52,463 bases of DNA from Candidatus Lloydbacteria bacterium (GCA_043719805.1 JAYSTI010000055.1:68760-121222), one strand, 5' to 3'. Shown: positions 1-52,463, numbered from the stretch's first letter. Numbers and translations: made by a program. Notes: a model not told the origin generated them from the letters alone.

Positions 1-1402
1 CGCCTTCCTCGATGAAGACCAGGGCCTCTTTGTCGAACGAGGGCGTGATGCTCACATCGAACCCGCCATAGCCGTAAAGCTCAGTAGGATTCGCACCGTT
101 TTGCACGAGGTCTTTCTTGTGAAGCAGAAACATCGGGATACGCGTACCGTCCTTTGACCGATACCACTGTTGAGAAACGACGAAGTCCTCCGCGCGAATG
201 CCTGCCTTCACTTTGCGGTGCAATGTGAGTGCGCCGGTGGAAAGTCGGTACCGATACACGGTGGGGGGCAAGAAGAATGACTCGAGCCCGAGATAAAGCA
301 CATCGGACTCTGCTTCTGCCGTCCATGCACCGAGCGTGCCGATGACCGGGAGTGCTATCTCCGTCTTTCCGCCCCCCAACACATCGTAGCGGTAGAGGTG
401 CGAAGAAACATTTTCCTGCACCTCGACAAACAATGCGTCACGCACCAATTGCGAAGATGTAATGGGAAATTCCCCGTCGGGAATCACGCACTTCCAATGC
501 TCACAGCCCCAACCCGGACCGGAGAGGTCACAGGAAAGGATCTTCCAGTTCGGTGCATCGTGATTCGTCGTGAGATACAACATGCCACGATGAATATCCG
601 CGCCGAATTGCGCCTCGATACCTTCGGTGAGGGAGACAAAACAAAGCGGAGACTGCGCGGTGTCCGCGACAAAAACCTCGCTTATTTCTTTTTCGGCGTG
701 CCAGCGATACACAGAGAGAAGGAGCCAACGACCGTCATGGGAAAGTCCGATGCCGGGAATGTCTTCCTTGCTATTGAGTGCATCCCAGACGACAGCATCC
801 TCTTCCCAGTTGCCGCCGAGATGATGGAAGTACACATGCTGGTGGTACTTTTTTTCTTCCTCGGACACCGCAACACCGCTTCGTGTGTACCAGAAGCCGG
901 TTCCGTCTTTGTTCCAATTCTGAAAACTCGGATAGCAATTGTCGGGAACGCACTCTTCGGTGGTGACGCCCGTTGCGACATCCATGACATGGATACTCGT
1001 GCGGTCGTTACCCGCCTTCGATAACTCATATCCAAGAAGTTTTCCGTCATCCGAGACTGACCATCCCGCAATCGTCGTGGTCCTATCCTTGGACATCACA
1101 TGAGGGTCGAGCAGAACGCGCGGTCGACTCTTCGAATTATTTTTCACGTACAACACGGAAAGGTCCTGTCCCTTTTTCCGTTCGAAGTAAAACTCCATAC
1201 GCCCGCGCATGAGGGAAACACCGATGCTCCCCGTATCATAGAGCGACTGCAGACGCTTTGCGATGCGCGCCCTGTTCGGATACGCCGCAAGTATCGGCAC
1301 ACTGTGCGCCGCCTCACGGGAGACCCATTCTTCAACGCGAGGACCACCCCTCTCGAGCCAACGATGGGGATCGGAACAGCCAACCAACTTTGCTGTATGC
1401 AC
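1..1402 (-). CDS. Prolyl oligopeptidase (peptidase S9A), N-terminal ~467 codons; 3' end runs off the left window edge
   Basis: Absent from the supplied ORF track because no stop lies inside the window. Hand translation of the minus strand is open from GTG at 1402 (AAGGAG 6 nt upstream) down to position 1. It reads MHTAKLVGCSDPHRWLE...WSVSDDGKLLGYELSKAGNDRTSIHVMDV...YRSKDGTRIPMFLLHKKDL...ELYGYGGFDVSITPSF. These match the DPxRWLE opening, the propeller region and the start of the catalytic domain of S9A enzymes. Confidence 0.85.
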   Translation of the reverse strand, partial: MHTAKLVGCSDPHRWLERGGPRVEEWVSREAAHSVPILAAYPNRARIAKRLQSLYDTGSIGVSLMRGRMEFYFERKKGQDLSVLYVKNNSKSRPRVLLDPHVMSKDRTTTIAGWSVSDDGKLLGYELSKAGNDRTSIHVMDVATGVTTEECVPDNCYPSFQNWNKDGTGFWYTRSGVAVSEEEKKYHQHVYFHHLGGNWEEDAVVWDALNSKEDIPGIGLSHDGRWLLLSVYRWHAEKEISEVFVADTAQSPLCFVSLTEGIEAQFGADIHRGMLYLTTNHDAPNWKILSCDLSGPGWGCEHWKCVIPDGEFPITSSQLVRDALFVEVQENVSSHLYRYDVLGGGKTEIALPVIGTLGAWTAEAESDVLYLGLESFFLPPTVYRYRLSTGALTLHRKVKAGIRAEDFVVSQQWYRSKDGTRIPMFLLHKKDLVQNGANPTELYGYGGFDVSITPSFDKEALVFIEEG

Positions 1403-1542
1403 GGCATACTCCTTTTGAGTGATTTCAACGAAATGCTCTCATCTCGTTCTATCAGTGGAGGCCACTTTGTCAATTAAGACTGCCGCCAATAGAACGTGGG
1501 AATATCCGCCATTGCAAACTCGTATTTACGTAACGTGCAAAA

Positions 1543-1572
1543 ACAAAAAAAACGCCTTGCGGTGCGTTTTTT
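1543..1572 (-). terminator. Putative intrinsic terminator after the 137-aa gene
   Basis: The sequence aaaaaaaacgccttgcggtgcgtttttt has a short GC stem (aacgc/gcgtt) flanked by an A-run and a T-run. The stem is only about 5 bp. Confidence 0.4.
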
Positions 1573-1595
1573 GTTTTGCTACTCCTAAGCTGAGG

Positions 1596-2009
1596 CTACT
1601 TTGGTGCGACTGCGGGTGCGACAACCGGTGCCGCTGCACTTGTTGTGACTGTAACGGTCGGAGTTTCGACGATACGATACATCATATTACGTTCGAAATT
1701 CCGGTATCCATCCTGTCCCATCATCCCACGACCCTCACGACCCTCACGACCATATTGGTCATAGTCCCCGTATTGCTGCTCATGACTCTGATATCCTCCG
1801 CGCATGTGATGGCGATACTCACCATTTGCACCGAAACAGTATCCGACAGCAAACACAACGGCCAAAACAACAACAATCACAAGGCATTTCACAATGCAAC
1901 AATGTCGCGAACAAAGCTGATGCATGTGCTCATGCATACTTGCGCACGTGCTACCTGCCGAGCGGCACGTCCCACTTCCCGACGCTTCTGCTACTTGTTT
2001 TTCTTCCAT
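1596..2009 (-). CDS. Hypothetical single-pass membrane protein with a Cys/His-rich N-terminus
   Basis: ATG ORF of 137 aa. The N-terminus has CxxxxxxC, HEHMH and CSRHCC, followed by a hydrophobic helix (LVIVVVLAVVFAVGY) and a low-complexity Gly/Tyr/Arg tail. I recognise no family. Confidence 0.5.
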   Translation of the reverse strand: MEEKQVAEASGSGTCRSAGSTCASMHEHMHQLCSRHCCIVKCLVIVVVLAVVFAVGYCFGANGEYRHHMRGGYQSHEQQYGDYDQYGREGREGRGMMGQDGYRNFERNMMYRIVETPTVTVTTSAAAPVVAPAVAPK

Positions 2010-2065
2010 GTTTGAAAGTTAATTTTAATGATTAACGGTTACTCTATTATACGCGCCTCCGAGCA

Positions 2066-2629
2066 CTATGGGTGCGCCTGCTTGTTTTTTCTATATTTAG
2101 AGACATTTTTTCGAAATACCACTGCATACAACTTCTGCAGTCCGATTGTGCCCGATACCCGCCACGCGAGAAGGAGTGGAACGCCAAGGAGTATCATTAC
2201 GGGATTGATGCCTGTCGTTCCGGACAAAAGAAAATTAAAATTCATGAGAACTCCGCCCGCCGATGCAAAGGCAGTCAGTACCCCGAAGAGTAGGCCGAGC
2301 CCGACCGCAATCTCTCCGAAGGTAATGAGGAGCGACCAAACTGCTGGATACGGGGCAACGCAGTTCGCAAGAAACCACGCATACCATGCAGTAACGTCCG
2401 GATGCGCCCCTCCTGTTTTTTGGAGTGCTCCGGCAACAAACCCCGCAATGCCCTTCCCTGCGTCGGGTCCGACCCAGACCGGATTCATGAACTTAGCATA
2501 CCCCGCACCAAGCCATATGCTTGCCAGATATAGTCGAACAACAAACCAAATAACTGAGCTCTTTTTGTTAGTAAAGAGAAACTGCTCTACCCCCGCCATG
2601 CGTCGTGCGATGTTGTCCATAATAGCCAT
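2066..2629 (-). CDS. DoxX-family membrane protein
   Basis: 187 aa with four predicted TM helices. The layout (RLYLASIWLGAGYAKF ... ITFGEIAVGLGLLFG) resembles DoxX/DoxD-like proteins from memory. Confidence 0.7.
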   Translation of the reverse strand: MAIMDNIARRMAGVEQFLFTNKKSSVIWFVVRLYLASIWLGAGYAKFMNPVWVGPDAGKGIAGFVAGALQKTGGAHPDVTAWYAWFLANCVAPYPAVWSLLITFGEIAVGLGLLFGVLTAFASAGGVLMNFNFLLSGTTGINPVMILLGVPLLLAWRVSGTIGLQKLYAVVFRKNVSKYRKNKQAHP

Positions 2630-2826
2630 TAGTATAACGTCTTTTAAAAATCATTGGTAGAAGACCCGATGGAAAAAGCGTGCGTGTACTACCCGACAAA
2701 ACCGGGAGGCGGAAATACCCCGGGATAATGCGCCCGCAGGTACATGAGCAGCAAAATGAATGGTATTGAAACAAGAATGGGAACGAAAAAACCGCACAAG
2801 TACCGCACAATGCGGGGCAAATGCTT

Positions 2827-3372
2827 TTACCCTTCTCCGCGGAAGCTCACCACGGAGGGCGCAATAATAAGTGCGTACGTAAACATCGTCGGAAGGATGA
2901 GCAGTATGCCCGCAATGGGGAAGCTCAGCACGTGCATATATATTTTTTCTGAAAACAGCCCAAAAAGTCCTGCGAGGATGAATATCTCCCGCTCACCATA
3001 GAGATAGCGCCGGAGGAGGACATACCAGCCAATGACGAACCCGGGAAGGGCGAGGAGGTTGAATGCGTAAAATTGGAGGATTCCGACGATCATCTTCGCA
3101 GGGCTCGGAAATTCCGCAAGGTGCATTGAGAACCCAGCGAATGTCTCCTCAAGAATGATCATCCCCAACCCAATGAGGAGAAATTTTGGAAAATGCGAAA
3201 TATTCCACGACGCCAATCGCGACTCGATCGCCGTACGATGCTTCATAAAGTACACACCGACTCCCCCGAGCCATATCACGTAATAGAAAGAAATAAAAGA
3301 GCGGTTCGCAAGAAAAATTACGTTCAACAGAACGACGGAGATGGCCAGCAATATCAGAACGTTCTTATGCAT
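2827..3372 (-). CDS. Hypothetical polytopic membrane protein
   Basis: 181-aa ATG ORF with several hydrophobic helices and no recognised motif. Confidence 0.55.
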   Translation of the reverse strand: MHKNVLILLAISVVLLNVIFLANRSFISFYYVIWLGGVGVYFMKHRTAIESRLASWNISHFPKFLLIGLGMIILEETFAGFSMHLAEFPSPAKMIVGILQFYAFNLLALPGFVIGWYVLLRRYLYGEREIFILAGLFGLFSEKIYMHVLSFPIAGILLILPTMFTYALIIAPSVVSFRGEG

Positions 3373-3402
3373 TGTTCTATTGTAATACAGCGGATTAAAA
3401 TA

Positions 3403-3975
3403 CTATATTTTGAGCAGTTGGTCGTGAATATGCTTGAGGTCTTTTGCAAGCGGACTCTCGGGCCAGCGAGCAAGCAAACACTTTGTCACCTCGAGATAGT
3501 TCGCGACGGTCCGCTCCTTTGAGGCGTGGAAGCGTGCGAAGGTATCATCACCTTCTCTTCGATGGTCATCGATTATCTCTGAGACATTCGAGATGGTATC
3601 TGCAGACTTCACAAGCAATGAGCCGTGCGAAAAGTGCGCGATGTGTTCCAGTGCCTCCTTCTTGCTCACCTCCCAGGCCCTCGTCTGGTCTTCTTCCGTC
3701 ACGCTCAAAACGAGCTCTGCAACGGGAGCGCCAAATCGCAGGGCTATCATTTCTTTCGATACTTTCTTTTCGGGGGAACTGTCTTCAATCGTGTCATGCA
3801 ATATTCCTGCGATAACGACGTCTTCCGTTGCGCCTGCGTGCGCCAAAATCAGTCCAACTGTGAGCGGGTGGGTAATATAGGGAATATCTTTTCCTTTGCG
3901 CTTTTGTTTTCGATACACCTCATGGGTTTTTATTGAAAACTTGATCGCATCCTTCAGTTTCTGTGTGTATATCAT
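3403..3975 (-). CDS. HD-domain protein, RelA/SpoT-type (p)ppGpp hydrolase-like (small alarmone hydrolase)
   Basis: YITHPLTVGLILA...AGILHDTIED matches the HD ... HDxxED pattern of the SpoT hydrolase domain. I prefer the ATG at 3975 (MIYTQKL) over the upstream GTG at 3999. Confidence 0.8.
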   Translation of the reverse strand: MIYTQKLKDAIKFSIKTHEVYRKQKRKGKDIPYITHPLTVGLILAHAGATEDVVIAGILHDTIEDSSPEKKVSKEMIALRFGAPVAELVLSVTEEDQTRAWEVSKKEALEHIAHFSHGSLLVKSADTISNVSEIIDDHRREGDDTFARFHASKERTVANYLEVTKCLLARWPESPLAKDLKHIHDQLLKI

Positions 3976-4050
3976 GCTCGTCCGTCGAACATAACACACT
4001 AATCACCGCACAGCTAGGAGCAGTTCAAAAAAACGGTGTAAAATAATCCG

Positions 4051-4326
4051 ATGGAACAGAGTGCTACGATCACAAAAACGAAGCCGATTGCAGCGCCAGC
4101 ACTTAGTGCGGAAGAACGTGTACATGCGGTCATCGGGCGCGTGCGACCATACATCCAATCTCATGGTGGTGACGTGTGGGTTTCCGGAATCGTGGGCGCA
4201 ATACTCACGCTTAAGATAGAAGGAAGTTGTGCACAATGCCCTCTCGCCTCTTTGACGTATAATAAGATAGTAAAAACACTCCTCAATGAAGAGGTGCCGG
4301 AAATCACGGAAATTGTGCTCACCTAA
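4051..4326 (+). CDS. NifU-like (Nfu C-terminal domain) Fe-S assembly protein
   Basis: 91 aa with IRPYIQSHGGDV...L.GSCAQCPLASLT, which carries the CxxC of the NifU C-terminal domain. Confidence 0.8.
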   Translation: MEQSATITKTKPIAAPALSAEERVHAVIGRVRPYIQSHGGDVWVSGIVGAILTLKIEGSCAQCPLASLTYNKIVKTLLNEEVPEITEIVLT

Positions 4327-4361
4327 AATTATTTATTTATTATTTACTAATTCAAAAGCAT

Positions 4362-4622
4362 ATGTCCGAAACACGAGAATATCCACGCACAAAGGAGGGA
4401 TCAAATATCGGCAAGATTGTCATCGACCGCGACCTCTGCATCTCCGCGATATCATGCATCGCCGTTTCCGAAGCAACATTCCAACTCGACGACGAGAGCA
4501 AGGTCGTTGCCATTGATCCAAATGCTGCCGATGATGCGACCCTCACTGCCGCAGCAGAATCATGCCCGACAAAAGCAATCATTCTTTTTGATACAGCCGG
4601 AAAGCAAATCTTTCCTCTCTAA
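4362..4622 (+). CDS. Small single-cluster ferredoxin with three Cys
   Basis: 86 aa. IDRDLCISAISC...AAESCPTKAI aligns to the CxxXxxC...CP pattern of monocluster ferredoxins. Only C26, C32 and C68 are present. Confidence 0.7.
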   Translation: MSETREYPRTKEGSNIGKIVIDRDLCISAISCIAVSEATFQLDDESKVVAIDPNAADDATLTAAAESCPTKAIILFDTAGKQIFPL

Positions 4623-4631
4623 CTTACGCAT

Positions 4632-5873
4632 ATGCAGAGCGTCACCTATCTCATTATCGGAGGAGGCATCGCGGGCACGACTGCGGCAGAAACACTCAGG
4701 AAGCGGGATGCCAACGCCTCCATCACCATCATCACTGATGAACCACATCGCCTTTATTCACGCGTGCTTCTTTCGAAGCCGGCATTTTTGACCGGCACGC
4801 AGGATTTCGAATCTGTCTGGATGAAAAAAAAGGAATGGTATATCGCGAACAACATCACACTTCTGACTGGTCGGAGTGCGGCAAAACTTGATGCGGGAAA
4901 TAAAATACTCACCCTATGGGACGGCGAAACATTTCACTATGAGAAACTCCTGATTGCTACCGGAACGCACAATCGCATGTGGACAATTCCCGGAGCAGAC
5001 AAAAACAGCGTGCACTACTTACGCACACTCGACCACGCCAAGGCAATCATTGAGGACCTTCGTGTGGGTAAAAAACACGCCGTGATGGTCGGAAGTGCCT
5101 GCGTCACCTATGAGGTTGCGGATATTCTTCACTCCAAGGGCATCGCCATTACCGAGGTCATGCGCGAGCATTACTTCTGGCAACCGGCACTTTCTGAAGC
5201 AGAGTCAAGTATCGTCGAAGGGCGACTTACGGAGGGGGGCGTCACGCTCATCCGCGACATGGAGATAGTAGAAGTCTTGGGCGATACTGAAGTCACAGGC
5301 GTTGTTCTCAAAGACGGGCGTCGTCTCGATTGCGACATGGTATTTGCGTTCATCGGCGTTGATGTTCCCGTCGACTGGCTCACCTCCTCAGGGATAAAGC
5401 TTGAACGCGGCGTCCTCGCAAATGAATACCTCGAAACCTCACTCCACGATGTCTGGACGGCAGGCGACGTCGCACGATTCAAAGACGTCATGCTCGATGA
5501 TGTCGTCATGATGGGCAACTGGATGAATGCGACAAAGCAAGGAGAAACGGCAGCATGCAACATGCTTGGAGATAGAAAATGCTATCAACTCGTATCTTTT
5601 CACTCGAGCCACGGCTTTGGCGACATGATCTCCTTCGCCGGTGACGGCCGTGCACTGCCTGACCGCGAATACATCATGCGAGGAAATATTGCCGACCGCA
5701 AACTCGGACGACTTATCTTGCGTGGCAACCACGTTGTCGGAGCAACAATGATCAATCGCACGCAAGAACTCGCCACCATCGTAAAACTCATCACCGCACG
5801 CATCGACGTTTCAAACAAAAAGACCGAACTCGCCGACGCGAACTTCGATCTCAAAACGCTGTTGCCGCTCTAG
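4632..5873 (+). CDS. FAD-dependent pyridine nucleotide-disulfide family oxidoreductase (ferredoxin/rubredoxin-reductase-like)
   Basis: The N-terminal IIGGGIAGTTAAE is a dinucleotide fold, LLIATG and TAGDVA motifs are present, and there is a C-terminal reductase-type domain. The second Rossmann motif is degenerate (see findings). Confidence 0.8.
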   Translation: MQSVTYLIIGGGIAGTTAAETLRKRDANASITIITDEPHRLYSRVLLSKPAFLTGTQDFESVWMKKKEWYIANNITLLTGRSAAKLDAGNKILTLWDGETFHYEKLLIATGTHNRMWTIPGADKNSVHYLRTLDHAKAIIEDLRVGKKHAVMVGSACVTYEVADILHSKGIAITEVMREHYFWQPALSEAESSIVEGRLTEGGVTLIRDMEIVEVLGDTEVTGVVLKDGRRLDCDMVFAFIGVDVPVDWLTSSGIKLERGVLANEYLETSLHDVWTAGDVARFKDVMLDDVVMMGNWMNATKQGETAACNMLGDRKCYQLVSFHSSHGFGDMISFAGDGRALPDREYIMRGNIADRKLGRLILRGNHVVGATMINRTQELATIVKLITARIDVSNKKTELADANFDLKTLLPL

Positions 5874-5883
5874 CCGCAGGGTT

Positions 5884-7917
5884 TTATTTTGCCGACATAA
5901 ACCGAGCATCTACAATATGTGCTTGGTTTTTTGTTGCAATGACGGGATTGAGGTCAATTTCAGTGATTTGCGGATTTTCGGAGGCGAGGCGGCCCATCAT
6001 GACAAGTAATTGTGCGAGCGCCTCCTTATCGATAGGCTCAGAACCGCGGAATCCTTCGAGATATTTCACGCCTGCGATTTCATCAATCATCAAACGTGCC
6101 TCATCGATAGCGAAGGGCGCAATGCGCATCGACACGTCACTCAAAAGTTCCACAAAAATTCCGCCAAGGCCAAAGACGATGACCGGCCCAAATGTTGCAT
6201 CACGTTTCATTCCGATAATAACCTCCTTCCCTTTTACCATTGGCTGAAGGAGCATTCCCTCAATTGAGGCGCCCGGCGATACTGCCATAACTCCTTTTTC
6301 AATGTCATCCCACGTGCGCAGAACATCGGCGCCACCTACATTGAGTCGCACTGCTTGTGCTTCGGTCTTGTGCACGACATTTCGCGAAACCACCTTCATT
6401 GCCACTTTTTCAACACAGAGTTCAGAGAATATTTCCCTCGCATCATCTTTTGTGTGTGCGAGTGAGCCGAAAATTGCGAGGTCATATTTTGCCAGTAGCG
6501 CCGACGAGGCCTCATGGGAAAGCATGGTTGCCGTTGAAGCAGTGTGAATTTTTGCAGGGAGTGGAATTTTTTTCTTTGGCGTGAGCGCATCGAGCACGAA
6601 GACAGCGTCTGAGGGTAAGTCAAAATTCACCATTCCATTTGCGAGGAGCACATCAATACCCGCGCGCATGACCTCTCCCCCCATGAAGACGGGAATGATG
6701 GGTTTTATGTTTTTATATGCAACGATTGCCTCGGCGATAGCCTTTGCATCGGTCATCATCTGCGGAGTTACAATCACGATAATTGCATCAACATCTTTTT
6801 TTTGTGCAACAATATCGAGCGCCGACTTGTATCGGTCCGCACCTGCATCGCCGATGACGTCGACAGGATTTCCCACTGCCGCCATAAATGGAAGCACCAA
6901 GCGTAACGCGTTTTTCGTCGCATCGTCAAATTGTACGAGCTCCATTGACTCGGAAAGCTCGACAAGGTCTGCGGCATTCACTGACGGACCGCCGCCGTTT
7001 GTGACGATGGCAATACGAGTCTTGTCTCCCCAATTCGTACCTAGTGTCAAAATTTTTGCGGCGTTAAAAAGATCCCGGAGATTTGTCATCGTCGCAATTC
7101 CCGCCTGATGACATGCGGCGGTAAATATCGCATCCTCAGGTGCAAGGGAACCGGTATGGCTCATGACTGCGGCACTTCCCCGTGCGGAGCGACCTGAACG
7201 TAAGAGAATAATCGGTTTTTTCTTCTCTTTGACTACTTCTTTTGCCACGGAAAGAAATCGTGCGCCATCGGAGACGTGCTCCAAATAAACGAGAATAGCT
7301 TTTGTGTCAGGGTCATTCCCCATGCATTCCAGCATCGCGACTTCGGATACACCTGCCTCATTGCCGAGACTCACAAATTTTGAGATGCCGACACCCTCGG
7401 AGCGTGACCATTCGATGAACGCGGTGCCGATAGCTCCCGATTGTGAAACAAAACCAATTCCTCCGGGTAGTGGCTTGTGCAATGCGAATGAAGCATTCAG
7501 GTCCGCATTACCGTCGATAACACCAAGACAATTTGGACCAAGGAATGGGAGCCCTGACTCACGGCCGATTTCTGCAAGTTCTTCTTCAAGCAACTTCCCT
7601 TTTTCACCCGCCTCTTTGAAACCCGCAGAAATCACCACTGCCGCCTTGACTCCTTTTGCAATACAAGCACGAAGGGCTTCGGGTACGAGGTCCGAGCGGA
7701 TTGCAATAACCGCAAGGTCAGGAGTACCGGGAACCGCTTCGATAGAAGCAAATGCGGGAATACCAAGCACCACCTCGTAGTCAGGAGTAACAGGGTAAAG
7801 AGTGCGACTCCTTCCCGCAAGAAGGTTCTTCATGATTGCCGAGCCGACGTGCCCGTCTTCGGGGCGCGCCCCAACCACCATGACCGACTCGGGATGAAAG
7901 AATTTTTCAAGATTCAT
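5884..7917 (-). CDS. Acetyl-CoA synthetase (ADP-forming), fused alpha/beta (acetate--CoA ligase, ADP-forming)
   Basis: 677 aa. The N-terminus has a CoA-binding fold (VMVVGAR...) and LGPNCLG. SQSGA and a ligase-CoA domain follow, then a C-terminal ATP-grasp domain. Confidence 0.9.
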   Translation of the reverse strand: MNLEKFFHPESVMVVGARPEDGHVGSAIMKNLLAGRSRTLYPVTPDYEVVLGIPAFASIEAVPGTPDLAVIAIRSDLVPEALRACIAKGVKAAVVISAGFKEAGEKGKLLEEELAEIGRESGLPFLGPNCLGVIDGNADLNASFALHKPLPGGIGFVSQSGAIGTAFIEWSRSEGVGISKFVSLGNEAGVSEVAMLECMGNDPDTKAILVYLEHVSDGARFLSVAKEVVKEKKKPIILLRSGRSARGSAAVMSHTGSLAPEDAIFTAACHQAGIATMTNLRDLFNAAKILTLGTNWGDKTRIAIVTNGGGPSVNAADLVELSESMELVQFDDATKNALRLVLPFMAAVGNPVDVIGDAGADRYKSALDIVAQKKDVDAIIVIVTPQMMTDAKAIAEAIVAYKNIKPIIPVFMGGEVMRAGIDVLLANGMVNFDLPSDAVFVLDALTPKKKIPLPAKIHTASTATMLSHEASSALLAKYDLAIFGSLAHTKDDAREIFSELCVEKVAMKVVSRNVVHKTEAQAVRLNVGGADVLRTWDDIEKGVMAVSPGASIEGMLLQPMVKGKEVIIGMKRDATFGPVIVFGLGGIFVELLSDVSMRIAPFAIDEARLMIDEIAGVKYLEGFRGSEPIDKEALAQLLVMMGRLASENPQITEIDLNPVIATKNQAHIVDARFMSAK

Positions 7918-7927
7918 ATTATTTGTT

Positions 7928-8050
7928 AGGACTTATGTAAATGAATGAAATTCGAGGCACGGGGTGGCAATGTCCCAAAAGAATATTCTGATATTTTGAT
8001 GGGACTTGCGGGGCCCCGTAACGATGAAGTTCGTCATTTACAAAAGTCCT
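7928..8050. repeat. 17-bp inverted repeats (one mismatch) bracketing the OFOR-beta/ACD intergenic spacer
   Basis: aggacttatgtaaatga at 7928-7944 pairs with tcatttacaaaagtcct at 8034-8050. An internal cggggccccg palindrome lies between them. Confidence 0.6.
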
Positions 8051-8826
8051 TAGAGTTGCTGCTCAAATGTTGGCCTGTCTGCGCGATAGAAAATTCCCAT
8101 CGGGATTTTTCCGTCATCGCGTTTCGTCGCATGATACGCAGCATCAAGATTCGTCGTGTCATGATCCTCAGGAAGCCACACGATGTGCTCCTTGTAGAAA
8201 TCGCGTGTATCAAAAAATGTGATGCATGGCTGAGCGATATCGATGAATGACATGCCCTTGTGTGCGATTGCGGCTTTCATTATCTCCTTTGTCTTTTCAT
8301 ACTCTCCCGCATAAGCACGCGCGACAAATGTTGCCCCTGCGTTCATCATCATGCGTAGTGGGTCGATTGGCTCCTCAATAGAACCAGATGGTCGCGTGAG
8401 ACCTTTGAATCCTTTCGGCGAAGTCGCAGTTGCCTGCCCGGTCGTGAGGGCAAATATCTGATTGTCATGAATAAAGACATTGATATCGCTATTGCGTTGA
8501 GCTGCATGGATGAGATGTGACAACCCCTCTGAGTATGAGTCACCATCACCGGAGAACGCCACCACCGTAAGTGCGTCGTTCGCCGCCTTGATGCCCTCAA
8601 TCGCAGGAATTGCGCGACCATGAAGTGCGTTAAATGTATTCATGTTGAGATAGTCGAGAATCTTTGCATGGCAACCGATGCCGGCCGCTGCAACGATGTT
8701 TTCTTCTTTGAGTGCGCCCACCTCACAAAGCTCAGTCACCGCCTTTCGAAATGCGACAAGAATCTGGTTGTTTGGGCAACCAGGGCACCAAGAGATTTTC
8801 GTGGATGTTGCAAGTTGCGAGGTCAT
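8050..8826 (-). CDS. 2-oxoacid:ferredoxin oxidoreductase, beta (TPP-binding) subunit
   Basis: WCPGCPN near the N-terminus, a GDGD TPP motif (FSGDGDSYSEG) and GIGCH are present. The start overlaps the alpha-subunit stop as ATGA. Confidence 0.9.
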   Translation of the reverse strand: MTSQLATSTKISWCPGCPNNQILVAFRKAVTELCEVGALKEENIVAAAGIGCHAKILDYLNMNTFNALHGRAIPAIEGIKAANDALTVVAFSGDGDSYSEGLSHLIHAAQRNSDINVFIHDNQIFALTTGQATATSPKGFKGLTRPSGSIEEPIDPLRMMMNAGATFVARAYAGEYEKTKEIMKAAIAHKGMSFIDIAQPCITFFDTRDFYKEHIVWLPEDHDTTNLDAAYHATKRDDGKIPMGIFYRADRPTFEQQL

Positions 8827-10553
8827 GATAACGAAAGTTTATTGCGTAATTCTGCGGCAAGTACGGCGGGGTCGAACGGCCGGGCATTGAACTTGAGAAT
8901 TTTCTCATGGCACACGATGCCGGTCTTTTCGCGCAAGAGTCCCGCCAATTGTCCGTTATGATTTGCTTCAACATCGATGATGCGCGCTACGCCATCGAGT
9001 GCCTTCATGACCTCCTCCTCAGGGAACGGCTCCATCCACAATATCTGCACGAGGCGCAGTGGGGTTTCAATCATTTTGCATGCTTCAAGCATGGGGCCTT
9101 TAGTTGAACCGAAGAACACGACGGCATCCTTTGCCGATGAGTCGCCGTACACTTTTACCGTTTCGCAAGTACGCGAATCAGCTCGGATTCCCTCCATTTT
9201 TTTCCATCGTTTCTCCTGCATTGCCTGCACCATTTCCGGTTTGTCGGACGCGACGCCAAACTCATCATGCTCGTAGCTTGTTGCTTTTACTTTTGCGTTC
9301 GAAGTGCCGGGAAATGCGAGTGGGGATACGCCGTCGTCAGCGAAGCGAAACCGGAGATACTCGCCTTCTGTCTGTGGTTTGTGTGGCGTCACTACCTTAG
9401 CGCCCTTTTCAACAATCGTTGTTTGATAACTTTCCGAAAGTTGCTTATCAAGAAGAACAATGGCTGGGGTCTGAAACTTCCATGCCAAATTAAGTGCGGT
9501 TCGCGCGGCGGTGTATGCTTCCGCTGCGTCTCCCGGGGCGATGACAATGCGAGGAAATTCCCCATGACCGGCAGAAACAACGAACCGTAGGTCACCCTGT
9601 GATGTTCTCGTGGCCGCACCTGTCGCCGGACCTTGTCGTTGCGATACGGCAACAGCAAGCGGCATCTCGGTCACACCGGCAAACGAGAATGCTTCCTGCA
9701 TAAGGGCGAATCCTCCCGTTGCGGTGCCGGTGGCAACGCGCTTTCCCGCATAGGCAACACCGAGTGCCATGTTGATTGCAGCGATTTCATCCTCGGGATG
9801 AATCACTGTGAGGTCTGTAGTGACTGCTTCTTTGGCGAGAAAGTGCAAAATACCTGATGCGGGGGTCATGGGATATCCGATATAAAATTCAAGGCCGGCG
9901 GAAAGAAATCCCAAGGCGACAGATTTGTTTCCCTCGAGAAGCTCTCCCGTGTGCACACACCCACCATTCACAGTTAGCTCGCTCTTCGGCATAAGTCCGG
10001 ATTCTTTTGCGGCATCATATCCGCGCATTGCCAGCGAGACATTCATCGCAACACCACCCAAAATGTCGCCAAAGACTTCCCCAAGCATTGCTTCGGCCTC
10101 TTCGCGTGAGCGCCCGACGAGATAGCAATATGCACCAACACCAACCGACGGGCCTGCTGCATGCGGTGCACCGGCCCCCTTTACCGCAGCCATCATCGGT
10201 AGCGCCACCACCTTGCATGAAAGTTCTTTCAGTGCTTCGGCGTGCGGGGCATCCACAAATACCACTGCCCCTTCTTTGAGTTCTTCGAGATGAAGAAGCA
10301 CTGACTCTGAATTCATCGCAATGATCGCATCAAGCGCGGAATGATCGGCGTGCACCTCTCTTGCCCCGTACGTCATTCGACCAAAATTGTGTCCTCCGCG
10401 GATAAGCGACGGGTACTCCATCGTGAGATACACAGAACAGCCGATATGTTGCGCGAGTTCTGCAAGATGCAATCCTCCCTCCTTGATTCCATCCCCCGCG
10501 GCACCCACGACGGCAACCGTAAAGACCGGAATATTTTGTTTTACTGTGTCCAT
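8823..10553 (-). CDS. 2-oxoacid:ferredoxin oxidoreductase, alpha subunit (gamma-alpha fusion type)
   Basis: The N-terminal gamma-like domain reads VAVVGAAGDGIKEGG. The alpha core reads GNKSVALGFLSAGLEFYIGYPMTPAS. The track start at 10556 is TTG; the next codon, ATG at 10553, is preferred. Confidence 0.9.
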   Translation of the reverse strand: MDTVKQNIPVFTVAVVGAAGDGIKEGGLHLAELAQHIGCSVYLTMEYPSLIRGGHNFGRMTYGAREVHADHSALDAIIAMNSESVLLHLEELKEGAVVFVDAPHAEALKELSCKVVALPMMAAVKGAGAPHAAGPSVGVGAYCYLVGRSREEAEAMLGEVFGDILGGVAMNVSLAMRGYDAAKESGLMPKSELTVNGGCVHTGELLEGNKSVALGFLSAGLEFYIGYPMTPASGILHFLAKEAVTTDLTVIHPEDEIAAINMALGVAYAGKRVATGTATGGFALMQEAFSFAGVTEMPLAVAVSQRQGPATGAATRTSQGDLRFVVSAGHGEFPRIVIAPGDAAEAYTAARTALNLAWKFQTPAIVLLDKQLSESYQTTIVEKGAKVVTPHKPQTEGEYLRFRFADDGVSPLAFPGTSNAKVKATSYEHDEFGVASDKPEMVQAMQEKRWKKMEGIRADSRTCETVKVYGDSSAKDAVVFFGSTKGPMLEACKMIETPLRLVQILWMEPFPEEEVMKALDGVARIIDVEANHNGQLAGLLREKTGIVCHEKILKFNARPFDPAVLAAELRNKLSLS

Positions 10554-10559
10554 CAAATT

Positions 10560-10648
10560 ATTATACCAGAAGTTTTCCCATGGGTGCGGTGCATAACAGG
10601 TATACTTTTAAGAAGCTGTTTTTCGCCGTAAACGGTGTTATACTTTGG
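10560..10648. promoter_or_regulatory. Divergent promoter region between OFOR and the hydrogenase (candidate -10 boxes)
   Basis: On the minus strand, TATAAT (10560-10565) ends 6 nt before the OFOR ATG, which would imply a leaderless or near-leaderless mRNA. On the plus strand there is an extended -10-like tgtTATACT at about 10637-10645, and a second TATACT at about 10609-10614. No convincing -35 boxes were found. Confidence 0.3.
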
Positions 10649-11191
10649 ACATTAATTGCCATTTTTTCCTATGGAAACACAAAAAAAATAGCTATCGGTT
10701 GGTTCTCCTTCTCTTGCTGTGAAGACAGCACAATCGTCTTTACTGAGCTCATGAACGACCACTGGCAGGAGTGGAAGCGCACTTTTGATTTCCGCCATGT
10801 AAAAGTGTTGAAAACAAACAACATCATGGATTCATTCGATATCGCATTCATCGAAGGGGCAATGGCAAATGAGGCGCATGTCGAGAAACTCAAACATATT
10901 CGCAGTATTTCTACAAAATTGGTCGCCATCGGCGCTTGCGCCGTTACGGGTGGGCCCTCCGCGCAACGCAACAATTTTACCCCCGAACAAACGGCGAACA
11001 TTCAGTTCCTCGTTGACCGCTTTGGTGCATTGCCCAAGGTGCTCAAAGTTTCTGACGTTGTCACGGTCGACGCTTCTGTCCCCGGCTGCCCAATGAATAC
11101 CGACATCTTCATGAAAGCCGTGTCTGCACTTATCGCCGAGCTCCGCCCTGACTTAGCTACACCGGCCGCTGCGCTTACTCCTACAAATTAA
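10580..11191 (+). CDS. [NiFe]-hydrogenase small subunit, short single-cluster form (start codon uncertain)
   Basis: KKIAIGWFSFSCCEDS ... DIAFIEGA ... LVAIGACAVTGG ... VPGCPM match the core motifs of the NiFe small subunit / NuoB-fold family. The whole protein has only four Cys. The conserved part begins near 10685. Confidence 0.8.
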   Translation: MGAVHNRYTFKKLFFAVNGVILWTLIAIFSYGNTKKIAIGWFSFSCCEDSTIVFTELMNDHWQEWKRTFDFRHVKVLKTNNIMDSFDIAFIEGAMANEAHVEKLKHIRSISTKLVAIGACAVTGGPSAQRNNFTPEQTANIQFLVDRFGALPKVLKVSDVVTVDASVPGCPMNTDIFMKAVSALIAELRPDLATPAAALTPTN

Positions 11192-11207
11192 TGTTCATTC
11201 CACCGTC

Positions 11208-12500
11208 ATGCATACATTCGATTTATCGATGGAACACATCACCAAGATTGAAGGTGACGCTTCCATTTCTGTAAAAGTTGAAGACGGCAAAGTGACGGAT
11301 GTGAAATTCCAGACCGTTGAATACAAACGCTTCTTCACTGAGGCAATGAAGGGAAAAGCAATCATGGCGATTCCGCAACACTTGGCGCGTATCTGCGGCA
11401 CATGTTCGAATGCACACGTCATGGCTGCCATCCTCGCATGCGAAGACGCACTCGACATTGAACCCTCAGAGCAGACCAATGTGCTGCGCGCACTCACGAT
11501 GCACGGCCTCACCATTCGCGACCATGCGCTCCATCTCTATCTCTTTTCATTACCCGATGTATACGGCAAAGACGCTTTTCTTGACCTCGACGAGAATATT
11601 CCCGAGGAACACCAAATACTTCACGATGGTTTTGGCATCAAGGCTGCGGGAAACTTCCTTGCGACTCTTATTGCGGGACGCTCCGTTCACGCACACTATC
11701 CGACGATAGGCGGCTTCCTTCATTTCCCCGACCAAGTGGGTATCGATGAAGCTATCGCAAAAATGGAAGCAATGCGCCCTGCGGCACTTCGTCTGGTCAA
11801 AATATTCCTCGACCAGCCATTCCACTTTGACCGCAACACCAATTACCAGGCACTCATTCCTAACGGCAACTTCGGATATATCACGGGGGCAATTCGCACA
11901 AGTCGCGGTGAAATATTTCCCAAGAGTGAGTACCGCAATCTTCTGGAACATGTCGTTCTCCCCTACTCACAGGCATCCGCATACAAATATAAAGGCGATG
12001 GCTACATGGTGGGCTCGCTTGCACGCATCAACATCGCGAAGGACAAACTTCACCCCAACACCAAGGCATCGATCCCCGAGGCGCTCGCGCTCTTTCCATC
12101 GACGGATATTTTCCACAATAACCTTGCACAGGCGATCGAGATACTTCATTCACTCGATGAATCGGTTGAAATTCTCCGCACGCGCAAATTTACTCCTGAG
12201 CCTTTGATCAAAAAGCCTGCACGTGAGGCAGTCGGTGTCGGCATTGTCGAAGCTCCGCGCGGAACGCTTTATCACAAACTCGTCTTGGGCGCAGACGGAC
12301 TCATCGAAGAAGGCGAGGTCATTGTTCCCACAGGTCAGAATCAGATCAACATCGAACAAGACATGGGCCGCTACGTCGAAGGACTCCTCGCAAATGGAGT
12401 ACCCCGAGAAAAAATGCCGCTGGAGATGGAGAAGTTGGTGAGAGCCTACGACCCCTGCATGTCCTGCGCGTCCCACTTCCTCAAAGTGAAGTGGATATAA
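11208..12500 (+). CDS. [NiFe]-hydrogenase large subunit (group 3-like by size and motifs)
   Basis: 430 aa. The N-terminal ITKIEG is present. The L1 motif is RICGTCSNAH (RxCGxCxxxH) and the C-terminal L2 motif is DPCMSCASH, followed by a 7-residue tail (FLKVKWI). Confidence 0.9.
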   Translation: MHTFDLSMEHITKIEGDASISVKVEDGKVTDVKFQTVEYKRFFTEAMKGKAIMAIPQHLARICGTCSNAHVMAAILACEDALDIEPSEQTNVLRALTMHGLTIRDHALHLYLFSLPDVYGKDAFLDLDENIPEEHQILHDGFGIKAAGNFLATLIAGRSVHAHYPTIGGFLHFPDQVGIDEAIAKMEAMRPAALRLVKIFLDQPFHFDRNTNYQALIPNGNFGYITGAIRTSRGEIFPKSEYRNLLEHVVLPYSQASAYKYKGDGYMVGSLARINIAKDKLHPNTKASIPEALALFPSTDIFHNNLAQAIEILHSLDESVEILRTRKFTPEPLIKKPAREAVGVGIVEAPRGTLYHKLVLGADGLIEEGEVIVPTGQNQINIEQDMGRYVEGLLANGVPREKMPLEMEKLVRAYDPCMSCASHFLKVKWI

Positions 12501-12530
12501 CAAAAAGAATATAGTGATACGAAATTAAAA

Positions 12531-12557
12531 GAGAAACCCAATGAGGTTTCTTTTTTA
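12531..12557 (+). terminator. Intrinsic terminator after the hydrogenase large subunit
   Basis: A 7-bp stem (agaaacc / ggtttct) with a 6-nt loop is followed by TTTTTT. Confidence 0.7.
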
Positions 12558-12726
12558 ATTGCCACCGTAACCGAAGTTTAATCTTACCGAGAAAAAATAT
12601 ATGCCCCATCATCTGAACCAAAATGTTTGAGCCTTTACCCTGAAAAGGATTAAACAAATTATTTCTCAATAATGAGAAACTTGGTGTGTTGAAGTCATCG
12701 ATTTCCACAAAAATACACACTATACA

Positions 12727-12747
12727 AAAAGCCCCTCGGGGGCTTTT
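12727..12747 (-). terminator. Intrinsic (bidirectional-looking) terminator
   Basis: aaaagcccc tcg ggggctttt is a perfect 9-bp stem lying 20 nt beyond the stop of the 12767-13225 gene. Confidence 0.7.
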
Positions 12748-12766
12748 GTTGATGGTGCACAAAGAC

Positions 12767-13225
12767 TCACTTGCTCCAGATGACCTTGATTGTCTTCTTG
12801 TGGTCGCCCTTGTCGAACTCGATACTTTCCACCCCATGCAGTGCAACACTGTGGGCCACAATGCGCGCTTGAGTCTTGAGACTTCTCGGCGTGCCTTTCG
12901 GGACGGCCTTTCTGCACATCGCACAGTAGACCTCCGAGATGACCGAAGCAACGCCGTCAGTTCTCCAGCCGGAGTCGTGGTAGCAAGAATTCTGGAACTC
13001 GTCCTCCCTGTGCCTGCTGATCATGAGGTCATCGATAGATGTCCCAACGAGCGTGTAGTTGGAGGGTCGCCAGAAGAAAAATCCGATATGGCGAGTGAAT
13101 GTGCCAGCCTCCATACTGCCGACACTGAGTCTGAGCGGCAGAAAGAGCGCCTTGTCGCGTGTGCCACGCGGAAGGGCGAGCTCAACCATGGCAATGACTG
13201 CGTCCGAAATATCCTGCTTGAACAT
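12767..13225 (-). CDS. Hypothetical protein (152 aa)
   Basis: ATG at 13225 (MFKQDIS...); the track start at 13246 is TTG. A terminator lies downstream. No family recognised. Confidence 0.5.
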   Translation of the reverse strand: MFKQDISDAVIAMVELALPRGTRDKALFLPLRLSVGSMEAGTFTRHIGFFFWRPSNYTLVGTSIDDLMISRHREDEFQNSCYHDSGWRTDGVASVISEVYCAMCRKAVPKGTPRSLKTQARIVAHSVALHGVESIEFDKGDHKKTIKVIWSK

Positions 13226-13421
13226 GTGTGTTCTCCGAAATTGCAAATGGGCAGGAAATCATATCTTAAAAAATCATACGCTGTTTTACTTACTTCGTCA
13301 ATAGCTCGTTATGGCTCATTAAAACTGCCACCATCCTCCTTCATTTAATGCTGAGTTTTTTGCGGGGAACGTCACCATGGGTCGAATCGAGACAGACCAG
13401 GCGATTGCCATGCTTCCACTT

Positions 13422-13736
13422 CTACCACAAAAGCTCATCCGACAAATTCACCGGAGGGTTATAGTTTTCTACGCATCGACAGAGTGCAGACACAAACTCT
13501 CGAGAAAGAGTCGGGTATCTGTTGGCGATATCGTCCTCGAAAGCAGCTGCCTGCCACAATTTCTTGGTTATCGAATCAACAAGATGTTTTGCGATATTAA
13601 CGACCTCGTCATATGCATCCTGATATTCCTTACCAAACTTTTGCATATTCATAAGATCAAAAAGCTCGCCAAATTTTTTGACCTCTCCAAGGCTCCCTGC
13701 TTCTAATATCTGTCCTCCAAATTTCTCAGTTGGCAT
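13422..13736 (-). CDS. Hypothetical protein (104 aa)
   Basis: ATG ORF in the same orientation as the previous gene, with acidic/helical composition. No family recognised. Confidence 0.45.
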   Translation of the reverse strand: MPTEKFGGQILEAGSLGEVKKFGELFDLMNMQKFGKEYQDAYDEVVNIAKHLVDSITKKLWQAAAFEDDIANRYPTLSREFVSALCRCVENYNPPVNLSDELLW

Positions 13737-13918
13737 ACGTTTATTATAGACTATTTTCTAGCGCCGTCTGATGAATTTCATCTTCCACCCGCAAAGACAA
13801 CTCAGTTGCTTTGTGTTCGATGGTCCGAATTATGCAATAAAACAAAAGGTTTTCACGCCTATTTGATTCCTCGCACCTAGTGTTCTTCTTCGCCTCGAGT
13901 CCATTCCATTCTTCCAAT

Positions 13919-13956
13919 AAGTACTATTTACCCGCGATAGCGGCTAAATAGTACTT
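13919..13956. repeat. Palindromic element, copy 1 (upstream of the PaaX-like gene)
   Basis: aa GTACTATTTA c CCGC gata GCGG c TAAATAGTAC tt. It has 10-bp outer arms plus 4-bp inner arms. A second copy lies at 14693-14728. Confidence 0.85.
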
Positions 13957-14013
13957 TGTGTTACTACGTAGATATTGAATAATATTGTAAGGGAAATAAA
14001 CAATCAAATCGTA

Positions 14014-14610
14014 ATGTCAAAAACGAAAACAGGAGGCAGCGAAACAAACGGTGTCTCAAAAAGGCGGGTTGGGCATGTGCAGCAAAAAATACTGCTTCTC
14101 TTGCTCGGCGGGTTGGCGCTCGGGCTTTCGCGGTCTCCGAAACAATACTTTCGTGTGGTCGGCGAAATAAAGGCAGAGTGGAACGCCATCAATCGTCGCG
14201 CACTGAATCAGGCGATCCAGAATCTCTACAAGTCAAAGCTCGTCAGCACCAAAAGTGACAAAAATGGCACACTCACCCTCATCTTGTCGAAGGAGGGCAA
14301 AGAGGTGGCGCTCCGTTATGATCTCGACAACATGGTCATAAAAATGCCTGCATATTGGGACAAAAAATGGCGGGTGGTTATGTTTGATGTGCCGGAAAAT
14401 CTAAAACGTGTCCGCGATACTCTCCGCATGCATTTCAAGGGAATGGGATTCTATGAGTTTCAAAAATCAGTTTTTGTGCATCCCTATCCCTGCGCGAGTG
14501 AGGTCGAATATATCGTGGAATTCTACAATGCACGGCGCTACATCAGATTCATCACCGCCACCGAGATCGACAATGCACCGGAACTCATGCGCCACTACAG
14601 TCTAAGCTAA
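14014..14610 (+). CDS. PaaX-like regulator: winged-helix N-terminus plus Cas2-like-fold domain
   Basis: The N-terminal QQKILLLLL...LYKSKLV region looks like a wHTH. WRVVMFDVPENLKRVRDTLRMHFKGMGFYEFQKSVFVHPYPC matches the Cas2-like central domain of PaaX-like proteins. The track start at 13975 is TTG; the first ATG is at 14014. Confidence 0.7.
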   Translation: MSKTKTGGSETNGVSKRRVGHVQQKILLLLLGGLALGLSRSPKQYFRVVGEIKAEWNAINRRALNQAIQNLYKSKLVSTKSDKNGTLTLILSKEGKEVALRYDLDNMVIKMPAYWDKKWRVVMFDVPENLKRVRDTLRMHFKGMGFYEFQKSVFVHPYPCASEVEYIVEFYNARRYIRFITATEIDNAPELMRHYSLS

Positions 14611-14692
14611 CTCCACCCCACAACAAGTCCTCGCAACGAGAATGCTTCTATTGCTCACCGACGCAATCTCTTTGGCTAACATTCCATCACTA

Positions 14693-14728
14693 GGTACTAT
14701 TTACACGCGATAGCGGCTAAATAGTACC
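14693..14728. repeat. Palindromic element, copy 2 (downstream of the PaaX-like gene)
   Basis: g GTACTATTTA c ACGC gata GCGG c TAAATAGTAC c. It has the same orientation as copy 1 (asymmetric gata centre). A cattccat block is shared upstream of both copies. Confidence 0.85.
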
Positions 14729-14879
14729 TTCGTTTATTGTACCCCTAACCCATGGGCTAAGTGGGGGTTGGCGACGGTCACACTTTCGAGTTGAATGGAC
14801 CTTGCGTTCCTAGACAAAATGATAGAAACATGCCATAATTTAGAGAGCAATCTCGCTGAACCTTTTGGAGAAAGACGCC

Positions 14880-15125
14880 ATGCGTAAAACCCTTGCTCTC
14901 GTCGCTGTCCTGGCTGCCGCGACCCTGGCCGGCGGATGTGTGGTTGCCCCCGCTGGCAGCTATCGACCCATCGTACGGACGGAACCCATCGTCATCATCG
15001 ACGTCGCCCCGGTTCGCGTGTACGTGCCGCCAGTCATCTTCTTACCGCTCCCGTACTACTACCACGAACGGCACCACGTACCGCCTCCGCGTTGGCACCA
15101 TCGCCACAGGCGCCACGGACACTGA
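14880..15125 (+). CDS. Small lipoprotein with a Pro/His-rich C-terminus
   Basis: MRKTLALVAVLAAATLAGGC carries a lipobox (LAGGC). GGAGA lies 8 nt upstream of the ATG. The tail reads HERHHVPPPRWHHRHRRHGH. The gene is markedly GC-rich. Confidence 0.6.
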   Translation: MRKTLALVAVLAAATLAGGCVVAPAGSYRPIVRTEPIVIIDVAPVRVYVPPVIFLPLPYYYHERHHVPPPRWHHRHRRHGH

Positions 15126-15147
15126 GTCGAAATCAAGTCCCCGCCTC

Positions 15148-15179
15148 AATGGCCCTCCTCGTGAGGGCCATTTCTTTTT
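15148..15179 (+). terminator. Intrinsic terminator after the lipoprotein gene
   Basis: A 9-10 bp stem (aatggccctc / gagggccatt) is followed by ttctttttc. Confidence 0.65.
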
Positions 15180-15187
15180 CCGGAAAT

Positions 15188-16417
15188 TTACAAAAACAAC
15201 AGGTCTCTACTCGTGTCATCAAAATCGGTGCCGAGTTTTTTGCGACTGAGGGCGTTGTGGGTTGAGGCGAGATAGACGAGACGTTTGCCGTGCTTCTCTT
15301 CCAGAGAGTCTATCCGACGATGTATGGACCCGAGCTTATCGGCATTGTCGGTCTCGCCAAACAAGTCTCCCTGTGAGACCCCGCATGGAACGAGGTCGTG
15401 CAACGTGACGCCCGTCGTGCGATACAGCACTCCGCGTTTGTGCAACTCTCCGAACTTTGCCGCCACGAGCGCAGTAATTATCTCGGGGGCGCTCGTCGGT
15501 ACCGAAAGAGCTAGTGTACATGCGGCGTACTTGAAATCTTTGGTCTTGAGAAATAGAGAAACTTTTTGGGGCGATAGCTGATACCGTCGCGCTTTTGCGC
15601 ACGCATCCTCAATGTGTTTTGAAAGCTGGGAAAGCAAAAATATTTTGTCATTCGTCGGAGGATGGAATGTCTGAGTTTTTTGAATAGAGGAATATGACGT
15701 CTTTTTTCTCGAATCAACATCCGAGACCAATATCCCGTTGAGTTCAAGCCAGATGGTCTCGTACGGTTTTGAAAAGTTTTCCCTCACCCAACAAATTTCC
15801 TTTCGGGAAAAATCGAGCGCCGTGTGTACCCCCTTCTTTTTCATGAACTCTGAAGTACGCGGTCCGATGCCCCACACACTCTCGATTGAAGTTTTGACCA
15901 GAAAGTCCGGCGCAGTGGTGGCATGAATAATTGTCAGACCGTTCGGCTTTACCCATTTTGTAGCAATTTTCGCGAGTACTTTTGTTGGCGCGATACCAAT
16001 CGTCACGGATAGATTGAGCTCCTCGGCAGCCTCCCGCTTGATGCGCTCGGCAATTTGTCGGTAGGTCATCTTGAGCGGCGGCTCGAGCCCCGTGAGGTCG
16101 GCGAAGCATTCATCAATACTGTACTCTTCGACGTCGTCCGCATATCGGCGGACAATGTCGAACATCGTACTCGAGTAGTGCGCATACGCCGCATAGTCTC
16201 CGGGAAGAATGACGACACTTGGGAACTCTTTCTTCACGCGGAATATCGGCATCCCACGAATAATGCCGAGCGCCTTCGCCTCGTACGACAATGCAGACAC
16301 GATGCCGCGCTCTTCGCCGGTGACGACAGGAAAGCCTTTCAACGTGGGGTCTTTCGCGACCTCAACGCCGACAAAAAACGCATCCCCATCCATATGTAAA
16401 ATTGTTTTCTCAGTCAT
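15188..16417 (-). CDS. dinB: Y-family DNA polymerase (Pol IV / DinB-like)
   Basis: The sequence has HMDGDAFFVGVE, SIDECFADLTG, and GIAPTKVLAKIA and VWGIGPRT helix-hairpin-helix regions. Confidence 0.9.
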   Translation of the reverse strand: MTEKTILHMDGDAFFVGVEVAKDPTLKGFPVVTGEERGIVSALSYEAKALGIIRGMPIFRVKKEFPSVVILPGDYAAYAHYSSTMFDIVRRYADDVEEYSIDECFADLTGLEPPLKMTYRQIAERIKREAAEELNLSVTIGIAPTKVLAKIATKWVKPNGLTIIHATTAPDFLVKTSIESVWGIGPRTSEFMKKKGVHTALDFSRKEICWVRENFSKPYETIWLELNGILVSDVDSRKKTSYSSIQKTQTFHPPTNDKIFLLSQLSKHIEDACAKARRYQLSPQKVSLFLKTKDFKYAACTLALSVPTSAPEIITALVAAKFGELHKRGVLYRTTGVTLHDLVPCGVSQGDLFGETDNADKLGSIHRRIDSLEEKHGKRLVYLASTHNALSRKKLGTDFDDTSRDLLFL

Positions 16418-16576
16418 GCTGCTACAGAGAACTTATGCAGAGACGCTGGAAATGTTCATATTTTGAATGCAGTGCGAAGTCTCGGACTGAGGCAATGTCG
16501 AGAAGTCGTAGTCATCTACGACGACTCGGCTTGCCGAAGGAGAGACGAGCAATGCGTCAAAATTTGAATATTTCCG

Positions 16577-17239
16577 TTAGGCGCGCTTGATGACGCCCAC
16601 CACCTTGCCGTTAATCGCGAAATCATCCCCCGGCATGATAAGTATTGGCTTGAATGTTTCGGTAGATTCGGAAGAGAGTATGATTTGATTATTTTTTTTA
16701 TCAAATTTATATTTCTTGAGATTTGCGGCGCCACCGATGATAGAGAGCACGTAGTCGCCGTCTTTGATGCTGCGGTCTTCGGAGTCGATGAGGACGTAGT
16801 CGCCGTTTTCAATATTCTTTCCTTTGATATTTGCACGGTTGAGCGAATGCCCTGACGCACGCAGGGCAAATATGCCACTCGTGCGCGGAAGTATTGTCCT
16901 CTGCACAGTGAGATAGCCCTCGATGTTTTCTTCGGCAAGAAGTTCCGCAGGACCACAGTTGGCGGAGCCGACGAGCGGAACAGAAATGAATTCGAATCCT
17001 GAAAGTGTGCCGGAGAGCGACATGCTGAAGTCGAATGCCTGGAGCGAAATGCCGCGGGGTTGATTGGCCTCCTTTTTGAGATAGCCACCTTCTTCCAGCT
17101 TTTTTAAATAGTGATGTGCAGTAGAAACTGAAGCGAGCTTGAAGTGCTTGCAAATCTCCTCGTGCGACGGGGCGTAGCCATGCTTGCCCGTGTAGGTAGT
17201 GACGAAGTCGAGCACTTCTTTTTGTTTTTTGGTTATCAT
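16577..17239 (-). CDS. lexA: LexA repressor (S24 peptidase)
   Basis: The N-terminal wHTH reads QKEVLDFV...GYAPSHEEICKHF. The C-terminal S24 domain has LRASGHSL (Ser) and NLKKY (Lys). Confidence 0.9.
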   Translation of the reverse strand: MITKKQKEVLDFVTTYTGKHGYAPSHEEICKHFKLASVSTAHHYLKKLEEGGYLKKEANQPRGISLQAFDFSMSLSGTLSGFEFISVPLVGSANCGPAELLAEENIEGYLTVQRTILPRTSGIFALRASGHSLNRANIKGKNIENGDYVLIDSEDRSIKDGDYVLSIIGGAANLKKYKFDKKNNQIILSSESTETFKPILIMPGDDFAINGKVVGVIKRA

Positions 17240-17262
17240 AATTCTATTTATTTGCTATTTAT

Positions 17263-17290
17263 GTTTCTATTATAGAAAATGAATAGAAAC
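17263..17290. promoter_or_regulatory. Candidate LexA operator / promoter palindromes upstream of lexA
   Basis: GTTTCTATT-N10-AATAGAAAC contains the 15-bp palindrome TTTCTATtATAGAAA. It lies 24-51 nt upstream of the lexA ATG (17239). Confidence 0.35.
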
Positions 17291-17344
17291 TGTGCAACGA
17301 GGTTATCCACAACCCTTCCCTGCTCCGGATGATGGGGCGGGCAA

Positions 17345-17370
17345 TAAAAAACCTCCCGCAAGTGGGGAAG
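17345..17370 (-). terminator. Putative intrinsic terminator after the 192-aa membrane protein gene
   Basis: On the minus strand, cttccc cacttgc gggagg is followed by TTTTTT. Confidence 0.5.
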
Positions 17371-17392
17371 TTGGCGAGAGAGGCAGCTGAGC

Positions 17393-17971
17393 CTATTTTT
17401 TCTTTTGATGGGTACGCTCGAGCTTGAAATGCTTGTCGATATCGGCAATGAGCCACTCGGGCGGGATGCGCTCGGCAAACCATGGGCTCTTGGCGGGACT
17501 CTCAAGTTGCACCACGACCAGCCAGTAGATCGAGATGGCGAAAGTGATGCAGAACGTCGAGGCGGCACCGCTCCAAAAACCCTTGTACTCGAGCAACATC
17601 ACCATGCCGATGATCGGCGCGGAAAGAGACGCAAGCAAGAGGTGCAGAACGATGGGAATGCGCTCGTCGCGATAGAGCAAAAATTTATGCTCGTCTTGCT
17701 CAAGTACCGCGATGACGACCTTCTGATACTTCTCCCATATAGAGTTCAGGACCAAGGCCGCAATGATGCTGAAGGTGATGGCAAGCGTCGCCACGACCGC
17801 GGTGGTAAGCACGGCTTCGTCTGCCTTCGGAAAGTGAATCCCTGCTTTTGACAGGTGATACCAGGCCACAACCGCGAGCATTGCGGCGAAGAACGGCTGG
17901 CACAACAGCATGGTGTGCCGCCTGAAGGAGCGCCACCTTCGCGCTCTGTCGTCTCGTTTGGAGAGTTTCAC
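17393..17971 (-). CDS. Hypothetical membrane protein
   Basis: 192 aa with a GTG start, about 4 TM helices and a basic N-terminus. No motif recognised. Confidence 0.55.
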   Translation of the reverse strand: MKLSKRDDRARRWRSFRRHTMLLCQPFFAAMLAVVAWYHLSKAGIHFPKADEAVLTTAVVATLAITFSIIAALVLNSIWEKYQKVVIAVLEQDEHKFLLYRDERIPIVLHLLLASLSAPIIGMVMLLEYKGFWSGAASTFCITFAISIYWLVVVQLESPAKSPWFAERIPPEWLIADIDKHFKLERTHQKKK

Positions 17972-18059
17972 GGGTTACCGCCTTCTTGAAAGTTACAGGG
18001 TTGAAGTTCTTGGTACACAATGGCACACAAAAGATATTTTGTCTACTGCGCGCAAGAAT

Positions 18060-18305
18060 CTACAAAAACATTTTCCCGAGACTCACAACGGCGATTATGA
18101 CCCACACCACGTTGACCCAAAGTGACGCCCACGCATGTTTCTTGGTCGTGTAGTAGATAAATGCAGCACCACCAAAAAGATTCGCCAGTTGGTACCAGAT
18201 ATTATCGGACAAAACGTAGCCGAATGAGGTCGAAAAATACGCTCCGAGTATCATTGCCATCCCAAAAAATCCAACCATCTCAAGCGCGAGATTTTTTCGT
18301 TTCAT
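18060..18305 (-). CDS. Small membrane protein (81 aa, 3 TM)
   Basis: ATG ORF that is strongly hydrophobic. Confidence 0.5.
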   Translation of the reverse strand: MKRKNLALEMVGFFGMAMILGAYFSTSFGYVLSDNIWYQLANLFGGAAFIYYTTKKHAWASLWVNVVWVIIAVVSLGKMFL

Positions 18306-18367
18306 GTCTTCATATTATCACGACAAAGAAAGTTTGCTGTACACTGTTGGCACAAACGGTTACTTGT

Positions 18368-21300
18368 TTAAATCACGGGTGGTGCAACGAGAAATGCATC
18401 CATCAAAACATTCACCGATACTGAATCCCCTTCCGGCGTACCACTCGGAATCGTCGGACCGTCAGGGTCCCCCCAATAATTATTCGAGGCGTCGACAACG
18501 GCATCGATGTCCGTATTGCTTATGCCCGTTCCGTTGCCGTCGATTACCGAGTCGTGAATATTTGCCGTACCATCAATAAGATAGATGCCAATAGCATTGT
18601 CTGAAAGTGTCGTCGACGAAACAGAGAGATTTCCACCACCGGCAACGAATATCCCTGCGAAAGAGTAATCGCTCACTGTGGATGAGGCGAGTACGAGTGT
18701 CCCTTTTCCACTTACTGTAACGCCTGTTCCGTTTCCACCTGAGAGCACCATATCTGTGATAGATGTATTTCCGCCGCTGACAAATATGTCGACTGAGCCC
18801 GCTGCACTCCCCGCGTCGACGCCAAGAACGGTGCTCGTCGAATTGTTCAACCGCAGAATAGAACCCCCGACTCCGTCGACGCGGATATCATCTGCCACTA
18901 AGGTTGAAGTATGAATATCGATGGCATCGTCGCTTCTGCCGACGTTTATTATTGTCGAGGAGGAGATGCGGAGTGTACTTGCCTGATATATCTGTATCGC
19001 GTCATTGCCTGAAATATTCCTGAGCAACACGTCGCTCGCGTTAATCGTACTTTTGAAAAGTTCAATGCCGTCATTTGAGTCTATAATCGAAACACTCGTC
19101 ATCGTCGCGGTCGTTCGATCAAAATATGGTCCGGTTTTTAGATTATAGAAAAATACGTGCGCGAGCAGCGACCCTGCCGACGTATTATAAAAATCAAGTC
19201 CGCCTGCCCGCACGGTTGTATCTACCACACTCGGATCCCCATCGCCAAGCAAGTCTCCCGCGAAACGGTCATCCCACGTAGTCGTAAATATCACTGGTTT
19301 CTCTGCGGTCCCGTTTGCGAGAAGTACACCGCGTAAATTCAGGAGTGAGTTCCCAGATGTTTGTGACTTAATCACTACTCCGGGGTCAAGCGTGAGCGTG
19401 TTTCCTGCTGTGAGTGTGACCTTTCGTCCGTTTATGATGTAACCTCCGTCTTCCGCGCTGAGTACGAGATTTGCAGCAATGGTGTTGCCCAATGATAGTA
19501 AGTAATTACTTCCGTTACGTGCACCGGGTGTTCCGCCTATTATGTCGCCAAGAGAATCCGCGCCCCGGTCAAAACCCACGGAATCCGTACTCCAATTTCC
19601 TACGTAATCTCCTGTCGGCCTATCGCTGCGCCAACGCTCCATTGAGGTGCCGATACCGCCCATTCCACACCAATTCAAACAATATGCCAGGTTGTCGATG
19701 GTGATTTCTGTGCTCACTCCGTCGGACGACGTCGTCGCATAAAGCAGTTTTAATTCTTCCCCTGCGTCATCGAGGCCCTCACCAAACGCAAGCTCGAGGA
19801 TGTGAGTGGGGCCTGATACCGCGTGCGTACCATCTGCATGTGCGCGCGAAAGAACGAGATAGCCGCGCGGGGGAAGTACTCCATGCAACGGGAGACTGAT
19901 GCCATCGTCGGAAGATTTGAGCGTCACCCCAGAGAGATAGAGTTCTTCTCGTGTTGTATTAAAGAGCTCGATCCATTCATCGTTCACATCCGCAGAAGTG
20001 CCGCCCCATGCGACTTCATTTAATATAAGTTCGCCGGAAAGTGGCGTGCGCGGCGATGTCGATGCGATTGGTGAAATAATTTCCGGGGCGGGCAGTGTCA
20101 CCACCACATCAATTGTCGTCGCGTCGGAGCTATTTCCCGCCGCGTCTTCTGCGGTGAGAGTCAGCGTCGTTGTCCCGCCATTGCCCAACCCGTCGGAACC
20201 AGTGTCCGAAAGCACGATGTCGTACTCCCACCTTCCATCCTCGGTAGTAGCAAACAGAAGCGCGTAAATAATTACTCCTTCATTCCACGAAAGCATGACG
20301 GTACTCGATGCCTCAGCCGTGCCCGAGAGGTGCACATTCGTCGTCGCCGTATGGTACGGCGAACTCGATGGGTCCAATATTGTTGGTGCTGATGGAGGAG
20401 TGACATCGGGAGTGGTTGTAGCGACCTCATTTGTTGTTGAGCTTGTCTCTTCGACTATCGGGGGAGGAGGTGGCGGGATGGTAGGAATGGGGGCAGAGCC
20501 CTGAGCAACGCCGAGAATAATTCTTCCACCATACGCAGGTGCTGGTGGCGAAGATACAATCCCTCCGCTGACAACTATCGCTGTCGTACTCGCGCCAAGT
20601 ACTTCGCCGACAATCGGGGTATTCACGGCGAGTTTCGCTGGCGTTGCCGCGGCAACCGACTGAAGCGTCTGTCGCGCCATTTGAAGAATCTCAAGGAGTG
20701 ACCTTATGCGCGCGACTTCTTCGGACACTTTTGCCGCCCCTGTTTCTGCGAGCGAGACACCCTTCGCAACGGTTGCGACCGCAAAATCTTGTGTTGCAAC
20801 GACGGCAATTCTCGTTGTGATTGTGCCACTTCTATTTATCATCCGCTCCCCATAATATATATCTCCGGCCATGATCTGAGAAAGTCTCAAGTAACTACTT
20901 CCGGCTGAAGCAATTGCACTTCCAGTGTTTGAGAGAAACGCTGCGGGGCGGGACACAAAGAGGTCACCCATGCCAAATGCGAGCTGCCCAAAAAACCCCG
21001 CTCGAGAAAGTCTATTATTAAGTGCGGCTTGCTCCACAACTGCCCGCACTTGTTCTGCTTTTTGTTTCGCAATAAATTCCGCGCGCGCAAATTTCGCCTC
21101 CGTCATAAACAAATCAATCACCCGCGCACCAACGGGGATGACCTGTGGGGTAATGCGGTCAAAGTATTCGGAGATGACGGAGTAGTCCTCATCGTAAGCC
21201 AAAGTAGTGTAATATCCCCCTTCTGTTTTCTCGACTAGTCTATAAAGCCTGACGTTCTCCTTGCTGATTTCATCCTGGCCATATGCATACTGTTCATCTT

Positions 21301-21988
21301 TTGTTGATACCCTGGGTCTAGCATACCCACTTGACCCAATCGTATCCTCACTAAAAAAGTTCCCATTGGAATACGAGGCCATAAACTGAAAACACTCTTT
21401 TATTCCGGCACAGTTATTCATTTCTGCGCCGCTACTCGCAAGCTTCTTTCCTTCTCCAAGAAGTGTCGTACGGTTTTTGTGTTCGTTAGTCCAATACTCA
21501 AACGGGCTCCGTCCCGTATTGAGGCCTCCTGCACCATCGCCCATGTGTGGGTCATTGCGTGTATGGTCGGGCACCGATGCGTCCTCAATCAGGTGTATGA
21601 CATGCCCCAACGTTACCATAGCAGTATGCTCATCCCCTTTCGCATACGCCTCTATACCCCTTCCCCACGTGAATTCATTCCCCGAAAGGTTGTTGGTCAC
21701 CCAGTCGATTGACGGACGATAATCATTCAACCCAACGCCATGCACAGGGTCATAAAAATGTGTAAGACTGCGGGTTGATGGGGTGTCCTCATCTATCGAC
21801 CCTTGCACCAAAAGTGTCGTATCAGTATCACTCAGTACGTCCCCCTGTCCCATTTCATAGAAACTCACTATCTCCTGAGAGAGTCCCGCGTGAGTGGTGG
21901 CTGGCGCGTACGCAAAAGAACCTTGTGCAAAAAGGCACAAGGTCATCGCAATAACGATGCCTCGAATTGTATATCGGATAATTTTCAT
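18368..21988 (-). CDS. Large secreted multidomain protein: Zn-phospholipase-C-like N-domain, Pro-rich linker, Ig-like region, lamin-tail domain, right-handed beta-helix
   Basis: Signal peptide MKIIRYTIRGIVIAMTLCLFAQGSFA. THFYDP and GHVIHLIEDASVPDHT resemble the alpha-toxin zinc-site motifs. PTIPPPPPPIVEE is the linker. ELILNEVAWGG...DEWIELFN is LTD-like. The C-terminus has repetitive beta-helix segments ending in NNYWGDPDGP. Confidence 0.85.
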   Translation of the reverse strand: MKIIRYTIRGIVIAMTLCLFAQGSFAYAPATTHAGLSQEIVSFYEMGQGDVLSDTDTTLLVQGSIDEDTPSTRSLTHFYDPVHGVGLNDYRPSIDWVTNNLSGNEFTWGRGIEAYAKGDEHTAMVTLGHVIHLIEDASVPDHTRNDPHMGDGAGGLNTGRSPFEYWTNEHKNRTTLLGEGKKLASSGAEMNNCAGIKECFQFMASYSNGNFFSEDTIGSSGYARPRVSTKDEQYAYGQDEISKENVRLYRLVEKTEGGYYTTLAYDEDYSVISEYFDRITPQVIPVGARVIDLFMTEAKFARAEFIAKQKAEQVRAVVEQAALNNRLSRAGFFGQLAFGMGDLFVSRPAAFLSNTGSAIASAGSSYLRLSQIMAGDIYYGERMINRSGTITTRIAVVATQDFAVATVAKGVSLAETGAAKVSEEVARIRSLLEILQMARQTLQSVAAATPAKLAVNTPIVGEVLGASTTAIVVSGGIVSSPPAPAYGGRIILGVAQGSAPIPTIPPPPPPIVEETSSTTNEVATTTPDVTPPSAPTILDPSSSPYHTATTNVHLSGTAEASSTVMLSWNEGVIIYALLFATTEDGRWEYDIVLSDTGSDGLGNGGTTTLTLTAEDAAGNSSDATTIDVVVTLPAPEIISPIASTSPRTPLSGELILNEVAWGGTSADVNDEWIELFNTTREELYLSGVTLKSSDDGISLPLHGVLPPRGYLVLSRAHADGTHAVSGPTHILELAFGEGLDDAGEELKLLYATTSSDGVSTEITIDNLAYCLNWCGMGGIGTSMERWRSDRPTGDYVGNWSTDSVGFDRGADSLGDIIGGTPGARNGSNYLLSLGNTIAANLVLSAEDGGYIINGRKVTLTAGNTLTLDPGVVIKSQTSGNSLLNLRGVLLANGTAEKPVIFTTTWDDRFAGDLLGDGDPSVVDTTVRAGGLDFYNTSAGSLLAHVFFYNLKTGPYFDRTTATMTSVSIIDSNDGIELFKSTINASDVLLRNISGNDAIQIYQASTLRISSSTIINVGRSDDAIDIHTSTLVADDIRVDGVGGSILRLNNSTSTVLGVDAGSAAGSVDIFVSGGNTSITDMVLSGGNGTGVTVSGKGTLVLASSTVSDYSFAGIFVAGGGNLSVSSTTLSDNAIGIYLIDGTANIHDSVIDGNGTGISNTDIDAVVDASNNYWGDPDGPTIPSGTPEGDSVSVNVLMDAFLVAPPVI

Positions 21989-21991
21989 TGA

Positions 21992-22579
21992 TCAAAACTC
22001 TGCTTTCCAAATATTCTTATATTTGTTCAGTTCAAAACTGTGAGACTTGGTACTCTTGCTCCCTTTTTCAAACAAGAAAGGTTTGTCAGCACCAGGCAAT
22101 TGAATATATTCGTCTTGCTCTCGTAGGTACTCATATGAAAGTGAGCAACCATCCCCATCCTCATTACATTTCTTTTTCCCACCCAAAATATCCTTGAAAA
22201 ATGAAATTGCGATATTGAGATTCCCCTTCTCCGCCTCTTGCTTCTTGAAACTCGCGAGTGCCTTCTCCTGATCGAGGACGTAATAATATTTTGACGCAAG
22301 TACGAGGTCGTTCTTTTCGAGCGCCGCGAGAATGAGCTCGGCCGTTCCTTCCGGCGTTGTGGAGCCATAGGTATCCGCCATCTCCATCGCTTTCAGTTGA
22401 TCTCTTTCTGCCTGAAGCATGGCACTGTATGCGCGCGAGTCGCGGTCCACCTTCCAGCGCAAAATGTCGTCGGTGTGATTTCCGAACCAAACAAATGCGT
22501 AAAGAAAAAGCACCACCCCAGCAACGGAATAGACACCTCGTTTCAGCCACTTTTTCCCGACAGAATTCTCTGTTGTCAT
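21992..22579 (-). CDS. Hypothetical N-terminally anchored protein (196 aa)
   Basis: I prefer the ATG at 22579 (MTTENSVGKKWLKRGVYSVAGVVLFLYAFVWF). The stop lies 3 nt before the start of the 1206-aa gene, so an operon is likely. The longer track ORF would overlap the NiCoT gene. Confidence 0.6.
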   Translation of the reverse strand: MTTENSVGKKWLKRGVYSVAGVVLFLYAFVWFGNHTDDILRWKVDRDSRAYSAMLQAERDQLKAMEMADTYGSTTPEGTAELILAALEKNDLVLASKYYYVLDQEKALASFKKQEAEKGNLNIAISFFKDILGGKKKCNEDGDGCSLSYEYLREQDEYIQLPGADKPFLFEKGSKSTKSHSFELNKYKNIWKAEF

Positions 22580-22770
22580 AGTGAACCCACAGTATCCAAA
22601 CCTACACATATATGCAAGGAAGGGGCCTTGTTGGTCCCCAATTGCAGAACCTACATCTTGAGACAGCACACTGCACCTACTCCCAGCCTTTCTTGGGGCA
22701 GAGTGATACAATAATCCCCACATGAGCTCGACTGACATACCACTCTTCCGACGCATACGCATCAAAATAC

Positions 22771-23781
22771 TTGGAGAGAATGCGCAGCCTTCGGTGCGGC
22801 GGGGGGGCAACACTCCTTGCAGCACTTATCGTTCTAAACATCCTCGTTGGCGTTGCAACCATTATGCTCGGCAGACACTACCCCATCCTAACCGGGCTCG
22901 CTCTGCTTTCGTGGGGATTCGGACTGCGTCACGCGATGGATGCGGACCACATTGCCGCTATAGACAACGTCACGCGCCGTCTCTTATACCGCGGCAAACC
23001 CTCCGTCGGCGTCGGACCGTATTTTTCACTCGGTCACTCGACGATTGTTCTCCTCCTCACCATCCTCATCGTTTTCTTCACCCCATTCATGAATGCGCAC
23101 GTTGATTCGTGGAAGGAAATCGGCGCCATTGTCGGAGCCACTATCTCATCGGTCTTTCTTCTCCTCATCGGCATCATTAACGTCGGCGTACTCTATAAAC
23201 TTATCGGGGTGTGGCGCGACCTGAAGGCGGGAAAAGAAAACCCGTATCACGGACACATGCATCTCGGCGGGCCGATAGAAAAATTATTTCGCCCGCTCAT
23301 CAAATTGGTCGACACAAGTTACAAGATGTACTTCATCGGATTTCTCTTCGGACTCGGCTTCGACACTGCGGCGGAAGTCGGACTCCTTGCCATTTCCGCA
23401 CTCGCGGTCGCCACCGTTCCCCCGTGGGCGATCATCCTCCTTCCGCTTGCATTCATGGCGGGAATGACGCTTCTCGATACGATAAACGGCCTGTGCATGC
23501 TCGGCATCTATTCGTTCGGGGTCTTCGATCATAAGCGCCGCATTTTTTACAACATCAACATGACACTACTTTCGCTCGCGTCTGCACTCCTCATCGGGGG
23601 TACCATCGGACTACGGCTCATCGCGGAACACCTTGGTCTCTCGGGAGGAATATTTTCCGTCGTGCAACATCTCTCACTCGACAATCTCGGCTACATCCTC
23701 GTAGCACTATTTGTCACGAGTTGGCTCGTAGCCTTTTTCGGACTGCGCACAAAGCAACCTAGCGAGCCAGTACCTCTCTAA
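22771..23781 (+). CDS. NiCoT (HoxN/HupN/NixA family) nickel/cobalt transporter
   Basis: The signature RHAMDADHIAAIDN (HxxDADHI) and LGFDTAAEV are present. It has about 8 TM helices. The track start is TTG at 22771; an ATG at 22780 is an alternative. Confidence 0.9.
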   Translation: MERMRSLRCGGGATLLAALIVLNILVGVATIMLGRHYPILTGLALLSWGFGLRHAMDADHIAAIDNVTRRLLYRGKPSVGVGPYFSLGHSTIVLLLTILIVFFTPFMNAHVDSWKEIGAIVGATISSVFLLLIGIINVGVLYKLIGVWRDLKAGKENPYHGHMHLGGPIEKLFRPLIKLVDTSYKMYFIGFLFGLGFDTAAEVGLLAISALAVATVPPWAIILLPLAFMAGMTLLDTINGLCMLGIYSFGVFDHKRRIFYNINMTLLSLASALLIGGTIGLRLIAEHLGLSGGIFSVVQHLSLDNLGYILVALFVTSWLVAFFGLRTKQPSEPVPL

Positions 23782-24211
23782 TAGAGGAGACTATTTTCGT
23801 GAATGCTTCTTCTTCCGCCATTCCCGGAGGAATGCCGATGATGATGACTCCCTTCAACTTCCCCAGCTTCGCAAGATAGCGGAGATTGAAAAGCGCATCG
23901 AAGTCGTGCATCGACACGGTGGGTGACACGGCAAATTCGTCGAGGGAGTGGAAGGCGTGAATATCAGAAAGCCCGACAACGGTATCGACGAGCACGAATG
24001 GGTCGAGAATATTCCACTCTTCGTTCGGGTCCAAAGCAGTGAAGCGAACATCAGGAAACTCAAGGGATAGTCGCGGGAGGAGTCGCAGCGGCATGGCGTC
24101 CATCGCAATGTCGGGATTTCCAAAAACGTGAATAGTTTCCCGTGTCACGATGTTAAATAGTGAGATTTGCGAATGTAATATGTCGAAGCGTGTACTTTCG
24201 GAGAGCGACAA
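23759..24211 (-). CDS. Hydrogenase maturation endopeptidase (HycI/HybD family)
   Basis: VFGNPDIAMDAMP matches GNxxxxD(E/D), LVDTVVG supplies the Asp, and SMHDF...VIIIGIPPG supplies the His. The TTG start at 24211 overlaps the upstream gene by 59 nt. An in-frame GTG at 24148, 4 nt after that gene's stop, is a plausible alternative. The 3' end overlaps the convergent NiCoT gene by 23 nt. Confidence 0.7.
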   Translation of the reverse strand: MSLSESTRFDILHSQISLFNIVTRETIHVFGNPDIAMDAMPLRLLPRLSLEFPDVRFTALDPNEEWNILDPFVLVDTVVGLSDIHAFHSLDEFAVSPTVSMHDFDALFNLRYLAKLGKLKGVIIIGIPPGMAEEEAFTKIVSSIREVLAR

Positions 24212-24893
24212 CCTGCTTCTGGGTCAGCTTTTCACAGATGATTCCCCAATGTATCGAGACAAGGTCACCCTTCTTGATCTGCTCAATATCATATTCCGCC
24301 TCAAGTTCCCTTGTGAGTTTTCGTTCAACCGGCTCTCCGAGAGTGAGCTTTTCGTTGACAAGAACTAGTCGAGACGTGCGCACCGTTACCACGGGACCAA
24401 GCGCACTCACCACTTCCCCCCAACTCACACGACACTCATCAAATTCACTGAAAAGTTTTGTGCGATCAACTTGTCCGGTTCGCTTCCACACATCGAGTAC
24501 GTGAAATGAGTGGTGCGGAACAGCACCAAGACCAATGAGAGACTCGACGAAACTAAATGTTTTCCCAAATTTTTTCTTAAGTGACAACCCATCGATGAGA
24601 TGCCAGTAAAAATCATTTTTTGAAACTCTGTCGAGAAGTTCGTTCCCCACCCAATATGCTTCGACGACGCGGTCATCGAGTGGGTCGATAATCTTATTCG
24701 CACGCGCGATGTGAGAAAGATATGGATACATCGCCTCAAATGCCTGCAATATCTCGCGAAGTCCCAGATCATCGCCCTCTTCTTTAATCCGATCTTTAAG
24801 TTCAAGTACGCGATCAGGCCCACAGTAGTGCAGACGATTAGGACCAAATGCATATCGAGAGCAGCGCAACATGCCTTGTGCAGGAATATCCAT
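24153..24893 (-). CDS. Conserved-looking hypothetical protein with a HypC/HupF-like C-terminal module
   Basis: ATG at 24893 (MDIPAQGMLRCSRYAFGPNRLHYCGPD). The C-terminal CRVSWGEVV...KKGDLVSIHWGIICEKLTQKQVVAL resembles the HypC pattern C-x4-G-x-V ... GD-x-V-x-x-H-x-G-[FI]-[AI]. It sits in an apparent operon with the maturation protease. Confidence 0.55.
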   Translation of the reverse strand: MDIPAQGMLRCSRYAFGPNRLHYCGPDRVLELKDRIKEEGDDLGLREILQAFEAMYPYLSHIARANKIIDPLDDRVVEAYWVGNELLDRVSKNDFYWHLIDGLSLKKKFGKTFSFVESLIGLGAVPHHSFHVLDVWKRTGQVDRTKLFSEFDECRVSWGEVVSALGPVVTVRTSRLVLVNEKLTLGEPVERKLTRELEAEYDIEQIKKGDLVSIHWGIICEKLTQKQVVALRKYTLRHITFANLTI

Positions 24894-24970
24894 GGTGAGC
24901 AAATAATAGCACGGTGAGCGCAATCAACGCGAGGTAACAAAAAACCCGAAATAATCGGGCTGTGATTCAC

Positions 24971-25567
24971 TTAATTCTTGACTGCAGCAAAGACAACGTT
25001 CGTCCTGAATCCCAAAACGCCGGCGCCAAACACTTCGAGCATGCGTTGGATTTTGTCACGGGAATCCGTGTATCCAGTGAGTGCTGCAACCGCAGTGTGT
25101 GAACCGGTCGTCCAAATACTGCCTGCCGCGACAATCGTAACCCCAGCCTGCACCTTGGGGTATTGCTCCCCAAGTGCAAGGAGCTCAGAAACTGTCGCAG
25201 GGCGATATCCCTTTTCCTTTAGATGAGCAATCGCCTCTTTGACGGTCGCGTTCTTACCTTCTGACGCAAGGGGGACGAGTTCCACCAGAACTGAGCTGAT
25301 GGGTTTGCTCTCGACTGAAAAATTCTGCGTTGTGACGGCAGGATTGACGAAATCGTACCGCCCCGCCGCAACCAACGCAGACAGCGACTGCGCGCGCTGT
25401 GTGACGAGATACTCACGATCAACACGGGCTTCTTCTTTTGAAGAAAATACCAACACCAATGCGACAAGGAGTGTCCCAGCGAGAATCGCCAATGCTCCCA
25501 TCATTGAAAGCCATCGGCTCGACAGACGACGACTCTCTGCATTCGAACGAGCGGACTGAACAGTCAT
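24971..25567 (-). CDS. Hypothetical N-terminally anchored protein (198 aa)
   Basis: ATG at 25567 (MTVQSARS...). One TM helix (MMGALAILAGTLLVALVLVF). No motif recognised. Confidence 0.5.
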   Translation of the reverse strand: MTVQSARSNAESRRLSSRWLSMMGALAILAGTLLVALVLVFSSKEEARVDREYLVTQRAQSLSALVAAGRYDFVNPAVTTQNFSVESKPISSVLVELVPLASEGKNATVKEAIAHLKEKGYRPATVSELLALGEQYPKVQAGVTIVAAGSIWTTGSHTAVAALTGYTDSRDKIQRMLEVFGAGVLGFRTNVVFAAVKN

Positions 25568-25713
25568 TTGTTTACTCCAATTTTTATAGTACAAAACCAG
25601 CAACAATCTAACATGCAGTAGATACATTGTAAATCTCGCTATCAATCCACTTTGACATGCATGAAGTTCGCTGCAATAACAAACAACCCGATTCTCTCAT
25701 GTAAATTTACGGG

Positions 25714-25911
25714 TCACTCGCGAGACAGAAGATCTTCGCGAAGCTTTGGTATGATACCCGGCTCGCTCGTTGTGTGTCCGGAGCGCACATATGGCCCAAC
25801 ACTTCCGTCCTTATAAGCAGACTGGTAAAGGATCTCCCCGTCCTCGGACGTAAACCTTACATCGACTACCTCCAGCGCGATACCATTCTCATGTTCAGGG
25901 TCATTTTCCAT
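25714..25911 (-). CDS. Hypothetical small protein (65 aa)
   Basis: ATG ORF filling an otherwise empty gap. No other support. Confidence 0.3.
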   Translation of the reverse strand: MENDPEHENGIALEVVDVRFTSEDGEILYQSAYKDGSVGPYVRSGHTTSEPGIIPKLREDLLSRE

Positions 25912-26041
25912 GCATTTATTTTACCCCACGAGAACATAAAAGCAACTTTGTGACAACGAACCGTGCCATAATGGCTCCCCACACACAGTGCGCTATACTA
26001 TAGACATTACTAGAGGCCAAGTGGTCATAAGCACTACTTCT

Positions 26042-27124
26042 ATGGACATCATGCACTCGCTCTATCGCGCAGTAAAACCGATCATCTTCAAATTGTCCCC
26101 AGACAATGCCCATGCAATATTCTTGGCCGCAGGAGAGATGATGGGCGCGATAGCTCCCACTCGCGCACTCATCGCTTCGCTCTATGAATATCGCGGTGAA
26201 GATATTTCAAAAACCGTTGATGGCGTGAAATACGAAACCCCCGTCTTGCTCTCCGCGGGGTTTGACTCCGACGGACGCCTCACACGCATCCTCCGACACC
26301 TTTCGTTCGGCGGAGAAGAAATAGGTTCTATTTCCGCCTACCCGTGTGAAGGCAACCCGCTTCCGCGCATGACGCGACTGGTACGCAACTGCAGCATCAT
26401 CGTCTACAAAGGACTTCGCAATAATGGTGTCGATGCGCTCATCAAACGACTAAAGGAGACTCCCCGCACCAAGGGATACGTTATCGGCATTTCCATCGCA
26501 CGCACCAATCGCAAGGAAAGCTGCGCCAACACCGAGGAGGGCATCAACGACTTTGCGCTTTCCTTCCAAAAACTCAACGAGGCAAATGTCGGTGATTACT
26601 ACACTATCAACATTTCATGTCCGAATGCTTTTTCGGGAGAGGCATTCACGAGCCCCGAACCACTGACGCGATTGCTCGCGCGCCTCGAAATGATTCCCTG
26701 TACGAAACCAGTATATTTGAAAATGCCGATTCATCTTTCAATGCCGGAATTTGATGCGCTACTACGCATCGCCGACAAGACAAGAATACGCGGTGTCATT
26801 TGCGGAAATCTCAACAAAAATTACAACGAACTCGACTTTCCTGAAGATGCGCCAAAAGAATTCCGTGGCGGACTTTCAGGGAAACCCTGCTTTGTCCGCA
26901 GCAACGCACTCATCCGCTACACGCGCGAGCACTTTGGAAATCGATTCACCATCATAGGCACGGGTGGCATTCTCTCGGCAGATGACGCGATGGAAAAATT
27001 CCGCTCCGGTGCAGACTTTGTACAACTTATCTCCGGCATGATGTTCACCTCGCCATCTCTGATGAAGCAGATATGCACGCAGTACGCAAAAGAGCGTCCT
27101 GTGTACCTCCAAAACAAGGCCTGA
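26042..27124 (+). CDS. pyrD: Dihydroorotate dehydrogenase-like flavoenzyme (PyrD family)
   Basis: The sequence has LSAGFD, NISCPN, GGLSGKP and IGTGGI...GADFVQL motifs. I prefer the ATG at 26042. Confidence 0.75.
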   Translation: MDIMHSLYRAVKPIIFKLSPDNAHAIFLAAGEMMGAIAPTRALIASLYEYRGEDISKTVDGVKYETPVLLSAGFDSDGRLTRILRHLSFGGEEIGSISAYPCEGNPLPRMTRLVRNCSIIVYKGLRNNGVDALIKRLKETPRTKGYVIGISIARTNRKESCANTEEGINDFALSFQKLNEANVGDYYTINISCPNAFSGEAFTSPEPLTRLLARLEMIPCTKPVYLKMPIHLSMPEFDALLRIADKTRIRGVICGNLNKNYNELDFPEDAPKEFRGGLSGKPCFVRSNALIRYTREHFGNRFTIIGTGGILSADDAMEKFRSGADFVQLISGMMFTSPSLMKQICTQYAKERPVYLQNKA

Positions 27125-27177
27125 ATTTAAAATCCCGTACCAGTTCTTCGTGGACGCAAATAGAAGAACGGACTATA

Positions 27178-27690
27178 ATGTGGGTAATTATGACACGCAA
27201 AGCAGAGCAACCTAAAATACCGAAGGAAATAGTGCCGGATTCCACACTTGAGCGCATCGCGATTGGGACGACTAACTCTATCGGCTCTCTTCCCTCGCTG
27301 GTAATCCATTCTATTTTTTTTGTGGGAATCTTTAGTCTCCAGTGGTTTGGCTATGCCCTTGAGCAGATTATGCTCATCCTGACCACTGTCGTGTCACTTG
27401 AAGCCATCTATCTTTCAATCTTCATCCAAATGTCCGTTAACCGCCAGGCCAAGCAAATTGCCGAGGTAAGTGAAGACATCGAAGAAATCCAAGAAGACAC
27501 GAAAGAGATTAGTGAGGACGTTGAGGACATTCAGGAGGATGTCGACCATATCAAGGAAGACGTTGAGGACCTCGGAGAAGACTTTGAGAAAAGTGAGGAA
27601 GGCGAAGGTCGCGAAATGGAAAAAATTCACCAGATAGAGAAGGTTCTTGAGGAGCTACTTCGCGAAATAAAGTCTGTCAAAGCACGATAG
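27178..27690 (+). CDS. DUF1003-like membrane protein with an acidic heptad-repeat tail
   Basis: Two TM helices are followed by SIFIQMSVNRQAKQ (cf. the DUF1003 MSQNRQ motif). I prefer the ATG at 27178 because the longer track ORF overlaps pyrD. Confidence 0.6.
   Translation: MWVIMTRKAEQPKIPKEIVPDSTLERIAIGTTNSIGSLPSLVIHSIFFVGIFSLQWFGYALEQIMLILTTVVSLEAIYLSIFIQMSVNRQAKQIAEVSEDIEEIQEDTKEISEDVEDIQEDVDHIKEDVEDLGEDFEKSEEGEGREMEKIHQIEKVLEELLREIKSVKAR
27472..27597 (+). repeat. Six tandem 21-nt (7-aa) repeats inside the CDS
   Basis: The units are EDIEEIQ / EDTKEIS / EDVEDIQ / EDVDHIK / EDVEDLG / EDFEKSE. Confidence 0.8.
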
Positions 27691-27706
27691 TACGCCTACC
27701 GCTCGC

Positions 27707-30211
27707 CTACGGCGCCAATGGAAATCTGCGATAAAAGAAGTACTTTGATGTTTCTGCAAGCACGAGATATCCGACCACAATTCCCGCAATAAAGAGGAGT
27801 GTCATGGGCGCGAGTGCGGCAAATGAAAGTACTGTGCCGAGCGGAGTAAACGGTATCACCCAAGCAAATGCCAGCACACCCAGTACACTTCCGACTACAT
27901 AGCGACTTGGTTTACTCTTATAGAATGGTACGCGCTTGGTACGAATGACAAAGACCACCAATATCTGCGTTGCAATCGATTCAATGAACCATCCCGTTTG
28001 AAAATGTTGCTCATCTAAATGCAACACAACATACAAAAGGTAGAAAGTGAAAAAATCGAACAGCGAACTCACGATCCCAAACACAACAATATACTTTGAA
28101 AACTCGTGCATATCCCAGCGCAATGGTTTTTTAATCGACTCCTCATCCGTGTTATCGCTCGGCAATGTTGTCTGCGAGAGGTCATACAAAAAGTTATTGA
28201 GCAATATCTGCGAGGACAGCATCGGGAGAAACGGCAATATTACGGAAGCCCCCATCATGGAAAACATATTCCCAAAATTCGAGCTGAACCCCATCTTGAT
28301 GTACTTCAATGTGTTTTGAAAAGTCTTTCTTCCCTCAATAACGCCGGCCTTCAGGACGTGAAGATCCTTGGTGAGCAAAATAATGTCTGCAGTTTCCTTT
28401 GCAACATCAACGGCGTTGTTCACGGAGATTCCGACATCCGCTGCCCTTAAAACGGGGGCATCATTAATGCCGTCACCCATATAGCCGACGGTATGCCCAG
28501 CCTTGCGCAAAATACTCACGATGCGCTCTTTTTGTTCTGGGGAAACGCGCGCAAAAATTGTTAGGGAATCAACTTGTGCGGTCAGTTCTTCATCGGAAAG
28601 AGTATCGAGCTCAGAGCCGATAATCATCCCCTTCACCTCAATCTCAAGATCGCGGCAAATACGTTGTGTGAGTATCTCGCTGTCGCCGGTAATAATCTTG
28701 ACCTCGATTGCGAGCGCCCGAAGTTCTTCGAGTGCCGTGCGCGCACTCTGCTTTGCGGGATCAAGAAACGCGGCAAACCCGAGAAAGGTCATCTCTTCTT
28801 CCTCTTTTCGTGCATACGTCTTCCGCTCTTCTTTCGGCAGTGTTTTCAAAGCGATTGCGAGTACGCGGAATCCGTCTGCAGAGAGTCGGTCATATTCGTC
28901 GTGCGCCTCTTTGGCAATTTCCGGAGTGAATGCAACGCGCTCAGTACCGCGCAAAAACCACGTCGCAATGGAAAGTACTCCTTCCGGTGCACCCTTTGTC
29001 ACCATGAGCCTTTCGTTTCCATGTTCAAGGACGACGGAGTCGCGCTTGCGCTCAAAGTCAAAGGGTATCTCATCAACCTTCTTGTACCCGTCAACATCCA
29101 TCTTGCCGTGCACTTGAATAGCAACATCCAGCGGGCTTTTTCGCGCAGTATGAAAGACACTACTGAGATAGGAGTGCAGCATGACGTTCGGTGATTTAAC
29201 TCCAGACACATCGACACACTTCACCAGCTCGATGCGATCCTCTGTCAGTGTCCCCGTTTTGTCTGTACACAAGATATCCATGCTGCCAAAATTTTGCACC
29301 GCTGCAAGGTTCTTGACGATGACCTCCTTCTTGGCCATCACCATTGACCCATGAGAGAGCGCAACGGACATGATGACCGGAAGAAGCTCCGGGGTAAGCC
29401 CCACCGCTATCGCAACCGCAAAAAGAAACGAATCAAACACACCTCGTCCAAAATAGGCGTTGAGCGCAAAAACAATTACCACCATGACCACCGTCAAACG
29501 CATAACGAACACGCTAAATTCCTTTAGGCTTCGGTCGAAATTTGTTTCTTCTTCATTTGCGGAAAGTCTCTCGGCAATCTTTCCAAATTCAGCTTTTGCT
29601 CCTGTTTGTACGACCATTGCGACCGCATACCCTGTCACCACTGAGGTCCCCATGAATACGGCAGTATCATCGCCCAGCTTTACCGACACATCTATTTGTG
29701 GGGGTACGGATGCAACGTGCTTTTCGAGCGGGAACGACTCACCGGTGAGTGCGGACTGATTTACAAAAAAATCGTCCGCCGACATGATGATACAGTCGGC
29801 GGGAATTACGTCACCCGCGGAAAATTCAACCATATCCCCCGGCACGAGCGCGTGAAACGAGACTTCCTGTTTTTTTCCGTCGCGGAAGACCGTTGCGGTC
29901 GACGCGACCTGCGCGAGCAATTTTTCGGCGACTTTTTCTGATTTGTAACTATTGAGAAAATCGAGTATCGCGGAAACAAACACCATAAAAAGGATGATTG
30001 TCGCGCTCACGCGTTGCCCCAGGAAGAATGAAACGGTAGAGGCTCCAATAAGGAGAAGGAGGAGCGGGCTATTGAATTTTTTTATGAAGGCGATGATTGG
30101 GCGCAATCGCTTCCGGTGATAGATGGTGTTTTCACCATATCTCTGAAGTCGCAGTGCGGCCTCTTTTGTGGTAAGTCCTTTGGCAGCCAAGGGTGATATT
30201 GGGTCAGTCAT
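27707..30211 (-). CDS. mgtA: Magnesium-translocating P-type ATPase (MgtA-like)
   Basis: DKTGTLT, TGDS and GDGINDAP are present, plus the MgtA-type segment LLNNFLYDLSQTTLPSDNTDEE. Confidence 0.85.
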   Translation of the reverse strand: MTDPISPLAAKGLTTKEAALRLQRYGENTIYHRKRLRPIIAFIKKFNSPLLLLLIGASTVSFFLGQRVSATIILFMVFVSAILDFLNSYKSEKVAEKLLAQVASTATVFRDGKKQEVSFHALVPGDMVEFSAGDVIPADCIIMSADDFFVNQSALTGESFPLEKHVASVPPQIDVSVKLGDDTAVFMGTSVVTGYAVAMVVQTGAKAEFGKIAERLSANEEETNFDRSLKEFSVFVMRLTVVMVVIVFALNAYFGRGVFDSFLFAVAIAVGLTPELLPVIMSVALSHGSMVMAKKEVIVKNLAAVQNFGSMDILCTDKTGTLTEDRIELVKCVDVSGVKSPNVMLHSYLSSVFHTARKSPLDVAIQVHGKMDVDGYKKVDEIPFDFERKRDSVVLEHGNERLMVTKGAPEGVLSIATWFLRGTERVAFTPEIAKEAHDEYDRLSADGFRVLAIALKTLPKEERKTYARKEEEEMTFLGFAAFLDPAKQSARTALEELRALAIEVKIITGDSEILTQRICRDLEIEVKGMIIGSELDTLSDEELTAQVDSLTIFARVSPEQKERIVSILRKAGHTVGYMGDGINDAPVLRAADVGISVNNAVDVAKETADIILLTKDLHVLKAGVIEGRKTFQNTLKYIKMGFSSNFGNMFSMMGASVILPFLPMLSSQILLNNFLYDLSQTTLPSDNTDEESIKKPLRWDMHEFSKYIVVFGIVSSLFDFFTFYLLYVVLHLDEQHFQTGWFIESIATQILVVFVIRTKRVPFYKSKPSRYVVGSVLGVLAFAWVIPFTPLGTVLSFAALAPMTLLFIAGIVVGYLVLAETSKYFFYRRFPLAP

Positions 30212-30235
30212 ACCACACAGTATAGCATTCGCGTA

Positions 30236-30688
30236 CTATTTTTCACCCAGCAGAAGTCTAACAAGACTACTCACTTCTTCGACTATCTCGGCAAATGTCG
30301 CATCCGTCAAGGATTCAATGGTCTCTGCATCCAGCCCCCGAGGGTTAACATCCTCCACGCTCCACACATAATATTTTTGCAGAACAGGCCTAATTTTATC
30401 ACTGCACTCTAGATAGACATCCTTATTCATGAAAACAACAACATCGGACTCTTCCAAATTTTCTTTTGTCGACTGCGCCCAACTCGCTTTCCCGTACGTC
30501 GCAATATCATGTGCAGCAAGGATTCTCGCGGCATAAGTTGTAATTGGACCATTAAGATTGTCCGAAGCCTCGATGCCACTTGATACTGCAGACCAGTCTG
30601 GAATAGCGAGTGAATTGAAATATGCTTCCGCCAGCCTGCTGCGATAAGTATTTCCCCGACAAACGAAGTGGGCCTTCATTGTCTTCAT
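30236..30688 (-). CDS. Low-molecular-weight protein-tyrosine phosphatase / ArsC-like
   Basis: The P-loop is VCRGNTYRS (CxGNxxRS). Confidence 0.8.
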   Translation of the reverse strand: MKTMKAHFVCRGNTYRSRLAEAYFNSLAIPDWSAVSSGIEASDNLNGPITTYAARILAAHDIATYGKASWAQSTKENLEESDVVVFMNKDVYLECSDKIRPVLQKYYVWSVEDVNPRGLDAETIESLTDATFAEIVEEVSSLVRLLLGEK

Positions 30689-31107
30689 AGTGCTAAAACC
30701 AAACGATTAACGAGAGCCTCCCTCTCCTTCGGAGACAATATCATTCGCTCTTTTCCGTCATGTTCGGTATCTCCCAAAAGAATATCAGGGATGAGATGGT
30801 AATGCAGATGCGGGACGCTCTTTCCCGACCCCATTCCCTCACGAACTAGCAGTGTTATATTTTCATGCCCCAGCTTATTCAACATGCGCACGCCGGTTCG
30901 CTGCAATGCATCGAGGTCGTTCATCATTTTTTCAGAGATATCGAGAACATGCTCGATGTGCTGTTTCGGGATGACCAAAAGATGGTCCGGGCGGTAGGGT
31001 GCGAGGGAGTAGGTGAGGAATGCATTCTCATTCTCGGTAACTACGCGTTGCCCTAGAACGCAAAACGGGCACTCCACTACGGTCACCAAAAAATCCTTAT
31101 ATTTCAT
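30685..31107 (-). CDS. HIT-family nucleotide hydrolase/transferase
   Basis: The histidine triad is HLHYHLIP. The gene has a 4-nt ATGA overlap with the phosphatase gene. Confidence 0.85.
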   Translation of the reverse strand: MKYKDFLVTVVECPFCVLGQRVVTENENAFLTYSLAPYRPDHLLVIPKQHIEHVLDISEKMMNDLDALQRTGVRMLNKLGHENITLLVREGMGSGKSVPHLHYHLIPDILLGDTEHDGKERMILSPKEREALVNRLVLAL

Positions 31108-31215
31108 TCTTTGAGTATATCAATACTTTGCCAATAAATCTTTTGGCCATGTTTACTCTACGAAAAATCCGGGGAGTTGCTCGTGTCTCTCGTCACAAAT
31201 AACTGCTCACTCGAC

Positions 31216-32016
31216 CTACCTTTTCGTGGCAACGATCACTTGGAAATTTCCGAAGCAATAGGTCGTCCGTTCACACGTCCATAGTCCGGAGCACTCGAGA
31301 AGCTTCACCGGGTCATGACTATCCCAAAGCGCCAGTCCGTACGGCTCGAAGACGTAAAAATAGATACGACTTAGCATGCGCATGAAGAGCGCGTCCGGAC
31401 AGTGAAACTCGGCGAGAATAAGCTTCCCACCTGAAATGACCACGCGGCCGGCCTCTTGGAGTACCTCCTCTTTCCGGTGGTCCTGAAGCTCGTGCAGAAG
31501 AAAAAATATCACATTAACGGCGACTGAACTGCTTTCTTGCTGCATGTGCATAGCGTTTTCTTCGACAAACTTGGTCTTTTTGCGAAACTCCCTGAGCTTC
31601 CGAGCTGCGTGCAGAAGTTCGTTCTTGATAATGTCCACCACAATCACACGCCGTGCGCCACATTCGATGGAGGCACGCACGACGCGTGAAAGGACATTTC
31701 CGAACGCGCACGAAGTTACGAGCACAGTTTTGCCGGCGAGCACAGTTTGCCCTAGCTCGTCAACGATACGGCTGACGAGTTTTTCGTATTGAAACAAAAG
31801 TATTGCGGAAATGAGCGGCTGAAAATCGATAAGCGTAATCAACCACATCTCTGAATATGCAGGATACACGTGGGCCGTCGGTCCTTTTGATGTTCCAATC
31901 CACGCACGCACAAGAAGTGCTCCGCGCGTCACCGCGAAAAAGAAAATACCGATTCCGGCGAGGAGTAAAAGTACGATGACGACGAGGAGTGAAGTGGTAT
32001 CGAAAAATGTTCCCAT
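31216..32016 (-). CDS. Membrane-anchored class I SAM-dependent methyltransferase-like protein
   Basis: An N-terminal TM helix is followed by GKTVLVTSCAFGN (a variant motif I) and GGKLILAEF. I prefer the ATG at 32016. Confidence 0.55.
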   Translation of the reverse strand: MGTFFDTTSLLVVIVLLLLAGIGIFFFAVTRGALLVRAWIGTSKGPTAHVYPAYSEMWLITLIDFQPLISAILLFQYEKLVSRIVDELGQTVLAGKTVLVTSCAFGNVLSRVVRASIECGARRVIVVDIIKNELLHAARKLREFRKKTKFVEENAMHMQQESSSVAVNVIFFLLHELQDHRKEEVLQEAGRVVISGGKLILAEFHCPDALFMRMLSRIYFYVFEPYGLALWDSHDPVKLLECSGLWTCERTTYCFGNFQVIVATKR

Positions 32017-32391
32017 GATAAATAACTCCTTTATAAAATAACTCACTGCGAGGACACACCCTATCGTAAGGTCGAAGACAGTGACTTGCAAAATGCTGCT
32101 TCAAACAACTAGCGCTATTCCGGTCATAAAATATACGCATCCCAACACACCAAGAGAGCGGGTCGACTGTGTGCGCTATTATATCTCACGCCCGAATATT
32201 GGACAAAGAGTCGCCGGATAGCGGGGATAGATCAATCCGCATTGCGCGTTTTGCATTACCACCGCAAGTACCTTCGTTAGCCTATTCGCAATCTATTTCA
32301 ATACTATGGTCAAATAATTTTGAAGTCATCGACATGAGCACTCCTCAGACGAAAGATTTGAAGAATACTCATCACGGGTTAGACTGAATGT

Positions 32392-34557
32392 ATGAAATTC
32401 GTTAGGCGGAACAACTCTGCAACACACAGGGGCGGAGGGGGGGCAAGCATCTCATCGTGGATGCGACTCAAAAAATCAATTGCAAAAAGAAAGCGCGGAC
32501 TACTTATCGCCGCCAGCGCGCTGCTGCTGATGCTTTTGCTCGGAACCGGAAAATTGAACTCCACGCTTCATACCGCTTACGATGGCGAAATTTCCAAACA
32601 GATACTTGACGGCAAAGGAGAACTGCTGGAGCGTCTACCAAATCAACGAGGCCACTACATGACCCTTGGCACAAGCACCCCACGTGTGCGAGAGCTCATT
32701 ATAAAAAAGGAGGACAAATTTTTTTATTACCATCCGGGGATTAATCCCGGAAGTATCGTGCGCGGCCTATTCCACTCATTCGTATATGGAGTACACGCCG
32801 GCGGGAGCACAATCACACAGCAACTGGTAAAAAATCTCCTTGGTCACGAAAATAACCGCACTACACTAAACAGACTTACGGAGTCGCTCTATGCGATGGC
32901 ACTTGAACTCTATACGCCAAAAGACGAGATACTTACCATGTATTTAAGTACGGCATATTTCGGCAATCAGATTGAAGGAATCGAGGGTGGGTCGCAATAC
33001 TATTTCGGAAAAAATACCGCAGATCTCACAGACGGAGAAATCGTACGTCTAATCGCACTTCTCAGTGCCCCCTCGTTTCAACCAGGTAGCGCGGGTAATA
33101 CCGTGCGTGCAACAGGGCTGGGAAAACGCATCGGGGTAGCGGAAATATCCGCCTACGCGAGTATCCCCCGCGCAGTTCGTGAGACAAAGAAAGACCCGGC
33201 GATGTTTGAACTCGCATCGCTTGCGCCGCCCGCAAATTGCGGCCATGCATGTACACTTTCCGTCGACAGAGAACTCACTGCGAAAATTCGCGAGATTGTT
33301 CACGACAAACTAGGTACGAAGCAGTTTAATAGCGTTTCCAATGCGGCCGTCGTCGTCATAAAATTGGGAAAAAATGCGGAACCGAATAGCCTACTCGCGC
33401 TTGTCGGGACTCCTAATCCGTACGGGAGTGCTGACGGGAATCAAATCAACATGGCGTTATCGCCCCGACCGATAGGCTCAACATGGAAGCCGTATATTTA
33501 CGGCAAAGCGATTGAAGCAGGGGCTCGGCCGTACTCCTTAATTGACGACACGGAATACCGCTACGAAATTGGTACGGGATATGCATTTTACCCAAAAAAT
33601 TATGATGGGATTTATCGCGGGGATGTGACCCTGCATTACGCGCTCTCAAACAGCCTGAATGTCCCGGCGGTGCGGGCGCTTCAACTTGACGGCGTTGACG
33701 CATTTGGAACATTCATGAAAGATACGCTCGGATTTATTCCGCGACAATCGTTTGATACATACCAACTTTCTGTCGCGCTCGGCGGACTCGAAATGAATCC
33801 GCTACTACTCGCGCACTATTTCACGGTTTTTCCGCGAAATGGAATGCTCGCGCCGCTTGAATTATTAAAAGGGACGGCCATGGAGATTCCCATGTCGATA
33901 TTGCCGACGCAGCCTCGACGAATATTTTATTCGACGACCACCGCGCTCATCAACAAAATGCTTTCTGATCGACTCATGGGAGTCGAGCAATTTGGGCTTG
34001 AGGGAAATCTCAATCTTCCCTTTGCCGAGTACGCGGTCAAAACAGGGACGTCCTATGACTATCACGACAGCTGGACCGTCGGATACACGCCGGACGCTGT
34101 CGTCGTGGTCTGGATTGGCAACAGCAACAACAAACCGATGGACCTCCTGACGGGAGCGCGAGGCGCAGGAAAAATATGGAATGATGTGATGACGCTACTC
34201 TTGGCACGTGGAGACATTCAACCTCAAGCATTTGAGACAAGCGCAATCGTTGACGTTGAAACTAAAGACGGTCGTTCTCTTGGACTCATCGATGACGATG
34301 TGGAATATTCGCGCAACATCATGAAAGACCACGAAACAATACTTGAGCCGCACGACAAGGACGTGCTTCAGTATCAACATGGAATGAGCGTACCACTTCG
34401 CGCAACGAAGTCCCTCTCGTGGCGGGTAAACGGAAAAATCTTGGGTGATGGCGAAAAAATATTTTGGTCCCCAACTGAAGCAGGAGACTACACTATTGAA
34501 GCAAATGAAAAAGGAGGACTGCTTGTTGCAACCCTCCACCTTCATGTCGTAGAGTGA
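32392..34557 (+). CDS. pbpC: Bifunctional penicillin-binding protein, PbpC (PBP1C)-type
   Basis: The GT51 motifs are EDKFFYYHPG and GGSTITQQ. The transpeptidase motifs are STWKP (SxxK), SNSLN (SxN) and KTGTS. The C-terminal SLSWRVNGKILG...AGDYTIEA resembles the PBP1C C-terminal domain. Confidence 0.85.
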   Translation: MKFVRRNNSATHRGGGGASISSWMRLKKSIAKRKRGLLIAASALLLMLLLGTGKLNSTLHTAYDGEISKQILDGKGELLERLPNQRGHYMTLGTSTPRVRELIIKKEDKFFYYHPGINPGSIVRGLFHSFVYGVHAGGSTITQQLVKNLLGHENNRTTLNRLTESLYAMALELYTPKDEILTMYLSTAYFGNQIEGIEGGSQYYFGKNTADLTDGEIVRLIALLSAPSFQPGSAGNTVRATGLGKRIGVAEISAYASIPRAVRETKKDPAMFELASLAPPANCGHACTLSVDRELTAKIREIVHDKLGTKQFNSVSNAAVVVIKLGKNAEPNSLLALVGTPNPYGSADGNQINMALSPRPIGSTWKPYIYGKAIEAGARPYSLIDDTEYRYEIGTGYAFYPKNYDGIYRGDVTLHYALSNSLNVPAVRALQLDGVDAFGTFMKDTLGFIPRQSFDTYQLSVALGGLEMNPLLLAHYFTVFPRNGMLAPLELLKGTAMEIPMSILPTQPRRIFYSTTTALINKMLSDRLMGVEQFGLEGNLNLPFAEYAVKTGTSYDYHDSWTVGYTPDAVVVVWIGNSNNKPMDLLTGARGAGKIWNDVMTLLLARGDIQPQAFETSAIVDVETKDGRSLGLIDDDVEYSRNIMKDHETILEPHDKDVLQYQHGMSVPLRATKSLSWRVNGKILGDGEKIFWSPTEAGDYTIEANEKGGLLVATLHLHVVE

Positions 34558-34563
34558 CCGTCG

Positions 34564-37500
34564 TTATTCTGACTTCTTTATGACCGTGAACGTACCGCCT
34601 GCAGTGCGTCCAAAATTCTCCGGTGTATACATTTCACTCACCACCATCGGCAGGTACTGATATGTCCCCGGAATAAGCGCCCGCACATAATAGTCATAGA
34701 CATACTCTCCCTGACTAAGCTGGCTGACGAAGACAAAGAGGCGGTCATCATGAGCCTCAATCGCCGTTGGATAGAGTGGCCCCATCGCATTGTCTCTATT
34801 TCCATATGTAGCATCATCGAGCACGCCGTCGGTCTCACTACTCGGCCCTACGGCTTTTCCACCGAAGGAGAATATCCCCGCAAGACTCTGCCCAAACCAT
34901 GACTTGGAGCCTCGTGCGCCATTATTCACTCCGTAGTCTCTACGAGAGGTGTTGTCATTTCCCAGACTCTGGTCTTCGGTGAGTAACCGCTGATTGACAA
35001 TCTCGACACCCGCGGGGATAAAGTCTTCGATTGCAACATTGAAGCGTGTTATTGGTGTGCTCAGGATGATTCTCCCATGCAGTACCTCCCCTTGTATCGC
35101 CTCGGTGACGGGGTGAGCAAACTCCGTATCGTCTGCTCGATACAATGCGCGCTGCACACTGAAACCCTCGTCGCGCGGAGCAATTGATGCGGCGGGGAGA
35201 TAGTATCGGAGCAGCATGTCATAATAATATGCGTCATTTGCAAGTCCGAGATTCTTCTTCAGGAATTGTATCGTCTGACTCTCTCCTTTTTTAAGCATGC
35301 CCATCGGGACACTGGTCGCATGCGCCGTGAGTATATTTTTTTTGTTGAACTCAGTAGAAATAATCGGCTGTGTATCGAGCGACACCGCGACGCTCATTTG
35401 TGCACTTGCTTCATTCGTCCACTTCAGATACTCCGTCACCGCATCAATTACCGTGATTGAATTGTATGTCGACGACCATCCTCCATCGTGCGATTTTCCG
35501 CTTTTGATTGCCCGAATGAACCCCTCCAAGAGTGGTGAATCGCGCTCAGCCTCAGAAAACGCCTTCAATGCAAGTGCGGTATTTGCAATTGCGTTTTCAG
35601 AAAAACGGGACGGCACCGCCGCATTCACATTAATGGTCGTCCCACGCGCATCGATGTGACTTCTGTTCTCGAACTCTGCGAACAATCGTGAGGTAGCGAA
35701 CATGCCGAATTTCTCTTTTGTCGAGAGTATCGCAAGATATGCGAGTGCGGGAGTACTCAGACCCTCATGCACCAACGCTTTGTCGTTTGCGTACGTATTC
35801 AATTTTGCTCGCATCGCGACACTCGTGTATTGTGCGTCTCCGGCCTTCGAAAGCACATACGAACCGGCAATGATGTCCTCGCTCGAAAGAGGCCTATCCG
35901 CGCGAGGATAATTGATAAAATTAAATACATACTGCGCCGATTGTGCAAACTTACTCTGGTCTATCGCGTAGCCTGCCTTTTTCAGATCGATGTACGTTTC
36001 AAGTGTTTCAAGTGTCACTCCGTAGTCAGGAGGGAGATTTGCATAATATGGCATCCCACCGTCCGGCAGCTGATTTTGATATAACTTCGCCAATCCATTC
36101 TGCACGATTTGGTCTATCGTAAACTGCGTTGCGCCAATTGCGACGAGCTTCGGTAGCATCGGTGTTGTCGTGCCGAATAACTGTGCATTTTGTTTCACGA
36201 TGGCAATCGTACGCAATTTGCTTGCGACCTGTTCGCTACATTCATACGGATAAATTATCATCCCTTCTACTGCACTATCAAGCAGGGACGCCATCGTCGC
36301 GCTTATCGAAACAGTAAGTTCTCCCCGATCGGCAACGACATTCTTCGGAAGATAAAGCTGTTCTTTCCAATTTGCATCGGTCACACGCCCTGCAGTGACG
36401 CTAAACTCATACGTATCGTTTCGCTCTATAGGAAAGGTGCTCAAGACGACATCCTCATACACGTCATTTTTTGCGAGAAGCGTAAACTCGTGATTTCCCA
36501 TGACGACCGATTCCGGTGCGACTACAGGAAACGAAATACTTATTGAGGTGTGCGGTTCAACCGAAATTGTCGCTTCGTGACTCCCTGTGAAGGTAAGCGA
36601 AGGTGCAGTCACGGAAACGTTCAACTTCTGCATTTGGTCAGACTCGTTGAATATGGTTCCGCCCACAGAAAAACTATCCCCCGGGAGAATGAATCGCGGC
36701 TTGAGCGGCACTGCCATGACGGATTTCCTCGCAGTAAAGTCACTGTACCCGACACCAATCTTCGTTTCCTTCGTCACGCCGACACTTTCCACCTGCCACT
36801 CTGTAAGATTATCCGGAAGCGTAAATTCAACACCTGCCTTTCCGCTTGCGTCGGTCAGAACTACGCCCTCCCAATGCGCCGTGTCACGAAACACACCACG
36901 CTTCTTTTTTTCAAGGTCGTCGCCTCCGCCGCCGCCTTTTGTGCCGATGGGAATCTCCGCAATATTGAGAATATTCTTTACATTCATCGCAGTGCGAATA
37001 GTCAGCGGCTCACCATTGTAAAAGAACGTCACCGGCTGTTTCTTCGGATTTCCGACAAGTGCAAGCACGCTCATGTCGACGACAGCAATCGAAAGCTCGG
37101 CCTGCACGGGATTTCCCTTCGAATCTTTTGCCGTCACCGCGAGGCTCACCTTCTCGCCGGGCAAATATGTTTTTTTACTTGGGATGATCTCTATCGTCAA
37201 CTCTTTTTCCTTTGCGCCGATACTGTAGTGCACTTCGCCGTATTTTATTTCCGGAAGTGGCGAGAGTAGGAGTACGCTTGCAACAACATTGGGAATGTAT
37301 TGCTCGGTCGCGGTAAAACGATATTCAGTTAGTTGCGAATTTACATCGATGACTTTGTGCTCATAAGTGTTGCCGCGCGCGAGTGTGACCAACGCCCTTG
37401 CGTGCGGGTACGGCGACTTAATCACGAACGTGCCTACTCCACCGACTGCCAGATCGGTCTTGGCCGCAACTAATTCCAATGTCGCATTGTTCGTCGGGCG

Positions 37501-40500
37501 TATGCTGACCGCCGACCCTCCGGAAACATAGAATGCGTACTGTGCGGAAATGCTATTTCCTTGCGCATCGATGCCGACGACAGTGAGCTCGTACTCCCCC
37601 GCCTCTCCAGCAGTAAATGGATAGCCCACGTCACCGTTCGTGTCGGTACTCAATTTTGTACTACTTACGGCGGTCTTCACACGCTCTGTACGATAGTAAA
37701 AATTCCCATCCACCTCCTGACGTTTATATGATTTCCACTCAACCTTATCGAGCGTGAGCGTGAGTGCGTCTATCGCTACTGACTTGCCCCTAGTATCCAC
37801 AGTTTTTATGCGCGCGACTCCCTGCTTTCCTGTTTCCACAAAGTAATCATCCATGGAAAGTCCGGCATAGAATGCGCCGCGATGCACGATGAACGACTCG
37901 TGCTTGGTCACCGATTGTCCGTTCTCATTTTTTACCGTGACGTACACGCTCACTACTTTGCTCTGGTTTTTGTAATTTCCCGTAAAAAGCTTGTCAATGT
38001 TTAACTCTTTGCTGATTACCCCCTTTCCATTCCTTGCGAGTTTGAACTTTCCTGATGCAACAAAGTGGTCACCGTACCAGCCGTTTTCGTTGTCATACCA
38101 ACTTCTTCCAAAACTAAAATATCCGTCCTGATAGCGATCGAAATAATAGTCTTGTGCGACAATGCGATATTCCGCGTCTCCGCTCTGTACCGGAACACCA
38201 AAATAATAATCCGCGGCGATATTGAACGCGGCTGTTTCTCCGGAAATATATTCCTCTTTGTCTGGAGTCACCTCAACCTTGAACTGCGGTGCGACATATT
38301 CCTCAACCTGAAATGACCAGTAACCGCCGGTATCCGAACTCACTGAATAATATCCAAGCGGTGCTTTTCCGTCGATGACGAAAGAAGATTCATACGTGCC
38401 GTTTTTGCTAAAGGTACAATCAAGCGTCCGCGCGATATCATACTTTGCATCGCGAATCTCGAGCTTCGTCTGCCCCGTCGCTGCTTCAAATTTCGCATCG
38501 TAGCCAATACGCGAGATTCCTTTTATGTGCACCGTGTCTCCGGGGCGGTATATTGGTCGGTCCGTATACACATATTCACGACGGGCGGGTCCCGCATTCT
38601 GTGCCCACGAAAGTGCGTCGCTCAAATTACTCACAATCGCGCTATCGCTACCCATAGTGACCACCGCTCCGATGACATTATCTGCAGAGGGCGTCTCCGC
38701 GATTCCTTCCTTATCGGTGCGATGTGCGGCAAGCTTTGTTATGGTCTTCTCTCCTTCGACATACGGAGTGACGACTGCTCCAACGGAAGGCGTGAGGCTC
38801 TTAAAATCATTCACCCAGTACAGATTTGTCGGCCACTTTTCTTTCATGAATGCGTTACGAAGACCACCAGTAGAATCATAATATCCGCCGCCACGCTCTA
38901 CTTGCTTTGAACCAACCGCGAGATTGGTCACCGTTATGTAGGTTTTTTCAAACAACTGCTCGCCGAGCACCTGCTTGTAGCTCCCTCCGACGTATTCGTT
39001 CGCAACACGACGGTAGTCAGGATGAGAAAAAACAAGCACATAATTTCCTATTGGGTTCACATAATAATCGCGAAGGTCCACCTGCAAATATTTTCGCGTC
39101 GCATATGATTCGGGGAGGACGATGCGTTTGGACATTTGCTCGATGCAGTCAAGTACTGCGGGACCTCGCACAATTCCCGGAGTAAATGTGCGATAGCGAA
39201 GCATTGTCTCCGGCAAGACTTTGCATATCGTCATATCCATTTCAGTCATGAAATCCAGACCGTAGGTAAGGGTGGTGCGCTCAGGTGGCGTCATCACCAC
39301 TGTTGGCTGCAAATGTGAAAACCCCTTTGCCAACGGGTCGGCATCTCTGGTGGTGAAGTGAATATTTTCCGTAAGGTGCTGGCCAAACGGATCATCAATG
39401 TCCAGCGTGAGCTCATATGCAAACTTCGGCACCAGCCCATAGCGTATCGTCGTCTGAAATGTATCGACCGGGCACAAACGCTCTTGCTGATAGGAACTTG
39501 GCGTGACGAGGAATGACCTATCCCAGTTCCAAAGCCCGATCATCATATTCGAACGAATTTTTTTATAAAACTCATCGTCCATCGGCGCAACGAGCGGATT
39601 AGTACTACATATCTGGATTTCAGTGAGACTTCCATCCAATGCTTCGTCCTTTGGTGTCGTGCGCACAACGGCAAACTTTGGAAACGTCGTAAATGTTTTT
39701 ACAATCGGACTTGTGTTAAGAGTGATGCCGTCCGTGTTCACCAATTTGACTATCGTTATCGCGCCTGTTTCCCCCATGCCAAACTCCTCCGCCGCAAAGC
39801 TAATGATAAGATTTTTTTTGTCGTCTACTTTTGCACAATCTCCCGGATCTGTGGAAACCTCTTCTCCCAGGGCGGGCTCCGGGCACATCTGCCCGTATAC
39901 AATTTTTTTTACTCCCTTCCCGATGATGTCCGATGTGCGCAGGTCAATTGGTTCGCTCACGCGAAGAATCAACGTACCGGTCGGATCAAACAATGTAGTT
40001 GTCACGAGATTACTCCGTGGTGACTCTGCGGTGACACTCTCAATGATTGGCGTGACATAGATAGCCTGGCTGAGAGCGGAGGAAAGCTTCATGTCCCCCT
40101 CAAGTGGAGTGGCCCCCGAAATGGTAACGCCGTATGCTGCATCAAAATCCCAAAGATATTTTCTTCCGTACGTATCTTTTTCGGGAAATATTTCAAGTAC
40201 GGACTGGTCTGTCAACGTGCGCGTCTTTCCTGTTTTTTCATCGGTGACATCGCGCGTGCCGTAAGCAGCAACGAATGGGACCGGGAATGACGTCGACTGC
40301 GAAGTCACTGCTATCTGCGACCGCGTTTTCTCAAGATCAAATGGTTGATTGAAATACATACGATAAGGCTGGTCGTGTGTAATTGAGAATGTTGACGCAT
40401 TGCGCATGCCGGCATTCTGATAGTTGAGTGTGCGCGTCGTAAATGCGTGCGTAAACGCGGGCACGTTTACTCCGTCCTGTGAGCGGAGTCCTTCCTTCAC

Positions 40501-41193
40501 GCTGATTGTATACGCCGACGAACGCAATAACCGCTTTGCCGGAATGAACTGTAGCGTGCGTGTGGTTATCCATTTAAACCGCCCTTCCGTCTTTGGGGTA
40601 ATGTCGACCGGAGGAAGAATGTCGGCGTTCTCCGAGAGTGTGCTGAGTGCGACCATCGGCCGACTGAACATGATGGTGACGTTCGAGTACTCGTTGACCT
40701 CGGTCTCTTGCTTGGGGAAAATTGCCAGCACTGACGGGTCCTTATCTACGGAAAACATTTTTTCCATCTTCATTTCCGGAGCGTTCAATGTCACAAGGTG
40801 GTATGCGCCGACGGCAAGCTTTTCTGCGGGGAGGAAGCGATACACATTCCCCGAAGAGGTTGCGCGGGGCTCCCACGTCCCTTTTATGTCCGGTGAAAAT
40901 GAAAGCTCCTGCTTGGGATCAAAATTTGCAAAGGTGGTATCGGGAGGGAGCGCGATTGCGATTGGAGCACTTTGGGAAATTTTATCAGCGACGAGCGCGT
41001 ACTGCTCGATCGGCAGATCGTGCGCCTTATTGCGGTCCACAAAAACGACCGACAGCGCACCAACTACTATAACTGCCGCAACAATGAGCCCAAGCTTATA
41101 ATGTTTCTTCGCACCGTTTAACAAAAAGTCTCTTACCCGCGCTACGAATAAAATCCCGCGCGGAGTATCTCCTCCCAATTGAGTATTTTCCAT
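34564..41193 (-). CDS. Bacterial alpha-2-macroglobulin family protein (2209 aa) with a thioester motif
   Basis: The N-terminal TM anchor reads LGLIVAAVIVVGALSVVFV. A long array of beta-sandwich (MG) domains follows. The CxEQ thioester motif YPYECSEQVASKL has its CSEQ codons at 36229-36240 (Cys1652). A TED-like helical region follows. Confidence 0.9.
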   Translation of the reverse strand: MENTQLGGDTPRGILFVARVRDFLLNGAKKHYKLGLIVAAVIVVGALSVVFVDRNKAHDLPIEQYALVADKISQSAPIAIALPPDTTFANFDPKQELSFSPDIKGTWEPRATSSGNVYRFLPAEKLAVGAYHLVTLNAPEMKMEKMFSVDKDPSVLAIFPKQETEVNEYSNVTIMFSRPMVALSTLSENADILPPVDITPKTEGRFKWITTRTLQFIPAKRLLRSSAYTISVKEGLRSQDGVNVPAFTHAFTTRTLNYQNAGMRNASTFSITHDQPYRMYFNQPFDLEKTRSQIAVTSQSTSFPVPFVAAYGTRDVTDEKTGKTRTLTDQSVLEIFPEKDTYGRKYLWDFDAAYGVTISGATPLEGDMKLSSALSQAIYVTPIIESVTAESPRSNLVTTTLFDPTGTLILRVSEPIDLRTSDIIGKGVKKIVYGQMCPEPALGEEVSTDPGDCAKVDDKKNLIISFAAEEFGMGETGAITIVKLVNTDGITLNTSPIVKTFTTFPKFAVVRTTPKDEALDGSLTEIQICSTNPLVAPMDDEFYKKIRSNMMIGLWNWDRSFLVTPSSYQQERLCPVDTFQTTIRYGLVPKFAYELTLDIDDPFGQHLTENIHFTTRDADPLAKGFSHLQPTVVMTPPERTTLTYGLDFMTEMDMTICKVLPETMLRYRTFTPGIVRGPAVLDCIEQMSKRIVLPESYATRKYLQVDLRDYYVNPIGNYVLVFSHPDYRRVANEYVGGSYKQVLGEQLFEKTYITVTNLAVGSKQVERGGGYYDSTGGLRNAFMKEKWPTNLYWVNDFKSLTPSVGAVVTPYVEGEKTITKLAAHRTDKEGIAETPSADNVIGAVVTMGSDSAIVSNLSDALSWAQNAGPARREYVYTDRPIYRPGDTVHIKGISRIGYDAKFEAATGQTKLEIRDAKYDIARTLDCTFSKNGTYESSFVIDGKAPLGYYSVSSDTGGYWSFQVEEYVAPQFKVEVTPDKEEYISGETAAFNIAADYYFGVPVQSGDAEYRIVAQDYYFDRYQDGYFSFGRSWYDNENGWYGDHFVASGKFKLARNGKGVISKELNIDKLFTGNYKNQSKVVSVYVTVKNENGQSVTKHESFIVHRGAFYAGLSMDDYFVETGKQGVARIKTVDTRGKSVAIDALTLTLDKVEWKSYKRQEVDGNFYYRTERVKTAVSSTKLSTDTNGDVGYPFTAGEAGEYELTVVGIDAQGNSISAQYAFYVSGGSAVSIRPTNNATLELVAAKTDLAVGGVGTFVIKSPYPHARALVTLARGNTYEHKVIDVNSQLTEYRFTATEQYIPNVVASVLLLSPLPEIKYGEVHYSIGAKEKELTIEIIPSKKTYLPGEKVSLAVTAKDSKGNPVQAELSIAVVDMSVLALVGNPKKQPVTFFYNGEPLTIRTAMNVKNILNIAEIPIGTKGGGGGDDLEKKKRGVFRDTAHWEGVVLTDASGKAGVEFTLPDNLTEWQVESVGVTKETKIGVGYSDFTARKSVMAVPLKPRFILPGDSFSVGGTIFNESDQMQKLNVSVTAPSLTFTGSHEATISVEPHTSISISFPVVAPESVVMGNHEFTLLAKNDVYEDVVLSTFPIERNDTYEFSVTAGRVTDANWKEQLYLPKNVVADRGELTVSISATMASLLDSAVEGMIIYPYECSEQVASKLRTIAIVKQNAQLFGTTTPMLPKLVAIGATQFTIDQIVQNGLAKLYQNQLPDGGMPYYANLPPDYGVTLETLETYIDLKKAGYAIDQSKFAQSAQYVFNFINYPRADRPLSSEDIIAGSYVLSKAGDAQYTSVAMRAKLNTYANDKALVHEGLSTPALAYLAILSTKEKFGMFATSRLFAEFENRSHIDARGTTINVNAAVPSRFSENAIANTALALKAFSEAERDSPLLEGFIRAIKSGKSHDGGWSSTYNSITVIDAVTEYLKWTNEASAQMSVAVSLDTQPIISTEFNKKNILTAHATSVPMGMLKKGESQTIQFLKKNLGLANDAYYYDMLLRYYLPAASIAPRDEGFSVQRALYRADDTEFAHPVTEAIQGEVLHGRIILSTPITRFNVAIEDFIPAGVEIVNQRLLTEDQSLGNDNTSRRDYGVNNGARGSKSWFGQSLAGIFSFGGKAVGPSSETDGVLDDATYGNRDNAMGPLYPTAIEAHDDRLFVFVSQLSQGEYVYDYYVRALIPGTYQYLPMVVSEMYTPENFGRTAGGTFTVIKKSE

Positions 41194-41332
41194 GCTAAAA
41201 TTATATCAATTTCACGCACAAAAATCTTCGCAGATGTGATGCTACTATGTTCCGGCAATAATCTGCCCGAAAACAATGGCGCAGGTGAAATCAAGCAGTA
41301 CAAAAAACACCATGACGAATCAGGGTGTTTCA

Positions 41333-41989
41333 CTAGTTTTTTGCAAACATGATATGGCGACACGCGTCCCACAAAGCAATGATGCTCATATAGAAGAGCG
41401 CGGCGACGAGAGCGCCAAGAGAGTGGGCGAACAAATTGCCGACCACATACCCAAGGAGGAGCCCTGTCGGGATTAGCTCCGTGAGTGCTCTTTGGGTGGG
41501 CCCAAGGTAACAGGCGTAGATTGTATTGAACCCTGTTTCTTCCTTTTGGATGAATTCCTTAAGGTCTTCCCCGACCACTCGAAGATTCTGAACGCCCCAA
41601 TACTTACGGGAGAACGGCCAAAACCATCCGATTCCGTTATCATAAAGGAGCAAAAATCCTTTTGTGTCGTGAAGATAGTGCCAGAATACTCCTACCCCGG
41701 CAGCCAGCGCCCAAAATGTTCCGCCAATGAACCACCCGATTGCGATTGCAAATGGAATGCCAAGGATTGGACGATGGGTCAGATGCTCGTGATGATAATC
41801 AGGGTCCTTCCCGAAAAAACCGAGCAGGAGGTCAATATCGGGCGACGCACCAAGGAAAGCCCCGATAGCATACTGCCACCACGAGAGCGGGTACGACAAA
41901 TACTCGCCAAGCATATAGACAAAGAACAATCCCGCCGCAAGATCCAATACCCCGGCAAGACCAAGGGAGACGATCATCAGGAAGCGCAT
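41333..41989 (-). CDS. Membrane-bound metal-dependent hydrolase (YdjM/DUF457-like)
   Basis: It is polytopic, with PDIDLL, HHEHLTHRP and HYLHD His/Asp clusters typical of DUF457. Confidence 0.65.
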   Translation of the reverse strand: MRFLMIVSLGLAGVLDLAAGLFFVYMLGEYLSYPLSWWQYAIGAFLGASPDIDLLLGFFGKDPDYHHEHLTHRPILGIPFAIAIGWFIGGTFWALAAGVGVFWHYLHDTKGFLLLYDNGIGWFWPFSRKYWGVQNLRVVGEDLKEFIQKEETGFNTIYACYLGPTQRALTELIPTGLLLGYVVGNLFAHSLGALVAALFYMSIIALWDACRHIMFAKN

Positions 41990-42137
41990 TTTTCACCCCA
42001 CACACATAAAACACTTGATAAAATTTACGCGAATTAGCCCCGATTGTCCACTTGGAAAAGAACACAGATATTCTTGGACATCAGCGCGCGACTATGCTAA
42101 TCCTAAGAGAGATATCTTTTACTTTCAGCGAGGGAAT

Positions 42138-43115
42138 ATGTTCAAACTTGCTCCACGCATCGCCCGACTCGTCGACTGGCTGCTTTATGTCACCTTCAGT
42201 CCGATTATGAGGCACTTCGTCGTCCTTTCGGTCAATGACGCAGCCGATGCAATCAAGAAGACCGAGCGACTGCGCCGTGAGGGATTCCGAGTCTCCTTTG
42301 ATGTCATGGTCGAGGATGTGGGCGACAACATGCTCATCGCAAAGGTCCGAAGATTCTATGACGACCTGCTCCGAGAAATGCATGACGGCGGGTATGGGAA
42401 TATCGTCATCAAGCCGACATCGCTCGGCCTCGACGCATCAGTGGAAATTCCAAATGTTACCGATGGGCGATTTGCGAAACAACTGCGTTCGCTCCTGCTC
42501 GCTGTTGCCGCCAGAAATGAAGCACACGGAAAGACGTTCATCGAGATTGAGATTGACGCCGAGTCGACCAAGACTATTGCGCGTACCTTCCTTGTAATCA
42601 CACATCTTTCAAATGAATTTCCGCATCTCCGCCATCTGTTGCGCATCGCAGTTCCCATGCACATCAGAGACCTGCCGAAGCTCACGAGATACCACCGTCT
42701 TCTCGATCACCCCGTGCGGATAGTCAAAGGTGCAGGGGTCTACAGCGAGGAAGAGGGGAGACTTGTCGATACTGCGACAATCGAGCGAAGGTTCGAGGAA
42801 TATTTTCTCGAGTGCCTCGCGAGAAAGAAACATCCTTTCCTCGCAACAATGCATGACGAGAGACTTTTGCGACGAGTGCTCCTTTCCGCCGAGAATCGTG
42901 GCGTTGAAAAAAGTGAATTCGCCATCCAGATGCTCTACGGGCTTTGGGCCGGACTTGGTCGTCGCCTCATCGCGGAAGGATACACCGTGTGTGTCTACGT
43001 CCCAATTGTCCTGCCATGGTGCAATGGTGCATCAAACGGCTACGTGCAAAGACGTGTCAGCATTTTCCGAAGGCTTTTCTGGAAATGGCTCACGGCCTGC
43101 TTCCACGGACAATAA
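42138..43115 (+). CDS. Proline dehydrogenase family protein
   Basis: The sequence has IKPTSLG, RIVKGAGVY, FAIQMLYGL and YVPIV...W..Y..RR patterns. The ATG at 42138 has GAGGGA upstream. Confidence 0.75.
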   Translation: MFKLAPRIARLVDWLLYVTFSPIMRHFVVLSVNDAADAIKKTERLRREGFRVSFDVMVEDVGDNMLIAKVRRFYDDLLREMHDGGYGNIVIKPTSLGLDASVEIPNVTDGRFAKQLRSLLLAVAARNEAHGKTFIEIEIDAESTKTIARTFLVITHLSNEFPHLRHLLRIAVPMHIRDLPKLTRYHRLLDHPVRIVKGAGVYSEEEGRLVDTATIERRFEEYFLECLARKKHPFLATMHDERLLRRVLLSAENRGVEKSEFAIQMLYGLWAGLGRRLIAEGYTVCVYVPIVLPWCNGASNGYVQRRVSIFRRLFWKWLTACFHGQ

Positions 43116-43120
43116 GCAAC

Positions 43121-43149
43121 AAACCACAGCAAGGGCTGCGGTTTTTTTA
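43121..43149. terminator. Bidirectional-looking terminator between the convergent proline dehydrogenase and MFS genes
   Basis: aaccacagc aagg gctgcggtt (one mismatch) is followed by TTTTTT. Confidence 0.6.
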
Positions 43150-43170
43150 TTCGTGAAATTTTATTACTCA

Positions 43171-44409
43171 TTACACATACACAGGAACGATGCGCGGAGT
43201 AATCAAAAAAAGAGAGAAAGCAATCCCTGCGCCGAGTACGCCGAGCACAACAAATGATTCAGCGAAACCAAGATATTGTGCCATGTATCCCCCCGCAATG
43301 GGACCTACAATGTCTCCAAAATTCGTAAAGAAGTCCTGAAGTGTCTCTATTTCCTTACTCTGCGCGGGGGCGCCGTTGACGTGCTCCGCATAGATTGCGT
43401 TTATCGAAGGCCATCCAATAGAGAGGAAAAAGGAAGCCATAAACACCAGTCCAATGATGAGATATGCCGATGAAACAAGGCCGGCGCAAATAAGGAGGAG
43501 CGAGCCGACACCTATCGCCGCCTGTGCGGTATATTTCATTCCCAATTTTCGCGTGACCTTACCTATGGCCCATCCGACCAGAAGCGGAGGGAGTGCGTAG
43601 GCGGTCATGAGTACGCCTCCCGGAAAGCCGTTCATCGCTCCGAGGTGCTGTGAAAAGAGCGGCCCGATTGTCCAGATGGCGGCATCGATGATGTTGATTG
43701 TAAGGGTCAGAGACAAAATTGGGAGAAGTACGATGCCAAGTGTTTTCCATAAATGCATTTCCGCAAAAAAAGATAGGGCGTCTTTGGATGGAACCAAGCC
43801 ATACTGATCCATTTCTACTCCGCGACGCGCTACTACAATAAAATAGAGGAATGCTGAAAGCAAAAGCGGCAATGCAACCACAAGGAGCATGCGTGGTCCG
43901 GGGTGGAAATAGAGCAATAGGAGGCTTGCTGCAAATGGCGCAAGAAGATATCCGAAACCTTCGAACATGCGGAGCGTGCCGAAACTCGTTGCATGTCGCG
44001 ACGGCTCCGTGGTACGACCAACGAAATCCAGTGTGCCGATATTATAGAAATCATAATAAAATCCCCACATTGCCATGGCGATGATATAGATAGAGATTGT
44101 TGTCCCCCCGAAGAGAAAGAGCGGGTAGAGCGCGGCGACAATAAGCATAAGGAGGAACATCCGGCGATAATTTGTATCCGCAAACGCGCGACAGAGCACA
44201 ATATCAAAGAGCATTCCCGCGACAGAAGATGAGCCGATGATGAGACCCATCATGCTCGCGGAGATGCCCGACTCAGTAATGATTATCGGCGCAAGATACA
44301 TCAAGACTCCGTCAAAGATGACGAAGAAAAATATCATCAGGCCGACGGAAAAAAGTGCCGCCTCGGGGGTAAATTGGGGAATGTGAAGCTGGAGGTGCCG
44401 AATCGCCAT
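43171..44409 (-). CDS. MFS transporter
   Basis: 412 aa with about 12 TM helices and an MFS-like loop (RAFADTNYRRM). Confidence 0.75.
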   Translation of the reverse strand: MAIRHLQLHIPQFTPEAALFSVGLMIFFFVIFDGVLMYLAPIIITESGISASMMGLIIGSSSVAGMLFDIVLCRAFADTNYRRMFLLMLIVAALYPLFLFGGTTISIYIIAMAMWGFYYDFYNIGTLDFVGRTTEPSRHATSFGTLRMFEGFGYLLAPFAASLLLLYFHPGPRMLLVVALPLLLSAFLYFIVVARRGVEMDQYGLVPSKDALSFFAEMHLWKTLGIVLLPILSLTLTINIIDAAIWTIGPLFSQHLGAMNGFPGGVLMTAYALPPLLVGWAIGKVTRKLGMKYTAQAAIGVGSLLLICAGLVSSAYLIIGLVFMASFFLSIGWPSINAIYAEHVNGAPAQSKEIETLQDFFTNFGDIVGPIAGGYMAQYLGFAESFVVLGVLGAGIAFSLFLITPRIVPVYV

Positions 44410-44432
44410 GTACTATCTATGGTAACACGCTC

Positions 44433-44903
44433 TTAGCGGACGCTTCTCTTCTCAATGAAATCAAGAAGCCATGCCACGACGAACGCCCCCACGATGGCGA
44501 TGAGCATGCTGGCAAGAACGTCAATCACGTGATGAACTCCCGCATAGACTCTTGCCGCTCCCACAAGCAGGGTGATCGTCCACAGCGCGAGCGCCACGCG
44601 TTTGTGAAAAAAAGTGAACACCGCCGCTATCGCCGCAACAAGTAGCGTATGGTCAGACGGGAAACCGTTACTTGCATCATTCGGAATAAGCGGAATGAAA
44701 TTCTCGACGACGAACGGTCTTGGATTTACATAAAAATATCCGGCGACAACTGCGATGCAGTAAATAAACGGAAGAGCCAAAAGTCCAAAATAGAAAAGTT
44801 TTTTCTGCTGCTCCTTCGAAAGCGTCAGTGCACAAATAACGGCAATCAGGAACGATGCTAAAAATAAATACTTTGCCCCAAAAATGGCGAATATATCTAA
44901 CAT
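44433..44903 (-). CDS. PAP2-family phosphatase (BcrC-type undecaprenyl-diphosphatase-like)
   Basis: The PAP2 motifs are NPRPF, PSDH and ARVYAGVHHVIDV. Confidence 0.8.
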   Translation of the reverse strand: MLDIFAIFGAKYLFLASFLIAVICALTLSKEQQKKLFYFGLLALPFIYCIAVVAGYFYVNPRPFVVENFIPLIPNDASNGFPSDHTLLVAAIAAVFTFFHKRVALALWTITLLVGAARVYAGVHHVIDVLASMLIAIVGAFVVAWLLDFIEKRSVR

Positions 44904-45375
44904 AGATACATACTACCACTTCGGCCGGAAGTGGAAAATCTCCCCACACCAGGATAGGGATTCAAAACGCACTACTTGGAAACGCCTGCAAGCACTGTAC
45001 GGAACCAGCCTCGTCACAAGACGTTGCGGTACGTTCTCGTAGTGTGAAGCGATAGGGCCGAAATACCCTACCTGGTCTAAATGGAGGTTTTCTCCTGTCA
45101 CACATGAGCACGAAGCCCACGACCACCCCCAAGGTGAATTGCCTAACCTCGCCGTCGACTCCTTTTCCGCCTCTTCCTGGATGTACAGGCAAAGAAGGCG
45201 CTCGTCACACAGGTCAGCGAATCCTTTGGGAAAAACTACCGCCACCACAGTTCACACACGCCCATCCGCGTCAAACCGGAGTAAAAAACCACAATTCGCT
45301 TCGTCACATACACCTATTGGCAATATTTCCCACCTAGGTGTAGTCTGGATTCGGACTGTACTCAAGGAGAGCTAA

Positions 45376-46695
45376 ATGTCCTCGCATAAGGAAGTTGCAA
45401 CACGGCACCTCGACAACATCGTCGTTCGTATTCGGAACGCCGCGGAAGTGTTGGGGCTCGAAGACTGGATGGTCGAAAAACTGACCACTTTCAAGATGGA
45501 GTGGGGTGGCTCACTACAGATTAGGGGAGCAAACGGCACGCCGAAGGAATTCCGCGCCGTACGCATCTGGTATCGCGGTCCGCAGAATGGCCAGCCGTAC
45601 AAGGGCGGCATCCGCTATCACCCGCTGGTGAACACCGACATGATGAAGGCTCACGCAATGGAAATGGGTCTCAAGTGCTGGCTTGCCGGCATCCCATTTG
45701 GCGGAGCGAAGGGCGGCATCGCCGTTGACCCGACTACTGTCACGATGGAAGAGCTGAAGTCACTCACCGAGGCTTTTGTCGACGCGCTGAACGAACGAAA
45801 CATTCTCGGACCGTTCCGCGACGTCCCTGCTCCTGATGTGGGCACAAATCCCACAATCATGAACTGGATCAGGCAACGCTATGCCCAATTGCGTCGCGAC
45901 CGTGAAGATGCGCGTTTCGCAGGTGTCGTCACCGGAAAGCCCGTCGGCTACGGAATGGACGGCCTCGAAGGCAGAAACGAAGCGACCGGCTACGGAGCGA
46001 TGGCGGTACTCGAGCATTCCATGCAGAAACTCGGAATGGCACATGCGCATCCACGCCTCGCCGTCATGGGTTACGGAAATGTCGGCTCGCACTTCGTCAA
46101 CCGCGCCGAGACTCACGGGCACCCAGTCATCGCCGTCTCCGATGTGAACGGCGGCGTCTACAACTCGGCCGGCCTCGACATTGCGAAGCTCCGTGCCTAT
46201 CAACGGGATGCAAAAACCATTTTCGGTTTCCCTGGTGGAGACAGTATCACCAATGACGAATTGCTCGTCTTGAAGGATATCGATGTTCTTGTTCCGGCTG
46301 CGCTCGAGCATGTCATCACGAAGAAGAACGCCGCAAAGGTTTGCGCGAAAATCGTACTTGAAGGAGCGAACAGCCCGACAATGGCCGAGGCGGATGAGAT
46401 TCTCTCAGACAAGGGTGTCATCGTTATCCCGGACATCCTGGCAAATGCGGGCGGCGTGACGGTGTCCTTCTTTGAATGGGCGCGCAACGTGAGCATCCGC
46501 GACGAACGCGTTCCCTCCGGCGAAAAGGCAGATGTCCTCGACGCCATGGCAAGCATTCTCACTGCATCGACCGAACAAGTACTCGCGAATGCCGCGAAGT
46601 ACAGCGTCAGTCTGCGCACTGCGGCACTGCTCACCTCAATGGAGCGCGTCGCCCCGATTCTGCGGGCAAAGCACACCGCTTGCATGGTCGGCTAA
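45376..46695 (+). CDS. gdh: Glutamate dehydrogenase (Glu/Leu/Phe/Val dehydrogenase family)
   Basis: The sequence has KGGIRYHP...GIPFGGAKGGIAVDP and GYGNVG Rossmann motifs. AAGGAG lies 7 nt upstream of the ATG. Confidence 0.95.
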   Translation: MSSHKEVATRHLDNIVVRIRNAAEVLGLEDWMVEKLTTFKMEWGGSLQIRGANGTPKEFRAVRIWYRGPQNGQPYKGGIRYHPLVNTDMMKAHAMEMGLKCWLAGIPFGGAKGGIAVDPTTVTMEELKSLTEAFVDALNERNILGPFRDVPAPDVGTNPTIMNWIRQRYAQLRRDREDARFAGVVTGKPVGYGMDGLEGRNEATGYGAMAVLEHSMQKLGMAHAHPRLAVMGYGNVGSHFVNRAETHGHPVIAVSDVNGGVYNSAGLDIAKLRAYQRDAKTIFGFPGGDSITNDELLVLKDIDVLVPAALEHVITKKNAAKVCAKIVLEGANSPTMAEADEILSDKGVIVIPDILANAGGVTVSFFEWARNVSIRDERVPSGEKADVLDAMASILTASTEQVLANAAKYSVSLRTAALLTSMERVAPILRAKHTACMVG

Positions 46696-46715
46696 GCGAC
46701 ACGTTCACCAAAACA

Positions 46716-46740
46716 AACGCAGGACATCCTGCGTTTTTTC
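46716..46740. terminator. Bidirectional-looking terminator between the convergent gdh and 46761-47747 genes
   Basis: A 7-bp stem (acgcagg / cctgcgt) with loop acat is followed by TTTTTT and preceded by an A-rich tract. Confidence 0.7.
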
Positions 46741-46760
46741 TCTACAATATTTCCAAATTT

Positions 46761-47747
46761 TCAACCCCTGCTCTTCATCCGCGAAAGTGCAGGAGCCCAC
46801 TTTGCGATAACAAATCTTGCCCTGTTTACTTGCTCGACAAAATTTTCTTTCAAAAAACCGTGTTCGGAGTTATTCGTCAAAACCACATAGGCACTATTGT
46901 CGAAAAACATGAAGCTGAGGTCGGACATTTTGTCGATGAGCACAGCCATGATATCGGGAGTGAGTATCTGTCGTATCTCATCTTCTGCGTCGTGCTCAAC
47001 AAACAATGTAAAATATTTATCGAAATCCCCTTCGAGTCGCACGTAGACACCCGGAAAGAGCTTCGATGGAACAAATGTTTCGCCGAACGCATCTGCCTTG
47101 CTTATAATGAGCATGCAGGGACACGTCCCAATATCGGCAGTCTCGAGTATCGTTGCCTCATAGGCAGCCTTTTTCATCCACTTATAGTAGAAGTCAAAAA
47201 TTCTCGCAGGTCGCCCATCAATGGTACCGAGGAACACATTCACCAAGCGCAGATCTTGCCCGAGCGTTTGTAGACGCCCATGAATGCTTGCAACATCGCC
47301 AATGGGTAAGTATACAAACCCCATCTCTTGCGCCGCCGCCAACATCTCTTTCTTGCCCGCGTCGAGACGAATTTTACTGAGAAAACCCAAAAACACGACG
47401 AGAAATATCATGTCAAAAAGAATGAGCATCTCCCACCATCGCGCGAAGGCATAAAATATCATATTCAAGAGCACCACGACAAGAAGAGCGTATAGAAATC
47501 GTTTTTTGTATGGACTAAAAATTTTACACCGAATTTTCGTTTCCTCGCCATGGAGCTCGTCCTGCTTATCGCGCACTTTTGACCGAAGCACGTTGAGATA
47601 AACAAACACCGCAAAAACAAAGCCGGCAAATATGCCGCTTCCCATTCCCTTGTAGTAAGCAATGAGCAGGTCTGCTCCCGCAAAAAGCATGATGACGATG
47701 ATTTTTGCCTGGGGACTTAAATTTCTTTTGTTGCTATTGTTATCCAT
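46761..47747 (-). CDS. Hypothetical membrane protein (328 aa)
   Basis: ATG ORF with four N-terminal TM helices and a soluble C-terminal domain. No motif recognised with confidence. Confidence 0.55.
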   Translation of the reverse strand: MDNNSNKRNLSPQAKIIVIMLFAGADLLIAYYKGMGSGIFAGFVFAVFVYLNVLRSKVRDKQDELHGEETKIRCKIFSPYKKRFLYALLVVVLLNMIFYAFARWWEMLILFDMIFLVVFLGFLSKIRLDAGKKEMLAAAQEMGFVYLPIGDVASIHGRLQTLGQDLRLVNVFLGTIDGRPARIFDFYYKWMKKAAYEATILETADIGTCPCMLIISKADAFGETFVPSKLFPGVYVRLEGDFDKYFTLFVEHDAEDEIRQILTPDIMAVLIDKMSDLSFMFFDNSAYVVLTNNSEHGFLKENFVEQVNRARFVIAKWAPALSRMKSRG

Positions 47748-47807
47748 ATGTAAATTTTACCGCGCCCAAAGTGGGGGGGCGCTGGTGCAGTACTATAGTA
47801 ACGGTCA

Positions 47808-49127
47808 TTAGAAAAATGAGACGGCAAATGAAATACCCCCGACACATACCATATAGAGGACCGGAAGAAAAAACCTCCCCGATTGTCGAAATCCCAAGTG
47901 CTGAAAAACTACGAAGAACTTCGCTGCAATACTCGCTATTAGTGCCGCCAATATTCCAAAACCCATCACCAGATCACTGACCTCGTGATACTTGAATGCC
48001 TCACCGAGTGATGCGAGCGCGGAGGCTGAACTGATGAGCCCGGACAAAAACGATGCGGGGACCAACCATCCGCTCCCGAGGTAAAAGCGTACAAGTACCA
48101 TCAATATCATCACCAGCGAGAATATCACCGAAAATTTTGTGATGAAGTGCAGTGGGAGCGGCCGGTTGGTAAACTTCACCCCTTCCATCTGAGTTGCACG
48201 AGAGAACGTGAATAACGTAAGCGCAACCATGACCAAAAATACCGAGACCATCGGGAACAACATTTTTTGAAAAAATGCCAACGGTACAATTGCGAAAAGA
48301 ATCACTATATCCTTGAGGAGTGAGCCGGTGCTCGAAGAAAGATACGCGAGATAAAGTCGCTCATTGGGCTTGTCGGTATCTTCCGTATGAGTTTCTCCCT
48401 TAAGAAACAAAATGACGGTTGCGAGTGACGAAACCAACCCGCCAAAAAAAGTTGCGAGGAGAAGTGCGTTTCGCCCCTTGATGTACTTCGTGATGAAGTG
48501 CGAGATGAAGCTCATGAAACTCATCATCAGTATCACCTTCCAGAACGTGACAACACTAAGACTCTGAAAAGCAAATGTGTGCTCTGCAAAAGAATAGAGT
48601 GGTATCTTTAACGCTGCACCCTCCGGAATGAGCGGAGTGATAATGAGTGCAATTGCAATTAATATACTAAAATCCACAAGTTCATGTTTTTCTATCGTTG
48701 CGGTAAATTGATGCCACTTCTCCTTGAACTCCAAAATGATTAGGAGTGCGAAGATGAGTGTCGCGATGAGCCAAAAACCGACATTGAATACACCAAGGCT
48801 AGCGATTAAGAAGACCGTCGGAAACGAAAGAATGGTCGTAACGCCCGCGCGTGAGTGCCCCTCCTCCGTCTTCTTCTGTATCGATTCAAAAATAAAGATG
48901 ACGAGTCCCAATATCATTGTTCCTGAAAACGCGATCGGCCAAATATACGGATTGTACTGCTGGAAGTAACTGGAGAGAAATGCAAGTAACGCAATAAGTG
49001 AAAAATCTCGTATTCCCAAACTCCCGTGCGCAGTCGGATTACTGATTTGTCGTTCGGCCCCAATAATGACGCCCGTCAAAAGCGCCAACAAAAGATGCCA
49101 CCCCGCGACAAGAAGACTCTGATCCAC
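47808..49127 (-). CDS. MgtC/SapB-family N-domain plus DUF4010-like polytopic membrane protein
   Basis: GTG start. LLTGVIIGAERQ matches the MgtC motif GxxIGxER. A long hydrophobic C-terminal part follows. Confidence 0.7.
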   Translation of the reverse strand: MDQSLLVAGWHLLLALLTGVIIGAERQISNPTAHGSLGIRDFSLIALLAFLSSYFQQYNPYIWPIAFSGTMILGLVIFIFESIQKKTEEGHSRAGVTTILSFPTVFLIASLGVFNVGFWLIATLIFALLIILEFKEKWHQFTATIEKHELVDFSILIAIALIITPLIPEGAALKIPLYSFAEHTFAFQSLSVVTFWKVILMMSFMSFISHFITKYIKGRNALLLATFFGGLVSSLATVILFLKGETHTEDTDKPNERLYLAYLSSSTGSLLKDIVILFAIVPLAFFQKMLFPMVSVFLVMVALTLFTFSRATQMEGVKFTNRPLPLHFITKFSVIFSLVMILMVLVRFYLGSGWLVPASFLSGLISSASALASLGEAFKYHEVSDLVMGFGILAALIASIAAKFFVVFQHLGFRQSGRFFLPVLYMVCVGGISFAVSFF

Positions 49128-49249
49128 AAAGAAAGTCTATCAGGTTGGCCCCAAAATGTCTTTCCTCGCTTGATCATTGGGCGAAATCCCCATTCGCGCG
49201 CCTTCATGGACAGATTTCTAATCCTCTGTCGATGGCACCGGCCGGTAGA

Positions 49250-49621
49250 CTAATTCCAGATTGACAGCCACACGCCAACATAATGCACAATAACGTACAG
49301 AAAGAAAAGATATCCGAGCACTCCGGCTACAACAGTAAGCGCCACGTAGTTTATAATTTCATTTCTTCGACGGACAACATCATCAAACGTGCAAATGCCT
49401 ATTTGTCGACGCAAATAAAAGACGAGTGAGCCAACTAAGGCAAGTAGTCCCACGCCACGAAAAGCCCATTTGTATTCTCCATAAAGCGTATCAGCAAGCG
49501 ACGTTGCAAAGCTCACTGTGGAAATCCCAAGAAGCACCAGTATGACAGGTGAGAGGCAGCAGAGTGACGCAACGAGTACTGGGATGGACGAGATTTTGAG
49601 AGTTTCTTTTAATTTATGCAT
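49250..49621 (-). CDS. Small membrane protein with a tandem-Cys TM motif (MerT/MerC-like feature)
   Basis: The first TM helix contains VASLCCLSPVILVLLG. I prefer the ATG at 49621, 10 nt after the msrAB stop; the track start at 49660 overlaps msrAB. Confidence 0.5.
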   Translation of the reverse strand: MHKLKETLKISSIPVLVASLCCLSPVILVLLGISTVSFATSLADTLYGEYKWAFRGVGLLALVGSLVFYLRRQIGICTFDDVVRRRNEIINYVALTVVAGVLGYLFFLYVIVHYVGVWLSIWN

Positions 49622-49631
49622 GGAATGAGAA

Positions 49632-50882
49632 TTACTTAAGTTGTGGTAAATATTCGCCATATCCCACCTTCTCCATATCCGCTACTCCGACAAAACGCAG
49701 TGCGGCAGAGTTCATGCAGTATCTCCTTCCGCCACGACCGGCGGGGCCGTCCTCGAAAACATGCCCCAAATGATTGTCACCAAAACGAGAGCGCACTTCG
49801 ACGCGTGTCGAGAATAACTGCTTATCCTCTTTGAGTGCCACGACACTATCATTTATGGGTTTAACAAACGACGGCCAGCCCGTACCTGACTCAAACTTGT
49901 CCTTCGATAAATAGAGTGGCTCCCCCGAAAGCACATCGACATATATTCCCTCCTCATTGTTTGAATTGTAGATATTATCAAATGGACGCTCCGTTCCTTC
50001 CTCCTGCGTCACTTCGAACTGTGTCGGCGTGAGATTCAAACGCAATTCATCTTTCTGTGGTTTAACGTAGGACTCCCAAAATTTTGCGCCGATTGGTAGC
50101 GTGCTCATCATTGCTGTTTGTGGTATTGAATAATTCGATACAGTAAACGCTCCTGCGCTTTTACCCCAATATTTTTCAATAAATGCATCACGTCCCGACC
50201 CTCCGCGATAATAGCTGTAGCGAATAGGGTTTTTCTTTGCATAGTCCTGGTGGTACTCCTCCGCGGGCCAAAATTTTACTCGGGGAATGCTAATGAGCGG
50301 GAGTGGTTTATCAAAAACCTTTGTGGCATCTATCGCATCTATCACCCTTCGCGCATCTGCCTTCTCGCTGTCTGTTTCGTAATAAATTGCCGGTGCATAC
50401 TCCACTCCTCGGTCGTGAAATGAACCTGCGGGGTCGGTCGGATCGCCATGCTTGATGATGTGCTCTACAAGGTTTGCGAAACTGACTTTATTTGCGTCAT
50501 ATGTCACAAGTACTACTTCGCGAAAACCATTTTCGGAATAATTTTCATATGTCGGATTCTCACCAGAGCCACCCGCATAACCGGAAACTGCAGCAATGAC
50601 CCCAATAACCTCCTCGACATCATTCTCAACACACCAAAAACATCCATCGGCGAGTAGTGCGGTTTTTCTAGAGATATTCACGGCGCTCCCGTTGGTTTTT
50701 GTTACAAGAGTTGTACTTGCACCAATTGAGCCAAATTCGTCACGAGTCACCGTGTCGATTTCCACCGTCTCGCCAAGTAACCGTCGCGCGCTTTCTTCGC
50801 TCGTTTTTTTACTCTGAACCACGTACAGCGCAGAAAGTGCAAGCACTACTGCGAGGACGCCAAAAATAAATGATTTCTTCAC
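49632..50882 (-). CDS. msrAB: Secreted/anchored bifunctional methionine sulfoxide reductase MsrA-MsrB
   Basis: GTG start. The N-terminal signal/anchor reads KKSFIFGVLAVVLALSALYVV. The MsrA motif is GCFWCVE and the MsrB motif is RYCMNSAAL. Confidence 0.9.
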   Translation of the reverse strand: MKKSFIFGVLAVVLALSALYVVQSKKTSEESARRLLGETVEIDTVTRDEFGSIGASTTLVTKTNGSAVNISRKTALLADGCFWCVENDVEEVIGVIAAVSGYAGGSGENPTYENYSENGFREVVLVTYDANKVSFANLVEHIIKHGDPTDPAGSFHDRGVEYAPAIYYETDSEKADARRVIDAIDATKVFDKPLPLISIPRVKFWPAEEYHQDYAKKNPIRYSYYRGGSGRDAFIEKYWGKSAGAFTVSNYSIPQTAMMSTLPIGAKFWESYVKPQKDELRLNLTPTQFEVTQEEGTERPFDNIYNSNNEEGIYVDVLSGEPLYLSKDKFESGTGWPSFVKPINDSVVALKEDKQLFSTRVEVRSRFGDNHLGHVFEDGPAGRGGRRYCMNSAALRFVGVADMEKVGYGEYLPQLK

Positions 50883-51017
50883 TAAGGCAGTATATCAAAC
50901 GCTGACTGATTTTACCGCCTCGATTATAATTGTCTGCCCAACTCCCTCTATTGTCCGACAGAGGATTAACTTCGAGTTTGCCCGCGCAGGAAGGAATACA
51001 AAATGAATGCTCAGGAA

Positions 51018-51806
51018 TTAGATCACAAAGATCACGACGACGAATAGTGCAAGAACGATACGATACCAGCCGAAGTAGATCAGCGAAAGTTTCGATAAAT
51101 ATTTCTTGAGGAGAAACAAAGTAACTCCCGCGACGACAAACGAGAGCGTGAACCCTGCCAGGAGTTCACCATACGAGTGAACAACTGCGAGCATCTCCCT
51201 CGACTTATATGCATCGTAGAGAACTGCCGCACCGAGTGTTGGGAGAGCGAGCATGAATGTATATTCAATTATGGTGTCTTTTCTGATTCCCCGCAGAATT
51301 CCCGCAATGATTGTAATGCCGGAACGCGATACTCCAGGAACGATGGCGAGTGCCTGTGCGAGTCCTACTAAAAATGCGTCGGCCTTTGTCATCTCGGTAG
51401 TACCGAAATTTCCGACCTCAGACACGCCACCTTGCCGAATAAATATCTTCTCCAAATATATGAAAACAAGCCCACCGACTCCAAGTGCAATAGCCATGAG
51501 CAGCATGTTTCCTTCCAGTAAGTGCTTGAAGAGTTTGTAGAAAAGAAAACCCACGGCCGCGCTCGGGAGAAAGCTGATGCAGAGATTGACAAAAAGTTTT
51601 CTATCGGAAAAGATTTTTTTTGCGAAGAGAAAGATTCCTGCGGCAAGTGCCCCCAACTGAATAAAGAGGAGGTAAAATTTTGTGTACGCATCCGTGAGGT
51701 CAATGGAAGTAAGTTTCGAAACGATAATAAGATGCGCCGTTGATGATATCGGCAAAAATTCAGTAAGGCCTTCGACGATCGAAACCAACAGGAGATGTGT
51801 ATTCAT
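51018..51806 (-). CDS. uppP: Undecaprenyl-diphosphate phosphatase (UppP/BacA)
   Basis: The sequence has VEGLTEFLPISSTAHL and PGVSRSGITI. I prefer the ATG at 51806 (MNTHLLL). Confidence 0.9.
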   Translation of the reverse strand: MNTHLLLVSIVEGLTEFLPISSTAHLIIVSKLTSIDLTDAYTKFYLLFIQLGALAAGIFLFAKKIFSDRKLFVNLCISFLPSAAVGFLFYKLFKHLLEGNMLLMAIALGVGGLVFIYLEKIFIRQGGVSEVGNFGTTEMTKADAFLVGLAQALAIVPGVSRSGITIIAGILRGIRKDTIIEYTFMLALPTLGAAVLYDAYKSREMLAVVHSYGELLAGFTLSFVVAGVTLFLLKKYLSKLSLIYFGWYRIVLALFVVVIFVI

Positions 51807-51840
51807 TCGCCCCATTATACGGGGAATGCACAACTTTCCC

Positions 51841-51888
51841 AATTGGGATGGCGTGACTGAAAGTCTTCGAACCTATTTGGTTGGGGTG
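51841..51888 (+). repeat. Direct repeat, copy A (homologous to the recombinase 3' end)
   Basis: About 38 of 47 positions match 52261-52308 by eye. It translates as NWDGVTESLRTYLVGV versus DWGAVMDRLRTYLAGY for copy B. Confidence 0.65.
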
Positions 51889-51889
51889 A

Positions 51890-52339
51890 GAAAGACATGA
51901 CGAGGCGTTCATCAAAGGGAGAGACGAGCTTGAGGCAAAAATAGCAAAGCCCAAGACAAATCTGCGAGAAACAGAAAGTCGAGCCGAGAAGTGGCTGGAA
52001 CTTACAGAAAAGACTTTCGACTTCGCTTGTTATGCACGCAAGGAGTATCTTACTGGCAGTCTTGAGAAGAAGCGGGAGATATTCTCGGCACCTGGTCAGA
52101 ACTTTTCGGTAAAGGACAAAAAAGCCCATATAGTACCTAACAAATGGCTCGTTCCAATAGAAAAAACATATCCTTCTTTATTGGAGGAACATAATCAGCT
52201 AGAACTGGATAAAGACCTTAATACTGCAAGACGAAGCGAGCGTTTTGCTCAACTTATTCTCGATTGGGGTGCCGTGATGGACAGGCTTCGAACCTACTTG
52301 GCTGGGTACATCATTGATTCAAAATGCACTGATTTATGA
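51890..52339 (+). pseudogene. 5'-truncated serine-recombinase C-terminal fragment
   Basis: An open frame of 149 codons follows an in-frame TGA, with no ATG/GTG/TTG until codon 130 (GTG) / 131 (ATG), so it is absent from the track. It reads ...RDELEAKIAKPKTNLRETESRAEKWLELTEKTFDFACYARKEYLTGSLEKKREIF...VPNKWLVPIEK... This resembles the coiled-coil C-terminal region of large serine recombinases as I remember them. Confidence 0.5.
52261..52308 (+). repeat. Direct repeat, copy B (3' end of the recombinase fragment)
   Basis: See copy A at 51841-51888. Confidence 0.65.
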
Positions 52340-52369
52340 TTGGCTTAGGTTGATACTGACTCGTACACA

Positions 52370-52463
52370 TTAGATTGCTTTCACTTTGCGCACATAACTG
52401 CAATAGAGGTCGTTCACTTTTTTCTTTGTCGTTTTATACACGTATCCCGTTGGGCGTGGCGCT
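52370..52463 (-). CDS. 3' end of an unidentified gene entering from the right edge
   Basis: The minus-strand frame is open from the window edge to TAA at 52370-52372 (...APRPTGYVYKTTKKKVNDLYCSYVRKVKAI*). Only 30 codons are visible. Confidence 0.2.
   Translation of the reverse strand, partial: APRPTGYVYKTTKKKVNDLYCSYVRKVKAI

Follow-up and report, generated by a model that had tools for sequence, protein, structure and literature searches.

A hyd2-clade [NiFe]-hydrogenase locus in Candidatus Lloydbacteria and its proposed ferredoxin and ferredoxin-reductase partners

Introduction

Anoxic groundwater and sediments are rich in CPR bacteria (Patescibacteria), whose ways of balancing redox reactions are poorly understood. 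A 52,463-nucleotide stretch of DNA from a Candidatus Lloydbacteria bacterium (GCA_043719805.1 JAYSTI010000055.1:68760-121222; hereafter 'the window') encodes the large and small subunits of a [NiFe]-hydrogenase, HydL and HydS, head-to-head with a 2-oxoacid:ferredoxin oxidoreductase (OFOR) and an ADP-forming acyl/acetyl-CoA synthetase (ACS), and raises the question of what such a hydrogenase exchanges electrons with. The original prediction for this locus was of a two-gene enzyme, without partner subunits and of undescribed architecture, that re-oxidises ferredoxin directly and disposes of OFOR electrons as H2.

The hydrogenase belongs to the hyd2 clade

The hydrogenase genes and the elements that flank them are:

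10554-10670, no strand: divergent intergenic region between OFOR alpha and HydS (DNA alignments with loci L005 and L014)
10671-11191, plus strand: HydS, truncated [NiFe] small subunit with the proximal-cluster site only (PF01058; mechanical ORF 10580-11191, 203 aa)
11208-12500, plus strand: HydL, [NiFe] large subunit of the 3b-related hyd2 clade, 430 aa (PF00374 and Ni-Fe motifs)
12524-12559, plus strand: intrinsic terminator hairpin of 15 bp, flanked by an A-tract and a T-tract and bidirectional in shape (dG -14.9 kcal/mol, z -5.5)

A motif scan recovered both Ni-Fe cysteine motifs of HydL, RICGTCSNAH and DPCMSCASH, which together with the PF00374 match bears out the expectation of intact ligands, and a seven-residue tail (FLKVKWI) extends beyond the C-terminal histidine. 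The Oxidored_q6 ORF of HydS lies directly 5' of HydL, as anticipated; its relatives are 164-172 aa long. Both protein bodies are intact and agree with every invariant column of their families. The best NCBIfam matches of HydL are ShyA (240 bits against an equivalog cutoff of 700) and HydA (205 against 880), and a PDB search is headed by the alpha subunit of P. furiosus soluble hydrogenase I (SHI; 194 bits, full length), with MvhA at 158 and HoxH at 107 bits. Identity to the best 120 HydL homologues ranges from 69 to 96%, and where a source is named it is Paceibacterota, Parcubacteria, Minisyncoccia or Vogelbacteria (Patescibacteria). Relatives were found in at least 576 GTDB species genomes, the nearest being a Candidatus Lloydbacteria MAG at 95% identity, and the best 80 GTDB loci all derive from CPR-type MAGs.

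A CPR-specific, 3b-related clade of this kind was named hyd2 by Jaffe et al., 2020 (BMC Biol 18:69, PMC7304191), who described a small subunit cut to a mean of 164 aa from about 250 aa, the lack of proximal same-strand beta (Fe-S) and gamma (NAD-binding) subunits, and the presence of PF07992 and a distinct Fe-S family near 'some' or 'a subset' of the loci, with function left 'uncertain'. The window displays all of these traits: a 3b-related HydL from a CPR bacterium, a short HydS, no beta or gamma subunit, and PF07992 and an Fe-S family nearby. Judged by similarity and by the tree in PMC7304191, HydSL belongs to the hyd2 clade, and in lineage, truncated small subunit and nearby PF07992, Fe-S and hypC-like families there is no difference in kind. 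The locus is a further member of a clade already described in 2020, and the architecture is not, as originally supposed, undescribed.

The absence of known partner subunits holds up well. Among ORFs of at least 150 aa in the 52-kb window there are no homologues of HyhB/G, HoxEFU, MvhD/Hdr, FrhB or the Ech/Mbh/Hyc membrane proteins, and no HyhB/HyhG gene was found either in four relatives whose flanks were annotated with Pfam over ±10 kb or among the gene families that recur in at least 21 of 84 hyd2 loci. In some relatives HydS and HydL are separated by other genes, which were considered as inserted redox subunits and rejected; they are mobile-element-like, DHODH-like (recognised by eye from sequence) or NicO-like. 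A sensory, group 2b-like role for the hydrogenase was rejected on similarity and context. A family of about 150 aa that follows HydL in 22 loci has no Pfam match, and tRNA and Rfam scans of the 52-kb window gave no hits.

The small subunit retains only the proximal-cluster site

HydL carries the L1/L2 motifs of group 3b and is closest in similarity to 3b enzymes, but the three-cluster small subunit and the HyhB/HyhG heterotetramer of that group are missing, the former because HydS is without the C-terminal Cys-rich domain and the latter as judged across the 52-kb window and the annotated flanks of relatives. HydS matches positions 3-159 of the 261-position NCBIfam HydD model, and the family core has a median length of 158 aa across 83 loci. 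By comparison with an approximate HydD sequence, it stops just past the GCP motif, where the P. furiosus protein goes on into an eight-Cys domain. The possibility that an assembly error had cut the C-terminus was rejected: the short form is a family trait, common to the 83 loci.

The best-scoring relative of solved structure, P. furiosus SHI or sulfhydrogenase (HydBGDA; 9e15, 9e1j, 9nez), shares with HydSL the L1/L2 motifs, the tail after the C-terminal histidine and a cytoplasmic location, and both are presumed to be NAD(P)-linked. In contrast, the small subunit of SHI measures about 260 aa and has two further clusters, where HydS ends at about 165 aa; SHI also includes beta and gamma subunits that resemble sulfite reductase, of which the window has none. 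The N-terminal proximal-cluster motif also differs, the HydS family having SC[C/S]ED together with two further invariant cysteines, as against SCxGC in the approximate P. furiosus sequence; in this comparison the NuoB and HycG sequences were genuine E. coli ones, and that of P. furiosus HydD was approximate and partly confirmed. The tandem-Cys SCC motif is the only NuoB-like trait of HydS.

The best PDB match of HydS is HoxY (5xf9_C, E 2.1e-12), with 7t2r_E sixth and NuoB and MbhJ marginal (E 0.18-0.3); when the N-terminal 78 aa served as the PDB query, the Cys motif was left unaligned. HoxY of group 3d (189 aa) and the HydS protein of Acetomicrobium mobile NiFe-HydABCSL (7t2r_E, 179 aa) are similarly short, and we take both to hold the proximal cluster only. 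Both dock onto NuoE/F/G-type diaphorase modules, whereas the window contains no NuoE/F/G-like gene, and their cognate large subunits are farther from HydL (107 and 138 bits, respectively, against 194 for 3b). The HoxY-like character of HydS does not, then, make this a group 3d (Hox) enzyme, and the marginal NuoB/MbhJ similarity and lack of membrane subunits in the window do not fit group 4 or the NuoB lineage.

Start codon, control region and terminator of the hydrogenase genes

The shared divergent control region, originally put at about 25-115 bp, runs from the OFOR alpha ATG (10553, minus strand) and is 117 bp long if it ends at the conserved HydS ATG, but 26 bp if it ends at that of the ORF. 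The two values reflect an A8 run at 10681-10688, because of which the conserved ATG at 10671 is one base out of frame with the body of HydS; an in-frame ATG lies upstream at 10580. HydS expression in this strain is therefore uncertain. In the closest relatives a conserved block of the divergent region includes an extended -10-like sequence, TGTTATACT, at 10636-10644; alignment of intergenic DNA past these relatives was uninformative. A consensus scan of 10300-12800 found no sigma-70-type and no two-hexamer promoter, so that TGTTATACT is regarded as a putative promoter element solely by virtue of its conservation. The strong terminator expected right after HydL is the 15-bp hairpin listed above, which a second scan also picked up.

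Genes for a ferredoxin and a ferredoxin reductase-like protein are linked to those of the hydrogenase

Two groups of genes lie upstream of HydS, a plus-strand array and an inverted ACS-OFOR cassette:

4051-4326, plus strand: NifU/Nfu-like Fe-S carrier with a CxxC motif, 91 aa (PF01106, E 1.7e-17)
4362-4622, plus strand: single-cluster ferredoxin (Fd) of putative [3Fe-4S] type, 86 aa (Fer4_13/15/19)
4632-5873, plus strand: FAD/NAD(P)H ferredoxin reductase-like flavoprotein (FdR), 413 aa (PF07992 and Reductase_C)
5884-7917, minus strand: ACS, ADP-forming, fused alpha-beta, 677 aa (CoA_binding, Succ_CoA_lig, ATP-grasp_5)
8050-8826, minus strand: OFOR beta (TPP_enzyme_C, PFO_beta_C)
8823-10553, minus strand: OFOR alpha, a gamma-alpha fusion of the two-subunit type, which lacks a delta ferredoxin subunit (POR, POR_N)

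The 3-Cys ferredoxin noted at about 6 kb from the hydrogenase is Fd, which has exactly three cysteines in the pattern CxxAxxC...CP. The three cysteines and the alanine at the second position are invariant in 50 of 50 homologues, and alignment to the CIGCGVC motif of T. maritima ferredoxin places the alanine at the second cysteine. This three-Cys motif suggests a single-cluster ferredoxin of the [3Fe-4S] type. The NifU-like gene heads a conserved NifU-Fd-FdR array, being found 5' of Fd in 28 of the 84 hyd2 loci and in many metagenome loci.

The PDB matches of FdR are led by PuR (3fg2), ArR (3lxd), PdR (1q1r), TodA, BphA4 and AorC (8c0z_E). Its NCBIfam matches, all below cutoff, are PadH followed by HcaD and AndAa; PadH is the NAD-reducing subunit of an OFOR-type enzyme. 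With a two-dinucleotide-binding fold, a Reductase_C domain and an adjoining small ferredoxin gene, FdR is predicted to be a reductase of the PdR/BphA4/PuR type. Its closest relatives are thus the reductases of the PdR-Pdx-P450cam, BphA4-BphA3 and PuR-Pux chains and PadH and AorC, the FAD subunits of metalloenzyme complexes, and the placement of the ferredoxin gene immediately 5' of FdR recalls three-component reductase operons. The differences are that the terminal enzyme here would be a [NiFe]-hydrogenase and that Fd is of the 3-Cys Fer4 type rather than the [2Fe-2S] or Rieske type; no reductase-ferredoxin chain ending in a hydrogenase is documented in the literature searched.

Of the cassette genes, OFOR alpha scores 517.9 bits against TIGR03710 (cutoff 482.75) and ACS 469 bits against TIGR02717, under the cutoff of 567. 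OFOR beta, OFOR alpha and ACS are present in 40, 41 and 34 of the 84 hyd2 loci, respectively, and OFOR-ACS, head-to-head with HydS in the window, is adjacent to it in 39. A ferredoxin-reducing enzyme thus adjoins the hydrogenase in about half of its relatives, which makes a ferredoxin-linked role plausible.

To the published description of hyd2 (PMC7304191) the present comparison adds a count of Fd-FdR as the most frequent redox neighbour and the definition of two recurrent layouts. Within ±10 kb of the hydrogenase in the 84 loci, FdR occurs in 57 and Fd in 50. A contiguous, one-strand Fd-FdR-HydS-HydL array (type A) is present in 25 loci, with gaps between FdR and HydS of about -18 to +324 nt and mostly without OFOR within 10 kb. 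In a further 28, the window included, where Fd and FdR are located 5-6 kb upstream of the hydrogenase, nothing but the inverted ACS-OFOR cassette comes between them and HydSL. Fourteen loci with adequate flanks have no Fd-FdR within 10 kb, and in loci that lack the pair only unrelated genes, and no alternative partner module, were found 5' of HydS. The reciprocal comparison used 80 metagenome loci retrieved with an FdR alignment: Fd is immediately 5' of FdR in 55 of the 68 with enough upstream flank, and HydL lies within 10 kb of FdR in 15 of the 22 whose downstream flank extends for 8 kb or more. Some (L093, L101, L145) contain Fd-FdR and ACS-OFOR without a hydrogenase, an arrangement that fits a ferredoxin hub shared between enzymes.

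Contiguous in 25 loci and cassette-split in 28, the Fd-FdR-HydSL linkage points to a likely unit of four or more genes, linked to NAD(P)H, rather than a bare heterodimer. Synteny therefore speaks against the two-gene unit of the original prediction and qualifies its claim that partners are absent, which stands for homologues of the known partner subunits and not for Fd and FdR. Its minimal ferredoxin-linked heterodimer survives in the missing canonical subunits, the proximal-cluster-only HydS and the adjacency to OFOR, and fails on the Fd-FdR array of its relatives.

Nickel-transport and putative maturation genes form an accessory set

An accessory set of three genes lies at 22.8-24.9 kb:

22771-23781, plus strand: NicO high-affinity nickel transporter (PF03824, E 5.5e-71)
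23765-24133, minus strand: putative divergent HycI-type hydrogenase maturation endopeptidase, about 123 aa (weak PF01750)
24153-24875, minus strand: DUF6390 protein, with a helical N-terminal domain and a HypC-like OB-fold C-terminal domain (PF19927, E 1.3e-59)

NicO is found immediately 3' of HydL in three relatives (L004, L006, L008). The HycI-like protease is present in 66 of 84 hyd2 loci, mostly 1.2-2.5 kb 3' of HydL, and the DUF6390 gene adjoins it in 56. Against PF01750, 29 of 31 family members match below the gathering score (best E 3.8e-5; window copy E 0.023), and the invariant residues D12, D50 and H76 are present. An AlphaFold2 model of the DUF6390 protein built with database homologues (pLDDT 73.7) has HypC (2z1c_B) as its best PDB fold match (E 4.3e-3, probability 1.00), and on this basis the protein is a candidate hyd2-specific maturation chaperone. 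Profile searches of the HycI-like and DUF6390 families against PDB sequences gave no significant match, and E. coli HypA, HypB and HycI queries found nothing across the 2.16 Mb of locus sequence compared. HypC/D/E/F stand beside hyd2 in only two or three loci, so that the Hyp machinery is usually encoded elsewhere.

A proposed ferredoxin-centred redox node

Building on the clade membership, domain content, cysteine patterns and conserved gene linkage observed above, we favour a model in which HydSL probably works within a ferredoxin-centred redox node where Fd and FdR functionally replace HyhB/HyhG; the physical contacts, cluster types, nucleotide and physiological direction in what follows are those that these patterns suggest. 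The catalytic core would consist of HydL and a HydS reduced to the proximal Fe-S site. The HyhB/HyhG diaphorase would be replaced by the unrelated, separately encoded Fd and putidaredoxin-reductase-like FdR (4362-5873), FdR being proposed as the diaphorase in place of HyhG and Fd as the electron hub and hydrogenase partner. Electrons could then pass along the path NAD(P)H <-> FAD (FdR) <-> ferredoxin <-> HydS proximal cluster <-> Ni-Fe site <-> H2. OFOR would reduce the same Fd that HydSL and FdR use, which would make Fd the hub, while producing acyl-CoA from which the ADP-forming synthetase would make ATP. Electrons from OFOR might be released as H2 by HydSL or stored as NAD(P)H by FdR; on their own, Fd, FdR and HydSL would together act as a bidirectional NAD(P)-linked hydrogenase. 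Several considerations temper this model: the linkage is not universal, as the 14 loci without a nearby Fd-FdR show; the potential of a [3Fe-4S] ferredoxin may be too high for H2 to be evolved efficiently; and Fd-FdR, since it occurs with OFOR-ACS alone, may primarily serve OFOR.

A broader proposal is that hyd2 constitutes a distinct hydrogenase class, defined by a single-cluster HydS with the non-canonical SC[C/S]ED motif, a detachable [3Fe-4S] Fd in place of the medial and distal clusters, a P450-type reductase as non-homologous diaphorase, and lineage-specific maturation by the DUF6390 HypC-fusion protein and the divergent HycI-like protease. We put this forward tentatively, the balance lying close to even and tilting slightly towards doubt.

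Alternative readings of the locus

The same genes could be read as an autonomous minimal heterodimer, in which HydSL vents the electrons of OFOR-reduced ferredoxin as H2 and FdR is a PadH-like outlet of OFOR or belongs to other metabolism. The head-to-head arrangement of OFOR-ACS and HydS, the hydrogenase-free Fd-FdR and OFOR-ACS loci and the PadH match of FdR all agree with it, but an FdR that serves only OFOR is hard to square with the 25 type A loci, whose small or overlapping gaps join it to the hydrogenase with mostly no OFOR within 10 kb, and we consider this reading somewhat unlikely. Those loci lend themselves to the four components running in the uptake direction, from environmental H2 through HydSL, Fd and FdR to NAD(P)H in a reductant-poor, host-dependent cell, as they have no obvious low-potential donor nearby. 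The 3-Cys motif usually gives ferredoxins potentials above that of the H+/H2 couple and would favour flow from H2 through Fd to NAD(P)+, and enzymes of groups 3b and 3d work in both directions. In the window and 27 other loci, however, the hydrogenase stands beside a fermentative OFOR-ACS that would make excess reducing equivalents, and uptake as the physiological direction is unlikely.

Two further readings concern the hydrogenase itself. Frameshifting of the small-subunit start could mean that the enzyme is inactive or decaying in this genome: the ATG at 10671 is out of frame, and the identical A8 sequence in another record, L168, suggests that this may be a real allele, although L168 may simply be the source contig. 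Set against this are the intact HydS and HydL bodies with all invariant columns matched, the available in-frame ATG at 10580, and the possibility of a homopolymer error of one base or of slippage in transcribing A8, either of which would bring back the normal start; decay is very unlikely. Least probable of the four, and hardly to be expected, is an ordinary tetrameric group 3b hydrogenase with HyhB and HyhG encoded elsewhere in the genome. HydL is indeed closest to the 3b enzymes, and 52 kb of the genome is in view, but HydS lacks the entire C-terminal domain, where P. furiosus HydD has its medial and distal clusters, HyhB/HyhG genes are missing from the window, the flanks of four relatives and the recurrent families (those in at least 21 of 84 loci), and proximal beta and gamma genes were likewise not found for hyd2 as published (PMC7304191).

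Implications for hyd2 and the CPR

The hyd2 enzymes occur in at least 576 species-level genomes, and their function was left open in PMC7304191, the sole description found in the literature searched. Synteny reduces the question to a small gene set: Fd, FdR, HydS and HydL, with the protease and the DUF6390 protein for maturation. If the ferredoxin-centred model is true, a [NiFe] core can exchange its diaphorase for an unrelated ferredoxin/ferredoxin-reductase pair, which would bear on hydrogenase evolution and on the engineering of compact H2 catalysts driven by NAD(P)H or ferredoxin. Should hyd2 prove to be a distinct class, hundreds of CPR species would possess a modular hydrogenase coupled to both NAD(P)H and ferredoxin.

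A two-gene hydrogenase of the hyd2 clade

The hydrogenase large-subunit gene (HydL) is preceded by a co-directional small-subunit ORF (HydS), and three genes for a 2-oxoacid:ferredoxin oxidoreductase (OFOR) and an acyl-CoA synthetase (ACS) lie head-to-head with HydS. The divergent spacer is 117 bp when the conserved HydS start is taken.

Features of the hydrogenase locus
5884–7917, opposite strand, fused ADP-forming acyl-CoA synthetase (ACS)
8050–8826, opposite strand, OFOR beta, forming a two-subunit OFOR with alpha
8823–10553, opposite strand, OFOR alpha (TIGR03710 above cutoff)
10580–11191, + strand, HydS ORF (Oxidored_q6 the only domain matched)
11208–12500, + strand, HydL (430 aa; RICGTCSNAH and DPCMSCASH; PF00374)
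12524–12559, terminator hairpin 3' of HydL (15 bp, A-tract and T-tract flanks; dG -14.9 kcal/mol, z -5.5)

When the major ORFs of the full 52 kb were scanned with Pfam, nothing homologous to HyhB/G, HoxEFU, MvhD/Hdr, FrhB or the membrane subunits of Ech/Mbh/Hyc came up. This result and the gene content bear out what the original prediction had read here: intact Ni-Fe motifs, a terminator behind HydL, no canonical partner subunits near the pair, and a divergent OFOR and ADP-forming synthetase.

The best HydL homologues are 69–96% identical, and those with source names come from Paceibacterota, Parcubacteria, Minisyncoccia or Vogelbacteria. With each GTDB species represented by one genome, at least 576 genomes carry a relative, the top match (95%) being in a Candidatus Lloydbacteria MAG. 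The best solved-structure match is the P. furiosus sulfhydrogenase I alpha subunit (194 bits), followed by MvhA (158), A. mobile HydL (138), HoxH (107) and FrhA (~80–93), and the best NCBIfam models, ShyA and HydA, both score far under their cutoffs. Clustering of a library at 50% identity leaves the clade with a single full-length representative (61%), beyond which lie a few proteins at 44–48% and then a continuum of 3b-like proteins. Judged by sequence, the hydrogenase is exactly 'hyd2', a CPR-specific 3b-related clade published without proximal beta/gamma subunits; some of its loci have a PF07992 family and a separate Fe-S family close by, and 'its function remains uncertain' (Jaffe et al., 2020, PMC7304191). 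Because the locus matches this published clade, the claim that its architecture was undescribed is wrong; the locus is real and ordinary for its lineage. A literature search found no later paper on hyd2 function.

A short small subunit with an altered cluster motif

The HydS ORF aligns to positions 3–159 of the 261-position sulfhydrogenase delta model. HydS of relatives is 164–172 aa long, with a core median of 158 aa in 83 loci, in agreement with the short small subunit originally predicted. The short C-terminus is genuine: in alignment with P. furiosus HydD (a sequence of which the middle part is verified), HydS ends just past the GCP motif, where HydD runs on into a Cys-rich domain.

Three relatives (L004, L005 and L014) share the conserved start METxKKIAIGW, whose counterpart in the window is ATG 10671 (METQKK...). 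Because the run at 10681–10688 is A8 here, that start codon does not share the frame of the HydS body; the three relatives have one base more. The 203-aa ORF from 10580 translates DNA kept as non-coding in relatives, including a promoter-like extended -10-like element, TGTTATACT, and the N-terminal extension would add a hydrophobic helix. Over 7.7 kb the Logan contig SRR22198343_75071 does not differ from the window, the A8 allele included. This allele could reflect a true frameshift, an error in the homopolymer or a slippage-rescued site.

Three HydS cysteines are invariant; at a fourth position 69 of 78 sequences have Cys and the other 9 have Ser. HycG and HydD, like other hydrogenase small subunits, have CxxC as the N-terminal motif of the proximal cluster; HydS instead has SC[C/S]ED (window 10691–10760; residues 44–50 of the 203-aa ORF), which recalls the tandem Cys of NuoB. 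An invariant Asp occupies the position of the second CxxC cysteine. The motif resembles the NuoB tandem Cys or an Asp-ligated cluster, the fourth ligand being uncertain because of this Asp and the Cys/Ser variation.

A ferredoxin and flavoprotein are linked to hyd2

Proteins of the window were compared with every ORF in 84 hyd2 loci, made up of the 80 best GTDB loci, three contigs from metagenomes and the window itself.

Conserved neighbours in the 84 hyd2 loci, with window coordinates
HydS, 83/84
~125-aa protein (23765–24133), 66/84
PF07992 flavoprotein, FdR (4632–5873), 57/84
DUF6390 (24153–24875), 56/84
Ferredoxin, Fd (4362–4622), 50/84
OFOR alpha, 41/84
OFOR beta, 40/84
ACS, 34/84
NifU-like protein (4051–4326), 28/84

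In 25 loci (type A) [NifU]-Fd-FdR-HydS-HydL is contiguous on one strand, with FdR-HydS gaps of about -18 to +324 nt, and most of these have no OFOR within 10 kb. In 28 loci, the window included (type B), the array is broken only by an inverted ACS-OFORbeta-OFORalpha cassette. FdR lies within 10 kb in another arrangement in four loci, Fd-FdR is absent within 10 kb despite adequate flank in 14, and the flank is too short for a call in 13. The hyd2 loci without Fd-FdR show no alternative redox module beside HydS.

The three cysteines noted in the ferredoxin are invariant family-wide, exactly three in the pattern CxxAxxC...CP, with Ala where the second ligand would be in T. maritima Fd. Such a pattern marks [3Fe-4S] single-cluster ferredoxins. 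The best solved relatives of FdR are the ferredoxin reductases PuR (3fg2), ArR (3lxd), putidaredoxin reductase, TodA and BphA4, together with AorC, which is part of the tungsten aldehyde oxidoreductase complex. Among curated models FdR matches PadH best; PadH is the FAD subunit that reduces NAD in phenylglyoxylate dehydrogenase, itself a member of the OFOR family.

Reciprocally, scanning metagenome contigs with the FdR alignment gave 80 loci (35–74% identity). Fd lies directly upstream of FdR in 55 of the 68 with enough upstream flank, and HydL within 10 kb downstream in 15 of the 22 whose flank reaches 8 kb or more. A few pair Fd-FdR with ACS-OFOR and have no hydrogenase; in L093, L101 and L145, NifU-Fd-FdR adjoins ACS-OFOR with no hydrogenase within 10 kb. 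Such loci imply that Fd-FdR also serves, or is common to, the OFOR module.

Some loci have further genes between HydS and HydL, none of them a redox subunit. By visual inspection L010 and L011 carry a BRO-N-like gene and L058 one that is dihydroorotate dehydrogenase-like; others are a 373-aa gene of unknown function (L010, L013) and a NicO-like transporter (L041, L046; BLAST match for L041). In 22 loci (e.g. L030:11844–12299, L036:10343–10789) HydL is followed directly, on its own strand, by an unannotated ~150-aa family without a Pfam match. This family is absent from the window and may, in part of the clade, belong to the operon as its third member.

Candidate maturation genes and other neighbours

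Three further genes lie 10–12 kb downstream of HydL in the window and directly after it in L004, L006 and L008.

22771–23781, NicO
23765–24133, - strand, ~125-aa protein
24153–24875, - strand, DUF6390

The ~123–125-aa family weakly but consistently matches a HycI-type maturation endopeptidase, of which it would be a very divergent form: PF01750 is matched by 29 of 31 members (best E 3.8e-5), all below the Pfam gathering score. This reading fits the conserved 7-residue tail after the C-terminal His of HydL. The AlphaFold2 model of DUF6390 (mean pLDDT 73.7) has a helical N-terminal domain with invariant CSRYAFGPNRLHYCGPD and PHHSFH motifs, and a C-terminal beta, OB-like domain that starts with an invariant Cys. 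Among PDB folds it is matched best by HypC (2z1c_B, E 4.3e-3, probability 1.00), and DUF6390 may be a lineage-specific hydrogenase maturation factor. HypCDE(F) adjoin hyd2 in only two fetched loci.

A dihydroorotate dehydrogenase gene (25988–27124) adjoins the DUF6390 cluster. Just downstream of the hydrogenase, as in L005, is a PaaX_M/Cas2-like domain protein (13975–14610, +), followed by a DinB/ImpB-type polymerase and LexA-like repressor (15188–17239, -). Unrelated to the hydrogenase are a probable cell-surface 1206-aa protein with Big, LTD and beta-helix domains (18368–21988, -) and a 2209-aa alpha-2-macroglobulin-like protein (MG2, A2M, bMG10; 34564–41193, -).

A model for hyd2 function

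With gene content, motifs and linkage observed, we infer the contacts, cluster types, nucleotide used and direction as follows. The ferredoxin would be a hub connecting OFOR, HydSL and FdR. OFOR would reduce it by oxidising 2-oxoacids, with ATP then formed by ACS; HydSL would exchange electrons between Fd and H+/H2, Fd probably docking at the site of the missing medial/distal domain; and FdR would link Fd to NAD(P)(H). Fd-FdR-HydSL alone would then work in both directions as an NAD(P)-linked hydrogenase whose diaphorase is non-homologous.

The main rival is the original proposal of a bare heterodimer, supplied only by OFOR-reduced ferredoxin and disposing of its electrons as H2. The absence of canonical subunits and the head-to-head OFOR stand in its favour, but the 25 type A loci count against it, with Fd-FdR contiguous with HydSL and, in most of them, no OFOR within 10 kb. 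A canonical tetramer with subunits encoded elsewhere is unlikely because the corresponding small-subunit domain is missing from HydS. The same components running in the uptake direction are equally compatible with the genes. The hyd2 clade is widespread and its function has been left open in the literature; the conserved Fd-FdR linkage provides a specific, testable model for that function.
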